Of a stretch of 64,000 nt of DNA, positions 1 through 64,000 are shown piece by piece. Origin of the DNA: Psammoneis japonica. Lineage: Eukaryota. How positions within the stretch are numbered: the first letter of the stretch is position 1; each line of letters starts with the position of its first letter. The stretch spans positions 62,001 to 126,000 of the forward strand of contig QPGO01000024.1 of assembly GCA_008632985.1 (NCBI GenBank), given 5' to 3'. The notes under the pieces are model-generated. The model ran no database searches. It was not told the DNA's origin and saw only the letters and a list, made by a program, of their open reading frames with translations. Position numbers and translations under genes: made by a program.

Positions 1-1700
1 CTGCCATTCCTTCTCTCATCCGATCAAGACCAACGGAAGCGGGGTGACCCTGAAAGAGGGCCACCGAGTCTCGTCACCTCCCGCCATTTCATCTCTTTCC
101 TCTGTTGTCAGGACCGTTGTCGCGTCTGTTTGTGCTTTTCACGGTGCTCCGGACCCATCCACCATTGCCGATGATGATCCCACATTTTTTGATCAGGGGA
201 GGGATCACTGCAGCGCAGAGGAAACATGTCAGGCCATTGAGAACTCAATCTTCCGCCAAGACACCTTGCTTGACGATCACTTTTTGAACGCTGTGCGATG
301 CTCACCTCCAATGCATCACTGTTCTTCCAACGTTGAGCAGCTTTATGATGCACCCCCATTTCTCCAACATGTTTTTCAAGGGCGACACAAAGTGTGGCAG
401 AAGCACAGGTTTTGCCAGGTGGGATGCCATTGCTTCATTTTCAACGCATCACTCGCCATGGTGGATTTCCAATTTTTGGCCCCATCTCTTCCGATGATTT
501 TTGGCGACAGGATGACTTGCCAGAATGTCCCGTTGCGGTTGATTGTTTGTGGATTGACAAAATTGTCCTTTGGTGCACGACTCAATTTGTCCAAAAGACT
601 CATTGGGAACTGCCTTTGATGTTTTTTGTCGAAGACCGATGCACTGACTGTGGGTTGGATGCTTCATTCCCGCTGCGCCCGCCGTTTGATGGGACACTGC
701 CGTTGATTGTTGTCGGGTTTGTGGATCCAGTCTTGGTGTGTTTTCTCTTGTTTGTTTTGTTCTTTGCCATTCTGGTCCTCTCTTTTTATTCGGATCGTCT
801 CTTTCTTTCTTGTTGAGCATTGCATTGCTCATCAGGGGAGGATGACAGACATCCAAGATGGGGAGCGCACTCCCTTGTGTCGGACAGACTGGCACAGACA
901 GCATGGAGAGATCCGATCATCTCTCTCTGCTCACTTTCTTTCTCATCTAGCACACGATTGTCATCTGTCCCAGATGTCCGTTAGATTGTCCCGACACCGC
1001 CAGTCCGCAAGCATTGCACAAAAAATTGGTGCATCAGATGAAAAGAGAAGAGGGAACTTGTTTGGGGACTCCATGTGGAGAACACAAAGGAGGGAAGCCC
1101 TCTGGGGAACATTGGGTGAATGTGTCTGCTTTGAGGGGACAAAGGCAAATTTAGTCAGGTGGACGTCAATTGAAATTGTCTGGGGTTCCGGGGTCATGCG
1201 GGCCGTGCTGGAATCATGAGGGGTGTGTGTGAAAACAATGAAAGCTGGCTAAATTAAATGAGCTTGACACCTCATTTGAGGAACCAAAACCCTGTGGAAC
1301 AATTTGACCCCCTCATTGAACCCGCCTCTGATGAGGGCTGGAACGCATCAAGCGGTGCTGAGCCGCAGAGATGCGTTGACAGCGCCACTTTGATTTTGAG
1401 TTTTCTTTCCTTTTTACAGCACAAACTCAGACTTCAACACAGCGGGTGTTGAAAATCTGGCAAATGGTGAGTTGATGCATCATCTGCACAACATGGCACC
1501 ATCACACGAACGGGTGCAATGGCGCGGCGTGTCAGCACAAAACTCGGCTCGCTGCCGTTCGCTGACAGCCCCTTTGCAGCCCCAAATGAAAGGTGGCACA
1601 ATCAGCCTGCTCTTGCAACGGGACTCGAAACAACGAATGTTTAGACACCTTGTCTGCCGCGTCAATGTCTTCGTCGGCTCCGTCGGTTTTTTTGACCAGT
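1..1700. other. TpA-depleted, TG/CA-rich degenerate repeat-like block (runs off window start)
   Basis: TA is almost absent apart from TTA/CTA contexts; only spurious Cys/His-rich ORFs; no recognisable domain. Confidence 0.6.
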
Positions 1701-1789
1701 TTGGCGTGTACGTGCGTGTGCCGGTGTGCGTGTTGTCACCGCGGTGATGGTCTGTACGCTCATCCGGAGCGCGCCCGCCCGCATTTGCT

Positions 1790-1812
1790 TGAGTTAAAAT
1801 AATTTTAACTCA
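1790..1812. repeat. Perfect 11-bp-arm inverted repeat at the block edge
   Basis: tgagttaaaat-a-attttaactca, followed by two tcagagccaa direct repeats. Confidence 0.8.
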
Positions 1813-2487
1813 GAGCCAAAATTTATAAATCAGAGCCAATCAAAACGCTCAGATTCTCCGTTCAAGAGTTCTTGCGATATTTTTATTTAAAGGAAGAATT
1901 CTCCGATCTATCGACCGCTTACTTGTTGGGAGGCCCACTGATGGCTGAAGGTGAAGGTGCCATGGTGACCATGGTGTCAAACCCCACCGCCCGCCGCTCA
2001 CGCCACCTCCATTTTACGTACGCCACACCACGCGTAGCTGCATAATGCATGCTTCTTATAACCCATTGAAGAGAGCCCACAGAGAAGCACCAGAGATGCT
2101 GTGAGTAAGACGTTGGCGAAGGAAATAAATGCTCGAGTTTCGTCCCGAGCTCAGTCAAGACTCAAGACGGACAGTGGCAAGAACGGTGCGATTTACAGAA
2201 ATAACCTCATTTGCGTGATTTCTGGGACGACATGACGACGAGTGAAAGCTGCTACTAGTCTACATTGGGATTGGCGGCATGCATGGTGGTTTCAACATTT
2301 GCTGGCTCCGGTGGCAGCGATCGACTCTGTTCTGTGTTTTGAAGTCCTCCAGTTGGACCCGAATTTGTGGAGGAAGCGGAGTGGATCGAAAGATCTATTT
2401 TGAGCGAGAAACGGGACCCTTGTGAAGAATGCATGTCGGGTTATGTGTTAACAAGAACAAGAGCACTTGACATTCGTTGCGACTCCA

Positions 2488-2990
2488 ATGATTCGTGGAG
2501 GAGACGACAACGACGTGCTTTCGTCGGATGTTTCGCTCTCGTCCGAAACCTTTGTTACCAAGAACAATAACATGGTGGATCCCGGCGATTTATTCAAGAA
2601 TCCCCCCTCAATCACCAAAAATGCAGTTTCCGAAGAGAAAACTACAAAAACAGAACTCTTTTGGTTGCTCTTGTGTGTTTGGGGGATCATGTTTTCCTGT
2701 GTCGCGTACGGGCTGATTTTGGAATACACGACATTGGATGGACGCAAGTTGAAGCTATCAGGAAATGCTCGAGACGCGGCGGCCTATGTTGGCAAAGAGT
2801 TGCGGGCACCGCGAGATGTGGGGATGATCCCCGCTTCGTGTTTTCCACATCGTCGATGTACACACACCATGCTCTCGTTCCAACCATGTACGTGGAGCAG
2901 TGACGACGAGGATGTCGGCTTTGTCGTCTCAAATGTTTGGTGTGCTACTCCATAGCACAGTATACAAATATTTCGCGGCATTTTTAATTG
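2488..2990 (+). pseudogene. Truncated fragment resembling the N-terminus of a UAA-family (SLC35B-like) nucleotide-sugar transporter
   Basis: ELFWLLLCVWGIMFSCVAYGLILEYTTLDGRKL resembles TM1 of UAA transporters; similarity is lost soon after and the TE block starts at ~3050. Confidence 0.45.
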
Positions 2991-3049
2991 GAATAGCCTG
3001 TCACATTATGAAACTCTCCCTAGTACAGAATTATTGTAATCAACACACT

Positions 3050-6000
3050 CTAATCTCTGCCATTTTTCGCATCCATCTTTTGAGCCTGTTCCAATCTCTC
3101 AATGGCTGACAAGCGGCAAGGTGTTTGGATTCCGTGCACTTGTCAACGCACCCGTCGGGCGTAAAGACACGACCAAAGTAATGCAGAATGAGCTTGTCAT
3201 CGTTGCAAGCCTCGAGGATCTGAGCCCTGTGCTTCTTGCCATCCTCATTGTGGCACACAGTGTCACCCTTTGCAAACGCAACTTCCTCAAAGACAATCTA
3301 GGAACCCCGAGTGGCAACGCCAGCCTTCTCGTTCGGTTCATTTTCCCTCTCGATTGCACCGGCATCGTTGTCATCCACGCGAAACGTGTGGTGGGAAGCA
3401 AGCTTCCTGGGGCATGATTGTCCAAAGTTGATCTTCTCTCAGCAGAATCAAGATTCACATTGAAGTTGGGAGACTCGTTCTGCCTAAATGGAGCTGGACA
3501 ATCTGACTCTTCGGATGATGGATGACTCGACTTGAAACACTTCTTGGGAGTTGGCGCAGTGCTCCTGTTCATCAGGAACTCACGATGCTGTTCCTCTGTG
3601 CATGGTGCTTGCAGCTGTGTTCCTCAAACTCTCAGCAAGCTGAGTGCATCTCTTGCTGATGCTGATCAAAATCTGGGTCGCCCATTGCCCGGTCATCATT
3701 CCGTTTGGAGCTCTGAGGACTCATCAATCTGACTGACAATGGGTGTTGCCATGATGCCCAAAGCTGATGCAGCTTGTGCGGAGGGACAAGCACGGGACCA
3801 GAAGACCACCGATGATGCTGCTTGTCATGTGGGTCAAGAGCTTGCTGAGCTGGAGCATCTTCTTGAGGCTCGAGGAGAAATTTCCAAGGGAGGAAGCAAG
3901 AGCCCACAGTTGGCTGCAGCAAGCTTCTCAGAATCGCATTTTGAGAGGCTTGATGCAACAGTCTCAAGGTGAACATTTCTGTGTGCAATCAAAGACTGCA
4001 GCACAGCTCATTGATGGAACTGATTCAAGTGACAACATCATTGGGAACATTCGCTCACAAATTGCAGGTGGCATGTGCTGGAGGGGGGGGGTGTCAACCC
4101 TCCCAAACTTGCTTCTTTGTGTTGTGCACTGAGTTTGAGCACTGCCAATTTGCCAAAATGTTGTGTTTGGGTGCCAGCTGCATTCTGTCATTCTTTCAGG
4201 AGCTCAGATGAGGAGCCTTGTTGCACATTTTGTCATCCGTTTGTCATCCAAAAAAAGTGCAGAAGGGAAGAAATGAGAGAAAAAAGCAGCCTCCTTGCTC
4301 GCACTTTGGTTTTTCATTTTTCTGACCGCTTCTTGGGATCCAGTCTCACGAGCATTCAATTTCAGTTTTGGTCACATGGCTGCAGTTGATTGTCACTGAC
4401 AAGTTTACATGCAGCACCTTTCAAAAGAATCAGCACTTCAAAAGAAAATGATCACCTTCCAGCACCTTGAAATTCCAAATTCCTGGGCCACCACCTGCAC
4501 TCAGCACCTTTGGTCTCAGCACTTTGAAAGAAGCATCTTCACTGTCTGCATCTGTTGTCCTCTTCAGTGCACCCAGCCTCATTTTTCACTGACACCACCC
4601 TGGTCAAGTGATGCAAAAGTTTTGTGAAGGTTTGAAAACATTGCAGTCTGTGCACATGTTTGCTTGTGAGTGTGTGAGTGGTGGGTGAGTGCACAAGTGT
4701 GTGAGCAGCTTTGAGTTGGTTTGTGGGACACATGTGCTTTTCATGCAACCTCTGGGTTGGGTTTAGTGTTTGCACATGACTGCACATGGCGAATCTGGCA
4801 GCAACTCATTTGTGTGTTCTCAGGGGTTGGGACCTCGTGCAATGACTCTGGAGTTGAAAGGACAAAACTTTGTGCTGGCTGTTCATCTTCATTGCACAAG
4901 GCAAGACACCCACAAGATTGCACCCATTTGTGCACATGATGCGCATGAGCATCAGCTCAGTCTCAACAAGTGCTCACCCCTTTTTTTCACTTGGTTCATT
5001 TTAGTTGCTTTTGAGTCTCTCATGTCCAAGGTGGCATCTTGTTTTTGTCTCTGGCGGCCATTGGATCTACAGAGAAAGGCCGGCAAACAACTTGCACCTT
5101 GTCAATTTGGGGCTGTCATCTTCAGGCCTGTGCCAATTTGTGGTGACAAAGTGTCAACAAGTGCAAACTGAAGAAGATGTGTGCAGTGACATGTGGAGTT
5201 CACCGGCCAACTTGTCACAGCCATGCAAGGCAAGACACCCACAAGGTTGCATCTGTTTTGTGCATCTGATGAACAAGCATTGGCTCCATCTTGATCAGCA
5301 CTCACAGTCCATTGCAATGCCTTTTTTGCTTGACTGGCTGTGATCATTCTGCCAATCTCGAAGAAGTGCTCAGCCATGAAGAAGACATGTGTTGACCACA
5401 ACTGCATCAAAAAGGCCAAAGTCAAATCTGCCACAATTGACTCTGGAACATCAGCACCACAATCAACATCTGCTTCATCTCCAAGCTTGGCCTTGCACCT
5501 GTCGCCAACCTTGGGAATGTCAGTCACAGTGTGAGTTTCCCTGGAGATGGCAATTGCAGATGCCATGCTGTGTGCAAAGGCCCAGAGGATGCTGGCTCAG
5601 CAGCAGAGGAAGGTTCTTTTGATGAAGACATGGGTGGCTTTAGAAAACTTGTGCATGATCATGCTGAGCAGAACTTTGTGGGCATTTGTGCAGTTTGCCC
5701 TTGGACACTGGGACAAGCACAAGGAGAAGGACAACTCTGCAGCAGATGATGATTGCGGAGGTCTTCTTGCCATTCAAGTTGATTGTAAAATTGTCAGTGA
5801 TTTCAAGGTTGACAAGAGCAAGGAGTGCAACAGCGACATTGATCACAAAGGTTGATTTTGAAAATTGCTCACTTGAATTGTGGCTGTGGCCCCGTCATTG
5901 GTGTGATGCAAATCAAAGGCTCCATCCTTGCACTTCAGTGTGAGCAACCAATTGTCTGCATTTGTGAAGGAGCAGGCAGAAACACCATCATTTGCCATTG

Positions 6001-8850
6001 TTCCAATGGAAAAGTGCAGCTGCTTTCAATGGCTGAGAGACACTTGGCTGTCACCTTTGGCCAATTCCATCATGATCATCCATGACAGCACTGGCCATTT
6101 TTCATGCTTGAGTCAGTTGCACAGAAGTGACATGGTCAGTCCTTGCATGCTGAGTCAGAGTTGCTTCTTTTTGATGACAGCAATGTGCAATCTCACATTT
6201 GTGCATCTTGTGCATGTCTGTTGCCACCATTTCTTGCCACTGCAAGATCACCTCTCCACCAATTGAGCTGTTGGCATGGTCACTGGCGACATTGCCAAAT
6301 CATCAATCACTGCTGGTGTGGTTTGTTTTGTTGCTGCCCAACTGGTTGCCACCTGTGGAGCCAAAGGATGGGCTCAACCCTGCCTTTGCAAAGCACCAAG
6401 CAAAAGCCACCTCTGCTCAGAAGCACCTGGTGCTGAAAATCCACACAAATTCAATGAACAAATCATTCATGGTGCATGGAACATTTCACACATGGTGGAC
6501 CAACAGGAGGAAGAGCAAGAGCAGACTGCAAAAAGCCACCACTGCAGTGATGCAGTCTTGTGTGGATTTAGCACAAATGGATTTGGCAGACAAATCAATG
6601 CAGTTGGTGGAGGTTTGATTCCTGCTGTGGTGTGTGAGAGCAACTGCATCAAGTTGAGTCACAAAGTCTGGACAAACGTTGTCATCATCAACACTTGTGC
6701 TGTGTTGAGTTTAGATGCAGTGTGGTGCATCCTCATTGCAACAAGAAATTTGAAATCCTGCTGTTGTGTGGGCCTGCAGTTGGCACCCTGGAATGCAGCA
6801 CTCCAAAAGGCAGGTGCTCAATTGTTAAAAAGGTGCTGAAGATGAAAAAAGGTGCTGACTTTTTGGCCATTTTTTGAAAGGTGCAGGATTTTTAAGGGTG
6901 CTGAGTGCAGCATCATTTGTCTCAGTGCACTCTCGAGGACAAATGCAAGACCAACAAAAAAGTTAGACCACAACTTGTTCTTGTCTCAATCCATGGAATG
7001 GATGCTCATTTCTGCTGTGCAGCATCATCTGTTGCAAGCAACCATTTGAGTGACTTTTTTAGATTTTTTTTGCCGTGGCAACAAGGGTGAATTCTGCCAC
7101 CATGGTGGTGGTCATTTGCCATCTTTTGTCACAATGCAGCCTTCTTTTCCCTCCATCAAAGGCTTTCATCTGTTGTTGCTTTGTGTGAGCGTCAATGTTG
7201 GTGTTGCTTCAAAAATCTCAAATTCATCAGCAAGATGCTTGCATTGTCTGTTGTCTGCACAAAGTGCTTGTTCTTTGTGTTGTTTTGAAGGGGACAATGC
7301 TGTGGCGCCAGCATTTCTTTGCATGTCATCACCACCTTGGGGCTGTCTCACAATGCAAATGATGGTGTGTTGAAATGGTGTTCCCTGCAATTTGCTGAAG
7401 AAAAGACAGAATTAGAGGAGATGTGCAAGGAGCCATGTGACCACAACGAGAGGACGGATTGCTGTCACAGGCAGAGCTTGGACAAGCAGCATGAGTCAGT
7501 GACAAGTGGGCCAAGAAGGTCATTGCAAAGCTTCAGAATGAAGAGGGGCTCATTGATCCTTGCTGTCAAAAGTCTTTGAGACACAGGAGGGCATGAGCAC
7601 TGTGATGCTGGACTCGGACAATGCTGTTTGTGGGAAAATTTTTGAGTGTGCCTTCTGACAGCCCCACCTTGGGCACCTGAGATGAAGCCAATTGAGCCAC
7701 TGTGGAATTGTCTGGTGGAACATCTTTTGTCAGCCCATTTGGATGACCACCTGTTTTTTTTTTGGAGGGCATCAGGTGGCCTGCCATGCAGCTGCTGTTG
7801 TGCAGTCATTCATGCCAGCAGACATGGAGCCAGCCTGCCGCAACTGTCCACTGTGGCTGCCAAATCTGGCCAGAGTTGACTCTGACATTGCAGCATCTCT
7901 GTGATTGTCAACACATTGCAGTCTTTTGCCATTTTAAAAATGAGTGCACTCCAGTGCAGTTGCCAGTGGACATGGGACAGCAGGAAGAAAAGCCTGCTTT
8001 GGCTTCTCCCTGCTTGCTTCTCCCATTGTCAAATTGTGACAAAACACATGTGCCATGTCACTGGTGCCATCACGGCATGTGCTCCAGCCCAGAGGAACTT
8101 CTCTTCCTGCAGCTTTGGCAGAGGTGGGAAGTGGAGTGGAGTTGGAGGTGGCCTGCTGTGGGTTTGTCAACAACATTTCACCCGCAGCACCGTTGCAACA
8201 GCACAGTCTGTTGCTGGCATTGTCATGCACGGCTCTCCAGCCCACTGCAGAGGAAGGGCTGGCTGCACTGGAGGCAGCGGCAGCTGAGACAGCATGGTGT
8301 GAGACCAGCTGCCTCCCACGACAGAACTCAAAAAAATGGGGGTGCCACTGTGGCCACTGGCTGCTGGCAAGAGTTTGCTGTTGCGTGTCATTGCCAAAAA
8401 AGGATTGACAAAATGAGTGTTGAGTGTTTGCAAGACACAGTGCAAGACACACAGCCAATCTCAAATCAACAACTTGCAATGTGGGGCACATCATTTGAGT
8501 TTAAACTGGCAAGTCAAAAAACCATGGGAACTGCTTTGTTTGTGACAAGACAAAACTCTATTCAGTTGCAGCTCAACTTGTCATCGCATTCATCAAGGCA
8601 GCTCAATGACCAATTTACTTGGCGCATGACTTCTTGAAAGGATCCTTCATCACTGCTGACAACAGAGGAGTCTGGAAGGCTTTCAGGCAATCACTGGATG
8701 TTCACAGCAGCTGGGATTGCACCACCACTGTGGCAATCCACGGAATCTTCTCTCAGCCAGATTTTTGACTCAGCTCGTCATCTGGTTCATCCTTTCTTGA
8801 CATCACATCATTGCACTCGTCAAGCAAAACAGGGTTGTGGCCATCAGACC
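3050..8850. other. Old, heavily decayed repeat/TE block depleted of both TpA and CpG
   Basis: Dominated by TG/CA; no assignable protein. Contains a degenerate direct duplication (gcaagacacccacaag...) at ~4893-4978 and ~5222-5306. Confidence 0.6.
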
Positions 8851-9126
8851 TGACAGAAATTGAAGGCAAATGGCAAGAATTCAAACAATGACTCCTTGCT
8901 GCTGTCTAAATGGCAGATGAGTCTCCGCTCAGAGACCGTTGCAGGAGCCGAAAGACGTGCAAGTCGGCACAATCGGGCTGCTGTTGTTGTCCTTGTGAGC
9001 CTTGTGGCTCGAAAGCAAACTGCATCGTGCGTGAACGCGCGGAACTAAAGCACACAAAACTGTGCGCGGTAAACTAAACAGCGCGCGATGCTTCGCGCGC
9101 ACCCAAATCCTGTTCAAATCCTGTCA
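8851..9126 (-). repeat. 3' LTR of the Copia element (276 bp)
   Basis: On the minus strand the purine tract ggggag directly precedes TGACAG at 9126; the LTR ends CTGTCA at 8851, next to the TSD. Confidence 0.85.
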
Positions 9127-9129
9127 CTC

Positions 9130-12100
9130 CCCAGTTTGCTTGAGGAGTCACAGAAACAGATTCGACTTCGGATGGAATGAAGTTCCAGAACATGAGGGGG
9201 CGGAGAAGGTCCCAGATTTGGGAGCAACCCCAATGCTTGCTGAGAATGTCAGCAGGGTTGCGGGAGCCTTCGATGAAGTGGAACTCAAGGCAACCAGAGG
9301 CAATTGCCTCACGCACACGGTGGAACGACAGTGCGGTGTGTCGCTTGTGTAACTTGGAGTGCGGGATGGTGGCACTGTCTACAACCGACTTGTTGTCACC
9401 GAACATGCAACTGACATTACGGATCGGGACGCCAAGGTGGCGCAGGGTGATGCGCAGGTCGACAATCTGCTCAACACAAGTCCTTGCGGCAACAAATTCA
9501 GACCCGCAGGTCGCAGTCTCCACGGTGGCTTGCTTCTTAGAGAACCAATCAGCCGGGAATTTGTTGAGGAAGTGGAGCATTCCCATGACAGAGCGTCCGG
9601 TGAGCATGCAATGGTGCAAGTTTGCATCGACGTAGTGGGTGGCAGTGACGAACTTGCCAAGGGGCGGTGGAGCGTCCTTCGGGATCATCTCTTCTGCTTC
9701 GCCACACACGGAATGCATCCATTCACAGGCCGGAGCAGGGAGATCCGAACAGTCGGGCTCTTCCGTGCGAACGCGGAGAGCACCGTGTCGCATCTTGGAG
9801 AGGTGCCCACAGACGCGTTTGGCACGATCCAAGTGGCCTTGACGGGGCGCAGCTCGGAAGCTGGGGAGTGACATGACGGCCGTGGCAATGTCAATTTGAC
9901 CAAGGGACACTGCCCATTGGAGTGAACCAACAAGAGACTGGAACTTGTGAATGCCATCGGGTCCCAGCAGTTCGGAAGTGTCCAGTTCGGGGTGGTCACC
10001 CTTCTCCAGAGGTGACAGGGCATTGGTGGTGGGTTTCTCCCCAAACAGTCGGGCTCAGCTGTCGACCATGCGCTCGATGTACTTGCGCGGAGACAGGCAC
10101 AAGGTTCCGTCGGGATCCCGGGAAAAAAGTCGCAACCCAGATGGAACTCAATGGGTCCCGCACCCTTGAGCTTGAACTTGTGCTTTTCCGTGAGAGTGTC
10201 GACGAAAGATTGAGGGTCCTTCATGGCAATGGCGAGGTCATCCACATAAACGGCAATGCATTCATGGTGGTCGCCGTTCCTGCGCATCCAAATGTCGGGT
10301 TCGGCGCGGCAGGGGAAGAAGCCTTCAGCTCGCAGGCAGTCGGCGAAGCGCTCGTGCCAGCGGAGACCGGAGCTGCGCAGTCCATACAGTGCCTTGTGGA
10401 TGACAAGGATGTGTCCTTCGAGTTTGCCAAATTCGGGTCCGGCTGCAATGTAAAGCTTCTCCTTGGTGGTGGCTTCAAGGTGGGCATTGCCAATGTCGGT
10501 GGCCCATGTCTCCAACTCGTTGAGTTCGGCCAGGAAAATCATCAGCCGAAGGCCACGGAGGGAGACTGCTCCGGAGTGGACACTGTCGACAGGTACGTCC
10601 GTGAGGTGCCCGTCGGCTACGAGTCGTGCCTTGTGGCGACCGTCGTGTTTCACGTCGTACACTGGGTGCACTCGGATCTTCTTGTGTCCCGCAGGAGGAG
10701 TGGAAGACTTGAAGGGCCCGCAGTCATGGAAGACTTCGCATTCGTCGAGTTGGTCCATCTCGAGATTAGTTGCGTCTTCCCACTTGCGGTTGTCGTTGCG
10801 TTTGTCTAGTGACATGGCGTGTTTGCAGTTCCGGGGAACTTCGTGTCCGTACTTGTAGCGAGGTGCAGTGCGGAAGGAGCAAAGCTTGGCTTGGTTGGCC
10901 ATGCGAAATAGCTTCTTTTGGCGCCTCGCGATGGTGCGGAACCGCTTCCAGCCATCCGTGTCGAGGAGTCCGTTCTCTCGTGCGTAGATGGCACAGGTGA
11001 CGGGGTCGTCCTTGGCGATGATGGCAAGAGGCTCGGACGTGATCTCCCCACTTTCCCATTCAAGCATGATGTTGTAGCTTGAGCCTTTCCAGGTTGGGTC
11101 GTGAGGCTTCAGAGGTCCTTCGTGTGACACGATGCGTCGAAATTTCCAAACAGTGGTGTCTTCGTCTTCTTGCTCAATGTGATTCATGATGTCATTGTAG
11201 GCAAGGACTTCCTCGCATTCGTCATTGTTGACAGAGCAGACGAACTTAGTGAGCTCGGGATTGCCGTTCACTTTCCATTCGTGGTCTTCGACGGCCTTGA
11301 TGATGCGAGCTCTGTGGCGTTGTCCGTCCTCTTGTGGCTGCATGAGGAAGGTACGTCCAATGATGTCTTGCGGATCGAAAACTGGCATCTTGGGTGTCCT
11401 GATCTCCCCATCAGGAGAATCAACGGGGTTGTCGTCATGGCGAGATTTGATGATGGGTTCAGGTGGCTCCCCATCAGGAGGATCAAGACGCAGGTTTCGA
11501 ACGGCAGGATCGGTGGCAGCGGAGCGGACGTTGGACCGGCAGAGGATCTTCTGAGTCTCGTCAGATAGAATCTTGAAGGTCATCTGGTGGCCGACGTGCT
11601 CAGCAATGCCAACGAAGCGTCCGCGCAACTCACGGGATTCGGACAGCCAATCGGAGTCATCGAGGTGGAAGTGCACGGGTTCCCACCAGTGAAAGCGAAG
11701 CAATGGGCTGATGTCCGGGGTGGAGCCAGTGAGAGTCTCGAGGGGCGTGCGCCAGTGGAGACATGGGGACGCTGTGTGGTTGAGTGTGAAGCACACGTGC
11801 ATGAGCGCCAGCAGCCATGTGTGGGCGGGCGAACCAAAACGATCCATGACGGTGTTCGCCATGCGCTTCACGGTCTGGCATCGACGCTCGGCAAAGTTTT
11901 GGTGTTGCTGGTGAGGCTCACTTTGCCAGCTGGAGATGAAGAGGGCGCGTGGGATCCCAAGCACTTTGTTGCTGATCTCAACTTGAGCACGGTCGCTGAT
12001 GAGTTTGGATGGGGCACCACGTTCACGGATCTGATCCTCGAGTGTGTTGACAAACTCTTTGTCCGTCTTAGTGCCGTGGACGTCAGTGACGGTAGACTCG

Positions 12101-14060
12101 GTGCCAACAAACAGTTGGGCGCTGGTGCAACCAGAGTCGACGGCCGGGGTGTCGGCACAAACGGTGTCAGTGGCGACAGGCTCGTTGCGGCGGTGCACAT
12201 TAAGGGCGGGGTTGGGTGATTTGTGGGCCTTCCTAAGGTGTGTACCGGCGGGCATGCGGGCGCACTGCGTGGTGCAGTCAAAAGTGCGACGGACCGCATC
12301 GGCAGGCAGGAAGCCAAAGTGAGGCCGAAGAGACTCGAAGGGGGGGTCCTTGGGCTGTGCAGTGCGCTCCGGAGGCGGAACGTCATCATCCTTGGGGTCA
12401 ATCGCATGCAGATGACACTCGCAGAACACGTCGTCGTTCGGAATGAGGTGATCATCGAGGGCGGACGCGTGATCGGCAGACAAGGAAGCGGACATGATGG
12501 TCTTGTTGACAACGACACGATGGCGGCAGTTGCCGCATTCGTCAAATGGGTTGGCAGTGGGATCGTCCTGCAGGTCAGAGATCGCGTCGTGCCACTGGTC
12601 GTCGTCAGTGACAGAGTGATCGAGGACGGAAGGGTCCCATGTGTCATCACCGGTGAGGATGACATGGGGCAGGGTGTCCCATTCGGCGTCAGTGTAAGGT
12701 CGCATGGCAACATGAGGCAGGCCGGCCTTGATGTCAATGGGGATGACATGGCCATCAGGAGTGGCGGTGCGTTGCAAGCCGTTGGGCACCTTGACAGAGC
12801 GATCATTGACATCCTGTTTGCACCATTCGAGCTGGCCGCAGGAATGGATGGTCTTGCCCTTGCCCGTGCATGCGCACTGATGGAGGATGGCGATGACGGG
12901 ACCACGCTGGGTCTCAATGACGGCACCAGCGGTGACAACAGGGATGTCCACCAATTGATGATCGTCAATGCCCTGAACGTCGACTTGGCGAGAGGTGCGT
13001 GCAATGACGCGAACGTCGTCGCCAGCAATGCCGCCGTTGGCCCCATGATCGACTAGAGCGCCAGTGCGTGTGGAGCGATGAGCAGAGGCAGAGCAAATGA
13101 CATTGTGGTTGTTGACGCGGCGGCAAGTGCAGCCGTTGAGTTCCATGTCATCTGCAGAAGCTGGCGGGGTAGAGGAAGCGGCGGATGGCCCCGGTCGACT
13201 GGCATTGGGGGCTTGGTTAGGAGACAACAGACGTTGCAGATCACCGGGTGGCAGTGGCTTGCGCTTGGTGAGGTGCGCCAGGATGGGATCATCCGAAGTG
13301 GCACCCACATTTGGAGCGGAGTCACCAGAGTCAGCAGGAGTCGTGTTGGACAAGTTGACATCACCGTCACTCCCAAGGTGTTGGTTGTGAAGGTTGGCCG
13401 TAACAGACTCATGGCAGTTGCTGGCTCACGGGTTGCGGGGAGGCGGACGAGAATGCTCAAGGATGATCGCCTTGGAGGAATCGGGCAACGAATCCCAGAT
13501 CCGTTGGTGGTCGGGAGGGAGACGTCTCCATTGGTCACCGGCGAGGCTGGGACCGCGGGTGCAGGCAGCATTGGCCTGAAGGACGTCAATGTCGCTGTCA
13601 ATGTCGCAGAACACATCGTCGGACGGTTCCTCGGAGCAGACGTCGTGTGCACATGTGGCACGTCGGGGAGCTCGAGGTGTCGTCTTGGGTTGAAACGCAC
13701 TGTCGCACTGAGCTGCCGCGGAGAGGAGCAAGCCACAGCATTGATCGCATGTGAGGCTCTTGCCACTCTGCGTACGATGCTGATCAGCTTGGTTCTTGAC
13801 AGCACAGAGTTCCTCGACAGGGTGCACGGCATTCTCGAGCATGACGCGCTTCTGTCCTTCAGAGAAGTGGTCACTGGCCGGGATGAGTGCCTCGCACTTG
13901 CGCAACTGATCTTGCCAATGAAGGATGAACCCGTGGGTCGGACCTTTCCAAGTGCCATCACCAAGGCGTGCGGTGGCAAGGCACGTGAGCAGGGTGGAGG
14001 ACTCGATGGATGCGCGGGTGGAGGCAAGCGCACACTCAGACAAGGCGTGGCAGATGGTCT
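9130..14060 (-). pseudogene. Copia gag-pol pseudogene
   Basis: ORFs 13426-14202 and 9685-13353 are in one frame, split by a TGA. There is a frameshift at the A-run near 10125 and the RNase H part is in ORF 9074-9910. Many conserved Tyr appear as Cys/His. Confidence 0.9.
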
Positions 14061-14211
14061 GGCTCACAAGGATGACAACAGTGGCCCAATCATGCCGACT
14101 TGCACGTCTTTCGGCTCCTGCAACGGTCTCTGAGCGGAGACTCATCTGCTGTTTAGACAGCAGCAAGGAGTTGTTGTTTGAATTCTTGCCATTTGCCTTC
14201 AATTTCTGTCA
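14061..14211 (+). repeat. Inverted copy of the terminal 151 bp of the Copia LTR
   Basis: Reverse complement of 8851-9001; it differs at five CA/TG dinucleotide swaps and one C/T. Confidence 0.95.
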
Positions 14212-14347
14212 AGACCCAGTGGAGTGAGACATGTCATGATGAAAGATGTGGCAACTGACTGTCATGGAGACAGATGGAAAATTTCAAGTCAGAAGTGTAA
14301 AAAAAACATGCCAGACCCTGTGCCACTGGTGGCGTAGAATGGCTCAG

Positions 14348-14772
14348 TGCAACACACAGCTGCCAACAAGAGTCAATGTATCACGGCGACGTGTTGCAGC
14401 CTTTAAATGTCACAAAGGGCGTGACAAAAATGACCTTTTGTCTTCATGCATGCTGCATTGTGAATTCACAATGGAGTGGTTCATCGCAACCATTGGGCAG
14501 GAGGCCAGGGGTTCGAAACCCTGAGTGGGAGTTGTCTGCAGCAACGTTGATCACTGTCGAACGCGCAAAACTCTGTGCAGTTCTGTGTGTTCCTTCGTGC
14601 GCACCCACACTGTTCCGCCAAAACCGTGCAGTGTCAGCACACGTTAGTGAAGAGCCGCATGGACGCGTGATGCATGGGGAGGAGTGCAACACACAGCTGC
14701 TGACAAGAGCCAATGCATCACATGTCACAAAGGGCGTGACAAAAACAACCTTTTGTCTGCATGCATGCTGCA
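14348..14772 (+). mobile_element. TRIM-like miniature LTR element
   Basis: Direct repeats 14348-14457 and 14685-14772 (TGCA...TGCA); purine tract ggggaggag (14676-14684) directly before the second repeat; no coding capacity; no TSD found. Confidence 0.6.
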
Positions 14773-15872
14773 CTGGTTCAGGGTGTGCACAAATTTTGCA
14801 CCACATTGGCGCACGTGATTTTCACATGAGACTCCACATGCGCCAAGCGGCGCAGACCCAGCACAAAATCAATGAATTTTTGAAGTTTTGTGGCGTGCAC
14901 TCTCAGCATGTTGTGGCATGGATTTGACATCAGCAACAAGGCTTCACACAATGCTGTGTTGGTCTGACTGTGAGCCAAGAAACACAGATGGTCAGGTCTT
15001 GTTCTTGCTCAGCTGGCTGCCCAAAATTTAAGGTGGAGTGCAGCCGGAATGAAGAAGGCTGCAGGTCAATTTGAGGTCCCAGTGAGAACTGGCAAGAGCG
15101 GAGCATCAAAAACCCCTGTCCTTGGCAACGCAGCAACAAGCATGTGAAACTTCACAATGAGACAGGTTGCAAGAAGGAGCTGCCCAAACCACAGGTGGGC
15201 ACAAGCACAGAGCTCTCCCATCTTGTCTGCTGTTGGATGAGCCTCCTGCAGCAGCCATGGCTGCACTTGAAAACCAAAGGTGTGGTGGGTGATGGGATGG
15301 ATTTTGCAAGTTCTCTCAAGACTTTGTGACAGACAAGGCTGAAATTTGGGCACAGCATCCACAGATGCTTTGGGAGAGATGCTGTCAATTTGTTGAGGCA
15401 GGCACTGGTTTGCTGATGGCGCAGGGGTGGGGAAGGCCACAGCGCTTGCTGACGGAGATTTTTTCAAGAGCTTTTGAAGAGGATGACACCATGTTTTCTC
15501 ACTTGGAGGCTTCAGAGAATTGTTTGAACACAATGGAGCCAAACCGCCAAAGTGCGCACTGAATTTTGGAGAATGAAGAAGGCGCGGATCCATGTGGCAG
15601 TGGCCGAGCTGGTGGGACAAGGGGGCTTTTGGACAAAACAAGCTGCCCAAGAAGCCATGATGGACTGGCAGCACAACACTCACAAAGACATCATTGTCAA
15701 GCTGTCATGGACTGACACAACTCCATGGTTGCGTGTTGTGGGAGCTTTGCTGTCAAGCACAAAACCACAGCACCTCAAGTCACAGACAAGCTGCTTTGCA
15801 GGCACAAGCCCAGCCAAGGGCCGCAAGTTGACAGCCCAGCAACATCTTCTCCTTTTCTCCTCTTTTCTTTTT

Positions 15873-15895
15873 CCTCTCTCTCTCTCTCTCTCTCT
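15873..15895 (+). repeat. (TC)n microsatellite in a pyrimidine tract
   Basis: ctctctctctctctctctctc. Confidence 0.85.
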
Positions 15896-16181
15896 TTTCC
15901 TTTTCTCCTTTTCAGTTTGTTCTTCTGGGCCACCTCTTTTGTTCTTCCCACATGCCAAAATCCCAGGCAGACATTGATTGCCCTCAAATGCCAACTTGAA
16001 AAAAAAAAATTCTGTGCCCACGACGAACGAGGAAGAGCAACATGCACCCAGCCACAGGCGGCCCAGCCACCGAACAAAGAACAACGGCGGTATGCTACGC
16101 GCGCGGGAGCCGTGAGCCGTGAAGCAACATGGTGACAAGGCGAAAGACGTGAGCGACCTCCAGCTATAAGGAAAGGGAAAA

Positions 16182-17696
16182 ATGCGGTATTATATCCTGG
16201 CGACAATAAGCACAACATTCATGCTTCTGGATGTATTCAACGCAGCGCCTTGTCTCGTGGATGCTGGGATGCGGTTTTCTCATGTGAGACCCTCTTTCAT
16301 AGCTTCAACGAAGAGAAAGAGAAGTTGCTCGAAAAAAACGAAGCGTGTGAAATTGGCTCAGGTAACTGATGCTTTGGACGTTTCTAAAGGAACCGGATAC
16401 CGTGAATTGTATCCACCGTTGGTTGCACACACAAACGGGACAATCAGAGCAGATTCGTTGCACACATTGCACTACCAAGAGTATGGGTTGACGGTGAACG
16501 ACACGTTGGAAAGTCCAACTACTACACGAACTGCCCTGTTTCTACACGGGGGACCAGGAGCTGGTTGCACTCCAAATCATGCTCGGTTCTTCGACCCATC
16601 CCGGTATCGTGTCGTTTTATTAGATCAACGTGGTTCGGGAAAGAGTACGCCGAGGGGTGAAGTTCGAAACAATACGCTGAGTCATTTGGTGAGTGACTGC
16701 GAGCTGCTGCGAGCTGAACTTGGAATCCGCAAGTGGGATGTGGTGATGGGAGGTTCGTGGGGGTCAACATTGGCTCTTGCTTATGCGCAGGCACACCCAC
16801 AATTCATTGGCTCTCTAATTTTAAGGGGATTATGTACGATGAGGCCTATTGAGATTGACCATCTGTTTAGCGTGACGGGCGGAGCTGCTACCCTTTATCC
16901 CAAAGGCTGGTCAAACTTTGAAGCGGCAGTACTGAACAATGGTGAAATGCACCGCCGCCCCAGAGATACTTTGCATGCCTACTATGACCGACTGCTCGGA
17001 GGCGATGAAGTTTCGCGACTAAGTGCAGCGAGATCATGGTTTATGTGGGAAATGACAGTGACAGCGTCAATGAAAAAGAAGCCGGATTCTAGTGATAATT
17101 CCACGGACGAGAAAGTTCCACCGTCCCCGGTGTTTGTATGGGAGTCGGAAACCGGGTGGTCTTACGAAGACATCAGGGGCGCCAGGATTTCTTTGGCCAA
17201 AAGTAATGATGTTCATGTTGAGCTCATTCAGAGCCTCCGTAGGTTTCCGCCATCAACTGTATCTAAAGGCGGAGATTCAGATGCTACTACCCCACGGATA
17301 CGACCGGTGAAATCGTTCAACGCTGTTTCTTCACGGACGTCACCTCAGTCCGACGTGAGCAATCTTACAGCAAACGTGACCTGGATACCGGCACAGCCCA
17401 TGATAACGAGCTTCTATTCCGTCAACGCTGAGTATGCAATCAACACGACGCTCATTTCGAAGGATCGTGTAGATCGCATTCGGGGTATCCCTTGTATCGC
17501 TGTGCATGGTGAATTAGATATGGTATGCCCAGTCGACACTGCTTTAGATTTACTTGAGCTATGGCCCGAAATGGAATTGAGGATACCCACTTCAGGGGGA
17601 CATTCCATGTACGACCCTCCAATTATGCACGAATTGTTACAAGCGACAGATCAATTTGCAAACCAGAAATCCAACAGTTGTGAAAATATCGAGTAA
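16182..17696 (+). CDS. PIP: Proline iminopeptidase (peptidase S33, alpha/beta hydrolase) with an N-terminal targeting extension
   Basis: LFLHGGPGAG, LDQRGSGKSTP, nucleophile motif GGSWGS, HGELDMVCP, GGHSMYD. Confidence 0.92.
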   Translation: MRYYILATISTTFMLLDVFNAAPCLVDAGMRFSHVRPSFIASTKRKRSCSKKTKRVKLAQVTDALDVSKGTGYRELYPPLVAHTNGTIRADSLHTLHYQEYGLTVNDTLESPTTTRTALFLHGGPGAGCTPNHARFFDPSRYRVVLLDQRGSGKSTPRGEVRNNTLSHLVSDCELLRAELGIRKWDVVMGGSWGSTLALAYAQAHPQFIGSLILRGLCTMRPIEIDHLFSVTGGAATLYPKGWSNFEAAVLNNGEMHRRPRDTLHAYYDRLLGGDEVSRLSAARSWFMWEMTVTASMKKKPDSSDNSTDEKVPPSPVFVWESETGWSYEDIRGARISLAKSNDVHVELIQSLRRFPPSTVSKGGDSDATTPRIRPVKSFNAVSSRTSPQSDVSNLTANVTWIPAQPMITSFYSVNAEYAINTTLISKDRVDRIRGIPCIAVHGELDMVCPVDTALDLLELWPEMELRIPTSGGHSMYDPPIMHELLQATDQFANQKSNSCENIE

Positions 17697-17850
17697 ACTG
17701 TATGCTTTACGTAAAAGTTAAAGAAGCTCGCAAGAAATAGGTACTGGAACGAGTAGGTAACCATTTTTCTCACTTTATGAAACACATCTTCATACGAGTT
17801 ATACTATCAATTCTTCTCTCAGCTCCAAAGCAAAACTTGATGAAAGTCAG

Positions 17851-18906
17851 TTAGCTCCGTTTCTGCGTTGTTGAATCGAGGAGCTGTCTTGATTCCTCAT
17901 CATTGTTTGACGCTGATCCCGAACGTTCGACGTCGTCCTTGGTGTCAATCATTTCGGATTCTGAAGCACTTTGCTTAACGTAATCCTTTCGAAGTGGGGC
18001 CTGCTTGTAAATGCTACCACCGACGAGGCACAAGAATAGACAAGCAATTCCCATTGGGTTGGCGTGTTGATCCCAAACGAGCAAATTCAACAGGACAGTA
18101 AGACATTTGTTTATCACACCAATAAGAGTAAAGCTGGTTGCAGACACCTTGTCCCTACACCACCATCCAGTGTACCCAATGCCGGTCCCAACGATACAAC
18201 CAAGGAGCAGAAGAGCGGCACTACCTGGAGTAAGCCAATCGTCTTCTGCGTCCATATCCTCTTTTAAGCTGGCGTATTCATTCCCCATGGCCGCGAATAT
18301 CAACATGGGAGGAAGCCCTAACAAGTTTGCATAAAGCACAGGCCCACTTTTCGTCTTGAGGTCGACGGATTTGAGAATATGTTTCCCGAATACCATCTCG
18401 AAGCTAATAATGAAGAGATATGCGATAGGCCAAGTATACGCGCTCAGTCCCTGCGACCGAAACTTCTCGTCCGTTGAAGCATAACCTAGCGCTCCAAGAA
18501 CGATGAGAGCCAAGGCTGACCAACTTCTGAGTGATGGGTATTCGCGGCCAAGAAAAATGACCTCCAAGAACGCCACGACAACCGGGGCGGTAGCGCGAAA
18601 GACGATGACAGTTTCAACGTTGGATATGGAGAGACTCTTCATATTGCAGTAGATGCCAAGGCTAAAACCTATTGTGTACCCCAGATACGGCAGCACAAAC
18701 TTCCACTTGACGGGATCCACCTCAAGGAGCTTCGAGAACTTTGCCCCAATGATGAAGGCGAGGGTAAAGAGCAGCTGGACAGAAACCACGATGCTTGGGT
18801 AGGGGAGGTTGTGAAGAATCAATTTGTTGACCAAAACTAGCGTTCCTGAACAGAACGAATACGCCACAACGGCAAGAAGCACCTCTAGTTTGGGTGACAG
18901 GGACAT
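17851..18906 (-). CDS. Golgi nucleotide-sugar transporter (GDP-mannose/GDP-fucose, GONST/SLC35-like)
   Basis: Multi-TM protein; LVLVNK, SNVETVIVFR, SATSFTLIGVINKCLT. Confidence 0.88.
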   Translation of the reverse strand: MSLSPKLEVLLAVVAYSFCSGTLVLVNKLILHNLPYPSIVVSVQLLFTLAFIIGAKFSKLLEVDPVKWKFVLPYLGYTIGFSLGIYCNMKSLSISNVETVIVFRATAPVVVAFLEVIFLGREYPSLRSWSALALIVLGALGYASTDEKFRSQGLSAYTWPIAYLFIISFEMVFGKHILKSVDLKTKSGPVLYANLLGLPPMLIFAAMGNEYASLKEDMDAEDDWLTPGSAALLLLGCIVGTGIGYTGWWCRDKVSATSFTLIGVINKCLTVLLNLLVWDQHANPMGIACLFLCLVGGSIYKQAPLRKDYVKQSASESEMIDTKDDVERSGSASNNDEESRQLLDSTTQKRS

Positions 18907-19683
18907 GGCGCAGGTGCTATGCTATCTTTGGCTCTCCTCTGGCGTTGTGCTCTTTCTTGCTTCCCCTTTTGAGCACTGTAATTTTTTGCGATGATGTGCA
19001 TGCCCGAACGCCATGTTGTCCGTACAAGTCCTACATGGGTTCTACGGGCAATGACCCCGTCTATTTCTTGCGCGATGCGTTGAGGCTGACGGATCATGGA
19101 CGGACGAACCTCTATCAAGATCATGCGCGCATGCATGCATCCAGCATGGCATGCATCAATTCAATTCAATCCCAAAAATTACACGACCCATTTTTGGGCC
19201 GCCACCTAATAGGGCCTAGTAAGCTTAGTCACGCCTGCTTGTCCCAGCAATCCACAACCATGGATGGGTGCAGAGCGTCCAAAACAAATACACTTTCACA
19301 ATTCCGCGGAGTTAGTTGTGCGGCGGTGTTGGTGCGGTATGCATCATCGCATCCATCGATCGCATCTATCGCATCGCATGCATGCATGGCATGCATGATA
19401 CAGTAGAATAGAAGTACTGTAGCACTACCGGTACAGTAGAGAGAGTCCAAACTACCACACAAGCAGAAGAACTCGACTCATTGCATGTAATGACTTAGCA
19501 TGATGCCTAAAGCTTTAAGCTTTGCTTTCTAGACTCACCTTGGTGTGTTCAATTCACACCTCGCTTCGTTTCGACTTTAGGAGGCAACTGTCGTAAGGTA
19601 TTTCTCGTGTTAAGACTTTGCAATGGACAAGTTAATGAAAGGAGGAGATATCGTTTCATTTTGATGGAGTGGAAAAAGCGCAA

Positions 19684-20325
19684 TCATGGTGCGCGGTTTG
19701 TAGAGCCACGCACACATTGCTGCTCCTGCTCCGTCATGAAATCAAAATACCGATGTAACACAATGCTTGCAGCGACATAGATATTTAGACTTGCCGTTCC
19801 TCCACCATACTGCGGTATTCTCACAAATCCATCGCAAGAAGCCATTTGCTTTTCATTCAATCCTTGCCCTTCATTTCCAAAGACGAAGGCGACGGCATGG
19901 GTCGCATCAAAGATTTCTTCAATCAACTGAGACGAATCGTGAATTTCAACCCCAATTAATCGAACACCTAGTTCCTCTAAGTACGATACACAATCTTTCC
20001 ACTTTTCAAATCTTTGTATAGGTAAATGCCCATCTCGTACGTGTTGCTTGATTTTCCGAGGAATGTCGCGTCCGTTAGGGTCAAAGTCAAAAGAGGGTTG
20101 TCCCACCACCAACACCGCTTTGCATCCAAAGGCCGCTGCTGTCAGCAACAAGGACTTGACGTTTCGACTTTTCGATATATTGGTAATTACAAGGTACATT
20201 CCCATGGGCGAGGACGTTGCTTGTTGTGGAACGGGAGCTAGCGATTTGTTGGAATCTTTCGCGGTGTTAGGTTCAGCATGTTGGTCAGAAAAGTCTGGTG
20301 ACTCGTCGTTGAGTGTCTCGCTCAT
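19684..20325 (-). CDS. SpoU/TrmH-family RNA 2'-O-methyltransferase
   Basis: FVFGNEGQGL and VRIPQYGGGTASLNIYVAASIVL SPOUT motifs. Confidence 0.92.
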   Translation of the reverse strand: MSETLNDESPDFSDQHAEPNTAKDSNKSLAPVPQQATSSPMGMYLVITNISKSRNVKSLLLTAAAFGCKAVLVVGQPSFDFDPNGRDIPRKIKQHVRDGHLPIQRFEKWKDCVSYLEELGVRLIGVEIHDSSQLIEEIFDATHAVAFVFGNEGQGLNEKQMASCDGFVRIPQYGGGTASLNIYVAASIVLHRYFDFMTEQEQQCVRGSTNRAP

Positions 20326-20725
20326 TTTCGAATTTTGATAGCGATGTCGTCAATCAAGAGAATCTGTAAATAAAAGTTGGTTTAGGTTCGACTGGGAATG
20401 CTATTAATAGCTAAGACAGGCAGAGTCGTCACACAAGACACAAGGTAACCTTTCCGCAGTTTCAACTTTGGACTTTGCATGTTGCATGTTGCATGGCTGC
20501 ATGCTGCATGGTATGTGCGGATGACGGAAAGACTAAACAAGACTTATACGCGATCTCGAGCTCCAGAGCTCGTAAGGATTGAATTGTTAGCCTTTCACAC
20601 GATTTTTACGATTTTTCCAAAATTTTCAGGTTTTTATTTTTTTGTGGAAGCCAGATTTGCAACTTGCAACACAACACTCTTCTGTACTGCACGCAACATG
20701 CAACACGGTGAGGAGCGAACTGACC

Positions 20726-23248
20726 ATGACGACAACAGCGGTTATAGACATGTCAACCAAGATCGGGGGTCGGGTTGTAACTCCTGCGTTTCCGGTTGTG
20801 GACGGGTCCGAACCCACGGCCATCGAGCTCACGTTTCAGAAGACGCTGGACGCTTTTGTTCGGGACAACATCCCTCTCGAATCGACCGAAGGCATCCAGA
20901 CGCGTGAACGAGTGCTGAATCGCATGGGCGTCTTGTGTCGAGAATGGATTCGATCCGTCTGCTCCAAACGCGGCCTTCCTCCTGATGTTGTTGATAGTGC
21001 TGGTGGACAGCTCTTCACCAGTGGTAGTTATCGCCTAGGCGTGCACGAACCCGGAGCTGACATCGACACTATTCTAGTGGCTCCAAACATGTGCACTCGG
21101 CATGATTTCTTTGGGGCTGTGTTGGAAGAGCTCGAAGACGGGACTATTGTGAGAGATCCAGACTCGTTAGCGGAACGAATTAGAACCAACCCGGACGTAA
21201 CAAACTTTGTGCCGGTGGAGGGCGCTGCGGTCCCGATCCTCACATTTGATTGGGAGGGAATCAACATTGACTTGCTCTTTGCCAGACTCAACTCAGCCTC
21301 TGTTCCCGCCACTCTCGATATTGATGTGGACGCCGTCCTGGATGGTGTTGACAGTGCCACAGAAAAATCGCTGAACGGTCCTAGAGTAACAAATTTGATA
21401 GCGGCGCTTGCGTCCGGGACCGCCAAACGCTACGAAGCGTTTCTGACGGTTGTCCGATGCGTGCGTAAATGGGCAAAAGCGAGGGGGCTGTATTCCAACA
21501 AATTGGGATACTGGGGCGGAGTCAATATCAACATTGCCGTCGCTCTTGTCGTCCAACTTTATCCTGAAGCGTGTCCCGCGAGTCTGTTACGAAAGTTCTT
21601 TCTTGTCTTTAAGAGTTGGCGGTGGCCAAACCCTGTCATGCTCACCAAGCCGCATGACGCTGGGTACGGATTACCCGTCTGGAATGCTCAACACGTTCAC
21701 AACGCACGGCAGGTTGCACCCATTATTACACCTGCCTATCCTTCGATGAACGCGTCTCTCTCAATATCACGTCAGACGCTTCAAATCATGCATGAAGAGT
21801 TTTGTCGCGGACACGATATCATTGACAAAATATGGAAAAAACACCAAGCCAATCCTGAAGCCATTGACGAGGTTGTGTGGGATGAACTCTTTGAGCCGTC
21901 GGACTTTTTTATTTCATATCCGTATTATCTCAGCTTGTGCATCGTTGGGCCGACGCAAAAAGACACTCAAGCATGGTGCGGTTTTGTGGAGTCGCGTCTG
22001 CGAAAACTTGTCTCTGATATGCTTGCTCGATCTCTACCCATCAGCAAGATCCAGCTATGGCCGAAAAAGTTTGAAATATGCGTCGCCGACCGGTCCGCGC
22101 TCTTGACGGCTGCTCAGCGAGGAAACAGTGTCACGTACTTTGTGGGTTTCAAGGTTGACACCCTTCGCATGCGTGGAAACCAACTTAACATTGAGCTGCA
22201 GCTGCACAACTTTCGAGAGTGGGAGCTATCGAGATTTCAACCTTTAATTGCTGGGATGGATGTACTGTCGAAATGTTTCAAGGTGAAGGAGCTGCCTGGA
22301 GTTGTGTTTCAAGACATGTATGAAGGGGGCAAAGTTGCTGCGATGAAACGACGCCGGACTATTCGTGACGCAGATCCTAAGCGACAGGAGAAGAAGCGAC
22401 TGGCTCACTTGAAGGCTTTGAAAGAAAAGATGGACGCAATTAAAAGGAAAAAAGAAGAACAGGGTGGGGCTAAAGGCGATGATGAGACTGCACCAGAGGA
22501 AGGCAACGAACGAAAGAGAAAGAGAGGGGAGGGAACCCCTGACGAAGAGAAGGATTCAAAAATCATCAAGATTGAAAAACCAGATGTCAGCAACGTTGAC
22601 GAAAGCGAAGAAGCGGATCTTCTCGAGTGTGCTCTTGACACTATACAGCAAGATGACGATGCGGCCGGGGAAAAGAAAACACGAGAAGAAGCTGAAGCAG
22701 ATCGGAGAAAGCTACTTGCAGGAGAGTTACTTGAAGGGGAGGATCTGGTAGGTGGCAATATGGACGAAGATGATGCCGACTACATTGGACGTGATGGCGC
22801 TCGCCTCAGCTTCGTGGGAAATGTCGAACCGCAAGTACAGGAGGAAGCGAAACCTCACAAGAACATCCGTAGCCTTCCGGTGGGAGAAGCCGAAGCAGAA
22901 ATACTTCGAAAGATTGGTTGCGCAGTTGTGAGCGACGACGAAGTTACAACAATCGGAGGAAACATGGTCCTGCCCTGGCGGCGACCGGAAGTAACTGGTG
23001 TGGTGCAACAGGAAGGCAATGAGGGAAACGCTGCTCTTCCATCCATGCGAATCACATTCAAAACAAAGTTTGATATTGTTGAATTGGACGCCGCTGGACA
23101 CGTCATCGACAAAGGCGACGATGACTTCACTCCGGCTTTAAAATGGACTGGGCGCAAAGCAGGCTTCGAGTTTAAAAGAGGGGAGCGAGGACTTGGGTAC
23201 TATCGCACCGGGAAGAAAGTTGTGGTGCCTTCGAATACTGCGTACTAG
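20726..23248 (+). CDS. PAP: Canonical nuclear poly(A) polymerase
   Basis: FTSGSYRLGVHEPGADIDT, SLNGPRVT, KWAKARGLYSNKLGYWGG, PIITPAYPSMN, GFVESRLRKL. First in-frame ATG at 20726. Confidence 0.95.
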   Translation: MTTTAVIDMSTKIGGRVVTPAFPVVDGSEPTAIELTFQKTLDAFVRDNIPLESTEGIQTRERVLNRMGVLCREWIRSVCSKRGLPPDVVDSAGGQLFTSGSYRLGVHEPGADIDTILVAPNMCTRHDFFGAVLEELEDGTIVRDPDSLAERIRTNPDVTNFVPVEGAAVPILTFDWEGINIDLLFARLNSASVPATLDIDVDAVLDGVDSATEKSLNGPRVTNLIAALASGTAKRYEAFLTVVRCVRKWAKARGLYSNKLGYWGGVNINIAVALVVQLYPEACPASLLRKFFLVFKSWRWPNPVMLTKPHDAGYGLPVWNAQHVHNARQVAPIITPAYPSMNASLSISRQTLQIMHEEFCRGHDIIDKIWKKHQANPEAIDEVVWDELFEPSDFFISYPYYLSLCIVGPTQKDTQAWCGFVESRLRKLVSDMLARSLPISKIQLWPKKFEICVADRSALLTAAQRGNSVTYFVGFKVDTLRMRGNQLNIELQLHNFREWELSRFQPLIAGMDVLSKCFKVKELPGVVFQDMYEGGKVAAMKRRRTIRDADPKRQEKKRLAHLKALKEKMDAIKRKKEEQGGAKGDDETAPEEGNERKRKRGEGTPDEEKDSKIIKIEKPDVSNVDESEEADLLECALDTIQQDDDAAGEKKTREEAEADRRKLLAGELLEGEDLVGGNMDEDDADYIGRDGARLSFVGNVEPQVQEEAKPHKNIRSLPVGEAEAEILRKIGCAVVSDDEVTTIGGNMVLPWRRPEVTGVVQQEGNEGNAALPSMRITFKTKFDIVELDAAGHVIDKGDDDFTPALKWTGRKAGFEFKRGERGLGYYRTGKKVVVPSNTAY

Positions 23249-23895
23249 AGTAGAAGTAAGGTTGACCAAATAGCAAGCACGAAATGTGTTTGGCCGTTTG
23301 GCTTCGGGCATTAATTTGCAAAACCCAATTTTCAGACAGTAGCACCTTCCTTAAAAGAGTTAGTTAAGCGAACTGACATCGGTATGACCTCCCTGCTTCG
23401 TATGCAACTCGGAAGTAGTATTCTCTATCTACTATACAAGCTGCTCTTTATATGTTTCTTTTTTAAACTAAGTAGAGAGTTAAGGAGCCTAGAGTAGAAG
23501 TAATGAGAAACGTGGGGGGCAGCAGAAGGAGGCGTCGAGGCAGCTGTTTATCGGCTACGTATCGGAGCGGAGTTTTCGTGGCGGGCAAACGGGCGGGCTT
23601 TGCTTTTTGACGTGCCCTTCCTTAGTCCGTTGTTGGAAGGAGTTTTCGTGGTACAAGATTTACGTGATCCTACGTGAGTTTGATTTTTTGAATATCCGGG
23701 TCCGGGCAATGTAGAATGACAAAAACAAAAATGAGAGGTGAGGCCAACGAGGCAACTCACTTGAAACAGGACAGTCAGAGAAAGGGCTACCGCATGCAAC
23801 ATGTACATCCTGCAACCACCGGTAGTCTCTACTCTCTCGAGGTACCGTAACGCCCTTCTGGCTGCAAAACGCACTGTCTTGCCCTGCGCTGGAGT

Positions 23896-24936
23896 ATGAT
23901 CTCTTTTATTAAAGGGCTCATAATACTGGTTACTCGCGTCTGTTTTTTCTTTGCTACATCATCCCGCATAGCGTTGATTGATGCATTTTTCACAAGGCTT
24001 TCTCGAACTTGCGGAGTAGTTCCCAGACTAGAAAGTCCCTTGTTTCGCTTGTCGCTAGTTGAAAGAGACTTTGGCATGACAGAAGAAAATGGGCTAGGCA
24101 AGAGGCCTACACCAGAAAAAAGAATCGCATTTATTCGGCATGGACGAACGCACATGAACGAATATTTAGCTACTAATCGTTGGGGTGATCCAAGCTTTAC
24201 GGACGTGTTTCCAGATAATTTAAATGGAGAGAAATACAGAGACTCTCCCCTGTCGGCAAAAGGCATTGAACAGGCTCAGAGATTAGGTCAACTGCTTGAA
24301 GGACTTGGGATTGGCTGTCAAGAGGCACAAAGAGAATTATCACTTTCTCATACTGACACCACTGTCTTGAAAGAACTTGATTTGATTGTTGTGAGTCCAT
24401 TGACACGAGCCTTACAGACTGTGGAAATTGCGCTTCTGCCTTATGTTAGATCCACGGTGCAAAGCAAAGAGGAAATCGGTACACAGCTTTCCTTTGTCCC
24501 AGTTGTTGCCCATCCGTTCGCATCAGAGAGAGTTTATCTCATTTCTGACCACGGGAAACTACCAGGCGAACTTTCAAAATGTTTTGGTCACTTTGTAGAT
24601 TTCCAAACTGGCTTTCAACATATGGATAATTTGAACGAAGATTGGTGGTTCACTTTGGGTGGTGGAAAAAGACCTGTTCATGCCGATGACTACGTGGAAT
24701 GGCGACCGAACAATGAAAATCAAAGATACGCCTGTCCCGGAGAGCCATACCAGCAGTTCGAAGAAAGAATGATCGATCTGTACCGGTGGTTGGACAATCG
24801 GGAAGAACTGAACATTGCGCTTGTCTGTCATTGGGGAGTCCTCGAATGGCTGACTGGAGAAGATTTTGCGAACTGTGAGGTGCAAGTTATTCCTTTTCGC
24901 GACATAAGTACTAGGCTAGAAGAGAAAATGTTTTAA
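23896..24936 (+). CDS. Histidine phosphatase / phosphoglycerate mutase family protein (true start uncertain)
   Basis: FIRHG, DSPLSAKG, VSPLTRALQT, ALVCHWGV. Confidence 0.88.
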   Translation: MISFIKGLIILVTRVCFFFATSSRIALIDAFFTRLSRTCGVVPRLESPLFRLSLVERDFGMTEENGLGKRPTPEKRIAFIRHGRTHMNEYLATNRWGDPSFTDVFPDNLNGEKYRDSPLSAKGIEQAQRLGQLLEGLGIGCQEAQRELSLSHTDTTVLKELDLIVVSPLTRALQTVEIALLPYVRSTVQSKEEIGTQLSFVPVVAHPFASERVYLISDHGKLPGELSKCFGHFVDFQTGFQHMDNLNEDWWFTLGGGKRPVHADDYVEWRPNNENQRYACPGEPYQQFEERMIDLYRWLDNREELNIALVCHWGVLEWLTGEDFANCEVQVIPFRDISTRLEEKMF

Positions 24937-25293
24937 ATAATGTAGAATCAGCGTACCAGGTACGAGAAAGCTAGCTAATTTCTTAGAGATTACCATCGAC
25001 TATGCTACACTGACGACTCGCAACAATGATGATAGCAATGTCATTCAGCAAATGGCTACCCAACTATCTCCAACATATTGTACGCTACTCGTCGGTGAGC
25101 ACTTCTCCAGTTCATAGGCCTCCTACTCGTAGGCACCGCCGGAGCTGATCCAAAAGTGAATGAATGAAACTTCCCGTTCGTTTTGGATTCTGCCCTGTGT
25201 CAGCTATCTGTGTTCAGCATTCAGCATGTACGGTATGTGCTTTATTCGCTGTCAGTCTGTCCGACCCTGATCAAAAGTGAGGAAGGATGAGCG

Positions 25294-26706
25294 ATGATGG
25301 ATGATGAGCCGAAGCAAGTTGGAGCGGCGATGAGAGACGGCATGCAGAAGTTGTTTGGGCTCGACTGCTGCACCCTTCTAATTCTCTTGGAAATAACCTG
25401 GTGCATTACGCATTTCGCAGGAGCTTTTTCCATGTGTGCGAGTGACGTCCATGGATTTCGCATCCGCACCGTGACTGCTTTCGTTTTTTTGGAGGGGACT
25501 GACTTCTCTCCTTGCAATTCAGCTAGTGGATTTTCCTCCTTGATACAAGAAAAGGTCGATAAGTGCGCCAAGATATTGCGAGGAGTGGAAAATGAGCTTT
25601 CTACCTGTGGATATGAAGTACAGACGGTTCGAGTTGTTACAAATCCGTTCGGTGAATGGTTGTCGCGTGACGTTGGGTCAAGTTCCGACTCTCCTTTAGA
25701 GACGGCAAGAACGCGCCTTGGAATTCTCGACTCCGAATTGGCGAGCCATGACATCAGCTTCTGCGCACTGGGGCCTGCCATGAATGCGGAGGAAACAAAC
25801 TTGCTTTGTGCGGAAATTGTGCGTTCGTCACCGCGGTTCTCGTGTTCGGCGAGTGTTGCTCCAGCTGACGTACATGCTGCAACCGCCGCAGCCGAATGCA
25901 TTCTTCGCATTTCACGTTTAGGTGATCCCGAGCATGTTGCAATGGGACTGGGGAATTTCCGATTTTGTGCTGCTGCCTCTTGCAAGCCCTTTATACCGTT
26001 CTTTCCGGGAGCAAAGTCGGCTTCTATTGTCGATGCTTCACATGATGCGATTGGTATTGCCTTGGGTCTCGAGAACGGCGGACTAGCCAAGAATCTTATG
26101 AAGAAAACCCAGTCAGTGAAAAACATTGGAACCACCTTTAAGCGTGGTATAGAGGAGGCGCTTCTTCCGCTTCAGAAGATTTGCCGAAGCTTGTCAAAGG
26201 AACTTGACTTCCACTACATCGGGATCGACTCAAGTCTTAACCCATCTCTTGATGAGGGCGGCTCCGTTGCCGAAGCAATAGAGGAGCTTGTTGAGGTATC
26301 AGGTGGCTTTGGGGGACCAGGAACGATTGCAGCCGCTTCTGCGATTACCATGGCGCTTCAGTCATTAGCGATTGATCCCCTCACCGGCTACTGTGGATTG
26401 ATGCTTCCACTATGCGAGGACCGGAGACTAGCGCAACTGGCAAGCTGCGACAATTCTATTTTGAAGATATCCAATCTCTTGAGCATTAGCAGCGTCTGTG
26501 GCGTAGGAGTGGATACTGTTCCTGTCCCTGGTGACAGCACAGTGGAGGAGTTGACATCGTTGATTCTTGATGTTGCAGGTATTGCTGGTCGCTGGGACAA
26601 GAGTCTAAGCGTTCGTGTCTTTCCAGTTGTCGGCAGGACTGCTGGGGATTTCACCACCTTTGACTCGCCCTACATGTGCAACAGTCGAATACTACCAATT
26701 GACTAA
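25294..26706 (+). CDS. DUF711/UPF0210-family protein (start may be the Met of MCAS)
   Basis: RIRTVTAF, YEVQTVRVVTNPF, GIDSSLNP, GYCGLMLPLCED, SSVCGVGVDTVPVPGD. Confidence 0.8.
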   Translation: MMDDEPKQVGAAMRDGMQKLFGLDCCTLLILLEITWCITHFAGAFSMCASDVHGFRIRTVTAFVFLEGTDFSPCNSASGFSSLIQEKVDKCAKILRGVENELSTCGYEVQTVRVVTNPFGEWLSRDVGSSSDSPLETARTRLGILDSELASHDISFCALGPAMNAEETNLLCAEIVRSSPRFSCSASVAPADVHAATAAAECILRISRLGDPEHVAMGLGNFRFCAAASCKPFIPFFPGAKSASIVDASHDAIGIALGLENGGLAKNLMKKTQSVKNIGTTFKRGIEEALLPLQKICRSLSKELDFHYIGIDSSLNPSLDEGGSVAEAIEELVEVSGGFGGPGTIAAASAITMALQSLAIDPLTGYCGLMLPLCEDRRLAQLASCDNSILKISNLLSISSVCGVGVDTVPVPGDSTVEELTSLILDVAGIAGRWDKSLSVRVFPVVGRTAGDFTTFDSPYMCNSRILPID

Positions 26707-26815
26707 GTTGGCCGCTACGAATCTAGACAAGATAATCAAAACAAGAAAACTGTCGCTCTACAGTACAGTAAACTCCTTTCCCAATCAACACTTTTCGTCA
26801 TAGCGACTGCCATCG

Positions 26816-28681
26816 TCAGTTTTCAATGCAGTTGACGTTATGCAGTGAACCCACACGACGAACCAAGAAATGGAGCTCAGTGCTCCTCTTGAATAAATCA
26901 ACAAGATCCCGGAACCAATCTGGTTCATTACAAATAGAGCTTGTTGAAGGTGTGATCACGGATTCGCTTCTTTCGTTCTCGACTGTCAGAATCATGTCGC
27001 CACAGCAAAGACCAACGTTAGAGTTGTCTGCACCTATTGGCGCTCGCACTACTACACAATGGTCGCCTTCCTTGGAAAGCAAGACTCCCCATGACTTGCC
27101 AATTTCCCTTCGGAGACTTAACCTCATAATATCAGGCATTCCGTCAAACAGGATAGCTGTGTCGTTGGGCGGTACAGACACAATGTCCTCCATGGAATCA
27201 GCAGTTTTTGATTCCCACTCGCTTCCAATTCCATCCGTGGAAGCAAACGAGGATGAACGAGATCTTTTCCCCTCCTCGCCCCAGGTGGATTTCTTAGCTA
27301 TCCTGGGTCTCAGTCGCTGTCCCCGACGCTTAGCTCCCACTTCAAAGGTCGTGCCATTTCGATGATGGCGGAGCATTTTACGACCTGGGGCACTTTTCGC
27401 AAACTCCTTCCAGCAAACGTTTCGTTTCCGGAGCCTACCGATTGAGACTGCGTGTGGCAAGAGACTCGATTGGTCAAATCCCCCAATCTTGTTCAGAGCT
27501 CGCTTGTCAAATAACGCGTCTCTCACTGCTGCGTCCAATCTTGACATTGAAGAATGTGCATCCGAAGCTCGTTCTGACACGATCTCACTTTCTGTCTGCT
27601 CCCATGCAAACATGGCGTGACTTACATCAAACAAGAACTCTGAGAGTACACGCAAGAGCCGGTCCCGCTTCATGATGGATGACTTGTACCCCAGAAACCG
27701 ACGAAGCGCCAAATCGTCAAAACCGGAAGTTAGTTTTGCCGTCATCTGCACTGCCGAGTCCCTCAGTTTCGACTCGGACACAATTGAAACGACCAGCAAA
27801 GGAGGAAGGTGCAACCGCAGCAAAGGATACGAGCCTCCCACAGTGCGTTCCGAAAGATTCAAGAACAACGACAACTCGGGGGTTTCTTCCTCCTCACTTG
27901 AGCTGAGGAGATGACTAGCCACAACATTTGCTTCAGCGTCAGAGACTTTTCTTGGAGGCAGTGTGGAAGGCTTATCACTTTCTACATGAAAATGATTGGG
28001 TCCAACAACGAGGCTACCGCTATCAAGGAGAGAATTGTTCACAATAGCGTCAGCTAGATCTTCGGCGGACGCGTGGTTCTGTCTTGCGTTTCCTTCTTCT
28101 ACATGAGGTAGCTCTTCCACTGGAACTAGCGATTTCACATGGAGTTTTCTCTTCTTACTCGTGGTGATATTGCTAGAAGTGTGGGGCAATTTTCTTTTCT
28201 CGAACGCCTCATTACTCCTCATGAGAATGTCTGCCTCTCCAACGGAGGCAATATTATGAGCTGTAGGGTCCCGCGTCTCCTGTATGTCAGCTGCGATAGA
28301 TGTTGTACTTGATTTAGCATTGAGATCTAGCGTATTCCCGTCAAGCGTTCCATCCAGCACGAGTAGCTCTCTCGCGGCAGCTAGCAGCACATCTCGGTGC
28401 AAAGGAAAGTGAGGGTTAGGCACCGATGACCGAGAGAGGGCTGCAGAAGCCGGATATGCTAGCGGAGCCCAACCGTTTGATCTACAGCGACACGAAGAAG
28501 TAGTTTTGGTAACATCTCGTCGCTCCTCTCTGATCCTCCGGACATTGCTCGAACAGAAAGTCTCCGTCGGCAGTGTTCTTTCAACCATCCCCTCTACCGT
28601 ACGTAGAGTGTACTCCAGCTTCCAGCTTGTAGCTTCAGATCCTAGAGCAAGTATTATGAGTGCTTTCTTTTTGCAATTCAA
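26816..28681 (-). CDS. Hypothetical protein with a possible C-terminal PDZ-like domain
   Basis: 621-aa ORF of normal composition. C-terminal LSLRREIGKSWGVLL...GLCCGDMILTVEN...ELHFLVRR is PDZ-like. No ATG at the ORF start, so a 5' exon is probably missing. Confidence 0.65.
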   Translation of the reverse strand: MNCKKKALIILALGSEATSWKLEYTLRTVEGMVERTLPTETFCSSNVRRIREERRDVTKTTSSCRCRSNGWAPLAYPASAALSRSSVPNPHFPLHRDVLLAAARELLVLDGTLDGNTLDLNAKSSTTSIAADIQETRDPTAHNIASVGEADILMRSNEAFEKRKLPHTSSNITTSKKRKLHVKSLVPVEELPHVEEGNARQNHASAEDLADAIVNNSLLDSGSLVVGPNHFHVESDKPSTLPPRKVSDAEANVVASHLLSSSEEEETPELSLFLNLSERTVGGSYPLLRLHLPPLLVVSIVSESKLRDSAVQMTAKLTSGFDDLALRRFLGYKSSIMKRDRLLRVLSEFLFDVSHAMFAWEQTESEIVSERASDAHSSMSRLDAAVRDALFDKRALNKIGGFDQSSLLPHAVSIGRLRKRNVCWKEFAKSAPGRKMLRHHRNGTTFEVGAKRRGQRLRPRIAKKSTWGEEGKRSRSSSFASTDGIGSEWESKTADSMEDIVSVPPNDTAILFDGMPDIMRLSLRREIGKSWGVLLSKEGDHCVVVRAPIGADNSNVGLCCGDMILTVENERSESVITPSTSSICNEPDWFRDLVDLFKRSTELHFLVRRVGSLHNVNCIEN

Positions 28682-29019
28682 AAGCGTGTTTATACAATGA
28701 CAGGACCTCTCCTACTATTGTGCAATGCCCAATGCCAAAGTGAAATGCGCCCACGAGTGATGCTGACAAAAAAATTCTGGTCGGCTTCGTGTCATTTAGT
28801 AACCTTAGGCCCTACGTAGCTACTGGTACTGATACTGCGTAGAGCAGTTCGGCTCGGCAGCTGTTCGCGCGCACAATGCCCCCCGGGACTGATTTAACGC
28901 GAACAAAATGACCTGAGTACAGTACAGCATGGTCTTCTTCATAGAGATTATACATACGGAGATCGTACAGCGCTCGTGGTATGTCAACGTGGCGCGACTC
29001 AGCTCACAAAATTCGGCGC

Positions 29020-29386
29020 TGCACTATGCTCGAAGAACGAGTGTAAACGAAAGTAGAATAGTGTACGAAAAGTGGAAATTATAAGATTGAATTTTGCTCT
29101 GTGATTTTTGGTTTCTCCGAACGAGTTCTCAATGGCCTAAAGCTTCTGTACTGCTTCTACAGACAAAAGGCCTTTCGGAGAATATATTCGTGACAACAGA
29201 TTGTCCGGATACGATTGCTATTGACACGTAAGATGTCAACATCGTCAATCGATCGTATTTGCAATTCTCGACATCCGATCAACTCTGTGTGATCGTTCTG
29301 TCCTTTGTACGCATCCACGACTGTGGTACGATTGACATATAAATAATATATAATCATAAATATGTATATAACAGTCGCATACTGCA
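29020..29386 (-). repeat. 3' LTR of the Gypsy element (TpA-retaining copy)
   Basis: Ungapped match to 33341-33707; terminal IR tgcactatgc...gcatactgca. Confidence 0.95.
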
Positions 29387-32300
29387 TTCGCCTCCCTAAT
29401 TGCACATTAGAGTCATTTGTAAGTGGATTATTCGACGGACATCGACAGTGTCAATAATGTCTCCACTTTCACTGTATTGTGCCATTAGCAATGACTGTTG
29501 TTGTTTTGTATAGGCAATATAGAGCCGTTCCAATTTCCGAATGTCTTTTGAGAGTGACATTGTTTGTTTCTCACTTAACATGTATATATATAGTATTACG
29601 TCGAGTATTCTCATTGACGTTCTTGTTGATATGAACACAAGGACTAATTGTCCTGGAGTAAGTGTTTTTCCTGATATCGATTGTACATGGCATCGTGCCC
29701 AGTACTTAATGTACGCTCTTAATTATGGCGTTCACTTACTTACTTGTGGATTTCATGTAGTTTGGCGGGCTTACTTTATATGCCATATTGCTCTGCTGCA
29801 CTACCACGTTTCATAAGTAATAATAAACGATGGTCAAAGATATTATGACCATTTCGTCTTGATAATCAATCCTGTGATGGTTATGAATTCCATTATGGAT
29901 TTTTTTTTTTGTACTTCAACCATCTATCAGTTGGATTTTAATCGTTATTTGGACGTTTCTTTCTGACATACCGGTGTTATTTTGTCATTCCGAAGGCACT
30001 GGTTTCGTGCACTAAGTGGATAAATGTCCATTTTTCTTTTCTTTTTCTAGATCTTTGGCACATCTCGTGTGTCGACATGATGTATATTTTAATGTCTTGC
30101 CTCGTACATTGTACAATACAACCGTACGGGTGTTGTGAGATTGTCTTTTGCCAGTGTGAAGTGGATACGTATAATGTATACCAATCTGTCACTGTTTTTT
30201 CCTAAATCGTCCTTTAAAAAGGCGATTTTATCCTTGTGACATGAGCATTTTTCGATCTCGCTCGCCTCCACGAAAAGTAAGTGTTCGTATGATATGTCGC
30301 GTCCGACAATTTGGAGGGAATGTCTTTATCCCGTTTTAACGGTAGGACATTGTCGTAGGATTCAATTTTCTATAGTAAGTCGGCTGATCGCGTCTATCGC
30401 GACGATGTTCGCCTTGCCCTCGTTGTATTCTAATTCGGGACTGAAGTTGTCAACGTATGACTTTGTCCGTTGTGTCTTATGATCCGTATATGTATAAATC
30501 TGTTGGCCAAACAGTATATTTCGGAATTTTATAAGTGTTTTCACTGTGGACAGAAGTTCTTTTTTCCGTTGTAACGTATAATATTGAAATCCGTGTATGA
30601 TAACAATATAGTTTTTGATTTGATACGCTCCATATTTTCGGAGACTTTTCGTTCCGTACTTGTACTTTTGCCGTTTGACCTTTATTGAGGTGAATTTGGC
30701 TAGTATTGTACAGGAGATCGTTGAGACTACGTGTCTCGATAATAGTAACGTATGACAACGAGATGTCGTAGTGTTCTTTACGTTTTTCTCGTGTTGCGAT
30801 TGCTTGAATCGCCTCCATTTTCTTTGCAATCGATTGCATGTCGTTACGTATGGAAGTCTTGATAGTTTATTTCAAGTTAAATAGTGAAGGACTTTTGTTG
30901 TTAACCTTCTAAGCGACTGTTCTAGTCGTTTGAATGCCGCATTAAGCTGTTGCTTGCACAGGTGATATTTTGAAGTTACTTTTGTCAGGCACAAACGATC
31001 ACACACAGTCGTTCTGACAACTTCAAACCTGTTATGAGTTCACTCAAGTGTTGCACAAAAATATCTGGGGCTCTATAGATTCTCATTGGAAGTCCACAGC
31101 ACTCATTTTCTCCCCACGGCATGATTTTCGTGTGAGCACGACGTGTGCTTTTTTTTGTTTGACATGGTGGCATTCCATGTTTGAATCAAATAGATCACAC
31201 ACATGAAACGTTCTTGCTTCAACAGCATTTCCTGAATATTGGGCAAAGGATACACCACCTGTATGAACCTCACACTAAGCTTCTGAGTGTCGGATGCGGT
31301 CGAACTCGACCTGTTTTCTTTGGACAATGAGTCTCAGAGCGACTTGTTCAGAGCAATTTCATTCTCAAGACTTCAATCTTTCATAACAGGTCAAACTCCT
31401 TTTGATTGGACGCCTCCAAAGACTGTGATGGGAGAAGGTTCTCACGCGTCGTGGAATCGCGTCAGATTTTCCACGATGAGATCCACTGATGCTTCCCACA
31501 CATTCGTCTGAGGAACTTTTCAAAACGATTTCAACCTCTTGAGAAGAAGATTGAGTTGGTTGTGTTCATTTGGGTTAGATGCATCGCCGTAGTTGTCACT
31601 TGATTAAGATCGATGGCGTGACAATGTGAGTCGAGGACCATTGGTTCCGTTGTCAACTCTGTTCACGGCGTCACATTTTTCAATGTGATCGGTTTTCAGC
31701 TTGAAAACATCGGCATCGAAGAGTGCACGAACATTCTTCATAAGGCAATTGCTTCTTCCCATTAGATTTCTGCATTTGCGTAGTCCAATGTGACTTGCAG
31801 GACTGGACATTAAGTCGCGTCCCATGATCATGTCATTTGAATGTCAGTGTGCCTTAAATTTCGCACAGTGAGAACTGAATTCGGTGTTTGCTGTCAGTCG
31901 TAAAGAGCTCACCCTTGGTTTTCCAAGTTTTTGGTGGCGGATTCTTGTGTTCTCAACTTTCGCACGAATTTGCGCAAAATTGTGGTTGACGATGTTCCGT
32001 TGTCGACAGGAACACGTGGGTGCTTTTTTCTCTCCTTTCCCAAGGAAGTGTTCATGTGAATGATGACTCCTGGACTGGTGTGAATTATTTCTGCCTTTTT
32101 TCTAGGCTTCCCAATGTCCAGCAAAGCACATGATTCGTGAACAGACCAAAATTGTTCTTCGGATTCAGTCTGGATCATCCGATCAAATTGGCACTTTTCT
32201 TCACTGAGGGTGTCAGAATCTGATTCTTTGCCCTTGTGCTCTTTTTCTTTGTTCAAGGAACTCGCTTTGAGCATTTTTTGAACCGCCTGATCAATCATGA

Positions 32301-33340
32301 CGTTCATCTCCTTTTTTGCGAGCGGCATTTTCGTTGTCGCGATGCGACCGCGTGCGATTGCCATTTGAACGGCGCATTTTTGGGTCTCTTTCAGAGTCAC
32401 CCTTGCACTCTTTTGCCAGTTCATTTTTAGAATGGCTTCAATCCGTGATGCAGGTGTTCTTTTTTCAAAGACAAGACCTTGCATTCACTTTGGATTGTTC
32501 TGGCACCACACAGGAGACCATTTTTGGAACCAAATTTGGAACCTTTTTTATTTTGGAACCAACTGCGCTGTCAGAGCCTGAGTTGACATGTTTTTTCGTC
32601 ACGGACGTCATGAACGACCTTTGGATGACTCAAAACTTAATCAGCTCATCAAGGATGAGTTGCAACAGTTGATTGTTTTGGACAGTAGACTGATGCTGCC
32701 ATCCTTGCGGTGCGAGTGACAGCTGATGAATCAGCGCTCGGTTTCCCGCTAGATTCGACTTAGAATCCATCTGAGGGTCGCATGGACTCTCATCATTGAC
32801 CTCTTGGGTCTAACAGAGGCTTTCTTGCTGTCAAGCAGCTCTGGTTTCTTCAGATCGTCTTGAAAATAACAACTCTGATTCTGAAGTGCAATTCTTGGAA
32901 AGACATGAGATGTGAGACTCTTGAGGTGCTTTCCAACGGTTCCATCTTGCTCTTGGACTCGAGGCTCGTTGATTCGGTCTCCAAAAACTCTCCAACAGTC
33001 TCTCCTTGCACACCAGACGCATTTCTCGGACCTGATCGACTCGGAACTTGCATTCTCTGCAACCATGACTTGGTGTAGATTTTTTGATGATGCGGTGTGC
33101 TTGAGAGCCCTTGATCCTTGGGTGCTTGGAATGGACCGCACTGGAGCGAATCCTCTTGTCTGGCAGACGAAAAACAGCGTTCCATCTTGAGGCACTGCTC
33201 GGCTTGAGCTTCTTCCGCTCGGAAATCGATTCCAGCAGAACTGGTGCGATTCGTTCCTGTTCATAGAAGAATTTGCAAAGGCACATTAGTTAAAATTTTC
33301 ATTTTCCGTGCTTTTTACCTTCTGTGGTGTGCACACACAA

Positions 33341-33707
33341 TGCACTGTGCTCGAAGAACGAGTGCAAACGAAAGTAGAATGGTGCACGAAAAGTGGAAAT
33401 TATAAGATTGAATTTTGCTCTGTGATTTTTGGTTTCTCCGAACGAGTTCTCAATGGCCTAAAGCTTCTGCACTGCTTCTACAGACAAAAGGCCTTTCGGA
33501 GAATGTGTTCGTGACAACAGATTGTCCGGGTACGATTGCTGTTGACACGCAAGATGTCAACATCATCAATCGATCGTATTTGCAATTCTCGACATCCGAT
33601 CAACTCTGTGTGATCGTTCTGTCCTTTGTACGCATCCACGACTGTGGTGCGATTGACACACAAATGACGTGCAATCATAAATGTGCACACAACAGTCGCA
33701 TGCTGCA
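33341..33707 (-). repeat. 5' LTR of the Gypsy element (TpA-mutated copy)
   Basis: Ungapped match to 29020-29386 with about 24 transitions. Confidence 0.95.
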
Positions 33708-33711
33708 GCGC

Positions 33712-36700
33712 CGCCGCCGCAAACAAAGAGTCGTCAGAGATTCAGTCGCGAGCTTTTGGCAGCATCATGGCATCACCATCCTTGTTTTTCGTCTGAGTTC
33801 TTCACGCAACCACAGTGGCAAAACTAATCTATAAATGGCGGCTGTACAAAACTGTCTTTGACATTTCAAAATGTGAGCTCCATCCAGTTGTGAAACATGG
33901 TGTGCAGTCAAAAGGGTCTCTCTCTCTCGTTGCCAAATGTCGCGCTTGTCTTCCGATGCGGTGGAGGGGTGCGCACTGGTGGCAGAAAAACATGTGCTGA
34001 TAGACCAGCTCGAAAATCATTGAAGTGAAGGAGAAGAGCATGATTGATGATGTGCGAGCACATCGAACCCAATCAGCAGCTCGTGCTTTGCTCTCTCCTC
34101 CTCAGTGACGGCTGTTCCGACAAAGCTGTTCTCCATCTCAGGCTTCCTTTTTGACCAGCATCCACAGTCCGCAACAAGCAAGCTTGAATGATGCATCTTT
34201 TTGCAAGCATTGAATGACAATTTCCTTGGCAACATTTGCGCGTGGTCAGCTCTTCCAAAGAGACTTGGATTGCTTGACGGGCACTAAAAAAGTGAGCTGA
34301 AGAAATGCAAAATGCAGTTTGGAGCCTGCACACAGTGCACAACAAGGGCAAAAGAGGTGAGTGGAAGAAAACGCAAACTCAAGCTTTGGCTGACCCTTCG
34401 ATTTGAACTCATGTTGAGAAGCTTGTGGAAGCAACTCCTTGTCAGACCGCAACATTGACCAGTGCCTGGGGGGCAGAGTCAAAACAGAGTGTCTTGCATC
34501 AGAGGGAAAGCAGGTGGAGCAAATGTCACTGGCAGTGGGTGGATTTGTGCTGATCAACATTTTGCAGCATCAAAAAGCCACAAAGCAGATGGCAAAAGAC
34601 CAGGACATCGAATGGCATCATCAAGTGCAACGAGCAGTCAATGAAATGCCGCGCCGCAAGAAATTCAATGGTCGTGGGCTTCACTTTGCCCTTGCCTTCC
34701 ACCCTGAGTCACCCTCATTGTAAGGTTTGAACACTGCAATGGCCGCCCGGTGGCGATCTTTCAAAAACATGGTTCAGCGACACCTTCAACGACTCCACAA
34801 GCCACGAAGGCTCCAAGGATGAGACTGGAAGCACATGAGGGTTCCCCATTCTTGTCAAACCAACGACATCAAGTGGATCAGGTTTGACAAGTCTACAAAG
34901 TGATGGAGACAACAAAACACAAATGTCTGGATGTGGCAAGACCATGAATGAGACCGACCAGTGAATTTCTTGAGTTGGACACAACAGGGGTGGACCATCT
35001 GTGTGGTTTCAAGCAGCCGTCGCAACAAAAGAAAGCATTTTTGGTGTGAGCAAAGCCAATTCAGCAAAAGACTCTTGCGACAAACGGCAAAATGAAAAAC
35101 TCACTTAAGAATGTTTCAAGAAAGTTCAGTCATGCAGAAAACAGTTGTTGGTGACTGGTCGTCAAAAATGGTGACCGGTGATGAGAAATTTGAAGGCAAC
35201 ATGCACACTCTCACGACCTGAACAACAAATGAATGAAAACTGTCCCATGAAAACCACTTCTAGATGAATGCAGGCAACATTTTCTCCCAAAAGCTCAAGA
35301 GGCAACCCAATCTTGGAGACTTTTTGATGCAGAATTGGGCAGCATGAGCACTGGTGCCAGGTGCAATGTGTGGTGTTTGCGCAGCAGAGCAATGCCCCAA
35401 CATCCATGAGCTCAGTGGAGGGACACCAGTTGGGAAGCAGCAGAGGATGTGGGAACGTGAATGTTGTCTGATGCCATTTTGCTGATTCTCTTGATGAACA
35501 TTGCTCTGGGATGCATCTTGCATCCTTTTTCACTCTTTTCAGCGTGGGCACATGAGATGTGACACGGAATGTCCGCCATTCTTGTTGGAAGATGTGCAGC
35601 CTCACTCCGCATTTGTGCAGATGGCAGAACAATTTTGCCAGTGATGACAAGTGCCGCCACTGCTCACCCATTGCAAAACAACTGCAAGTGGCTGCTGCTG
35701 CTGCAGTGTTGTCCACAAGCCATTTTCCAAATGAGAGGCACCTTCCACCGTGCATCAATGTCCACAAGAATTTGGCAATGCTGCTCAACCACAGCAACGC
35801 TTCAAGAAAACGAGCAAAAGGTGGTTGGAACAAGCCTTGGGAAGTGGACAATTTGATGCTGTTGCGGGTGACAATGCCGGTGGCAGCATTGTTTCCACTC
35901 AAACCCAAGATCACTCGGGTCATGTTGCTTCTCAACAACATGAGCAATTCCAGTTGCATGGCATCAAAAAGAAGGCTTTCAAAATGCACAATTCATCCAT
36001 GGGAAGTGATGAGGAGCTGCAGAACCAAGTCACATCCAAATGCAGGTCCAAGCACCAAATCAATCAGCTGGTCCAGAGTGCCATCAATTTGGAGCTGCAA
36101 TGAGCCCAACAAGCCTGACTTTTCAAGCAAAATTGTCAGGCCAATCCAAAATGAAAATGCAGCTCAGATGTGACACAAAGCGGGGTGCTCTCAGGGGATG
36201 GATTTGCCCAAAGAAAGGCTGGCTTGATTTTGACATGATTCACAACGTTTTCTGCACAACAATGGAGATGACAAATGGAGTGTCATTGGAGTGCAAATCA
36301 CAGCTTTGCATTCCATGTTTGCAATGCTTTGACAGAGAGAATCATGCCAGAACCAAAACAAAGCACCTTGAGCAGCACCATTGTTTCTCTGCTTCTCCCA
36401 GAAGAGCGCGCCAATGCTGCCAGATGACTTCTTGAATTCAGACTGCTTTCTGTTCCTTTCACTGTCCTTGGTGCTTTTCTTGGGTGCTTTGGTGCCTCTT
36501 CAAGATGAGCTGGAGGAAGAGACGCCTTTTGATTGTTGCCAGAAGAATCAAAAGGTTTGTCGCTGCCTGGAAAAGAAGAGAAAAATGTCCACATTGTGGT
36601 GAGCTCTCACGCATTGCTCAAGCCATCATCTTGTCATTGACAGAGGTGCACTGTCCTCATCATAAAAGGGTTCTCTTCATTTCTGCCACCAGCTTTGCAC

Positions 36701-39700
36701 TTTCTTGCATCTTCCAATTGGGTCAATGCTGCTTGCAGCTTGCTGATCAAAGTCTCTGCGATGATGCTCATTGTGTCATTCTGGACAGCACTGAATGACA
36801 GCATTTTGTCTTCTTGAACTTCCCAAGTCCTGCAAGTTTGTTTGACTTTTGGCACTCAGGCAGAGAATTGCACAAGTGGCATCATGCGTGTCTGCATTTC
36901 CCATCACCCCAAAGTCTTTCTGGGTGTGAACAGCTGGATCATTTTTTTCTTGTTCACCACATTGCTCCTTTCCAGTTTCACGGTCAACAAAGCCAGAAGG
37001 CTTGCTCCTCTGTGTTGCCATTGTTTCATGATTGCAGCAGCAGGTCTGGCCAGCATGGACATCAACTGCAGCCTTCCACAGAGACCAACTCTTTTTTGCT
37101 TTGTCAACTTCTGCTCCTGACAAACAGTTTCTTCATTGGAGGGACAGTCAGTTTCTGCAGAATCTTTCTTCAACTGCTTCAACGGGCAAAAGGGTGATGA
37201 AATTCCACTCCCCATCAATTTGACCAGTTGATGCTGCAAGAACCACTCATTTTGGAAGCAGCACCTTGCAGCACCATGGAGCTGCCAGAAACAACCAGCG
37301 GCACTGTGGTGTGCAGGCTTCCCAGATGCAGTGACTCAAAACGGCACTCGCTGCCTCTGCCAGCTGGCACTGATGAGCCCAAGTGGGGGCCCAGAGGCAA
37401 CCTCCTCACTCAAACTCTTGCCACCATGAATGCCTTGACTGGTGCATGGGAGTCAAAAGTGGGTGGGATTGATGGCATTTGTTCATTCCATGCTTCCCCA
37501 GCAGGTGGTTCTTCAACAAAACAAAAAGAAACTCAGGGATGCCAGCAAACAAAGTGGTCTCAAGGTGAAATTTGAGTCATTCACCAAAGCTTGCACCGCC
37601 ATTTGCCAGCACCAACTGTGCAGAAAATGATGATTGAATCATTGACAACCAAGCACAGGAGACCATTGCAGCAGAAAAATGGGCACAGAAAGCTGGGGAG
37701 ACAAAACGTTGACATGTGTCAAGATGAATGTTTTCAACCCGCTCTTGGGAGGAATTCCAAATGACAACAATGCAGTCAAAAGCAGCAACTGTCATGACAA
37801 AACACTTTAAATTGCCAAGAAAAGCAAAGTGCTGCTCTCTTCACACCAAAGAAAGTTTGCAAATTGCTCTCAGGCTGCAGCAAAGAGGACTTGCTGCACT
37901 GTGGGGGCATGAAGCCAGAGATTCACAGTTGGAATTTTTGTGAACAAGTGCATGTGATCCTCATAAACTGAGAACAATGGGGCTGCTTTTCTTTCTTTGC
38001 AGTGGCCGTTCCAAGATGTCAATGGCCCTGTAGATGCTCCAAGAGGCTTGTGCACTGTTGGGGGCCAGCACTGCGCAAGTGATCTTGCTGACCTTGGCAT
38101 TGACACAGACAAATGAATTGATGGCTGCATCGATCCAAGATGCCACTCTGGAACCCTGAAAAAGCTGTTGCTGAGTTCGACATGAGTCGTGAAATGGCTG
38201 TGGATTGGATCAAGATGTTCAAATTGTGAGGCCAACCTTGCCATCAGACAACATGACTCAAGCTGCAATGAAAGAGCTTTGGCATGAGCTCACACATGTG
38301 ATGAGTTGCCATTGATGCCATCAGAAGAGCTGTTGGAACAATGCACTGACACCGGTCTCATGCGCTGCACATGCCAGACACGCCACCAGCATCATGCATG
38401 ATGCTGCCGTTCATGTGCCACAGCAAAGCACCGAGGAACAGCATTGGGTTTTCCTCCTGCACCAAACACAAAGGACTGTTCCAAGCATTGGTCAGTCATT
38501 GCAAACTTTTCTACGCAAGCACCCACTGGCAACCCCTGCGTGTGTTTCTGCGCGTGCTCTCGTGCTATGTCGCCTTTTCAGACGGCGTTTTGCTGATCCC
38601 TGTCACCTTTTGCCCCTTCCCATTGTGCACCTTTTATCTCCATGATGTCAACAATTTTCAGTGGAAACGACTGGCATCGACACTTTGTGGTTCGCATGCT
38701 TGTTGTCTCATTTGGCAATTTTTTGCGGATTCGGTGCGATTTCTACACAGAATCCAGTGCAAATTCTACGCACTTCAGAAACACACACCGACAGTCATTG
38801 CGTCTCCGATGCGATCAACTTCCATCCTCACCCGAAAGCCCCCAACAATTTCTTTTACTTCCACTGGCTGCTCAAGTTCTTCACCTCATGTGGTGAAAGT
38901 GCTGTCCCTGTTGTGGCGCCTGCGAGTGTTCACATGGACAAACCATCGGCATCATCTGACGACCGTCCATTTGCTGCGCGGATCGGCTTTTCTACGCAAG
39001 ATTCAGCATCAATTCTACGTGAGAGTGACATTTCTTCCGACGACCTTCTCGTCACATCACCAAGACTTCCCACTTCATCCTTGCAAGTCACGAACATCCC
39101 CTTTTCTGCTTGCTGGCCTGCCAAGATCACTGTTCTGAGCAGTGAACTGCACATTGTTGTTCTGGTTCATGCAACTGTGAAATTCAGTCTTTGTTGAAGA
39201 CAAGATTCTCCCTCAGAGGCAAAGATTTTCTCTCAGAGCATGCGCTGACTTTGAATTCTCTGCTCAACTTGATTGTCCTTTGCTGTGGCAGTTTGGGTGC
39301 CTTGCATCCTCTCCAAAAGAAAGCAATGATCTCATTCTGGTGCAATTTTTCCTTGACCTTTTGTCACTGGTGCGCGTCGCTGTAAAGCGGCGCTTTGACC
39401 GACTGATTGCACGACATTCTGCCGCACCATCCTCGCAGGGTGCACTGGAAGTGTGGGTCAGCCGGCGCCGGTGTTGCTGGGCAAAGGTGCGACAGCACTT
39501 AAAACCGGGTTTTGGTTTTTTTTGGTCAGTCATTGCAAGGCTGCAAGGCATGGAGGAGCCCTGATGATTGACTCGCGAAGCTCGGCTGAAGGGTTCATGA
39601 TCAGAGCGCAAAATTGAATGTGGCCAAAGAGTGGGCATTCTCCATTTTGCATTGTGTGGCATTGCACTGCACTGCATTGTGTGGCACTGCATTGCATGGC

Positions 39701-40170
39701 ATGGCATTGTTGCTTGCCGCTGCATTGTGTGATGACATGTTGTGTCCCAAGCACACTGACACCCCCACGAGCAACACGCCAATGAACAACGTCTTCTGTG
39801 CTGCCTTCTTGATCCACTCCACACGTGCAATTTAAGAGTGCATTGTCCAATTCATTGTCGGCAAAACATTCTTTCCGGTGTTGGGGCAGTTCCAAGGGTC
39901 AAGCTCAAAGCTCAAAGACATTTTTGTTTCTGCTTTTGCGCTTCGGCACTGGCTCAGAAACCCAATCGCCATTCACGCTTGTCACAGTCGATGATGAAGC
40001 AAACACAACATGGCAAATTAAGCACCAGTGCCGGCAGGAGAGTGGGAGAGACAGCGAGAGCATTGATGCAGTGTGCTGCGGTTGAAGTGAACCATTGGAT
40101 CTTTTGACCGCTGGGGCAGGGAACGACGAGTCCCGCGAACGACAAGGAACCCACGCTGAGTCTTGGATTC
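33712..40170. other. Decayed TpA-depleted repeat/TE block
   Basis: TG/CA-rich with rare TA; no assignable protein. Confidence 0.6.
39648..39712 (+). repeat. Degenerate pentanucleotide microsatellite
   Basis: tgcat tgtgt ggcat tgcac tgcac tgcat tgtgt ggcac tgcat tgcat ggcat ggcat. Confidence 0.8.
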
Positions 40171-40537
40171 CTACATTGCGCATCTGTGAGGGGACAAAGT
40201 TAATCTGTCAGGGATACCTATTCTCCCCTCGGATGGTTTTCCAAGTTCGGGGTCCCACTCCGTACGGTACGATCTAAGCTGCCGAGAACAGAAGTGGGTC
40301 GCTTGTCAACTACGTACAATCGTATAAGTGACTATAAGTATACGGTAGACAAGGCGTTTGACTCCCCTCTTCGGTGACAAGGGGGGCGCTGGGCATTACC
40401 GAGAGCGCTGAATTCTCCCTTATCGAGGATCAAAGTTCCGATTGATTCTCAAGTGGTACAATATAGCCTTCTCACCGACCTCTTGGCATGGTCAACTCTT
40501 CCAAAGACATTTGGCAACAAAAACTCTATAATTAGCT

Positions 40538-42811
40538 TTAAAAACACTTACTTGGTGGATGACATGGGAGCCTCAAGCTCGCCAGCAAACGCCACGGGCA
40601 TGATTGAGAGCGCTGGAACTTCTCGTATTGCTGATCAAACGAAGTCCGGATTGATTCGCAAGTGGTTGAAGATAGCCTTCTCACCGACCTTTTCACGTGG
40701 TCAACTCTTCCAAAGAAACTTGACCACTCTTTGGCCGACACCAGCGTAAGTTGTAAAACGCCAGCAGTCGTCATAAGCAGCGACACAGCGGCAAATGCCG
40801 TTTGAAAACTGGAAAAAAGTTGGAAAATTGTTGTGAGTTCACAGAGTACTTGCTACCTACACGAATCAAATCATACGGCCGCAAAGAAAACTTACGATAC
40901 AAAGTTCGTCGAAACGACGCCCACAGACACAGCAACATTTACAATTACTTGGGGCATCGTCAAAAGTGAACATCTTGAATCAGAGGGTAAGTAAATCGAA
41001 CGGATAACACCCGCCGTTGGAAAGTAAATGCCAATGAGCAGCTCATACATCAAGAACGCCACCAGGCAAAGTGAGAACGAAGAAGAGCCTTCACTCGACA
41101 CGACGCAGGGGTGAGCAGAAGCAACGCGCATGCAAAATAGCAAGACGCTGCCAGGAATTCCACTGCCATTGGTCTGACTTCACCCTCTCCCTCGATTTTC
41201 ACTTCATCGCCCTTGAGGGACGAAAGCGGGGACAACAACAACGTCACCACCTTCCGAAGATGCGGGGCTGCTAACCCTCCCACGACACCGCACGCCATAA
41301 AGGCTCCAAAGATGAGACCATATGCGGGTTCGCCGGCTTTGTCGGTGCCAATGGCATTGGTAGGCGCATTTATGGCAAATGCCCGAAGTGACGGTGACCA
41401 CAAAAAGATGAAGATCTGGATCGCACCCATGGTGAGACCGTGGATGAGACCAACACGTAGAACTTTCGAGTCTGACTTGAAAACGCGATACGCGTCGCCT
41501 ATTCAGCGGAAGAAACAAAATGTTGTTAGGTCAATGGCATTAACTATGGCATGATATCGCAGGCGCAGGCGAGTAGCACGAGAGAACTTACGTAAGTAAC
41601 CAACTGCCGACTTGGTACCGGGTTCCTCACTTCCATAGTTCTCCGACCAAACCATCATGACCACTCCTAGAGCAATGCACGTGCACGTCACCGCACCCTT
41701 GAAAGGTCCCTTTGGACCCAAGTGATCAGCGAGAAGGTGTGCCAGATAGCCCGAACAAATGGCCGCCAAGTTGCTAACCACCACCGAATCTCTCATGATA
41801 ATCTCGTAGTCAGATTTGTTGAACCCCCGACGGCGATACTCGGTGTCGAGCCATGTTTCAAATACGGTTGAAAGAAGATTGGTTGTTATTCCTCCAACCA
41901 TACGACTAACGATTAAACCAGGTAGGTAGGGGTACTGCTCGAGCTGGTTAATGGCAATCTCCAGAATACAGTACGCCAGCGCTGACTTCTTCCTACCAAA
42001 CCTATCAACCAGGGGTCCAGTGATCGGCGAGGCGAACGCTCCTGTCAAGAAGCCAAGGCAGTAAAGAGACGCCACCGAATACCCGTATCCTTCGTATAGC
42101 ACATATAAATGAGTACCTAGTGAAGACAGGATTAACAAGAGGAGACAGGTAAGGTCGTTATGAACAAAGCGATACTCAAACGTCTATTGAAAGCGGGAAT
42201 GCTTTCTCACCTTGCAGTCCGTCAGCCAGCATGATTGCGAGCATGACCAGCAAGTAGTTGAAGCGAAATGTTGTGAAGGAGCGAGAGCGCCGCTCCGATG
42301 AAGGAGTGGATTCAGTCTCTAGTCGTGGCTTCAGATTCACTTTGATCTCTGGACATGGTACGACCGGGTGTGGTTCCACCCCGATATCGTAGGCTTCGTG
42401 CATTGCAACATGCTTTTCAATCTCAGGAGCAGCAAACTCGCAACTCTCGTCTTCTGAGCTCTCAAACAGCGAGGATTCAGGTGTCACCACGTCCATATCT
42501 TCGTCATCCGAATCGCTCAAAGATGTGACAGTGCTTTCAGGAGAAACGCTCGCGGTTGATCCGTCAACACTGTCCGTGCCCTTACACAGATCAGAGACAT
42601 TAGATGAAGTTTCAACAATCACACGGACTGAGCAACCGTTGGAAAGTAGGGGTCTGTAGATTACAGGTGTTGGACCCTTTCCTCCGCTACGCGACTCCAG
42701 TGGACCCGTGATGTGATGGTTTTCACCGCAGTCTCGTTCACCATCGACATCACCATAGTCCGTTGGCGAGGACGACCGCTTGGATCGGCGACGGTATCGA
42801 TGGCGCATCAT
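40538..42811 (-). CDS. MFSD5: MFS_5/DUF791 molybdate-anion-transporter-like protein, about 4 exons
   Basis: YLLVMLAIMLADGLQ|GTHLYVLYEGYG across a GT-AG intron (42210-42117); SRMVGGITTNLLSTVFETW; IFIFLWSP; YGLIFGAFM; YELLIGIYFP. Confidence 0.88.
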
Positions 42812-43957
42812 TATTCTCCTTATCCTTGATCATGCACTTCGCAGCCACTCTCCACAACAACAAAAATGGGAAGAGTGTTTACAGGACTTGACAGACATTT
42901 GCCAGATGCATGAAATTGTGAGGCATGTGTCGTGTTGGTATCTTTCCGCCTTCGCGTCGTGCTTTTGCATGTCGTGGGAGACGACGCTGACTCTTGAGAG
43001 AGCAGAAACCCTTGAAAATTTCGCTGCGAACGCACATGCGTTGAAGGTTAGATTTCTGATACAAAAAAGTACTATTGTCCAGAAAGGAGATGAAAAAATA
43101 TTCAACTTATTGAGAGCTTTTAGAAACTGATTTTTGAATTTCTACTCCTAAAAGTCAACGGACAAGACTGGATGAAAGCGTGACAATTTATCACATGGAA
43201 GCAACGAATACATTGAATCAGTTTTAAAAAAGTATAGCCAAAATTGCTTGATTACAAAGTATATACATACGCGAACATATATTGTTAGTCGTTTGGAAAG
43301 GATTCCCGCCATCACTTTTTTCCGAGGGGTAGGCAGGCTCGTCGGTGAAACAGCCACGTGCCATATTGCTCGCCAGACTCGCAAAATGACGTCACCGCCT
43401 CCCGCGAAATAAACGCAAGACTTTACGCGCGGTTGAGACGCGCGACAACACGAAGACCGCGCTCTGGCCGTCGTATGTGAAGCAGAAGTGGCCACGTGTA
43501 GGCTTCATACCAATCTTACGCAGGCATTCTGATTCCGAAAGAACGGAAATTTGGATTCTACGACAAATCCACGTAGAATTGGTACTGCAAAAGGAGGGGT
43601 TGATGGAAAGTGCACCTGTTGGCCGCCAACCTCTTGCAGATAGTTTGACGAGGGATTATCACCAAGCTGCATGTCACAAAGAAGACATTGCAAAACGACG
43701 AGGACACTAGAAGGGCGTTGTAGACGAATGGAATCAATATTGTGTGGCCTCTACACGAGCGTCACATCGACATTAAAACAAATCAGTTGCGTGTGAATTG
43801 GGGAGACTGAGGATTGCTTCGGCACTCTCAACTCGGGTTCGTTTTCTCAAGATCGCATACCGGTACCACATTGGAATTTTTTTCGGAGCCAACGCGTTAC
43901 ATTTCACTGCACTTCTTTCCACCGTGTACAAAAGGGAAGATACGATTGTCGTTTCGT

Positions 43958-46794
43958 ATGGAAGCAGAGGCTGGAGATCAGCTCGAGAGCTCAGACAAGA
44001 GGATGTTGGCATTGGCAGAGAGTCCCGGATCTTCTGCGTTACCACACACACGGCCCTTCGCTCCAAAAGAACAAAGCGCTTACATACACGCGAGGCACGA
44101 CATGCAGAGCCCTCCCTCTGCGAACGACCAGAGGACTTCTGCAAGACCCACGCGAGAAAGTGTTTTACGACGCTTGTCTGAAGCACTGTTACGGCGATCT
44201 CTTACAAAGGTGTGCGAGCACAGTTCTCGTGACGTTGTTTCCACCCAGTCTGATCATTTACATGACTCACTCTTGTTGCTGTGTTTGTATTGATAGATTG
44301 ATTTGTCACAGCGTGGGCTTATTTCTTCTGACGCACGGCTCGTAAAGTTGGCGTTGCTTCAGAATTCTAATCTCTCCTGTCTCAAGCTTGGATACAATGA
44401 CTTGCGAGACGAAGGGGTTGCGACATTGGCACCAGGGATATCGGCGCATAAAACGTTGAAGTCACTGGACTTGGGGTTCAATAATGTGGGGGATGAGGGA
44501 TGCACAGCACTAGCCCACGCCATGCTGTCATCACGAGATTGCAAAACAAACAAAGGAACGCTGCAGACTCTCTATCTCGCTGGAAATCTTATCGGAGAGG
44601 ATGGAGCACTTGCCCTTGCAGGCGTAATTCGGGGTGGATGCAGGTTAAGAAAACTGCATCTTTCGGGAAACAGACTCGGACCTGATGGAGTCCAGGCTCT
44701 CACCGAAGCTATTGCGGAAGACGAAGCACAAAGATCCACGTTTGCTGAGCAAGACCAGGCAATGGCAAACGGAGGGACTGCGCCGACTTTACAAGGATCA
44801 AATTCTCGTGACTCGTACGGGATCCAAGAATTATTTCTAGGAGGAACTAGCATGGGACCGAATGGTTGTCGTGCCGTTGCTCGAATGTTGGAATTTACAT
44901 CGTCTCTCCGAGTTATTTCACTTGGAAACTGCGAGATCGGAGACAGTGAGCTGGCTCTTTTGTCGGCGAGCATCAAAAGAAACAAATCTGCGTTGCACTT
45001 GGAGTCTTTGCAATTATCATTCAACAACATAACTGGGAAAGGACTAGAGAGTTTAATGAATGCTGTATGGGGTGCACAAGATCTATGCGAACTTCGACTG
45101 GACAATAACAATATTGGCGACCGTGGTGCGCAACAAGTGGCCGCAATTTTACCCTCGGTAACGAATTTGAAGATTCTAGACATTGGCTTTAACTCAATCA
45201 AGTCAGTCGGGATGAGGACGCTTATGAAAATGGTGGCAGAGACTCATCATCTCTCGTCGCTCTCTATATCAGGCAACCCGGTTGACACGGCAGCGGCGAA
45301 AGCTGTCGCTTATGGGCTCGCATACAATCGCTCTCTAAGATCTGTTTTTCTCGACCACTGTTCGATTGGTCGTGATGGAGAGAGGCATATTGCGGCGGGG
45401 GTGGTTTCCAACTCACGCTTGGTGCTGCGAAAACTCACCGGTTTTCGAATTGGTCGTAAGTCTTGACTTGATATCATTCTGTTTTGCGTTTCTTTGCCAA
45501 AGGCCGCGTCGTCCAGCTAACCATCACCTTTTCCTGCAAAATTGAATCAGCTCCAGTTATCACTATCGGCTTACCATCTGCTATGGAGCACTGGACCAAC
45601 GAGCAGGTTCTCAAGTTTGTGCGACTAATGTGGGAGCAGTCAAAGAAAGATTTGAAGCAAGGGGGCGAGGTATCTACCGACATCGAGGAGGACGAGCTAG
45701 ATCCATTGCACTTTTTGCCTGACCAGTCTGGTGACATTAGCAGTGTAAAAGCTGCTCCATCTGGTCCGCTTGATGCAAATGTCGTCGTTGAAGTGGCCAA
45801 GAGAGCGTTTGCTTCTCTCGGGGAGAATGGACACGATGTATTCTCTCGTTGCACCTCACATCCAGTTGAGCCGTCATTCGAGTCACCCTTGGCTGGCGAC
45901 ACAATAATGGTAGAATCCCCAGTTGCCAGTGAGGTAAATCGTAAAGAATCACCGCCAGCAGATGTTTCCACAGCCTCGGTTTGTGCCAACGAAACCACCG
46001 GTGACACGTCCTCTGAAGAGTCGCCACTTTACCCATTGGGGTCATTCGTCGCACCGCCGCAGGCACAGACGGAAGCGGTACTCCCTGATCCTGCCAGGAA
46101 GCGGCGGATCGTAGAATGGTTGTGCAAGCACGTTGCGAATTTGAATGAACTTGCCCAACTGCCGTTCAACTCCTCGGAATTGTGGAGACTTCATCAGCAC
46201 TACTTCGTCCCGGTGGTGAAGGAGAGTGGTGGACCCATGTCCAATGTGAATTCACCTGCCGACGGAAACACGAGGATTGTTTCTAGTGTTCCAGATGTTT
46301 CGCGGGGGTATTACCCTTCTTCAATAACACCGTCAACGCAGTCATATGAAGATAATGTATCAGTACCGACGAGCGATCAGTCTCTAGCGCCTTCTCCACC
46401 ATCAACAAGTCTCCCCATACTGAAGAGAAAGGTTTCCTATCGTTTTTTGGGCGATGCCGCTGTTTCGGCAGCGGCCTTTTCGGATAGACACGGTGGCACG
46501 TCAGTTTCCAAAATGATCGAGGATGGCGCAGGCCACTCCATGCCTCCTAATTCCAAGCGAGCTCGCCGGAACAAGTCAAGAATTTCGTTCCTGCCGAGAA
46601 TAAAAGCAAAACTTGAATCATATTTGGATGTATGCCACGAGAAAGCTCTTATTCTATTGCGGCAGCTGCATTATGTTGAAAGGGCGCTTCTACGTGGCGA
46701 AATCAACCCGTGTGATCCGTCGCAGCCCCATCGAACGCATCTCACTGGAGTTCTGGCAAGTGAAGCGGAAATGATTCTCATAGATATGATGTAA
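43958..46794 (+). CDS. RNI-like leucine-rich-repeat protein, about 3 exons
   Basis: Repeated LxxLxLxxNxIGDxG units in 44303-45455. Donors at ~44210 and ~45456 (gtaag) link ORFs 43814, 44303 and 45484. Confidence 0.85.
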
Positions 46795-46832
46795 ATAATG
46801 CAATATTGTTTGACTCCATCCATTATTATATC

Positions 46833-48797
46833 CTACTGCTGTCGAAATGTTGTGATTAACTGATTGGCGATTACCCAAGGCGATTGTGGTACCCTTCTAT
46901 CGCGTGAAACTTCTCTTATGGCTCTTGCAAGATTGCGTAACGACGAAAGTTGTTTTGTGTCTGGGGCAGCCGGAATTACTTCGGTGTCGCATTGCAGGCC
47001 GAAATCATCGGCCAGGGCTGCGGCAGCCTGACGACCCGTCACAACCGCCTTCTCAGTGCTCCAGGATGCATGCCCCATACGGTCAATCCAGTCCCCGCAC
47101 ATGTAAATGCCTTTCTGCACCTTTACATTGGGGGACGACGAAGCGGACTCAACGATGAAGTGTGAGACTGCATCCCTTGCTCGTACTACCGCAACATCGA
47201 CAATGAGATCCGGGTCGATCGGGTCTACATCAAGTGCTTCTGATACAGCATGGAGAGCTAGCTTCGCCACCTGTTTATCATCTGTAATATCAGCAATACT
47301 GTCCGCTCGGAAAAAATCCACTTCCAACGCAGCACAAGGCTGCAAACTGCTTTGTTCCTGGTTAACTACTGCGAATTCATCATGCAGGCGTTGCAAGTCG
47401 TAGATACAGAAGCCGGTTTCCGCTAGCTCCGGCATGTTTCCAATCTGTGGGCCGCAAACAACTACCGGTGAATCTTTCATTGCCTCTGCTAAGGAGGACG
47501 GGAGCTGAGAGCAATCATACATGCCCCCCTTTAAACCTGTGACTGGGTCCCCCGGTCTAAGGAACAATCTAACAGCGACGCAAGTAACACCCGTCAATTT
47601 ATCAAAGTTTTTCTCGGCAGCAATGGCCTGTAAAGGCGGACAGGAATTGACCAAACGTTTCATAGACGTGGCACCCACGGCCATCACCACCGCATCACAA
47701 TCAATGGTTCTCGAATCGTTCACCGTGACATTGAACCCTGACTGTGCGCTCTTCACAATCGAAGTCACTCTTGATGAGCCATCAATTTGCACGTTTCCAC
47801 GTGATTGTAATCGAAGAGCCCATGGATTGAAAATGGTCTCAGCAATTGTTCCGCGACACCATCTCACATCAAAGGCACCTTTCGATTGAAGAGCAAAGAC
47901 GTGAAAACAAGACAATGCCGCCGCTGCTGAACAATCGTACCCAGTCGTCATTGGAAGCACATGCAGAAGAGGAGACACCAGTTCTTTATACAAGGTAGGT
48001 GACACCCCTGCAGTAGCACAAAATAGATTTTCCGCTGAAATGGCATCATATCGCTTCCAAGATTCGCTCCCTTCTTGTTCGAAATCTGCCCAAGCCCCCA
48101 ACAAACCAATGCCACTGAGTCGGTCGACTAGCGTCAAAGGTGAATCTGACGCGTATTCCGACAAAAGAGCAACATCAAGCGGAGGTGGAAGCAAATCTGA
48201 GAGCAGTTGAAGAATATGAAAAGGATCGCTGATTATTTTGGCAATATCATCTTGAGTGAGACGTTTCGGTTCAGCAGGATTGGTTTCTTCATCCTTGCCT
48301 AACACCGGCGCCAACGCGACCCTTCCACTCTGAGATACCAACATGGATGGGGTGTAAGGGGTTAAGGCTTCTTCAACATCAATTCCAATTCGTTCGATCG
48401 TAGCCAGGGTGTTTTTGTACTCCCTCCAAAAGCCGTGCAGCCCTGCCTCAACTGGCCGATCAAGGAGTTTGGTTCTCCATCCACCCGCCAATCCTCCCCT
48501 TCCTCTCGGGGACGCATCCAAAAGAATGACGTTAGCTTTCGGATCCGTAGATAAAGCATCTGCTACAGTGAAACCGGCCCATCCGCCCCCAACAACAACA
48601 ATCGTTCGAGATGATTTTGCATCTCCGCTGCTCATTTTTTGTGTTGCGTCGTCGACGACCACGCTCCTGCGAACGGAACCAGAACTACTTCTACTGGCGG
48701 ATCGCGGGGGTTGGAGGACAAAAGCCAAACTGGGCTTTTGCACCAGTGTCAACGTGAACGGGAGTAAAACGAGCAACGCAGCGGACAGCTTTGTCAT
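46833..48797 (-). CDS. Flavin-containing amine oxidase / carotene-desaturase-like protein, probably plastid targeted
   Basis: Signal peptide ending SLA-FVL; FAD motif IVVVGGGWAG; GGLAGGW; EAGLHGFW; YMCGDW; WSTEKAVVTG. Confidence 0.88.
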   Translation of the reverse strand: MTKLSAALLVLLPFTLTLVQKPSLAFVLQPPRSASRSSSGSVRRSVVVDDATQKMSSGDAKSSRTIVVVGGGWAGFTVADALSTDPKANVILLDASPRGRGGLAGGWRTKLLDRPVEAGLHGFWREYKNTLATIERIGIDVEEALTPYTPSMLVSQSGRVALAPVLGKDEETNPAEPKRLTQDDIAKIISDPFHILQLLSDLLPPPLDVALLSEYASDSPLTLVDRLSGIGLLGAWADFEQEGSESWKRYDAISAENLFCATAGVSPTLYKELVSPLLHVLPMTTGYDCSAAAALSCFHVFALQSKGAFDVRWCRGTIAETIFNPWALRLQSRGNVQIDGSSRVTSIVKSAQSGFNVTVNDSRTIDCDAVVMAVGATSMKRLVNSCPPLQAIAAEKNFDKLTGVTCVAVRLFLRPGDPVTGLKGGMYDCSQLPSSLAEAMKDSPVVVCGPQIGNMPELAETGFCIYDLQRLHDEFAVVNQEQSSLQPCAALEVDFFRADSIADITDDKQVAKLALHAVSEALDVDPIDPDLIVDVAVVRARDAVSHFIVESASSSPNVKVQKGIYMCGDWIDRMGHASWSTEKAVVTGRQAAAALADDFGLQCDTEVIPAAPDTKQLSSLRNLARAIREVSRDRRVPQSPWVIANQLITTFRQQ

Positions 48798-49121
48798 GGT
48801 GTTTCAGTGTAAAACAGGTAGAACGAAGATGCTTTAAGGGCAAGAAGCAACACTGATGTGTCACGATTCCAGATCGCTCGATCGAACGATCAATCGATCG
48901 ATCCCTGAAATCTGGAAATAGCACGCATGCCTGATCCTGATTTTGTCCATCGATCGTCATCAAAAGCATTCCAGTACAGTTACTACGTATTTCTACGTAC
49001 ATGAATCGCCCGCGAAGGCAGCAACAGCGCCATGAGGCCATGAGCGAGCGACGCTTGACCGAACATACCGATACCGGTACAGCATCGCCGCCAGTGAAGT
49101 CGAAGCTTTACTAGAGGGAAA

Positions 49122-49763
49122 ATGGCATTTCGCTTGGCTACTCATCGTTTCTTAAAAGCAGCAGTCCCGAGGTTGTCGTCAACGGCAGGGGTTCACCGTT
49201 TCAGCACTGCGTCGGCTGTCACTCCTGCCACGAGCGGCGACATGCCTTCGGCGAGGGACGTGACTGTTCAACTTACGTTTGTCGATCCAAGTGGTGCGCG
49301 GAGGAAGGTTCCAGGACTTGTTGGTGCGTGCGTTTGAATAAAGAAAATTCACTGCTATCGGGAAAGTGTTTGTTTGACGCTTCGTTTCATCTCTTACCTC
49401 GCCGAATACGATGTTTTCGTTGCTGATACAGGAAAGTCTCTCCATGATATTTGTGAGATTCATGGCATCGAGATAGGTCCGGCTAGCGTGGCTGGGACAG
49501 TAGAGACTGTTCAGTCGGACACGTGGACCGAACCACTTTACGGAGAAGGGCCAACTTCTGGTTTCGATCACGTCTTGCTTGTCGGTAAAGGTGTTGAAAC
49601 TGCGACTCCGAAAACACACGTGGAACAGAAAATGCTGGATGAATACTGGGAAAGTGACGAGCTCTATCCAGAAAGTCGCTTGGCATGCATGATTACTCTC
49701 ACAAAAGCCATGGACGGAATGACTGTGTATGTTCCTCCCCGCATTGTAGATGACATCCCCTAA
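49122..49763 (+). CDS. Mitochondrial ferredoxin-fold protein lacking most cluster cysteines, 2 exons
   Basis: Mitochondrial-type presequence; intron 49324-49431; VQLTFVDPSG..GLV|GKSL, SRLACMITL, DGMTVYVP. Confidence 0.85.
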
Positions 49764-49859
49764 AGGATGCGGCGGCTAGCGACGCCACCTTTAAGAACTA
49801 CAAGTAAGAATGTGACTGGACTCTTATATATGCTACAGTAGGTTTTAATGATTCCTCTT

Positions 49860-51450
49860 TCTCCGTCCAGATGTGTGTGAGACATTGTGAGTGCAACCCA
49901 AAGATTTCAAAAATAAGTTTAAACAGTGTTGGATGCTGCAACAACTGTGTGGGAGGGACACACAGAGTGCTGGAATGGACCTGACGTGCGGAGGGTCAGA
50001 GACTGGCAAAGGCAAACAATGACTGCGCTGTTCAGCTTTTTGAAGAAGCAGGTGACAACATTGATGCCCAGGCAGTGACAATGAAGTTGACAACCTTGGG
50101 TGAATTTTGAAACAAGTTGGAGCCCAACAACGTGAACATGGTGAGACATTTTTCTCAGAGCACATGTGCAGCTTTCAGCCCCAGCTCCTTGATGCCATGC
50201 ATGAAAATCAACCCCCCCCCATTTTAAACTTTGTACCCACATCATCAACTGACAGTTTGCAGGTGCAAAGTTGAGCACACCTTTGGGAGGCTGGATTGGA
50301 GGCCAACCATGTCAGTTGCCAGCCAGTCCCTGAAATTTGGGTTTTGCACTTTTGTCCATGTGATGAAGGTGCTTTGGGAAAAGCCAGCTCCATTTTCAAG
50401 CACCCATGTCATAAACAACACATGTCTGCACCACTCTTGCCAGGCACTGCTTTAAAGAGCAGGAGGCTGACAATGCTTGTGTCTTGTGCATTTTTTGCAA
50501 AAGCTCTGGCAGAGGGGTCAAAAAGTCTGGCACCAGCTCTTGCTTCAAAAACTTTGAGCTGAGAAGCTTGCAGAGGGAGAGGGGTTTGAAACTGGCAAAT
50601 CAGGGATCTGATGACAAAACTGGCTGACTCACTTTGCAATCTGCCTGGGAAACAAGAGCAACACAATGCCCACAGTTCAGGAACACTGTGCTCTGTTGTC
50701 CAGTTCATGGCGGGCCTCCTGACAACTGTGCTTGACCTCTTCTTTGATGCTGCAGGCGGGCCAAGCAATCCACAAAAACTCACATCATGAGCCATGTGCT
50801 CTTCTGGTTTTGGATTTGATGTTTGCTTCTTTGCAGCCAATCTAGAGCACACTCGCAAGCTTGGGAGGAGTTCTGTCTGTTAAAGTTTGTGTCACTCTGC
50901 AAAGCAAAAGTTCCAAAAAATGTTGTCCACATCATTTCACTGACTCATCTTGAACCTTGCTTGCCAACTTCATTTTGCATTTTCACTCTCCAGTCTGCCC
51001 AACTCTTTCCCACTCCAAAATGTCAGGCTGGGCATGCTGCACAGCTGCTTTGCCAAAGTGATGAAAAACAGATTCTTCTTCTGGCTTGCACCACTTCTGC
51101 TCAAACAGGTTTGCCAATGTGGCAAAGTTGGATTCATCAATGTGCTCACATGACAACTGTGACAGCAGCAAGAGTCAGCAAGATGACAAGTGACAAGATT
51201 TGGTGGACACATGCTGGCAAAAGAGCACCGTTGTTTTGATTTTGCATTTGTCTGCCTTTTTTGCAAGTGCAAACTTTGACTTGGCAGGTGCCAAGAACCC
51301 AGCACATGGTTTGTGGGTGAAGGGTCAGCACAAAACCATGTGGTGCCATGAAAAGCCAAATCAGTGAGTTGCACTGGTGTCTCTGTTGAGCTGCCCTGGT
51401 GGGCTTCTCTCATCAATTTTCCAACATTCTTGCCCCTGTGGCAATGGTCT
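49860..51450. other. Decayed TpA-depleted repeat block
   Basis: Composition only; no confident domain. Confidence 0.5.
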
Positions 51451-51459
51451 GCACACACT

Positions 51460-54400
51460 CATTTGGAGCATGTCCGCCATGCCAGTTTGGAGTTGCTCAA
51501 TGCCTGAGTCTCAGTGCAACAAACATGCATCGGTCTCCAATCTCACCAACCTTCTTTTTAGCTCACTCTTTGGAGTGAATCATCTGGCTCACATTGTGGC
51601 ACCAGTGCACACCCTTTTGTTGCCTTTGCACTTTGAGAACCAAGTCATTGAGAGCTTCCAGGCAAAGTGCAGCTGCCACAGCAACCAGGACAAGTGCAGA
51701 AAGTGGCTGGCACAGGAAACCTCAGAGGACTCCCTTTTGGTGGCATTGACTTGTTGGCTCAACATTCACTCCAAAGAGTTCAAAGCACTGCATCCAGTGT
51801 GTGGCGCTGACCTCCATTTGTCCACACAAGACAGGAAGCCTGCATTGTGAGTGGCAGCAGAGGCAGAGTTGGAGCTGAATGCCAAGGCAGTTGCCAAGGC
51901 AGGGGTGGCAGAGGCCAGAAGTCTTGCTGCAACCAGGGCTAGAAGATGAACCTCAAGACAAGCTTGAAGCCAGAAATGAAGTTTTGATCATCATTGATGA
52001 ACAGCAACTCATGCAGTGCAACATTCGAGGACATCAAGGAAAAAGGTGTCAAGAATCACATGCAGAAAAAGAGTGCATGTTCAAGGTGTGTGCCTGGCAA
52101 GGTTCTTCGAGAACACAGACTGCATGGACTTTGACACAGAGAGCCCGCACTGCAGATGGCAACAACAGCTGTGCCAGCACCAGGTGATGCAACCTGCCAA
52201 GAGATGGTCAATGAAAGAGCCTCAGAAGAAAGGCAACTTCAGCATGAGTGCAAGATCAAACTGCACAATCACAACGAGAAAGTGAAGAAGCTTGAAAAAA
52301 AAGATTGCGGCACTGGCAGTGATCCCAAAAATCAAGCAAAGAGTGCAGGCAGAGCCCACTTGCACAAACAATTGCTTGTGCACAACTCTGTGAGGGAGGT
52401 TGACACCCATTCCATGCACTTGCCAAGCGCCTGTTGCGCGTGCTGGAACTGAAACAACACAAGGACAAACCACTGAATGACCATCTCTCAAGATGCAAAA
52501 ATCAAAGAAATGCCACAAGCAAAGGTCTCAGCAAAATGATGCTGGATGGATTCGTCATGAATGCCAAGGAGGACAAGATCTGTGCCAACCCTGTGGATGA
52601 GACAGCACTGAAGGATGCTGCATTTGAGATGTGGACCACACACATGTCCATTAAAAACAGCAACAACTGCTGCTGCAAGAGCCTCAAGAAGAGCGTTTTG
52701 AGAGACCACAGCTCAGGGAGGGATTCGTGTCCTGATGCCCTTGAAAAGGCAATGGATGCACTGACGAATCATCCAAAAGACAATCTCCACATGTGAGAGG
52801 CAGAGCGCAAGAAGAAGAACAACAAACATCCAAATGACAAGAAAGAGGATAAAAGGAATGACAAACCTGAGAACCTGCAAGGCCAGAGTTGTGCACAGAG
52901 TGGCAAAACAGAGTGCCGCTGCTGTGATGAGCCAAACCACAAGTTCCCAGACTGCCGACACAAGGACAAGATCACACAGACAGGTTGGTGCAAGAAGACA
53001 CCGGCAAGAAGCTGGATGCCAGGGGACACAGTGATGCAACAGAGAGAGAGGACAAGAACAACTTGTCAGTGAGCAGTGACAACGCCAATGTTGACAGCAC
53101 CTGCAGATCAAGTTGATTGACAAGTTCCAGCAAAAAAGAAGCATTGCATGGCATGGGTTCCAAGTAGATGAACAGACCAAAGAGAGGCCACAGATGAGTT
53201 TGAGCCAAGCCAATGTCAGCATTGAGTCACAGATGAGATCATCCTTGACAACGGTTCAGCCCTTGGCATGGAAGCAAGCCAGAATCCAGTGCACAATGTG
53301 AGACAGCTGGCAAGGGTCAAGATTGACCTCCTGTCCACAAACACAGGAGTGGACACTTTGGACAAAGCCTGCGCCGTGTCAGGATGGGGTGGTGGGAAGC
53401 TTGGATCATGGAACATGACAGCAAACATCCAAAGTTTGAAGAAGGATGTAAAGAGCAAGTGCTGTGTTGCACATGACAACAGGGCAGCAGATGAGCTCTG
53501 TTTGCTGGACCTTCTAGTCTGGCAAACAAGTCACAGCCTTCAAAGCAATGACATTGGACTGCATGCATTTGCTCCAACCCAGGCAGTGATTCCTTGATCA
53601 TGCAAAAAAACTCCAAGCAGAAGATGAGTTGCATGCTGTCAAAGGAAGTGAAGGTTGCAAAGAAGATCAACACCAAGAAGCACAGGAGTGCATCAGGAAC
53701 TGTTGCTCCAACTGTGAAACAGGATTTGAAAGGCCACACCAAATGGGAGGTGACAAGCACTGAGGATGTGCTCAGACTGTGCTGCTGTGAGGTTGGAATG
53801 CCCAGCGCAAGGGATTTCAAACTGCTTTTGTGGTCCAATCAGGTAAAGAACCTGTCCATTGTTTGTGAACACATGGACAGAATGGTGGCCACGTGATGGG
53901 GCCCACCAACAGAAGAAACTTAAAAGCAAGACCAAGTGTGCGCATCATCATTCCCATGTGAGGAACAATGTCATTGTACACCACCACCTGAGATCTGCAA
54001 GAAGCAGAGAGAAGGTGTGACCCTCTGCATTGATGCCACAGAAGGATGTGGTGTCAAGACACTGCGGACAATTGACAAGATGATCAAGTGCAGATCAAGT
54101 GTGCAGCTGTGGTCTGAGAAGCATGAAGACATCTGCAAAGCCTTGGAGATGATTCTCAGGCAGCACAACATGGCATTGTTTCAGGTTGACTTTGTTGAGT
54201 GTGGCAGAAGTTGCGGATGGTGCGAACCCAGGGCTGACATCTGCAAATGCCAAGGATCATGTTCCCAAAGTTGAGTGAAGCATCCAAACCATCAAGGAGC
54301 AAACCCGGGCTGCTGCGCACCACATGTTGCACAAGACGGCACCTCAGCTCACATGTGAGAAAGCTGTCATCGAGAAAACTGTCATGTTGAACATGCACCT

Positions 54401-56913
54401 GCAAAAGGAAGGGAATTCTGACAATTGCAGTCCACGCACCATTTTGCAACAAAGAAACTTCAACTGCAACAAACATTTTCAGCTCAAGTTTGGTGAACTT
54501 GTTGTTTCCCATGTCAAAAATGACAAGACAAACACTGTGGAAGCACATGGTTTTGACAGCATCTGTGCCTGCAAGAACCCCACTTTGACTTGCCCAGATG
54601 GTCATTGTGCCATGAACCTGCACATGGGAAAGACATTGAATCCCTGCAGGTGCACCTCCGTGCCTCTGATGGACACGCATGTTGCTGTCATCAAGGACAT
54701 GGCTGAGAGACAAGGCATCAAGGAATTCATGTTTGTGGGAAAGTGCAAAGACAATCCACACAATCCTGATTGGACTGCAGAAGTGGACAATGACAAAAAC
54801 AAAAGTGACAGCAACAGCAACAGTGATGATGACAGTGCACCAAGCAAAACCAACAATGTGTGCCATGCAACCAAGTCACCAGCCAATGACAGGTCCAGCC
54901 CCAATCAACAGCACAAAGCTCAAGAGAAGCAAGAGGTCCCACAAGACCCAGCAGAAAACAATGGCCACTGTGAGAGTGAAGAGTCCAGGGCAGAAAAAGA
55001 ATCCCAACAAGACACAAGATGGGAAAGTGAGCAAATGGAGGAAGAAGCAAACACTGTGCCATGGAGAATTGCAAGAACCAGAACATCCTTCAACATGACA
55101 TCAGAAAGACACAAAAGAAAAAAAAGGTTGCTTTGCAGGAGTTTCAGATGCCAGAAGGACAGCAAAGGAGCAACACAAGCTTGAGTGCTGCCATGATTTA
55201 CATGCCAACGGCACATGAATGAGTCCCAAGCCAAAGGGTGATTTGGAACATGAAGTGGAAAGAACAGCAATGGCAATTGTGCACTTCATGTGTGCGATTG
55301 GGGTGACCAACGTAAGGTGGAAATGGCAAGAGGTTGGCCCAGCATCATCTGCTCCATGAAGTCCTCAAAGCATTTGGTCAGAAGGGGGCATGATGCATCA
55401 CAGAAAGATGTCAAACAGCTGCACAACCAAGTGCACTTTGCGCCAGTGTCAGTCAAGGACATGACTCTGACTGAGAGGGCCAAGGCCATGGCAGCCTTGA
55501 TGTTCCCAGCCAAGAAACAAGATGGTTGCACAAAAGGGCGAATGGTCTGTGATGGCAAACCAACCCAAGAGTGGCTGGACAAAGACAAGTCAGCCAGCCC
55601 TGCTGCACCCTTGGAGGGGACACTCATGATGGCAATTGTTGACACTGACAAAGGAGGCAATGAAGTGAGTGCCAACCTTCCTGATGCATTCATGCAGACA
55701 ATGACACCCAAGCCTGGAGAAGGTGAAGGTTGGATCATGAAAAAGATCACAGGAGTGCTTGTGGACATGCTTGTGAGCATCAGTCCCAACCTGCATGGAC
55801 CTCATGTGGTCCCAGAGAATGGCAAGAGAGTCCTCTGTGTCCAAGTCATCAGAGCCATCTGCAGAGCACTTGCTGCGGCTCTGCCATGGTGCAACCAATT
55901 TCACAAGGACTTGGAAAAGATGGGGTTTGGGGTTGGGTTCCACCCACATGATCCCTGCATTGCCAACCGCACAGTCAATGGCAAGCAGCACACAATTTGA
56001 TTTCATGTGGATGACCTGTTGTCGAGCCACAAGAACCCACAGCAAATGACAAGTTTTTGAGCTGGCTGAACAAGATGCATGGCAACCACAGTGAATTTGA
56101 AAGATGATGAGTGCAGCAAGGTCTGCCATGGACTGGTTTGAGACAAGAATGGAAATGTCTTTAACGTGCACAAGTTGGTGCAGTTTTTTGATCGTGTGAC
56201 ATCAAAGAGGCAATGTGGGATTTTTTGTGGCAGAGGATTCTGGAGTGGTTGGCGGTTGGGTCATGGACCAGTTAGACAGCTCATGCAAGAGGAGCTCAGT
56301 GTGAGATGGAATCACCATGCCTGCATCACTGAATTCATGGAATGTGTGCAAAATGTCACCTGCACATTCAAAGACATGTTTGATTTTATGCCAAACAAAA
56401 GGCATCACACCAGCTGGAGGTGTGCCAAAGTGCAAGACAATGGCAACAACCAAGCAGATTGGGCCAGCAAGTTTGCTGCGGAGATTCCAGATGGGGTTGC
56501 TCCAGCACATGAGGAACAAGCATTCCAAGCATCAACTGTGGCTGGTGACAGGAGAGTGTGTTGGAGCATCCAGATGGGCAGGAAATGTGCGAGAGACTCA
56601 AAAGCACATCTGTTAAAGAGAAGATGCTTTGGACTCTGATGTGGTGGATTTGGTGGCACCTGATGAACAAACATGCATCCATCACCAATCTCACCAACCC
56701 TTTTTTAGCTCACTCTTTGGAGCGAATCATCTGGCTTGCACAAGCTGCATCGTGGCACCAGTGTGCACACTTTTGATGCCTTTGCATTAAAAGAACAAAG
56801 TCATTGAGAGCTTCCAGGCAAATCACAGCTGCTGCAGCAACCAGGAAAAATGCAACAAATGGTGCAGGAAACCTCAGAGGATCTTCTTTTGGCAACACTG
56901 GCTTGTCTCTCAG
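51460..56913 (+). mobile_element. Old degenerate Copia LTR retrotransposon of a second diatom-type lineage (boundaries approximate)
   Basis: Diverged direct repeats at ~51520-51765 and ~56667-56913; purine tract aggagag before tgttgg at 56559. Integrase remnants VTLCID and SPRTILQQRNFNCNKH; RT remnants KGRMVCDGKPTQEW..SASP and KITGVLVDML..DPCIANRTVNGKQHTI*FHVDDL. Confidence 0.85.
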
Positions 56914-58550
56914 CTGGCTGCATGCCCAATGCCCTGTGGCATTGTTGTGCAATTCTGTCATGGCAAAGCATCTTTGCTTCCACAATTCTGTCTGTGTTGG
57001 TCTCAGTGTCAGAATCTTTGCATGTGCCACATTTGCAACCAAAAATTGTTCTTTTCATCTGAATCAATTGTCTCAACTGACACAAAGGGGGGGGGGGGGG
57101 GGGGGCAGATGGAGTGTCCACAGGTGGCAAAATTGTTTTCCCTGCAGATGACACACAGATGCAAGGAAGGACATTTGAGTGCGGATTTGGAACAAGCTGG
57201 AAGAGCTGGCTCCAGATCCAGCTGTCAATGGTTTGGAGGTCCCACCCATTTCACTGCTGAGTTTCATGCACTGTCCCATGGCAAAGCACACCACGGGCTG
57301 CATCTGGCTGCATTGACACCGGGGAGGGCAAAAAAGAGCAAGGTGTTGTGACCGCGATTGTCGCTTTGATGAGGAAGCAAAAATGTTCCAAACAAGAAAA
57401 GACATGGGAGAGTCACAGGTGCCAACAATTGTTTGTTGCAGTGTCCAATGACTGCATTTGCTGTGTGAATTTGCTCCTCTTCTCTCTAAAAAAAAGCTCC
57501 GTTGTTTCTTTTCTGCGTCATGCGCGGTTCATTGTCAACGCATCTGTCATGGCAAACTTGCAAAAACAAAAATGATGCTGTTCACATGTGTGCATTCCTT
57601 GGACGCTGATGATTGCATCTGCAGCAGAAATGAACCCAGTGATTGCAGACTTGTTTGTGCACTGGTTGTGAGGGCCCTGCAGAAGTCAGCAAAAACACAC
57701 TGCTTCTTGTTTGCATGTCTGGGTGTGGCATGACAGTCAACAGTGCCAAGAAATCCAGCACAACCTTCAAAATGAGCACTGTTTTGTGGTGGTGTGACTG
57801 CACTCTCATCTTAATTGACTTTGCGGCCGTTGATCTGCAAACAATCAACAAGCCCTGCAGTGGGTGGGAAATGCATTGTTCTCTGTTGTTCTGAGCATTG
57901 CACGTGGGGCGCAACTTCAAACAGCCACATCATGTGCCACAACAATGTGCAGCTTCACATGCAAAACATGGGGTGATGATGTGTGAGCCTCAAGCAACCA
58001 GGAGGTGCTGACAACTTTCCAATCCGACCAAAGCAACCCGGATGTTGTCGGGGCTCTTGGCTTGCCAAAATCAGGTGATTTTGCCAAATCCAACCAGCCA
58101 TCCACACGGGGCAGTGTTCTGTCACAGGTGCAGGCAGGCACACATTTGTGTCCTGTCACTCGCAAACCACAGCCAATGTGGCAACAATGTTTGATTTGTC
58201 AATGTGCTCACATTGGGGCTGCAGAAAGCAGCAAGATTTGGATGACAAGCTGACAGCGCCATTGTCGTTTTGCACTTGTTTGCCTTTTGGCAAGTGCAAA
58301 CTTCAACTCAGCAGGTGCCAAAAATCCAGCACATGCTGGTTGGTGGATGCAACAGAGCTGGAGCAAGCGACCGACAGAGCATGACAAAAAGCCGAGTCAG
58401 TGCGGCGCTTTGTTTTGTAGGGCCCTAGTCTGCAGCACTGCACCTGCCGGCATGATGTGTGACAGATGTTGTTGCGACCTTTTGCGCCCGTCTGCAAAAC
58501 ATCTGCGAGATGTCCTTGGCCAATCAGAATCGATGTCACAGAAAGGCACC
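56914..58550. other. Decayed TpA-depleted repeat block with a poly-G run
   Basis: Composition; G-run at ~57087-57105. Confidence 0.5.
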
Positions 58551-58923
58551 ACACAAACAAACGTATGATGTTCTCCTATCGAACCCTAAATACTCTAAAT
58601 GTCTCTGTTGGTATTATTTATTATCAACATCATTATTCATACTTAAAAAGCATATTATATTATAAAATGTCAGATAAGTGTCGTCATGAATTGCTATTAC
58701 GTCAGCTGAAAGATGTCAAGATGCAGCCAATCAAAGCCGCCGATCGGGGCGCCATCACTGATGACTCACATCAAACATCAACGGGATGCACCAAGTCGAT
58801 ACAAAAACAGATAGAGGAGGAAGGCAACGACGTTAATCATTTCCCGGTAGGGCCTACCGGTATAGCAGAACACGAGAATACGACTTGTTGGTGTGTTAAG
58901 TCACTCACAAGAAACATATAGCA

Positions 58924-60177
58924 ATGATGGCACCAATGCCTCTGCAGCAAAGCGTTGAACCGCAAGTGCGAGCTAAAGAACATACTGCCGGGACTGGTGT
59001 CACGAGCAAAAGAAGTGTGCGTAGCCTCGGGCTTTGCCGTACGAGGACGCTTCATGCGTTGGCTTCTTCTTGCTCCTCTACAGTTTCCACTGCTTCAACA
59101 CTACTGTCAAAGTCTTCGTCGTCATTGTCGGCGAGAGATTTTGAAGATCGTGACACGACCAACTGGCTCGGTGTTGATGTCAAGCGAGTCACTGGAGGTC
59201 AATCATGTGCGCCCGATTTTAACACGAATGAAGTTCGAGTCGCAATCGAGCCTTATATTGCGAGAGCGCGGCTGCAACGAGATCAATCACGGAAAACATC
59301 TCACCTAGAGGTTGACGCCTCGATCGCGAGCGCGGTCGGTGTACCTTATCCTTCACTAAGATCAGAACGTCGCTTTCTTTTCGACGTGGAAACTTTTCCC
59401 ATTCACCAAGTACTTGCGAAAACGCTTTGTGTTGAGGACCTTTCTTCGATTCACAAGCATCAAATTCAAGACAAACGCATTCTGATGGCACCGCTACTCG
59501 ATCGACAGCGCCGGCGTCAATTTCACGAGTGCTACGATAATTTTGTTACTTCGTTTTGCATTCCGCTGTTGCATTCGTGGGCGATGACGAAGGGCGTCTT
59601 GCAGCTGTCATCATCCTCATGCGCGTCATCCAAGATAAGCTACCGCTATCAAGCATTTCCATCAATCAGTGTTATGAGACCTGGCGAATCATTGTCGGGG
59701 CCTCATTGTGATGCTGCCCGTGGCCACAGCATCGCATGCCTCAACTTCCACATACCACTTACTGGTGCCTTTGGGACAAATGCCGTGTTTGCCGAGTCAC
59801 ATCCTGGACGAGAAGACTGGCATCCTCTCAGCACCAAATCTGTTGGTCTTGGTTATCTCTTTGACGGTGCCAGATGTATACACTTTACCACTGTCAATAC
59901 CACCGATCGCACCAGAGTGTCGCTAGATTTTCGTGTCGCGATTTACCGAGAAAAACGATTCAGCGGTAGCTTTGGCGAAGAATTATGTACAAAGGATGTA
60001 CTGGAGGACCGCTTCTCGCTCTCCGGACCTGGCTATTACGACGAAGCAACCATTGACAATGCGCTTTCTGAAGAAACCTCGATCCTGGGTCCGGTTGTTG
60101 CGAAAAAGTATGGCGACTACTTGCTCGATCCAGATGAGAGAGTTGGCTTCCCTTTTGACAAGCTTCATTCAAACTGA
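58924..60177 (+). CDS. Putative 2OG-Fe(II) dioxygenase-like (StrG-like) protein
   Basis: YQAFPSI, PHCD (HxD), LNFHIPLT, IHFTTVNTTDRTRVSLDFRV (distal His and RxS). Confidence 0.7.
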   Translation: MMAPMPLQQSVEPQVRAKEHTAGTGVTSKRSVRSLGLCRTRTLHALASSCSSTVSTASTLLSKSSSSLSARDFEDRDTTNWLGVDVKRVTGGQSCAPDFNTNEVRVAIEPYIARARLQRDQSRKTSHLEVDASIASAVGVPYPSLRSERRFLFDVETFPIHQVLAKTLCVEDLSSIHKHQIQDKRILMAPLLDRQRRRQFHECYDNFVTSFCIPLLHSWAMTKGVLQLSSSSCASSKISYRYQAFPSISVMRPGESLSGPHCDAARGHSIACLNFHIPLTGAFGTNAVFAESHPGREDWHPLSTKSVGLGYLFDGARCIHFTTVNTTDRTRVSLDFRVAIYREKRFSGSFGEELCTKDVLEDRFSLSGPGYYDEATIDNALSEETSILGPVVAKKYGDYLLDPDERVGFPFDKLHSN

Positions 60178-60308
60178 GTCCTACCAGTATCTTCAGTCTA
60201 CGCAAACCTCATTTTAGCTTCCCTTGCTGTTCTTGATCATAGCTGTTAATAACTATTATGTAAATAAACCTGCTTAGCTACATGACAGTACATATTCTGG
60301 AGCAATGA

Positions 60309-61708
60309 TTATATCAGCTGCAATTGCTTCCGCTCCCATCCGTATGAATCTTTGTGTCTATTAAAAAGCCCAATCAATTCGTCTACCTCAAGTGATTGCC
60401 GACGAAAAGGATCGGCAGCAAACGGAAATCAAATCAGCGGAATTAATTGAGATACCATCAAAAGGACCGTCACATCTCGTTTCAAAAGTGACAAGTAATG
60501 GCAGAGCGGCACCATTCCCTGGCTAAGTGTAACTTACCACAGAATCGCTCATGCATTTCATTCACCTGGCGATCGAAGTCAGGGCTCCCTTCAATGGGCG
60601 GTTGTTGACCGACATCCATATAAGGTGGGAGTATCGGCCTCCCAATGACGTACATGAGTCGTTGACGAAATGGTATGGGAAGCCCCCCTTGCCCAAAGAA
60701 GAGGCAGAGACTGATTCGAAGCATATTTGACAACTTTTCGAATATGTGAGGGAGCTGCACCCTTTTCATTAACTTGCTCGCTCCAAAACAATATACTGGA
60801 ATGACTAGTGTGCACAACCAATTTGAAGAGCGAAAGTTATGTGAGATAGAGGAAGCGAGTGGAGCCTGTCATCTAAGGCAGGGAAGCATACCTGGCCGAC
60901 CGTGTTTCACCGCCATTCTCACAAAACCTTTGCGAGGCTTGATAATCGCGTATTCGTCATCAGGATGTGTCCCAAGCTTTGGATATCCAACGAACATCTC
61001 GGCGATCCCACCAGGCGCTAGGCCAATTCGTGAACCTTCCTCTAGAGCGCGATCTACTGAAGATCGTGATGCATCGCTAGAAGAATGATAAAGTGTCACA
61101 AGCGTTAGCAGTATTTGCTAGCAAAGGTCCGCACAATCAAACATATACGATCAGACTTACACTGCGCCTAACCAACCGAGAATTGTTCGAACAAGCGGAA
61201 AGAGAGCGGTAGCAGTTGCTACAACAGGTCGAAACTCACCGAAAGCCTCAACCGCCGCTTGCGGTAAGGCAGCAAAGGCGAGCGCAAAAGGGAAAATGCC
61301 GTGGGGGATGATAGCAAGGATGGCTTTCTCTTTTTGTAAGTTGGAGGTTTCGCTGTTATATCTATCAGCGACGACTTCAAACGAAAGGAATTTCAGCCAC
61401 GATGCCCAAAGTCGCCACTTTCGTGCATTGAGCCATTTGCCAACACGAATCGATCGGTGGGGACCCACAATGGCCATAGCGAGCAACGACATTAACATCG
61501 TGCCATACACAGCACGTCTCTTACGATCTGTCTTGGGGACACGTCGCCATCTCTTCCACAACGCTGTATACATGAGAGGAACCCAAACGGGAGATCCCAC
61601 AATTAACAACGAGCTGAGGGCCACAACGGCTCGGTCAAAACGGGAAGGTGTTGATGAAACATGGACTAGAACGCGGCTTTCTGGAGGCCGAACCGCGGTT
61701 TGCTTCAT
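60309..61708 (-). CDS. DGAT2: Type-2 diacylglycerol acyltransferase, 4 exons
   Basis: IIPHGIFPF, LAPGGIAEMF, RKGFVRMAVKHG, IPVYCFG, VIGRPI, final exon DELIGLFNRHKDSYGW; GT-AG introns join the ORF pieces. Confidence 0.9.
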
Positions 61709-61798
61709 CTTGTTTCACGATTTCTTTTGCGACAGTTGCATAAATAGCGAATGAGATGCGGACTCGACCACGCCATTTCGATCGCTCTGGGAAGCTCT

Positions 61799-61821
61799 TC
61801 TCTCTCTCTCTCTCTCTCTCT
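61799..61821 (+). repeat. (TC)n microsatellite upstream of DGAT2
   Basis: tctctctctctctctctctctct. Confidence 0.85.
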
Positions 61822-62501
61822 ACGTATGTATGTGTAAGCTGTTGTTTGGCACTGTTTTCCCCTTCCCTACCGGTTCCGGTTAATACCGCTATTATTTTGT
61901 GTGTGCACCGACTGACTCCCGACTCCCGACTCCCGCCGACTCCATCGATCCTTAGCCTTTTATCCAGCACACACAACACACACAACATCATTGTGCGCTC
62001 TTTCCGCTCCGCTGGTAGTCTACCGGTATCGACACTGCCAAACGAGCGCACAAGCAAATTTGAAATTTCACACGAACTATACACGTATTCGTAGCTAAAT
62101 AAAAAATAATGATAGAAACGGTATGTTTCCGGGTTTCTGCCACCGACTTGAAGGAAAGTGCGACTCAGATCGCTCCAGGTTTCTCGTGCAAGGGCAACCT
62201 GAATGGAACGCTTTTGCCTTTTGGTACCTCTCTTGTTGCTCCCTTGCCTCCTAGTAGGTATCAGCCTCGTCTGAATTGGGAAGCCTTTCGTTCGAGAGGT
62301 AACTAGTTCAGTGTTGTCGTTGCAGCAGCTTTCATATCGGCACCGAAAAGCTTCCAGGCGGGACTGAAATTGATCTGGTCTGGTCACATTCTGGTCAGAA
62401 AGATTGTTTTGCATGTTTGGTCGGATTGGTTTGGTTGTAGGAGAACGAAGTTGCCTCTTTAGGTACCGTCTCTCGGCGTCCACTCTCGGCAAGTTCTAAG
62501 C

Positions 62502-64000
62502 ATGCCCCCAATGGCAGCTATCCAGCCTCATGCTCAGACAATGCAGTCACAGCCCAACCCCCCTTTGCGGCGCGCTGTTTACATTCATGTCTCGGATCTG
62601 ACCAATGCGTATAACATTGATCATTCGAAATTGGATCAAGAATTAAATCGCGTTTTAGCTAAGCGTACGCCCCCAGTGGCCACGGCGTCAGAAGAACGGA
62701 CGCGTGCTTCGACTGCCGAGACAGAAAGCAGTGTCCTTCCGCTGCCGCAGAAGCGGCTTCAGCCACCTCGCGGGGGCTTCAACCTTTGCGTGTAAGGAGC
62801 TTCATTGTTGGAAACATGTGATCGTTGTTCTTCTCATCTTGGCATCTCATGCAGTGTTACTCTTTTCTGCTATGTCCATCTCTAGCCTTGTTGGAACGGT
62901 TAATGTGGTCGTGGACAAGCTCAGGGTGGACCGGTCTCGAGTTCGCTTGGCGGAGGTTGAGATTGGTGATGAAACAGGCACTGTTTCTCTTCGTGCTCGA
63001 GACGACCAGATTGACATTTTGCAAGAAATTTCAGATCGATCGGGGGCTGCGGTGCTGCGAAATTGTACTCTTGAACTCTACCAAGGCAGACATCTTCGTC
63101 TAGCTGTAACAAAGTGGGGAAAGCTGAGAGCGTACCCTGACCAAGTCCCTAGTACCCCACCCCCACCATCCAAAATGAATCGCGATCGCAATTTCTCTTT
63201 AATAGATTTAAGCTTCGTGGCAAGTGAAATGGTTGACCAGTCTTCTGCAGAGACTGGCTTCGGTCAATCTAGACAGAAGACTCCGGAACCTGACAGTGAC
63301 CGGCAGACATCAAGAACTATGTCCACTCGCCAGCAGCACTTCCAGAGTAGTCAGCACAACCGAAGAGGATCGAGAGACCGCACTAAACAGCAACGGCCGC
63401 CAAAATCTAGCGGCGGACATTCATTGTCGATGGGGTATCAAGATACCGGTGTACGTGCGCCTATCGGGTATTCTGGAGTGCACACTTTCTCTCCCGCCTA
63501 TAGCGAACAAATCCCTCCTTATCCATACCCGTCGCCCTCCCATAGGCCGCAGGATACTTCTAGCCTTTCTCAACCCCCTCCTCAGTTGTTACTACAGCAG
63601 TACGAGCTACAGCAGCAGCGAATGCAGATGCAAATGTACCAGGAACACGAGAGCCGCCGACTGCTTGGGAGTCAACCAAGCCATCAGATGCCGCAGTCGT
63701 CGGTCCTCCTCCCTGGTGTGGTTGGCACAGGAAGTTTTGATCTTGGTGATTATCAGGCTTCATCAATGAAAAGTAGCACTGACCAGCATCCCACAGTTGT
63801 CCCTGTTGTGGGGACAAACCAACTCTTTGTTCCGGTTTCAAGCCTTGCTGCTGGGAGTTCGCAAGTTTCTTCCGGGATGCCTCATCAGGAAAGCTATGGG
63901 GATGTCGTCGCCGGGCGTAAGGCCAGAGTGAGTGGAACGTCCAATTTAGAACCCGGTGCTCGTACTTCCTTGAGTTCGGAAACAGACCAATCGAAGAAAA
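62502..64000 (+). CDS. OB-fold nucleic-acid-binding protein with a low-complexity C-terminus (3'-partial)
   Basis: Intron 62792-62885 gives GGFNLCV|LVGTVNVV...RLAEVEIGDETGTVSLRARDDQ...LRLAVTKWGK; the frame appears to stay open to the window end. Confidence 0.8.

Follow-up and report, generated by a model that had tools for sequence, protein, structure and literature searches.

Organization of the locus

The window analysed here is a 64,000-bp stretch of one genome, that of the pennate diatom Psammoneis japonica. It contains host genes, a Copia-like element, a second LTR element and several blocks depleted in the dinucleotide TpA (TA), and is composed of the following features.

1-1645: TA-depleted block, CpG partly lost, genomic repeat (9 TA, 67 CG)
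3202-8850: old block in which TpA and CpG are both lost; the focus of the study, single copy today
8851-14211, minus strand: Copia-like retroelement, an insertion in the old block (RVT_2, E=4e-25)
9685-13425, minus strand: open frame P0121 of the Copia-like element, 1246 aa, from which the direction of mutation was determined
14212-16017: old block, depleted in TA and CG, resuming on the right-hand side of the Copia-like insertion
16018-29019: host-gene DNA, TA and CG at normal levels (TA 38-52/kb), part of the baseline
29020-33707, minus strand: LTR retrotransposon with 367-bp LTRs and TG..CA ends
29020-29386: unmutated LTR (30 TA sites)
33341-33707: mutated LTR (changes: 22 at TpA, 1 at CpG and 1 further A>G)
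33981-40065: deep TA- and CG-depleted block adjoining the LTR element (22 TA and 141 CG in 6085 bp)
49990-58427: deep TA- and CG-depleted block (28 TA and 85 CG in 8438 bp)

The depleted domains total 31965 of the 64000 bp, or about half of the window. TA o/e is 0-0.1 in the blocks and TG/CA is raised to about 1.8-2.2, with TG and CA balanced in every block. The old blocks have a CG o/e of 0.04-0.3, the young Copia-like insertion one of about 0.9. The block edges are sharp, the transition spanning 100-200 bp or less. At the border at 16017 a host ORF lies 150 bp further on, and past the 49990-58427 block TA returns abruptly at 58563. None of the eight ORFs carrying host-type Pfam domains falls within a block, and a Copia-like and an LTR element are affected. 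Pfam matches in the host-gene DNA at 16018-29019 comprise abhydrolase, EamA, poly(A) polymerase, His_Phos_1 and DUF711.

With expectations taken from the density outside the blocks, the segment 3050-8850 contains 22 TA against 240 expected and 72 CG against 339; the corresponding values for the block proper, 3202-8850, are 19 against 233 and 63 against 330. TG and CA together reach 228/kb in this block, compared with about 142 outside. The mass balance over 3202-8925 is a gain of 86/kb in TG+CA against losses of 38/kb in TA and 47/kb in CG. Beyond the Copia-like insertion, 14230-16017 retains 6 TA and 39 CG.

No real Pfam match was obtained for any ORF of at least 90 aa in 3202-8850, and a Pfam search for the origin of the deep blocks over 131 ORFs of at least 90 aa likewise gave nothing real. 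A 296-aa ORF at 7747-8634 had 0 matches when compared by phmmer with 1.84 billion proteins. Within the 49990-58427 block, two decayed repeats (51518-51754 and 56666-56906) are 80% alike. Read depth, taken over 1-20000 from the contigs of two sequencing runs on a single sample whose reads may be those behind the assembly, is 38-64 over 3202-8850, similar to host genes (about 51), 1900-4500 over 1-1645 and 70,000-185,000 over the Copia-like element.

The old blocks show the loss of CpG and gain of TpG and CpA that mark CpG decay through cytosine methylation in repeats, and they are probably methylated, silenced DNA.

TpA-specific mutation in one LTR

The LTR retrotransposon sits between two copies of GCGC, its 4-bp target-site duplication, at 29016-29019 and 33708-33711. 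It had been labelled Gypsy in an earlier note on this DNA, a name that we do not retain: among 27 minus-strand ORFs searched with Pfam, the sole match is to RT_RNaseH at 19.8 bits, under the cut-off of 24.8. The element is affected over part of its length. The segment 29020-31000 is untouched, and at about 31000 the TA count per 200 bp falls from 12-18 to 2-5 and the affected state extends to 33707.

The two LTRs of one element are identical upon integration. Here they differ at 24 positions. TpA accounts for 22 of these (11 A>G and 11 T>C), and all 22 changes lie in the LTR adjoining the deep block. No site has TG or CA in the LTR at 29020-29386 and TA in the LTR at 33341-33707. A>G changes occur at 22 of 60 A sites in TA, 0 of 62 in AA, 0 of 47 in CA and 1 of 55 in GA; C>T changes occur at 1 of 42 CpG and 0 of 49 CA sites. 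Over the rest of the mutated LTR, about 265 bp, there is 1 change. Control pairs of repeats were taken from related elements in other organisms; in six of them, exchanges between TA and TG/CA account for 0-31% of the differences, and a seventh pair shows no difference at all.

Because the LTRs of a single insertion differ by 22 TpA changes confined to one LTR, the process acts on DNA and after integration. This distribution also bears on ADAR- or ADAT-like editing of element transcripts that is then fixed by reverse transcription. Such enzymes typically prefer a 5' U, as the Discussion of a Bigelowiella natans preprint points out (bioRxiv 10.64898/2026.01.13.699255), but the confinement of the changes to a single LTR contradicts RNA editing, which is also very hard to reconcile with an element affected over part of its length, equal effects on the two strands and the involvement of the single-copy block 3202-8850. 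An error-prone polymerase of the pol eta type (WA>WG), recruited to repeat chromatin, is refuted. TA is one of its two WA contexts, but AA>AG changes, which the earlier note had named as the mark of such a polymerase, number 0 of 62 against 22 of 60 for TA>TG (p=1.5e-8).

The same note had proposed a TA-specific adenine modification, deamination or mutagenic repair in repeat chromatin. A TpA-specific A:T>G:C process acting on DNA in repeat or silenced regions is supported.

Direction and speed of TpA loss

The Copia-like element ends in TG..CA and carries inverted termini of 151 bp (8851-9001 and 14061-14211) with arms that are 93% alike. A 5-bp target-site duplication, AGACC, is present at 8846-8850 and 14212-14216. 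The element has lost TpA and kept CpG, with 38 TA and 392 CG in 8926-14229.

Its open frame was compared with 25 relatives. Tyrosine is conserved, that is, present in at least 80% of the relatives, in 31 columns, at which the window copy has Tyr in 7, Cys in 9, His in 10 and other residues in 5. Residues other than Tyr are 71-100% kept. In overall composition the window copy contains 0.8% Tyr and 3.3% Cys, compared with 3.9% and 0.9% in the relatives. The direction of mutation is TA to TG or CA, because conserved Tyr became Cys or His in 19 of the 31 columns. Both strands are affected about equally, as seen in the similar TG and CA levels of each block and in the 9 Tyr>Cys and 10 Tyr>His replacements. 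The process erases Tyr codons and the stop codons TAA and TAG.

The LTR comparison by itself gives no direction, and taken alone would also allow fungal-type RIP (CpA>TpA) on the TA-rich copy or a selective avoidance of TA and CG by the elements. The replacement of conserved Tyr by Cys or His speaks against both. RIP, moreover, cannot double TG/CA and bring TA o/e down to 0-0.1, and avoidance is at odds with relatives that are not TA-poor and with proteins that are destroyed rather than recoded. We regard this pair of explanations as the least credible of those considered.

The Copia-like element, inserted into the old block, lost TA and not CpG, showing that TpA loss is much faster than CpG decay. 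A second, slower process accounts for the loss of CpG from the older blocks. Among 79 related Copia loci from metagenomes, TA o/e ranges from 0.41 to 1.02 and is below 0.4 in none; because none of these related elements shows the TpA signature, it is not general among diatoms.

Taken over the window, the sharply bounded mobile-element and silenced domains have undergone conversion of TpA to TpG or CpA at the DNA level.

Flanking bases and TpA survival

The TA sites that survive are not a random sample. The 19 in 3202-8850 are distributed as 14 YTAR, 4 YTAY, 1 RTAR and 0 RTAY, in line with the survival of YTAR sites that the earlier note had described; its four examples of residual TA are found at 4764, 6893, 8502 and 8907. 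In this block YTAR accounts for 14 of the 19 survivors, and across all deep blocks for 60 of 123, compared with 14-19% in the baselines. A count of NTAN contexts inside and outside the blocks, which that note had suggested, shows unequal depletion. The survival ratios in the deep blocks (28984 bp, 123 TA) relative to the outside (32437 bp, 1340 TA) are 0.265 for YTAR, 0.114 for RTAR, 0.064 for YTAY and 0.030 for RTAY, as measured against proxy baselines rather than the ancestral sequence of the blocks.

YTAR differs from the other contexts with a Fisher odds ratio of 4.1 (p=1.4e-12), and its excess is robust to all three baselines, namely host DNA, the unmutated part of a transposable element and the 79 related Copia loci (p 1e-7 to 1e-20). 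Poisson models with R/Y flanks improve on a uniform model both overall (chi2 68.9, p=1e-16) and in 3202-8850 alone (chi2 31.0, p=2.6e-8). A multiplicative, strand-independent flank model fits the data (deviance p=0.13). The R/Y flank classes cannot drift, because both the TpA and the CpG process consist of transitions. On the survivors, a model with four bases at position +1 outdoes the Y/R model (s_T 0.075, s_C 0.26, s_G 0.45, s_A 0.58), giving the order T << C < G < A. In the blocks with TA loss only, +1 T alone stands out. In the resulting hierarchy RTAY disappears fastest, sites that have a single favourable flank come next, and YTAR, mainly TTAA and TTAG, is lost last.

Such flank dependence could also mirror local DNA structure, with alternating RYRY lost and YYRR kept, as might be expected if a non-enzymatic lesion arose at the weakly stacked TpA step and its repair were efficient in open chromatin but poor in heterochromatin. 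The overlap of the blocks with CpG-decayed, probably methylated and silenced DNA is compatible with this idea. A lesion of this kind is nevertheless improbable given the contrast between 22 of 60 A sites changed and a single change in about 265 bp elsewhere in the LTR. The restriction to transitions and the edges, sharp to within tens of bp, point to a targeted enzyme, as does the episodic activity in B. natans lines reported in the available text of the preprint (bioRxiv 10.64898/2026.01.13.699255).

Possible strand preference and modified base

The earlier note had further proposed that the mutated A lies in TAY on its own strand. In the LTR pair, 20 of the 22 TpA changes place the A in TAY, a count that becomes the 18 of 20 given there once one TA>CG double change is set aside. 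Nine mutated sites tell the strands apart, and 7 of these fit TAY, again as the note stated. Counted per strand-site, TAY is mutated in 20 of 44 cases and TAR in 2 of 16 (Fisher p=0.032). The Copia-like element does not follow this rule. Its conserved Tyr codons preceded by a pyrimidine (YTAY) became His in 7 cases and Cys in 5, whereas the TAY rule predicts mostly Cys, and YTGY and YCAY are equally raised over the family baseline. The rule thus fits the LTR pair (7/9) but not the Copia-like Tyr codons (5/12), and the flank preference may belong either to the strand of the edited A or to the duplex site as such. The TG/CA discordant sites in the inverted termini were rejected for strand assignment: they are uninformative because in each pair one member necessarily fits and the other does not, and because an ancestral CG looks identical.

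The YTGY/RTGR ratio is 1.35-1.64 in the five blocks depleted in both TA and CG, 0.93-1.28 outside and 0.96-1.14 in the TA-only blocks. CpG decay alone leaves the ratio unshifted in relatives (0.87 vs 0.85). The ratio tentatively favours a TAY-strand bias in the old blocks.

An A in TAY belongs to the same base pair as a T in RTA on the opposite strand, so a thymine-directed enzyme fits equally well, and the sequence does not separate adenine from thymine as the modified base. Such an enzyme, for example a TET/JBP-type dioxygenase, would oxidise T in RTA in silenced DNA, with mispairing to G leading to T>C. Oxidised thymine mispairs with G. We know of no TET/JBP-type thymine dioxygenase from this diatom. 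A dinoflagellate TET/JBP homologue makes 5hmU that is enriched in repeats and silences transposons, although the accessible sections of that paper do not describe 5hmU as strongly mutagenic (PMC11572971). Our literature search yielded no paper tying 5hmU in dinoflagellates to TpA. The B. natans authors, in the available text, prefer deamination (bioRxiv 10.64898/2026.01.13.699255). Thymine oxidation is, on balance, a rather unlikely reading.

Comparison with known mutational systems

The closest parallel is in B. natans, where mutation-accumulation lines acquired 231 mutations in integrated viral DNA, 230 of them A>G or T>C and all 230 at TpA, according to the available text of the preprint (bioRxiv 10.64898/2026.01.13.699255). 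The same source describes clusters of windows poor in TpA and rich in CpA and TpG, reports that TpA-poor genes are enriched for RT and DDE domains, and names an ADAT2 candidate. As far as that text goes, both systems show A>G and T>C changes only at TpA, giving TpG and CpA, only in foreign or mobile DNA and at a rate far above background. The hosts differ, a chlorarachniophyte there and a pennate diatom on a different supergroup branch here. TA o/e is 0-0.1 in the present blocks, near saturation, compared with 0.45 for the B. natans NCLDV region, and unlike in the B. natans account the affected DNA here consists of transposon relics and is accompanied by CpG decay. The main text of the preprint contains no flank analysis with which to compare the hierarchy seen here.

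RIP is a C>T process at CpA that creates TpA and needs duplicated DNA. The process described here resembles it as a transition hypermutation of repeats at one dinucleotide, with transposons inactivated, sharp edges and elements partly affected. It differs in that TpA is destroyed, not created, and in that 3202-8850 is now single copy. AID/APOBEC enzymes convert C to U on single-stranded cDNA and on one strand. They share with the present process the hypermutation of mobile DNA in a short sequence context, by an enzyme that is putative here, whereas the changes in the window are A:T>G:C, on both strands and in integrated DNA. TadA edits the UAC(G) context of the anticodon loop, which resembles TAC. 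TadA, ADAT2-3 and TadA-derived base editors have the A>I chemistry proposed here and a U or T 5' of the target, but in the window a +1 T is favoured at least as much as a +1 C. A TadA-like DNA deaminase is a plausible candidate for the agent. The dinoflagellate 5hmU system is alike as a base modification placed in repeats of a SAR protist, if modification occurs here, and as a means of transposon silencing; it differs in being an epigenetic mark, for which the accessible sections report no mutational footprint (PMC11572971).

A proposed TpA-directed enzyme in silenced chromatin

The best overall explanation, which we hold to be somewhat probable, is a TpA-directed enzyme that acts in silenced chromatin and inactivates mobile DNA, most likely by adenine deamination. 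The enzyme would be recruited to silenced chromatin and modify one base of the TpA step. In the likeliest chemistry, adenine would be deaminated to hypoxanthine and read as G, as has been proposed for B. natans. The outcome would be the inactivation of transposons and other foreign DNA in a RIP-like manner.

A more specific proposal can be offered tentatively: that the agent is a chromatin-targeted base editor of duplex TpA with a restriction-like preference for RTAY, a natural eukaryotic DNA adenine deaminase or thymine editor common to the diatom and the chlorarachniophyte. If true, this editor would be a counterpart of RIP with opposite chemistry, outpacing CpG decay and purging transposons of Tyr codons and of TAA and TAG stops.

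To our knowledge, no natural DNA adenine editor has been identified as a eukaryotic genome defence, and the TpA signature has been reported only once, for a single chlorarachniophyte in a 2026 preprint. A literature search found no paper on TpA hypermutation in diatoms; its lone match for diatoms and hypermutation, the SPLASH paper, is unrelated. The saturated TpA footprint in transposon relics of a pennate diatom suggests an old system or one that is widespread in SAR protists.

With the pennate diatom, the hunt for the enzyme gains a second culturable lineage. Any candidate must match the loss of RTAY and retention of TTAR, the abrupt borders of the domains and an LTR element edited over part of its length. 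Builders of base editors would have an interest in such an enzyme too. For genome annotation, long open frames with only TGA stops in blocks of this kind are artefacts.

Blocks depleted of TA and CG

A dinucleotide scan of the 64-kb window reveals four blocks with sharp boundaries, in which the observed/expected (o/e) ratio of TA falls to 0-0.1 while TG and CA become about twice as frequent:

1-1645, TA-depleted block
3202-16017, TA-depleted block
about 31000-40065, TA-depleted block
49990-58427, TA-depleted block

Together they cover 31,965 of the 64,000 bp, and most of them also have a CG o/e of 0.04-0.3. All eight open reading frames with host-type Pfam domains fall outside the blocks. The TA depletion that an earlier note described at 3050-8850 is borne out, as this region contains 22 TA and 72 CG, compared with 240 and 339 expected from the density outside blocks. 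In 3202-8925, TG and CA amount to 228/kb, versus about 142/kb outside blocks. This gain of 86/kb matches the combined loss of TA (38/kb) and CG (47/kb), indicating that both self-complementary YR steps were turned into TG or CA via transitions. Stop triplets on both strands of 3202-8850 are nearly all TGA (317, with 20 TAA and 13 TAG), so long open frames there are meaningless.

The edge of block 49990-58427 illustrates how sharp a domain boundary is. TA is absent over 58427-58562 and abundant from 58563; the unedited stretch 58563-58700, with 75% A+T, holds about 20 TA in 140 bp just past 135 TA-free bases. In the TA-erased domains, hereafter deep blocks, which include 3202-8850, GCGC is barely depleted (86 versus 109 expected) and the remaining CpG contexts stand at 0.15-0.34. 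Retention of GCGC is probably due to context drift, TACG>TGCG and CGTA>CGCA. Just outside a block, in DNA of normal composition, 40391-40727 contains two diverged tandem copies, 78-84% alike, with a period of about 209 bp.

TpA-specific changes in one LTR

The element at 29020-33707 (- strand) carries 367-bp LTRs that end in TG..CA, and it is flanked by GCGC, a 4-bp duplication of the target site. Both LTRs are identical when such an element integrates. They now differ at 24 positions, of which 22 are TpA changes (11 A>G and 11 T>C), one is A>G at GAT and one is a CpG change. The LTR at 33341, which adjoins a deep block, carries all 22 TpA changes; its partner at 29020 has none of them. Among seven control repeat pairs of related elements from other organisms, exchanges of TA with TG or CA account for 0-31% of differences in six, versus 22 of 24 here; the seventh pair has no differences.

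With the adenines of both strands counted, A>G occurred at 22/60 sites after T, 0/62 after A, 0/47 after C and 1/55 after G. DNA polymerase eta, an error-prone polymerase acting at WA and one of the agents proposed in the earlier note, is thus rejected by the comparison that the note itself suggested, AA against TA.

Within the same element, a 200-bp stretch holds 12-18 TA up to about 31000 and 2-5 beyond it, and editing is confined to the side that faces the deep block. The restriction of changes to one LTR and the partial editing of the element argue for a positional target, namely a chromatin domain, and against both RNA edits made permanent by reverse transcription and homology targeting of the whole element. 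One TA (29347-29348) corresponds to CG in the mutated LTR (33668-33669). Such a double change is unreachable by sequential TpA-dependent hits and suggests modification of both strands in a single episode; this one case hints that both strands of a TpA site may be struck before replication fixes the first change.

Direction and speed of the change

The LTR comparison alone does not separate TA>TG/CA from a RIP-like CA/TG>TA, and the change was therefore polarised with proteins. In the Copia-like element at 8851-14211 (- strand), a 1246-aa frame encodes a reverse transcriptase of Copia type (RVT_2, E=4e-25); the best 120 listed homologues are 45-71% identical. The frame was aligned to 25 homologues of at least 1500 aa, picked in hit-list order. 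At 31 columns with Tyr in at least 80% of these homologues, the window copy has kept Tyr at 7 and shows Cys at 9, His at 10 and some other residue at 5, and the remaining conserved residue classes are retained at 71-100%. These losses match TA>TG, which converts Tyr (TAY) to Cys (TGY), and TA>CA, which converts it to His (CAY). In 79 related Copia loci from metagenomes the TA o/e is 0.41-1.02, never below 0.4, so the TA poverty of the window element is derived rather than a family trait. The TpA process strikes either strand about equally, with similar numbers of TG and CA in each block and Tyr>Cys (9) close to Tyr>His (10). Three rivals, RIP, RNA editing and selective avoidance, conflict with the observed direction of change, with the uneven hits between LTRs and even hits between strands, and with the destruction of the protein.

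The TG..CA ends and the flanking AGACC, a 5-bp duplication of the target site, mark the Copia-like element as a single insertion into an older block. In this old block (3202-8850 and 14212-16017) both TA and CG are depleted. The insertion (8926-14229) is down to 38 TA, with CG retained (392, o/e about 0.9). Together with the LTR pair, in which 22/60 adenines at TpA but 1/42 cytosines at CpG (C>T) changed, this indicates that TpA is lost much faster than CpG decays, although the LTR pair would carry the argument by itself had the element been TA-poor before insertion. Six of the metagenome Copia loci (L049, L040, L021, L005, L007 and L069) have a CpG o/e of 0.03-0.24 and normal TA, so in this element lineage CpG decay is common and TpA loss is not.

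The termini of the Copia-like element are 151-bp inverted repeats (8851-9001 and 14061-14211, 93% alike); among related metagenome loci of at least 6 kb, 0/37 have inverted termini and 21/37 direct terminal repeats. Its read depth of 70,000-185,000, versus about 51 for single-copy DNA, corresponds to a very high copy number. About 1 kb of it (10385-11352) holds 17 of the 38 residual TAs, many within CGTA or GTAC/GTAG, and 5 of the 7 retained conserved Tyr codons. This segment may stem from gene conversion by a less edited copy, or it may reflect local protection, for example by an adjacent methylated CpG.

Flanking bases and the strand of the edited base

The deep blocks (28,984 bp) retain 123 TA, and the 32,437 bp outside contain 1340. 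Depletion is unequal among NTAN contexts, with survival ratios (deep blocks versus outside) of 0.265 for YTAR, 0.114 for RTAR, 0.064 for YTAY and 0.030 for RTAY; ATAT occurs 0 versus 106 times and TTAG 21 versus 51 times. As the earlier note had claimed, YTAR sites survive, making up 60 of the 123 TAs in deep blocks and 14 of 19 in 3202-8850, versus 14-19% of the TAs in host DNA, in the unmutated transposon part (29020-30950) and in the 79 Copia loci, which served as the three baselines. Because the TpA and CpG processes are both transitions, these R/Y classes are immune to drift. The order of site loss, RTAY before sites with one favourable flank before YTAR, is solid.

A Poisson model with one flank factor per strand outperforms a uniform model (chi2 68.9, p=1e-16), and a four-base flank model fits better still (chi2 27.0, p=1.4e-6; deviance p=0.13). 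In the latter, per-strand survival by the base after A is 0.075 for T, 0.26 for C, 0.45 for G and 0.58 for A, a T-versus-C contrast that is partly inflated because single-base flanks drift (ATAT towards GTGC). In two blocks depleted of TA only, T alone is low (0.09) and C (0.47) does not differ from A and G. Survivors have A at +2 in 53% of cases (27% outside), and the form tTTA[AG]a near A/T runs is frequent among them.

The earlier note also proposed that the edited A lies in TAY on its own strand; alternatively, the preference may belong to the whole duplex site. The LTR pair favours the own-strand rule: 20/44 TAY strand-sites are mutated, versus 2/16 TAR (p=0.032). Split by the base after A, the mutated fractions are 13/28 for T, 7/16 for C, 1/6 for G and 1/10 for A. 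The note's count of 7 fitting sites among 9 discriminating ones was reproduced. The YTGY/RTGR ratio, 1.35-1.64 in five TA- and CG-depleted blocks versus 0.93-1.28 outside, a proxy for the blocks' ancestral composition, may also argue for it; CpG decay alone leaves this ratio unmoved in relatives (0.87 versus 0.85). The Copia-like element speaks against it. Its conserved YTAY Tyr codons became Cys 5 times and His 7 times and stayed Tyr 5 times, whereas the rule predicts mostly Cys, and YTGY and YCAY rose equally over the family baseline (+11.9/kb and +13.5/kb). Over both elements, the rule is obeyed at 12 of the 21 sites that discriminate.

Candidate mechanism and comparison with Bigelowiella natans

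The interpretation in the earlier note is supported in part: DNA in repeat domains does undergo TpA-specific editing, with a genuine flank bias; the polymerase falls, and the own-strand TAY rule is unproven. The process would be a targeted modification of one base in the TpA pair within silenced DNA. TadA has the context UAC(G), and ADAR prefers a 3' G. The +1 preference in the window, T at least equal to C, is not specifically TadA-like, and the TadA identity of the candidate editor is unproven.

The same signature was reported for Bigelowiella natans in April 2026 (bioRxiv 10.64898/2026.01.13.699255). According to that preprint, 231 of 302 de novo mutations fell inside two integrated viral regions, and 230 of these 231 were A>G/T>C, every one at TpA, at rates about 1000-fold above background and in only some lines; the genome contains 124 clusters of TpA-poor, CpA+TpG-rich windows. 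A flank analysis is absent from the main text. The preprint's authors propose adenine deamination, with ADAT2 as a candidate, and deamination of adenine to hypoxanthine would likewise be the simplest chemistry here. A thymine-directed enzyme acting on T in RTA would fit the sequence equally well, since 'A in TAY' and 'T in RTA' denote one base pair; 5hmU placed by a TET/JBP homologue has been described on dinoflagellate transposons (PMC11572971).

A literature search for TpA hypermutation in diatoms found nothing, and what appears new here is a signature of this very recently described kind in a diatom, at saturation. The window does not belong to B. natans. Its poly(A) polymerase is nearest to those of the pennate diatoms Cylindrotheca and Nitzschia (both 78%) and Seminavis (77%), with a best match overall of 83%, and its DUF711 protein is also nearest to diatoms, at identities of at most 60%.

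Follow-up and report, generated by a model that had tools for sequence, protein, structure and literature searches.

RIP, as it occurs in ascomycete fungi, is guided by duplication and mutates both copies. Its changes are C:G>T:A, mostly CpA>TpA, whereby TpA and stop codons arise and GC drops. A process with another target has been described from Bigelowiella natans. According to the available part of the preprint (Mettrop et al., bioRxiv 10.64898/2026.01.13.699255, 2026), mutation-accumulation lines of this alga acquire A>G/T>C changes in their integrated viral DNA, only at TpA and about 1000-fold over background. The same part reports that reverse-transcriptase and DDE domains are enriched in TpA-poor coding sequences (10.64898/2026.01.13.699255). 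In the openly searchable full-text literature, TpA-specific hypermutation was found only in this preprint, where the word "diatom" has zero occurrences by count (10.64898/2026.01.13.699255). The available text of Maumus et al. 2009 (PMC2806351) and of Hoguin et al. 2023 (PMC9998398) does not mention it.

The DNA analyzed here, called the window, is a stretch of 64,000 nt. Its host is a pennate-type diatom, a second lineage with a TpA hypermutation signature, here aimed at retrotransposon-rich domains; the first report was that of the B. natans viral inserts in 2026. The minus strand at 8851-14211 holds a dead, rearranged Ty1/Copia-type retrotransposon copy from a high-copy family of the nuclear genome, which has probably undergone fast post-integration TpA hypermutation (A:T>G:C, on either strand) of the kind acting in repeat-rich domains. 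As a whole, this reading is given a probability of roughly 0.6. The features of the copy and its surroundings are as follows.

3300..16050, unstranded: TA-poor domain around the element; older flanks CpG-poor too (CG o/e 0.04-0.6)
8851..14211, minus strand: whole retrotransposon copy, 5361 bp, Ty1/Copia-type, TG...CA termini
14212..14216, minus strand: 5' copy of the target-site duplication GGTCT, visible in the sequence itself
14061..14211, minus strand: 5' terminal arm, starting TGACAG, inverted-repeat partner of 8851-9001
13429..14060, minus strand: gag-like part of the polyprotein, N-terminally truncated (translation, alignment, tblastn)
13426..13428, minus strand: in-frame TGA; Arg in 60 of 82 relatives, fitting CGA>TGA, a CpG transition
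10123..13425, minus strand: first pol frame (protease/integrase-like region and reverse transcriptase), with many Tyr>Cys/His
10126..10695, minus strand: reverse transcriptase domain, Pfam RVT_2, E 4.3e-25
10121..10123, minus strand: 2-nt insertion in a T6C3 run, a frameshift private to the window copy
9077..10120, minus strand: second pol frame, RNase H-like C-terminal part (translation, tblastn)
10055..10057, minus strand: in-frame TGA at a conserved Tyr (Tyr in 77 of 82 relatives)
9074..9076, minus strand: natural terminator TAG
8851..9001, plus strand: 3' terminal arm, inverted relative to the 5' arm (93% complementarity)
8846..8850, minus strand: 3' copy of the target-site duplication GGTCT, visible in the sequence itself

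In a tblastn search with the closest relative, P0001, its residues 230-1848 align to 14064-9170. This is its sole match, and no further copies of the Copia family were found within the 64,000-nt window with this query. As in Ty1/Copia elements, TG...CA termini and a 5-bp duplication are present (TGACAG...CTGTCA between the two GGTCT). The reverse transcriptase is of Copia type, with PF07727 found at E 4.3e-25 in the window's open reading frame and at 1.2e-29 in P0001. For integrase, a Pfam search up to E 1 gave no rve match, and the family profile matched no PDB sequence; a D..D..E-like pattern ahead of the reverse transcriptase was recognized by eye only and in the relatives' consensus only. 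The direct LTRs of Ty1/Copia elements are absent, and the copy instead has 151-nt inverted arms and no direct repeat. When the termini of 12 of 79 relatives were examined, 10 of the 12 had direct repeats and none had inverted ones, so the copy is read as a rearranged Copia element and not as another element type. Its 5' arm abuts gag directly, gag lacks about 229 N-terminal residues, and the contigs of other copies differ from the window's arm past 14061. Five CA<->TG doublets and one T/C are all the differences between the two arms. Taken alone, the doublets of the arms could also derive from ancestral CG. In run X1, 18986 out of 20155 units of contig depth lack the two inserted letters at 10121-10123. 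At 10055-10057, 72% of contig depth has C for A (minus strand), so this TGA takes a transversion besides TA>TG.

The preliminary description had pointed to nine motifs in which Cys or His stands at sites of Tyr. All nine are present in the minus-strand translation of 9074-14208, and Tyr stands at every one of these sites in an alignment of 25 intact relatives, which has ETATYGSEF, LRYLGVPI, KSYMFGDN, HWGY, DVYEYIAVYVDD, ESVYSGVV, IGNAYLE, GYKKIRVH, and AERRYQT. The reference set consisted of 82 intact relatives of at least 1700 aa among the 120 matches listed. Compared with these, the window's polyprotein has 0.70% Tyr (3.82±0.31% in the relatives, range 3.03-4.47, z -10), 3.22% Cys (0.92±0.17%, z +13.5), and 5.04% His (3.46±0.37%, z +4.2). 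The shift from Tyr to Cys and His is thus real and much larger than chance would give. It deviates at 44 of the 496 columns that are conserved in at least 90% of relatives, and these deviations include Tyr replaced by Cys at 10 columns, by His at 8, by a stop at 1, and by Phe at 1. Tyr is retained at only 5 of 25 such columns, and all other residues show at least 79% retention. Among 35 positions with conserved Tyr, the window keeps Tyr at 9 and shows Cys at 15, His at 8, and another state at 3. Tyr is kept in 78 of 79 metagenomic relatives, which have at most one Cys and at most two His at these positions. The lone exception is L039, an unrelated metagenomic contig of 66-67% nucleotide identity, in which the same pattern is found (Tyr 10, Cys 7, and His 6 of 23).

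The direction of mutation that had been proposed (TAY>TGY, TAY>CAY, GTA>GCA, and CTA>CCA) is upheld against the aligned relatives. Conserved columns also show V>A (GCA) and two cases of L>P (CCA). An enrichment in TA-containing codons had been expected, and it is found: the window differs 79 times at columns with at least 80% conservation among relatives, and 29-30 of these differences are TA>TG or TA>CA in a single step. The same 79 include 8 CpG transitions, 6 other A:T>G:C, and 0 non-CpG G:C>A:T. With 29-30 changes of TA type against 6 other A:T>G:C, the A>G and T>C on TpA known from B. natans are found here as well. A metagenome scan with the window's own protein recovered no relative, its peptides holding mutated or out-of-frame residues; relatives were recovered when the alignment of relatives served as the query.

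Loss of Tyr is a side effect of a dinucleotide process, TpA->TpG/CpA, that affects all codon phases. TA that spans two adjacent codons is altered too (T>A, and I>V following a codon with final T), which points to the dinucleotide and not to Tyr as such. The element has 39 TA, a TA o/e of 0.16 (0.72±0.14 in relatives), a CG o/e of 0.91, and a GC of 0.56-0.60 (0.48±0.03 in relatives). Its 7.3 TA per kb compare with 49.5±11.0 in 78 relatives (45.6 in the closest, L001), a gap that implies about 200 conversions. About 5/6 of its TA dinucleotides have turned into TG or CA, and TG+CA is up in step with the fall of TA. Both strands are affected, with 27 TG and 15 CA on the coding strand of the element and 10 of each in a neighboring LTR. 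Strand clustering of the element's events was not significant (15 runs, 20.3 expected, runs test P 0.053) and none was found in the neighboring LTR; thus, no processive one-strand enzyme is claimed. Surviving TA is enriched 2.9-fold in TTAA and TTAG/CTAA, although sites created later could color this set of survivors. ATAT occurs 0 times in TA-poor domains and 206 times in normal domains. The proportion of T[A]x half-sites mutated, 2/18 for A, 28/64 for C, 7/23 for G, and 19/45 for T, is a trend only (chi-square p 0.06).

TA>TG/CA is incapable of creating stops, and TAA and TAG vanish, so spurious open frames lengthen. TAA+TAG stands at 3.4 per kb in TA-poor domains vs. 18.5 per kb elsewhere, and TGA at 24.8 vs. 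18.5 per kb. It had been suggested that the process erodes transposons by missense change with frames left open. The drop in TAA and TAG does follow as a by-product, but the frame of the window copy itself is not open, as it has two TGA and a 2-nt insertion.

There are four TA-poor domains in the window, with sharp edges about 100-300 nt wide. A total of 157 TA were counted in 31.4 kb of TA-poor sequence vs. 1328 in 31.6 kb of gene-bearing sequence. The TA-poor blocks span 1.5-13 kb, are rich in LTR retrotransposons, and have a TA o/e of 0.00-0.16, with TA-free runs of up to 1402 nt; host genes in the window have 0.4-0.9. The confinement to foreign or repeated DNA that marks B. natans is therefore seen within the 64-kb window. 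At the right edge of the domain around the element, there are zero TA from 15029 to 16091 and then normal density at the start of a hydrolase gene. Non-Copia flanks and blocks of 8-13 kb are depleted as well. Low complexity is out as a cause of the TA-free blocks, since the window has one short tandem array and 54000-54480 is complex. CpG decay co-occurs in the TA-poor domains, where old flanks have a CG o/e of 0.04-0.3; in the element, it accounts for 8 of the 79 changes and one stop codon.

A neighboring LTR element serves as an internal control, and its parts are as follows.

29020..33707, minus strand: Gypsy-like LTR element, straddling the domain boundary near 31000-31400
29020..29386, minus strand: LTR in TA-normal sequence
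33341..33707, minus strand: LTR in TA-poor sequence

These LTRs differ at 24 places, 22 of which lie in TA sites of the LTR in TA-normal sequence. The 30 TA of this LTR correspond to 10 TG, 10 CA, 1 CG, and 9 TA in the partner. Reverse changes number 0, and the LTR in TA-normal sequence is converted at 0 of 30 sites. Since 21 of 30 TA sites differ vs. 2 of 307 positions in the rest of the LTR, between LTRs identical at insertion, the rate can be placed indirectly at roughly two orders of magnitude above background. CpG changes amount to 1 vs. the 21 TA changes. Most TA is gone from both the element and the young LTR, but CpG is kept (o/e 0.91 in the element), and CpG decay is much slower. Judging from the sequences, the process must have acted on the DNA in place, after insertion, because arms and LTRs that were identical when made now differ at TA sites. 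The earlier idea that transposons are what is inactivated has to be modified. Inactivating transposons may be the purpose, but the unit affected is a chromosomal domain, the boundary of which crosses the neighboring LTR element and leaves one LTR untouched.

On this reading, 5'-TA-3' is converted to TG or CA, rarely CG, throughout uninterrupted repeat-rich domains whose edges extend over a few hundred bases, and adjacent genes are spared. The agent may be an enzyme that is recruited to silenced chromatin, and the effect would amount to genome defense. By analogy with the proposal for Bigelowiella natans, the most likely candidate would be an enzyme that deaminates adenine to hypoxanthine where T precedes it (5'-T-A), a step to which we give slightly less than even odds. 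Because TA is self-complementary, attack on A or on T leaves an identical footprint. The thymine could thus be the base attacked, through TET/JBP-type oxidation at TpA to 5-hydroxymethyl- or 5-formyl-uracil; pairing of the oxidized base with G would then yield T>C. In dinoflagellates, 5-hydroxymethyluracil takes the place of T, with a preference for TpA and TpC, and 5-formyluracil induces T>C mutations. We know of no such thymine modification in diatoms, and the thymine route is considered unlikely. The available part of the B. natans preprint favors an ADAT2-like deaminase and has no discussion of thymine modification (10.64898/2026.01.13.699255).

Other copies of the family were sought in four sequencing runs of one sample. 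This sample is probably the source of the assembly and no independent strain, and the runs were available as contigs and not as reads. These contigs contain copies with TA, TG, or CA at the same sites. At 12077/12078, where the window has TG, 61% of contig depth is CA and 39% is TA. Variable places among the copies are transitions in 193 of 209 cases, with 9 TG<->CA doublets among the 40 places shown. These data also bear on an artefact, in which heavily modified TpA in silent chromatin is misread as G/C by a long-read base-caller and the errors are kept. The best run covers no more than 62% of the 31-mers sampled from the stretch, the window letter has no or nearly no contig support at 7 of the 40 places shown, and the sequencing platform of the runs is absent from the record. 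However, TG or CA is backed by same-sample contigs at most sites, and only 1 of the 7 unsupported letters is of the TG-for-TA type. At most 90 variable places (42 C>T and 48 G>A) could be TA elsewhere, vs. the approximately 200 conversions inferred. The unrelated L039 has the same Tyr>Cys/His pattern, and the B. natans process is real in Illumina mutation-accumulation data, as far as the available part of the preprint goes (10.64898/2026.01.13.699255). An artefact is thus very improbable.

Slightly less probable still is that the element's RNA was hyperedited A-to-I by an ADAR-like activity and then reverse-transcribed, in which case the copy would have been mutated before it arrived. The element is a retrotransposon of a high-copy family, and U before the edited A is a known preference of RNA deaminases, according to the available part of the preprint (10.64898/2026.01.13.699255). 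Hyperediting predicts A>G on one strand, however, whereas TG and CA are both found in the element and are equal in the LTR. It also does not account for LTRs and arms that were identical at origin and diverge at TA sites, for depletion of non-Copia flanks and 8-13 kb blocks, or for a boundary that falls within another element. Two-sequence comparisons of arms and LTRs give no direction by themselves, but an active sub-family with its own, lineage-specific composition or codon preference, or a reverse, RIP-like CA/TG>TA change, can be dismissed, as Tyr is 3.0-4.5% in 82 of 82 relatives, conserved Tyr is kept in 78 of 79 DNA relatives, same-sample copies retain TA at sites converted in the window, and the TA-rich half of the LTR element (TA o/e 0.8-0.95, CA/TG undiminished) and the host genes are ordinary, so that the TA-poor state is the odd one.

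Hypermutation at TpA after integration is therefore preferred. If it is true, the process is no quirk of one chlorarachniophyte and extends to the diatoms, where it targets retrotransposon-rich domains and leaves next to no TA. Diatoms are a major group of algae amenable to genetics, and a route to the enzyme would open in transformable organisms. Tentatively, and with the odds somewhat against it, diatoms may possess a domain-aimed DNA base-editing defense at 5'-TA-3' (by adenine deamination or thymine oxidation) that is not homology-guided, acts at least about 100x above background and faster than methylated-CpG decay, and is shared with chlorarachniophytes. Such a defense would then be ancient and SAR-wide, a counterpart to fungal RIP directed at A:T, and diatom heterochromatin would be shifted in composition towards TG/CA. 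A natural A:T-to-G:C editor of double-stranded chromatin would interest the base-editing field. A simple screen for any genome or metagenome combines TA o/e with Tyr>Cys/His in transposon proteins, and one unrelated metagenomic contig passes it. For annotation, TA-poor domains are full of long false open reading frames in six frames, and their transposon proteins escape profile searches. For dating, TA and CG sites have to be masked, as LTR identity otherwise under- or overestimates age.

The process in the diatom resembles that of B. natans, as far as the preprint is available, in that TpA is the sole target, TpG and CpA are the products, the bias is to G:C, and the changes are limited to regions of foreign DNA at a rate orders of magnitude above the remaining genome. 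It differs in its host, a diatom (stramenopile) and not a chlorarachniophyte (rhizarian). In the available part of the preprint, the NCLDV insert of B. natans has a TA o/e of 0.45, whereas the targets here are LTR-retrotransposon-rich blocks near saturation (0.00-0.16), the older of which, unlike those in B. natans, have lost CpG too. A boundary within one element, a context preference, and a protein-level footprint are found here and are without description for B. natans in that part of the preprint. The evidence it presents for B. natans is direct, from mutation-accumulation lines, whereas that for the diatom is a fossil record.

Like RIP, the process in the diatom ruins repeated, transposon-rich DNA by dinucleotide-specific transitions and leaves a strong dinucleotide skew. 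Unlike RIP, it runs the opposite way, with GC raised and stops removed, and one LTR of a pair is spared at 0 of 30 sites where RIP mutates both copies. RIP is rejected on these grounds, the direction being opposite at Tyr codons. Clustered transitions are shared with ADAR/APOBEC editing of animal retroelements, and ADAR prefers U/T before A, according to the available part of the preprint (10.64898/2026.01.13.699255). However, ADAR A-to-I (dsRNA) and APOBEC C-to-U (cDNA) editing act before integration, on RNA or the first cDNA strand, and change one strand, whereas both strands are changed here, after integration, and neighboring non-element DNA is included. A fossil of ADAR-like hyperediting was likewise rejected, given 27 TG/15 CA, 10/10, and arms and LTRs that diverged after formation. 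Methylated-CpG decay yields the same products, TpG and CpA, as the TpA process of the diatom, but from another starting dinucleotide and much more slowly.

The window contains a dead Ty1/Copia-type retrotransposon copy of 5361 bp at 8851-14211 on the minus strand, hereafter the element. Its termini are TG...CA, and it is flanked by a 5-bp target-site duplication, GGTCT. No further copies of this family were found in the 64-kb window. Its coding features are as follows.

13426-14208 and 9685-13425, minus strand: contiguous ORFs of the gag-like and pol frame (ORF map)
10126-10695, minus strand: Copia-type reverse transcriptase, RVT_2 (Pfam, E 4.3e-25)
Near 10121-10123, minus strand: frame shift at a T6C3 run, after which the frame continues in 9074-10054/10120 (ORFs, translation)

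A protein search identified 1780 relatives. Among the matches listed, local identity reaches 71% in the best, and the majority are intact polyproteins, approximately 1850-1900 amino acids long and metagenomic. The element ends in 151-nt inverted repeats (8851-9001 and 14061-14211), not direct LTRs, and its truncated gag is without approximately 229 N-terminal residues. Direct LTRs are present in 10 of 12 relatives examined and inverted terminal repeats in 0 of 12. Past 14061, other copies in the same sample continue with different sequence. The element resembles a cDNA that was rearranged but could still integrate via both TG...CA ends.

A preliminary description proposed that conserved tyrosines of Copia pol had become cysteine or histidine. 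This was confirmed. All nine peptides that it quoted are present in the element's translation, and the relatives' consensus has tyrosine at each place. The reference for composition was a set of 82 relatives, those with 1700 amino acids or more, from 120 among the matches listed.

Residue composition of the element and its relatives
Tyr: element 0.70%; relatives 3.82 ± 0.31% (range 3.03-4.47); z -10
Cys: element 3.22%; relatives 0.92 ± 0.17%; z +13.5
His: element 5.04%; relatives 3.46 ± 0.37%; z +4.2

Of 496 columns with at least 90% conservation among relatives, the element deviates at 44, and these deviations include 10 Tyr to Cys, 8 Tyr to His, 1 Tyr to stop and 1 Tyr to Phe. Tyrosine is retained at 5 of 25 such columns, and each other residue is retained at no less than 79%. 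As a control, 35 conserved tyrosine positions were scored at the DNA level in 79 relatives from metagenomes. The element has 9 Tyr, 15 Cys, 8 His and 3 other residues at these positions, and 78 of the 79 relatives have at most one Cys and at most two His. The exception, L039, has the same pattern (10 Tyr, 7 Cys and 6 His of 23 positions) and a TA observed/expected ratio (o/e) of 0.31. Thus, the process is not confined to this genome or family. L039 is a metagenomic contig with a whole locus of 2759 nt, and it belongs to the same superfamily but a different family, with 66-67% nucleotide identity to the element.

Where at least 80% of relatives agree at a column, the element's differences were classed by the nucleotide change.

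Classes of the 79 differences
TA>TG, single step: 18
TA>CA, single step: 11
TA>TG or transversion (ambiguous): 1
CpG transitions: 8
Other A:T>G:C: 6
Non-CpG G:C>A:T: 0
Transversions: 15
More than one step: 20

The valine to alanine (GTA>GCA) and leucine to proline (CTA>CCA) changes, also named in the preliminary description, are present within the TA class. This class has changes at the first codon position as well (Thr to Ala, Ile to Val), where the codon before ends in the T of the dinucleotide. The erosion is a dinucleotide process, specific to TpA and directed toward TG and CA. TA occurs 39 times in the element (7.3 per kb, o/e 0.16), compared to 49.5 ± 11.0 per kb in 78 relatives, 45.6 in the closest relative (L001) and an o/e of 0.72 ± 0.14 over all 79. 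This deficit implies approximately 200 conversions. The excess of TG and CA in the element and its GC of 0.56-0.60, against 0.48 ± 0.03 in relatives, are consistent with that number. CpG is undepleted (o/e 0.91).

The neighbouring bases may also matter. Among TA sites that survive in TA-poor domains, TTAA and TTAG/CTAA are enriched 2.9-fold. ATAT occurs 0 times there versus 206 times in normal domains, and ATAC/GTAT are at 0.13. For the half-site T[A]x in polarised events, 2 of 18 were mutated with x=A, 28 of 64 with C, 7 of 23 with G and 19 of 45 with T. There is a trend (chi-square p 0.06) for a pyrimidine 3' of the A to promote change and for an A to hinder it.

The claim that reading frames are kept open, unlike in RIP, stands in part. 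The change of TA to TG or CA destroys TAA and TAG and makes no stop, so that many long ORFs are found in the six frames of the element. TAA and TAG together occur at 3.4 per kb in TA-poor domains versus 18.5 in normal sequence, and TGA at 24.8 versus 18.5. However, the copy itself is broken in three ways. The first is a TGA at a position that is Arg in 60 of 82 relatives, a CpG transition (CGA>TGA). The second is a TGA at 10055, where Tyr is conserved in 77 of 82 relatives; this needs a transversion too, and the A of this TGA reads C in 72% of contig depth. The third is a 2-nt insertion that is private to this copy, its two letters being absent in 18986 of 20155 depth units.

The element lies within one of several TA-poor domains, to which the process is confined.

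1-1500: TA-poor domain
Approximately 3300-16050: TA-poor domain
Approximately 31400-40000: TA-poor domain
Approximately 49950-58500: TA-poor domain
Rest of the window: normal

There are 157 TA in the 31.4 kb of TA-poor sequence versus 1328 in the 31.6 kb of normal sequence. Domain edges are approximately 100-300 nt wide, and the longest TA-free run is 1402 nt (35261-36663). Simple repeats were rejected as the content of these blocks, which are complex sequence. The older blocks (3300-8850, 14212-16050, 34000-40000 and 49950-58500) have a TA o/e of 0.00-0.13, a CpG o/e of 0.04-0.6, and TG and CA o/e of 1.5-2.3. No Pfam families were found in four long ORFs of these blocks. A pair of direct repeats (51592-51706 and 56748-56862), 83% identical and 5156 nt apart, lies within a TA- and CpG-poor block and could possibly be the LTRs of an old element. 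There is a strong A>T skew (0.24-0.37) at 52000-56000, where TG is commoner than CA on the plus strand.

The normal parts contain host genes for a hydrolase, a transporter, a poly(A) polymerase, a DUF711 protein and an amine oxidase. Two of these are neighbours.

20591-23248: poly(A) polymerase gene
25291-26706: DUF711 gene

All organism-named homologues of these two are from diatoms (11 rows for DUF711, at 47-59% identity, and 13 for poly(A) polymerase). The best for poly(A) polymerase are from Cylindrotheca (78%), Nitzschia and Bacillariaceae (77%) and Seminavis (76%), with centric diatoms at 69-72%. According to record names, the best-named homologues of both genes are approximately 2.6 kb apart on one scaffold in Nitzschia sp. 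Nitz4, which suggests that this gene order is conserved among pennate diatoms. The homologues thus place the window in a diatom of pennate type and not in Bigelowiella.

A second retrotransposon is informative on when the process acts.

29020-33707, minus strand: Gypsy-like LTR element (TG...CA, 367-nt LTRs, 4-bp duplication GCGC)

A boundary of the hypermutated domain passes through it. The half at 31000-33707 lies in the TA-poor domain (TA o/e 0.08-0.28, GC 0.44-0.48) and the half at 29020-31000 is TA-normal (o/e 0.81-0.95, GC 0.36-0.41). The two LTRs of one element are identical when made. Here they differ at 24 positions. The LTR in normal sequence has 30 TA sites, and 22 of the differences fall within them. 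The counterparts of these 30 sites in the TA-poor LTR are 10 TG, 10 CA, 1 CG and 9 TA. No site has changed in the reverse direction, and 2 of 307 other positions differ. Thus, the process acts after insertion and is governed by position, not homology. Its rate is high, roughly two orders of magnitude above background. The terminal arms of the Copia copy point the same way: apart from one T/C, they differ solely at five CA<->TG doublets.

Other copies of the Copia family were explored with contigs from four sequencing runs (X1-X4) of one sample, placed on 8800-14300. The sample is probably the assembly's source, so the contigs are not independent evidence, and as contigs they are uninformative on the sequencing platform. 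The family is high-copy, with 10227 contig pieces in run X1. Summed contig depth over the terminal arms and flanks is 2-4 times that of the interior in X1-X4. Transitions account for 193 of 209 variable places. At 32 of 40 places inspected (of 213), the window has TG, CA or TA and the alternative letter fits a TA/TG/CA alternation; nine TG<->CA doublets are among these 32. For example, the window has TG at 12077/12078, where 61% of contig depth is CA and 39% is still TA. The copies mutated independently of one another.

The agent is probably an enzyme recruited to silent chromatin. Deamination of adenine in a 5'-T-A context is the favoured chemistry, with a probability of roughly 0.45. Modification of thymine is the main rival and is considerably less probable. 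An artefact is very unlikely. Editing of RNA is slightly more unlikely still as the source. Both strands were changed: the 42 polarised events on the coding strand of the element are 27 TA>TG and 15 TA>CA, and the neighbouring LTR is split 10 to 10, which rules out an origin in sense-RNA editing. No significant strand clustering was found in the element by a runs test (15 runs versus 20.3 expected, P 0.053), and none was seen in the LTR. Composition alone is the most improbable explanation.

The TpA process can be compared with known systems. RIP has the opposite direction and strikes both copies of a repeat. ADAR and APOBEC fossils are one-stranded and formed before integration. A full-text search of freely accessible literature found no report of TpA-specific hypermutation in diatoms. 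The closest known case is Bigelowiella natans, described in a 2026 preprint (bioRxiv 10.64898/2026.01.13.699255). There, two integrated viral regions gained 231 new mutations in mutation-accumulation lines, and 230 of them were A>G or T>C. Every one of these 230 was on TpA, and the rate was approximately 1000-fold that of normal mutation. Reverse-transcriptase and DDE domains were over-represented among TpA-poor coding sequences, and the preprint put forward an ADAT2-like deaminase. The TpA signature is the same here. Compared to that preprint, the lineage is new, a diatom, as are the targets, retrotransposon-rich blocks that are nearly saturated, and the edge within one element. The slower CpG decay alongside, the context trend and the protein-level read-out are also new.

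Follow-up and report, generated by a model that had tools for sequence, protein, structure and literature searches.

The window analysed here, a stretch of 64 kb, contains an LTR retroelement at 29020–33707 on the minus strand, with a block of host genes on its left and an older, TA-poor block of transposon DNA on its right. The left LTR (29020–29386, minus strand) is the 3′ LTR in the orientation of the element and the right LTR (33341–33707, minus strand) is the 5′ LTR; the two are direct repeats of 367 bp. A 4-bp target-site duplication, GCGC, was read from the LTR flanks (left copy at 29016–29019, right copy at 33708–33711), and the other hallmarks of an LTR retrotransposon are the LTR ends (TGCA...TGCA) and a purine-rich tract (AGGGAGGCGAA, minus strand), which abuts the left, that is the 3′, LTR. 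The sole trace of coding capacity is a weak RT_RNaseH match at 30362–30871 (Pfam E 9e-4; 19.8 bits versus a cut-off of 24.8). No Pfam domain reached the cut-off in the ten ORFs and three read-through frames of the element, gag/pol domains (RT, RNase H and integrase) included, and no protein homologue was found, a metagenome search returning 148 pattern matches of which none was confirmed. The element is either non-autonomous or very divergent. Its family is highly multicopy in the contigs of sequencing run X1, where summed word depth, which is not equal to copy number, is approximately 10,000 for the internal part and 71,000 for the LTR bin; the unique flank of the insertion has a word depth of 60–80.

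The two LTRs align without gaps, by repeat search, MAFFT and a position-by-position script alike, and differ at 24 sites, all by transitions (left to right: 12 A>G, 11 T>C and one G>A). Twenty-two of these sites lie inside TA dinucleotides of the left copy, an exact recount that bears out the manual figures of an earlier note on this DNA (gapless LTRs, about 24 transitions, 22 in left-copy TA); the two remaining differences that it described, GA/GG and CG/CA, are located at 29209 and 29244, respectively. The unmutated left LTR has 30 TA dinucleotides and a GC content of 0.384, whilst the hypermutated right LTR retains nine TA, with a GC content of 0.444: 21 of the 30 left-copy TA sites are altered on the right, ten to TG, ten to CA and one to CG, and no TA on the right lacks a TA counterpart on the left (21 losses versus none; binomial p 1e-6). 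Changes thus affect 22 of the 60 positions in TA dinucleotides but only 2 of the 307 other positions (Fisher p 2.5e-17), which corresponds, as a rough ratio, to a rate at TA about 140 times background (22/60 versus 1/307 per LTR). The proposal that the responsible process runs far above the background rate is upheld by these numbers, with 21/30 TA sites lost against 2/307 other positions altered. In the same right LTR, CpG loss amounts to 1/21, compared with 21/30 for TpA. TG and CA outcomes alternate along the LTR in 13 runs (by hand count) versus approximately 11 expected, such that strand clustering is not apparent.

The direction of the change was read from the other members of the family. 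This polarisation covered 40 of 1168 variant rows, and with them six of the 24 sites at which the LTRs differ. At these six sites, the depth-weighted family majority in the run X1 contigs is the left-LTR letter in five cases: the left letter makes up 89% of family depth at 33381, 94% at 33385, 91% at 33530, 64% at 33541 and 78% at the CpG site 33565, and only 38% at 33550. The three sequencing runs are from one sample of one study and are possibly related to the source of the assembly; their independence of it is not clear. The runs listed as matching the window include no RNA run, a result that has no bearing on expression. The ancestral status of the left LTR, which the earlier note had deduced from its better terminal inverted repeat (9/10 matches versus 7/10 in the right LTR, in agreement with the LTR end sequences), is supported by the left state being the family majority at five of the six sites. 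Read in this direction, 23 of the 24 differences are A or T in the ancestral LTR and G or C in the derived one, and TA has become TG or CA.

The opposite polarity would make this a case of ordinary RIP-like C>T mutation: the right LTR would preserve the original state, and TA would have been gained from CpA and TpG in the left LTR and the left half of the element. The left half is indeed AT-rich (GC 0.33–0.43), and its TA/AT ratio of 0.7–1.0 and (CA+TG)/(AC+GT) ratio of 0.86–1.1 are near the RIP index thresholds. Against this, TG or CA is not the family consensus, as the TA (left) state is the majority at four of the five TA sites listed, and the right-hand state runs on into a flank which holds 5% of its expected TA. 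Nor can TA-free blocks be ancestral for coding transposons, in which the Tyr codons all contain TA. Together with the unidirectional tyrosine changes of a Copia element in another part of the window, these observations leave the RIP-like reading largely refuted already, and we regard it as very improbable.

The Copia element provides a test of polarity that is independent of the LTR pair. A Copia-type polyprotein remnant at 9149–14064 (minus strand), identified by a Pfam RVT_2 match (E 4e-25), homologue alignment and tblastn, is 53–73% identical, in tblastn pieces covering approximately 1650 codons, to five homologues of 1845–1924 aa. Among 28 conserved Tyr columns defined relative to 30 intact homologues, the remnant keeps seven, with seven replaced by Cys and nine by His; the other conserved residues are kept in 449 of 544 columns (contrast with Tyr, p 2e-10). 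The reverse change to Tyr is seen at none of the conserved Cys (5 columns) or His (25 columns) positions. Comparison with a single homologue (P0049; tblastn) gives the same picture, with 12 of 64 Tyr residues kept, 27 changed to Cys and 11 to His, and no change in reverse. Though dead, the Copia still carries an open frame of 1246 codons. There is no sign here of a widespread occurrence of the process among the top-scoring relatives of the Copia protein, since none of 134 metagenomic relatives shows tyrosine loss. Tblastn with the five Copia homologues matched this one Copia alone.

Within the retroelement at 29020–33707, the mutated and unmutated states meet abruptly near 31000. The unmutated internal part (29387–31000, minus strand) has 12–19 TA per 200 bp, a TA observed/expected ratio (o/e) of 0.8–0.95 and the low GC content given above, whilst the hypermutated internal part (31001–33340, minus strand) has 0–5 TA per 200 bp and a TA o/e of 0.09–0.28, with CA+TG raised and a GC content of 0.41–0.52. 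The abruptness of this switch could be explained if the same mutational process had acted elsewhere and the element were a mosaic formed by gene conversion, in which either an already mutated paralogue supplied the right 2.7 kb or an unmutated one replaced the left 2 kb. Potential donors are very numerous, and some are mutated at shared sites, to judge from the mixed states at 33541 and 33550. However, the mutated part adjoins a flank that was already TA-free, with the sequence in between (33708–33900) being intermediate in TA content; the target duplication is intact; and just two non-TA differences separate the LTRs. A conversion mosaic is, in our view, improbable, and mutation of the element in place is preferred.

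The flank on the right belongs to one of five low-TA blocks, which together account for 28.8 kb, nearly half of the window, and contain 114 TA versus approximately 1792 expected, with CA and TG in excess. They lie at the window edge (1–1700; TA o/e 0.09), at 3201–10600 (including the 3′ part of the Copia; TA o/e 0.07, CpG o/e 0.39), at 11001–16000 (including the 5′ part of the Copia; TA o/e 0.09), at 33901–40200 beside the mutated LTR (TA o/e 0.05, with 23 TA in 6.3 kb; CpG o/e 0.42; CA and TG o/e 1.7), and at 50001–58400 (TA o/e 0.05, with 26 TA in 8.4 kb; CpG o/e 0.17). Their repetitive nature is evident in part: portions of 33901–40200 recur in the genome, as judged by contig depths and contigs of 98–99% identity, and 50001–58400 contains a pair of direct repeats that are 80% identical (51518–51754 and 56666–56906). 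The Copia RT is the sole Pfam-positive ORF of the low-TA segments, and none of 109 ORFs of at least 90 aa in the other TA-free blocks was above the Pfam cut-off. At the scale of the whole window, Rho(TA) falls as Rho(CA+TG) rises (correlation −0.87) and rises together with Rho(CpG) (+0.78), and CpG o/e in the TA-erased blocks is 0.17–0.42.

The host gene block at 16001–29019, which serves as a control, contains seven intron-free ORFs, six of them with Pfam matches. The HMM segment to which it belongs (16001–31900), which extends into the element as far as its unmutated left portion reaches and slightly beyond, has a TA o/e of approximately 0.6 and a CpG o/e of approximately 1.0. All 11 host-like ORFs of the window are inside normal segments; ten have Pfam matches, and the eleventh (26816–28711, 631 aa) has distant homologues only, the best match being 45% identical. 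A protein-atlas search led to nothing more specific than generic eukaryotic PAP clusters. The mutated state is therefore restricted to repeat domains, as had been claimed, the low-TA blocks covering transposon islands and the host-like ORFs all lying outside them. A search with Tandem Repeats Finder for (AC)n microsatellites, a possible by-product of the process, found none of note in the window, and the window has no tRNA genes.

The change took place after insertion and on DNA, because LTRs enclosed by a target duplication differ from each other and both strands were used equally; the earlier note had argued for such a post-insertional, DNA-level process. Editing of RNA before integration (ADAR-like A>I) or reverse-transcriptase errors would be the alternative. 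ADAR favours a U 5′ of the edited A, as the discussion of a preprint considered below notes. Both LTRs of one insertion are, though, copied from the same template. Changes made before integration would show in both LTRs, the strands are equally affected (10 TG, 10 CA) without strand runs, and flank DNA that does not transpose is affected too. That the two LTRs differ at all already speaks against this alternative, the one to which we attach least probability.

An artefact of assembly or base calling, for example the miscalling of modified TpA adenines as G in long reads, would also give a mixture of TG and CA if it occurred on the two strands, and there is a divergence of approximately 1% between the window and the contigs assembled from the sole matching runs (0.73 of words). 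Nevertheless, contigs with a k-mer depth of approximately 60 recover the TA-free block and flank at 98–99% identity. Independent miscalls should, moreover, generate many CG, yet CG is the outcome at only one of 21 altered sites and is depleted (o/e 0.17–0.42) in the TA-erased blocks. An identical spectrum is reported to arise de novo in Illumina-sequenced lines of Bigelowiella natans. We consider an artefact highly unlikely.

The best explanation of the observations as a whole, to which we assign a probability of roughly 0.85, is that the element underwent post-insertion TpA hypermutation of the same kind as that described in B. natans. In outline, a member of a very abundant LTR retroelement family would have inserted where an old transposon island ends and the upstream region of a host gene adjoins it, with duplication of GCGC. 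A DNA-level process would then have turned some 70–80% of TpA into TpG or CpA across 31001–33707, the affected 2.7 kb, one LTR included, being the part that adjoins the island, and would have left the remaining 2 kb, with its LTR, untouched. The same process would have stripped approximately 94% of the expected TpA from the 28.8 kb of islands in the window, sparing host genes. A slower decay of CpG to TpG and CpA in the same blocks would complete the outcome, such that both palindromic YR dinucleotides funnel into TG and CA.

As to the mechanism of TpA hypermutation, an adenine deaminase of the ADAT2/TadA type acting on DNA in silenced chromatin is the most likely candidate, though with somewhat less than an even chance within the preferred explanation. 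Such an enzyme would deaminate the A of 5′-TpA-3′ in both strands, and the resulting hypoxanthine would be read as G in replication; its target chromatin would be silenced and probably cytosine-methylated. ADAT/TadA enzymes prefer U before A on tRNA (U33-A34), and ADAR likewise prefers U before A. The discussion of the B. natans preprint also raises this preference of ADAT/TadA and ADAR (bioRxiv 10.64898/2026.01.13.699255). A different chemistry, in which a TET/JBP enzyme turns the thymine of TpA into 5-hydroxymethyluracil or a J-like base that pairs wrongly with G, or in which adenine methylation at TpA is processed faultily, would leave a footprint of the same symmetry, T>C being the same as A>G on the opposite strand. 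In dinoflagellates, 5-hydroxymethyluracil favours TpA. The sole candidate put forward in print, in the preprint's account, is an ADAT2 homologue, and we judge these other chemistries unlikely. What the sequence itself demonstrates is the direction of the change, its dinucleotide context, its even distribution over the strands, its timing after insertion and its restriction to domains; the type of enzyme, its targeting to chromatin and a role in defence are inferred from these.

The locus amounts to a natural experiment, in which one LTR has been affected and one spared beside islands where the process ran to completion, and it yields the polarity of the process, its rate relative to background and the borders of its domain without culture work. 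It suggests that the reach of the process extends to ordinary retrotransposons besides integrated viruses, probably in an organism other than B. natans. We may be dealing, though we would put this slightly below an even bet, with a second, unrelated lineage in which a DNA adenine editor targeted to chromatin domains sets, jointly with cytosine methylation, the main long-term fate of transposon islands, the domain border advancing kilobases into new insertions. If so, the process would not be peculiar to a single alga but a genome defence widespread among eukaryotes, with an enzyme that is a natural TpA-specific base editor on double-stranded chromosomal DNA. As a possible tool, the responsible enzyme could be a natural DNA adenine base editor. 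There is also a consequence for annotation: since Tyr codons and TAA/TAG stops are erased, the islands contain long spurious ORFs and their contents are missed by domain searches.

For a chromosomal A:T>G:C process at one dinucleotide there is a single earlier report, a 2026 preprint, and a wider literature search brought up no further description of repeats hypermutated from TpA to TpG/CpA. The view that the process was uncharacterised does not stand, as the same TpA hypermutation is described there for B. natans, where TpA-specific A:T>G:C hypermutation of integrated NCLDV and virophage DNA was followed in mutation-accumulation lines (Mettrop et al., bioRxiv 10.64898/2026.01.13.699255). As reported, A>G and T>C changes made up 230 of the 231 mutations that hit the two viral regions, the GC-biased mutations of viral regions were all on TpA, the rate was approximately 1000 times background, and the mutations arose de novo and episodically in cultured lines at approximately 1e-7 to 1e-6 per site per generation; RT and DDE domains were enriched among TpA-poor genes (bioRxiv 10.64898/2026.01.13.699255). 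The window shares with the system described in the preprint a near-exclusive A>G/T>C change at TpA, with the strand deciding between TpG and CpA as the product, a restriction to foreign or repeat regions far above background, and a clustering of 1-kb windows in which TpA is low and CpA+TpG high.

There are differences from the B. natans system as the preprint presents it. The targets here are an LTR pair and whole transposon islands, rather than single-copy viral insertions, and erasure is deeper, with a TA o/e of 0.05–0.09 over 28.8 kb and 21 of 64 1-kb windows, in four runs, passing the preprint's thresholds, which are built so that no more than 5% of the genome of B. natans is picked (bioRxiv 10.64898/2026.01.13.699255). 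CpG decay in the same blocks is a feature of the window, and the term CpG is absent from the main text of the preprint (bioRxiv 10.64898/2026.01.13.699255). The genes of the window are intron-free ORFs, whereas B. natans averages eight introns per gene (PMC13746701, Table 1); the window therefore probably comes from a different organism. In B. natans the rates were measured in real time; the window offers a sequence footprint alone. What the window adds to B. natans is an LTR pair that serves as a clock, transposon islands erased almost completely, and CpG decay in the same blocks.

The hypermutation of mobile elements by ADAR and APOBEC is likewise driven by deaminases, and ADAR shares the preference for U or T before A. 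These enzymes act before integration, on RNA or single-stranded cDNA, with a strand bias and with the result copied into both LTRs, and the outcome of APOBEC action is C>T. The decay of CpG through 5-methylcytosine occurs in the same blocks of the window (CpG o/e 0.17–0.42) and gives the same products, TpG and CpA. It does not account for the disappearance of TpA or for the increased GC content, is much slower here, and contributes one of the 24 LTR differences.

The closest analogy in form is to RIP of fungi, in which CpA is converted to TpA, giving AT-rich DNA full of stop codons. Both are DNA-level transition hypermutations of transposons, specific for a dinucleotide and acting on both strands, and both mark repeat islands with a strong dinucleotide footprint whilst neighbouring genes stay intact. 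RIP mutates both copies of a duplication, whilst one LTR of the pair in the window is untouched. The C>T change at CpA, with gain of TpA, that marks RIP is not what we find, the polarity given by the family majority and by the Copia Tyr codons being opposite. The label of ‘reverse RIP’ used in the earlier note is accordingly apt as to direction, but nothing in the window shows homology sensing of repeats. Known genome-defence mutagenesis, be it RIP, APOBEC or 5-methylcytosine decay, runs C>T; in the opposite direction to RIP, the window loses TpA, its GC content rises, and TAA and TAG stops vanish.

The two LTRs of the element (29020-29386 and 33341-33707; 367 bp each), located by repeat search and aligned with MAFFT, match without gaps and, when counted position by position, differ at 24 positions, all of them transitions (left to right: 12 A>G, 11 T>C and one G>A). 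The left LTR contains 30 TA dinucleotides, nine of which are still TA in the right LTR; the 21 lost appear there as TG (10), CA (10) or CG (one), whilst every TA of the right LTR is also present in the left. Changes occupy 22 of the 60 positions in TA versus two of 307 elsewhere (Fisher p 2.5e-17), the latter being GA/GG at 29209 and CG/CA at 29244. This recount reproduces the figures of an earlier note, both for the 22 differences in left-copy TA and for the remaining two, which are now located. Both copies start with TGCA and finish with TGCA, and the pair is flanked on each side by GCGC, an intact target duplication.

A single template gives rise to both LTRs of an insertion; given this and the intact target duplication, the differences arose in the chromosome, after insertion, as the earlier note had proposed. 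TA was lost on one LTR only in 21 of 21 cases (binomial p 1e-6). Per-base change is 22/60 in TA compared with approximately 1/307 per LTR at other positions, a ratio of about 140, which has wide margins because the background consists of two events but agrees with the proposal that the process is far faster than background. In the right LTR one of 21 CpG has been lost versus 21 of 30 TpA, so CpG decay is by far the slower of the two processes; in the old low-TA blocks of the window both are far advanced. What the data show is that TpA on both strands was converted to TpG or CpA by a process acting on DNA, after insertion and within limited domains.

The left LTR, suggested to be ancestral, is favoured as such by contigs assembled from a sequencing run (X1) and aligned to the window, the majority letter by depth being taken as the family state. 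Six LTR-differing sites are among the 40 of 1168 X1 variant places listed; at five of these six the left-LTR letter, rather than the TG/CA state, is in the majority (89% of X1 depth at 33381, 94% at 33385, 91% at 33530, 64% at 33541 and 78% at the CpG site 33565), with 38% at 33550. At 33404 and 33410 the state common to both LTRs differs from the family majority, which fits a source copy already carrying some changes.

A Copia remnant (9149-14064, minus strand), whose tblastn pieces share 53-73% identity with five metagenome polyproteins of 1845-1924 aa, points the same way. In an alignment with 30 homologues, its 28 conserved Tyr columns retain Tyr in seven, with Cys in seven and His in nine, compared with 449 of 544 columns kept for other conserved residues (Fisher p 2e-10); none of the conserved Cys (5) or His (25) columns has changed to Tyr. 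Against P0049 alone, an intact homologue of the polyprotein, 64 Tyr are represented by 12 Tyr, 27 Cys and 11 His (tblastn), with no reverse changes. A single TpA transition is all that separates TAY from TGY or CAY, so that affected coding DNA exchanges Tyr for Cys or His, and since TA is present in every Tyr codon, a coding transposon cannot have started out as TA-free DNA. A RIP-like gain of TA by the left copy is rejected by the family majority, the Copia Tyr test and this codon logic.

Erasure of TA also removes TAA and TAG; the dead Copia therefore keeps a 1246-codon open frame (9685-13425, minus strand), and islands give long spurious ORFs. Over approximately 1650 Copia codons, tblastn revealed a single frame change, near 10126, and only one or two stops in each piece. 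A 151-bp repeat, inverted rather than direct, lies on either side of the remnant (8851-9001 and 14061-14211; 92.7% identity); in the core of this repeat the copies differ mostly by double changes at neighbouring positions that exchange TG and CA (five swaps), the outcome to be expected if the same ancestral YR site had been converted independently in both copies. No Tyr depletion was found among 134 metagenomic Copia homologues of at least 700 aa (minimum 3.03%, versus 0.80% in the window), and this sample gives no sign of the process being common elsewhere.

A dinucleotide scan with two-state segmentation of the 64-kb window defined five low-TA blocks (1-1700, 3201-10600, 11001-16000, 33901-40200 and 50001-58400), comprising 28.8 kb, in which 114 TA were observed versus approximately 1792 predicted from base composition. 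Observed/expected ratios in the blocks are 0.05-0.09 for TA, 1.4-1.9 for CA and TG, and 0.17-0.74 for CpG; over the 64 1-kb windows, the correlation of rho(TA) is -0.87 with rho(CA+TG) and +0.78 with rho(CpG). On plain reading, 35401-36600 is complex sequence almost without TA. The segments that carry the 11 host-like ORFs all have TA and CpG ratios of about 0.6 and 1.0, respectively; Pfam matches identify an alpha/beta hydrolase, TPT transporter, SpoU methylase, poly(A) polymerase, histidine phosphatase, DUF711, MFS_5, LRR protein, amine oxidase and OB-fold protein, and the eleventh (26816-28711) has distant homologues only, without a Pfam match. A 631-aa ORF has no match above 45% identity. 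Within the blocks the Copia reverse transcriptase is the only Pfam-positive ORF, the cut-off being reached by none of 109 others of at least 90 aa.

Small patches of near-normal TA content (10601-11000 and 1701-3200) interrupt or separate the erased blocks, one of them within the Copia element, indicating that erasure is uneven within an island. Two direct repeats separated by about 5.1 kb in a fully erased block (51518-51754 and 56666-56906; 80% identical), with differences including four CA/TG swaps and two CG/TG changes, may represent the LTRs of an old element. Short local direct duplications occur at or near block borders (40391-40513/40596-40722, 78%; 14346-14460/14683-14775, 74%). MFS_5 (41050-42829, minus strand) is the window's only host gene not in one ORF, occupying three adjacent ones (41050-41502, 41503-42183 and 42176-42829); an in-frame stop, frame change or very short introns could account for this. 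Spacers between host genes carry GCATG-rich short tandem arrays (19129-19397 and 20475-20511; units GCAT, ATGCATGCATCGC and TTGCATG), possibly acting as a promoter or terminator motif.

Within the LTR element, TA per 200 bp is 12-19 across 29001-31000 and 0-6 across 31001-34200. The mutated 2.7 kb, right LTR included, adjoins the TA-free flank (33901-40200), whilst the intact 2 kb lies towards the region upstream of host ORF 26816-28711. Gene conversion from a mutated paralogue, without in-situ spreading, could account for the sharp border. On the minus strand a purine tract, AGGGAGGCGAA, adjoins the left LTR, so the element reads from right to left, which makes the mutated right LTR its 5′ LTR; the TA-rich patch of this LTR (intact at 29338-29370 in the left copy) has been destroyed, which would plausibly silence the promoter. 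Signs of coding capacity are limited to a weak RT_RNaseH match (30362-30871, minus strand; E 9e-4, under the curated cut-off); no Pfam domains were found in the three read-through frames, and no homologues among longer proteins or in metagenome contigs. As an LTR element it is either non-autonomous or very divergent. The family is highly multicopy: 5582 X1 contigs were placed on 29387-40000 at 80% likeness or more, and summed word depth, which is no copy number, is approximately 10,000 in the internal part, 71,000 in the LTR bin and 60-80 in a neighbouring unique stretch.

Were the signal produced by random miscalls at modified TpA, many CG would be expected, but CG is depleted and one of 21 sites became CG. 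Moreover, X1 contigs, which their k-mer depth of about 60 indicates to come from accurate reads, repeat the TA-free flank, showing 7-11 differences over 478-914 bases, although the runs stem from one sample and study and may not be independent of the assembly. X1 contains a 0.73 share of sampled words, and single contigs over the flank give only the alternative letter, so the divergence of X1 from the window is about 1%. In the unique flank (33819-37617) these differences include TA/CA at 33819, 33845 and 35261 and several to many CG/TG alternatives; TpA and CpG decay both look polymorphic within the organism.

Most likely, an ADAT2/TadA-type enzyme would be recruited to silenced, cytosine-methylated chromatin and would there deaminate the adenine of TpA to hypoxanthine; in the natural tRNA substrate of such enzymes U precedes the edited A. 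The footprint of a thymine-modifying route would be identical.

The earlier note did not recognise the process as characterised; its kind is, however, already described in a 2026 preprint, the only account of this signature returned by a full-text literature search (Mettrop et al., bioRxiv 10.64898/2026.01.13.699255). According to the preprint, in Bigelowiella natans mutation-accumulation lines 231 of 302 nuclear mutations fell in integrated giant-virus and virophage regions; 230 of the 231 were A>G or T>C, all 230 on TpA, at approximately 6e-7 per site per generation (1000x background) and in some lines only. The same source reports 124 genomic clusters of TpA-poor, CpA+TpG-rich windows, enrichment of RT and DDE domains in TpA-poor genes, and a proposed ADAT2-like adenine deaminase (10.64898/2026.01.13.699255); its main text does not mention CpG, LTR or retrotransposon. 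By the preprint's thresholds, which pick out no more than 5% of the B. natans genome, 21 of 64 windows pass here. B. natans has a mean of 8 introns of 182 bp per gene (PMC13746701, Table 1), whereas the window's genes are single uninterrupted ORFs spanning whole Pfam profiles; the intron-free genes, the divergent 631-aa ORF and the proportion of passing windows indicate that the organism is probably not B. natans. The phenomenon is real and striking, its observation and interpretation hold, and the present case is a new, more extreme instance of the kind described in the preprint, probably in another organism.
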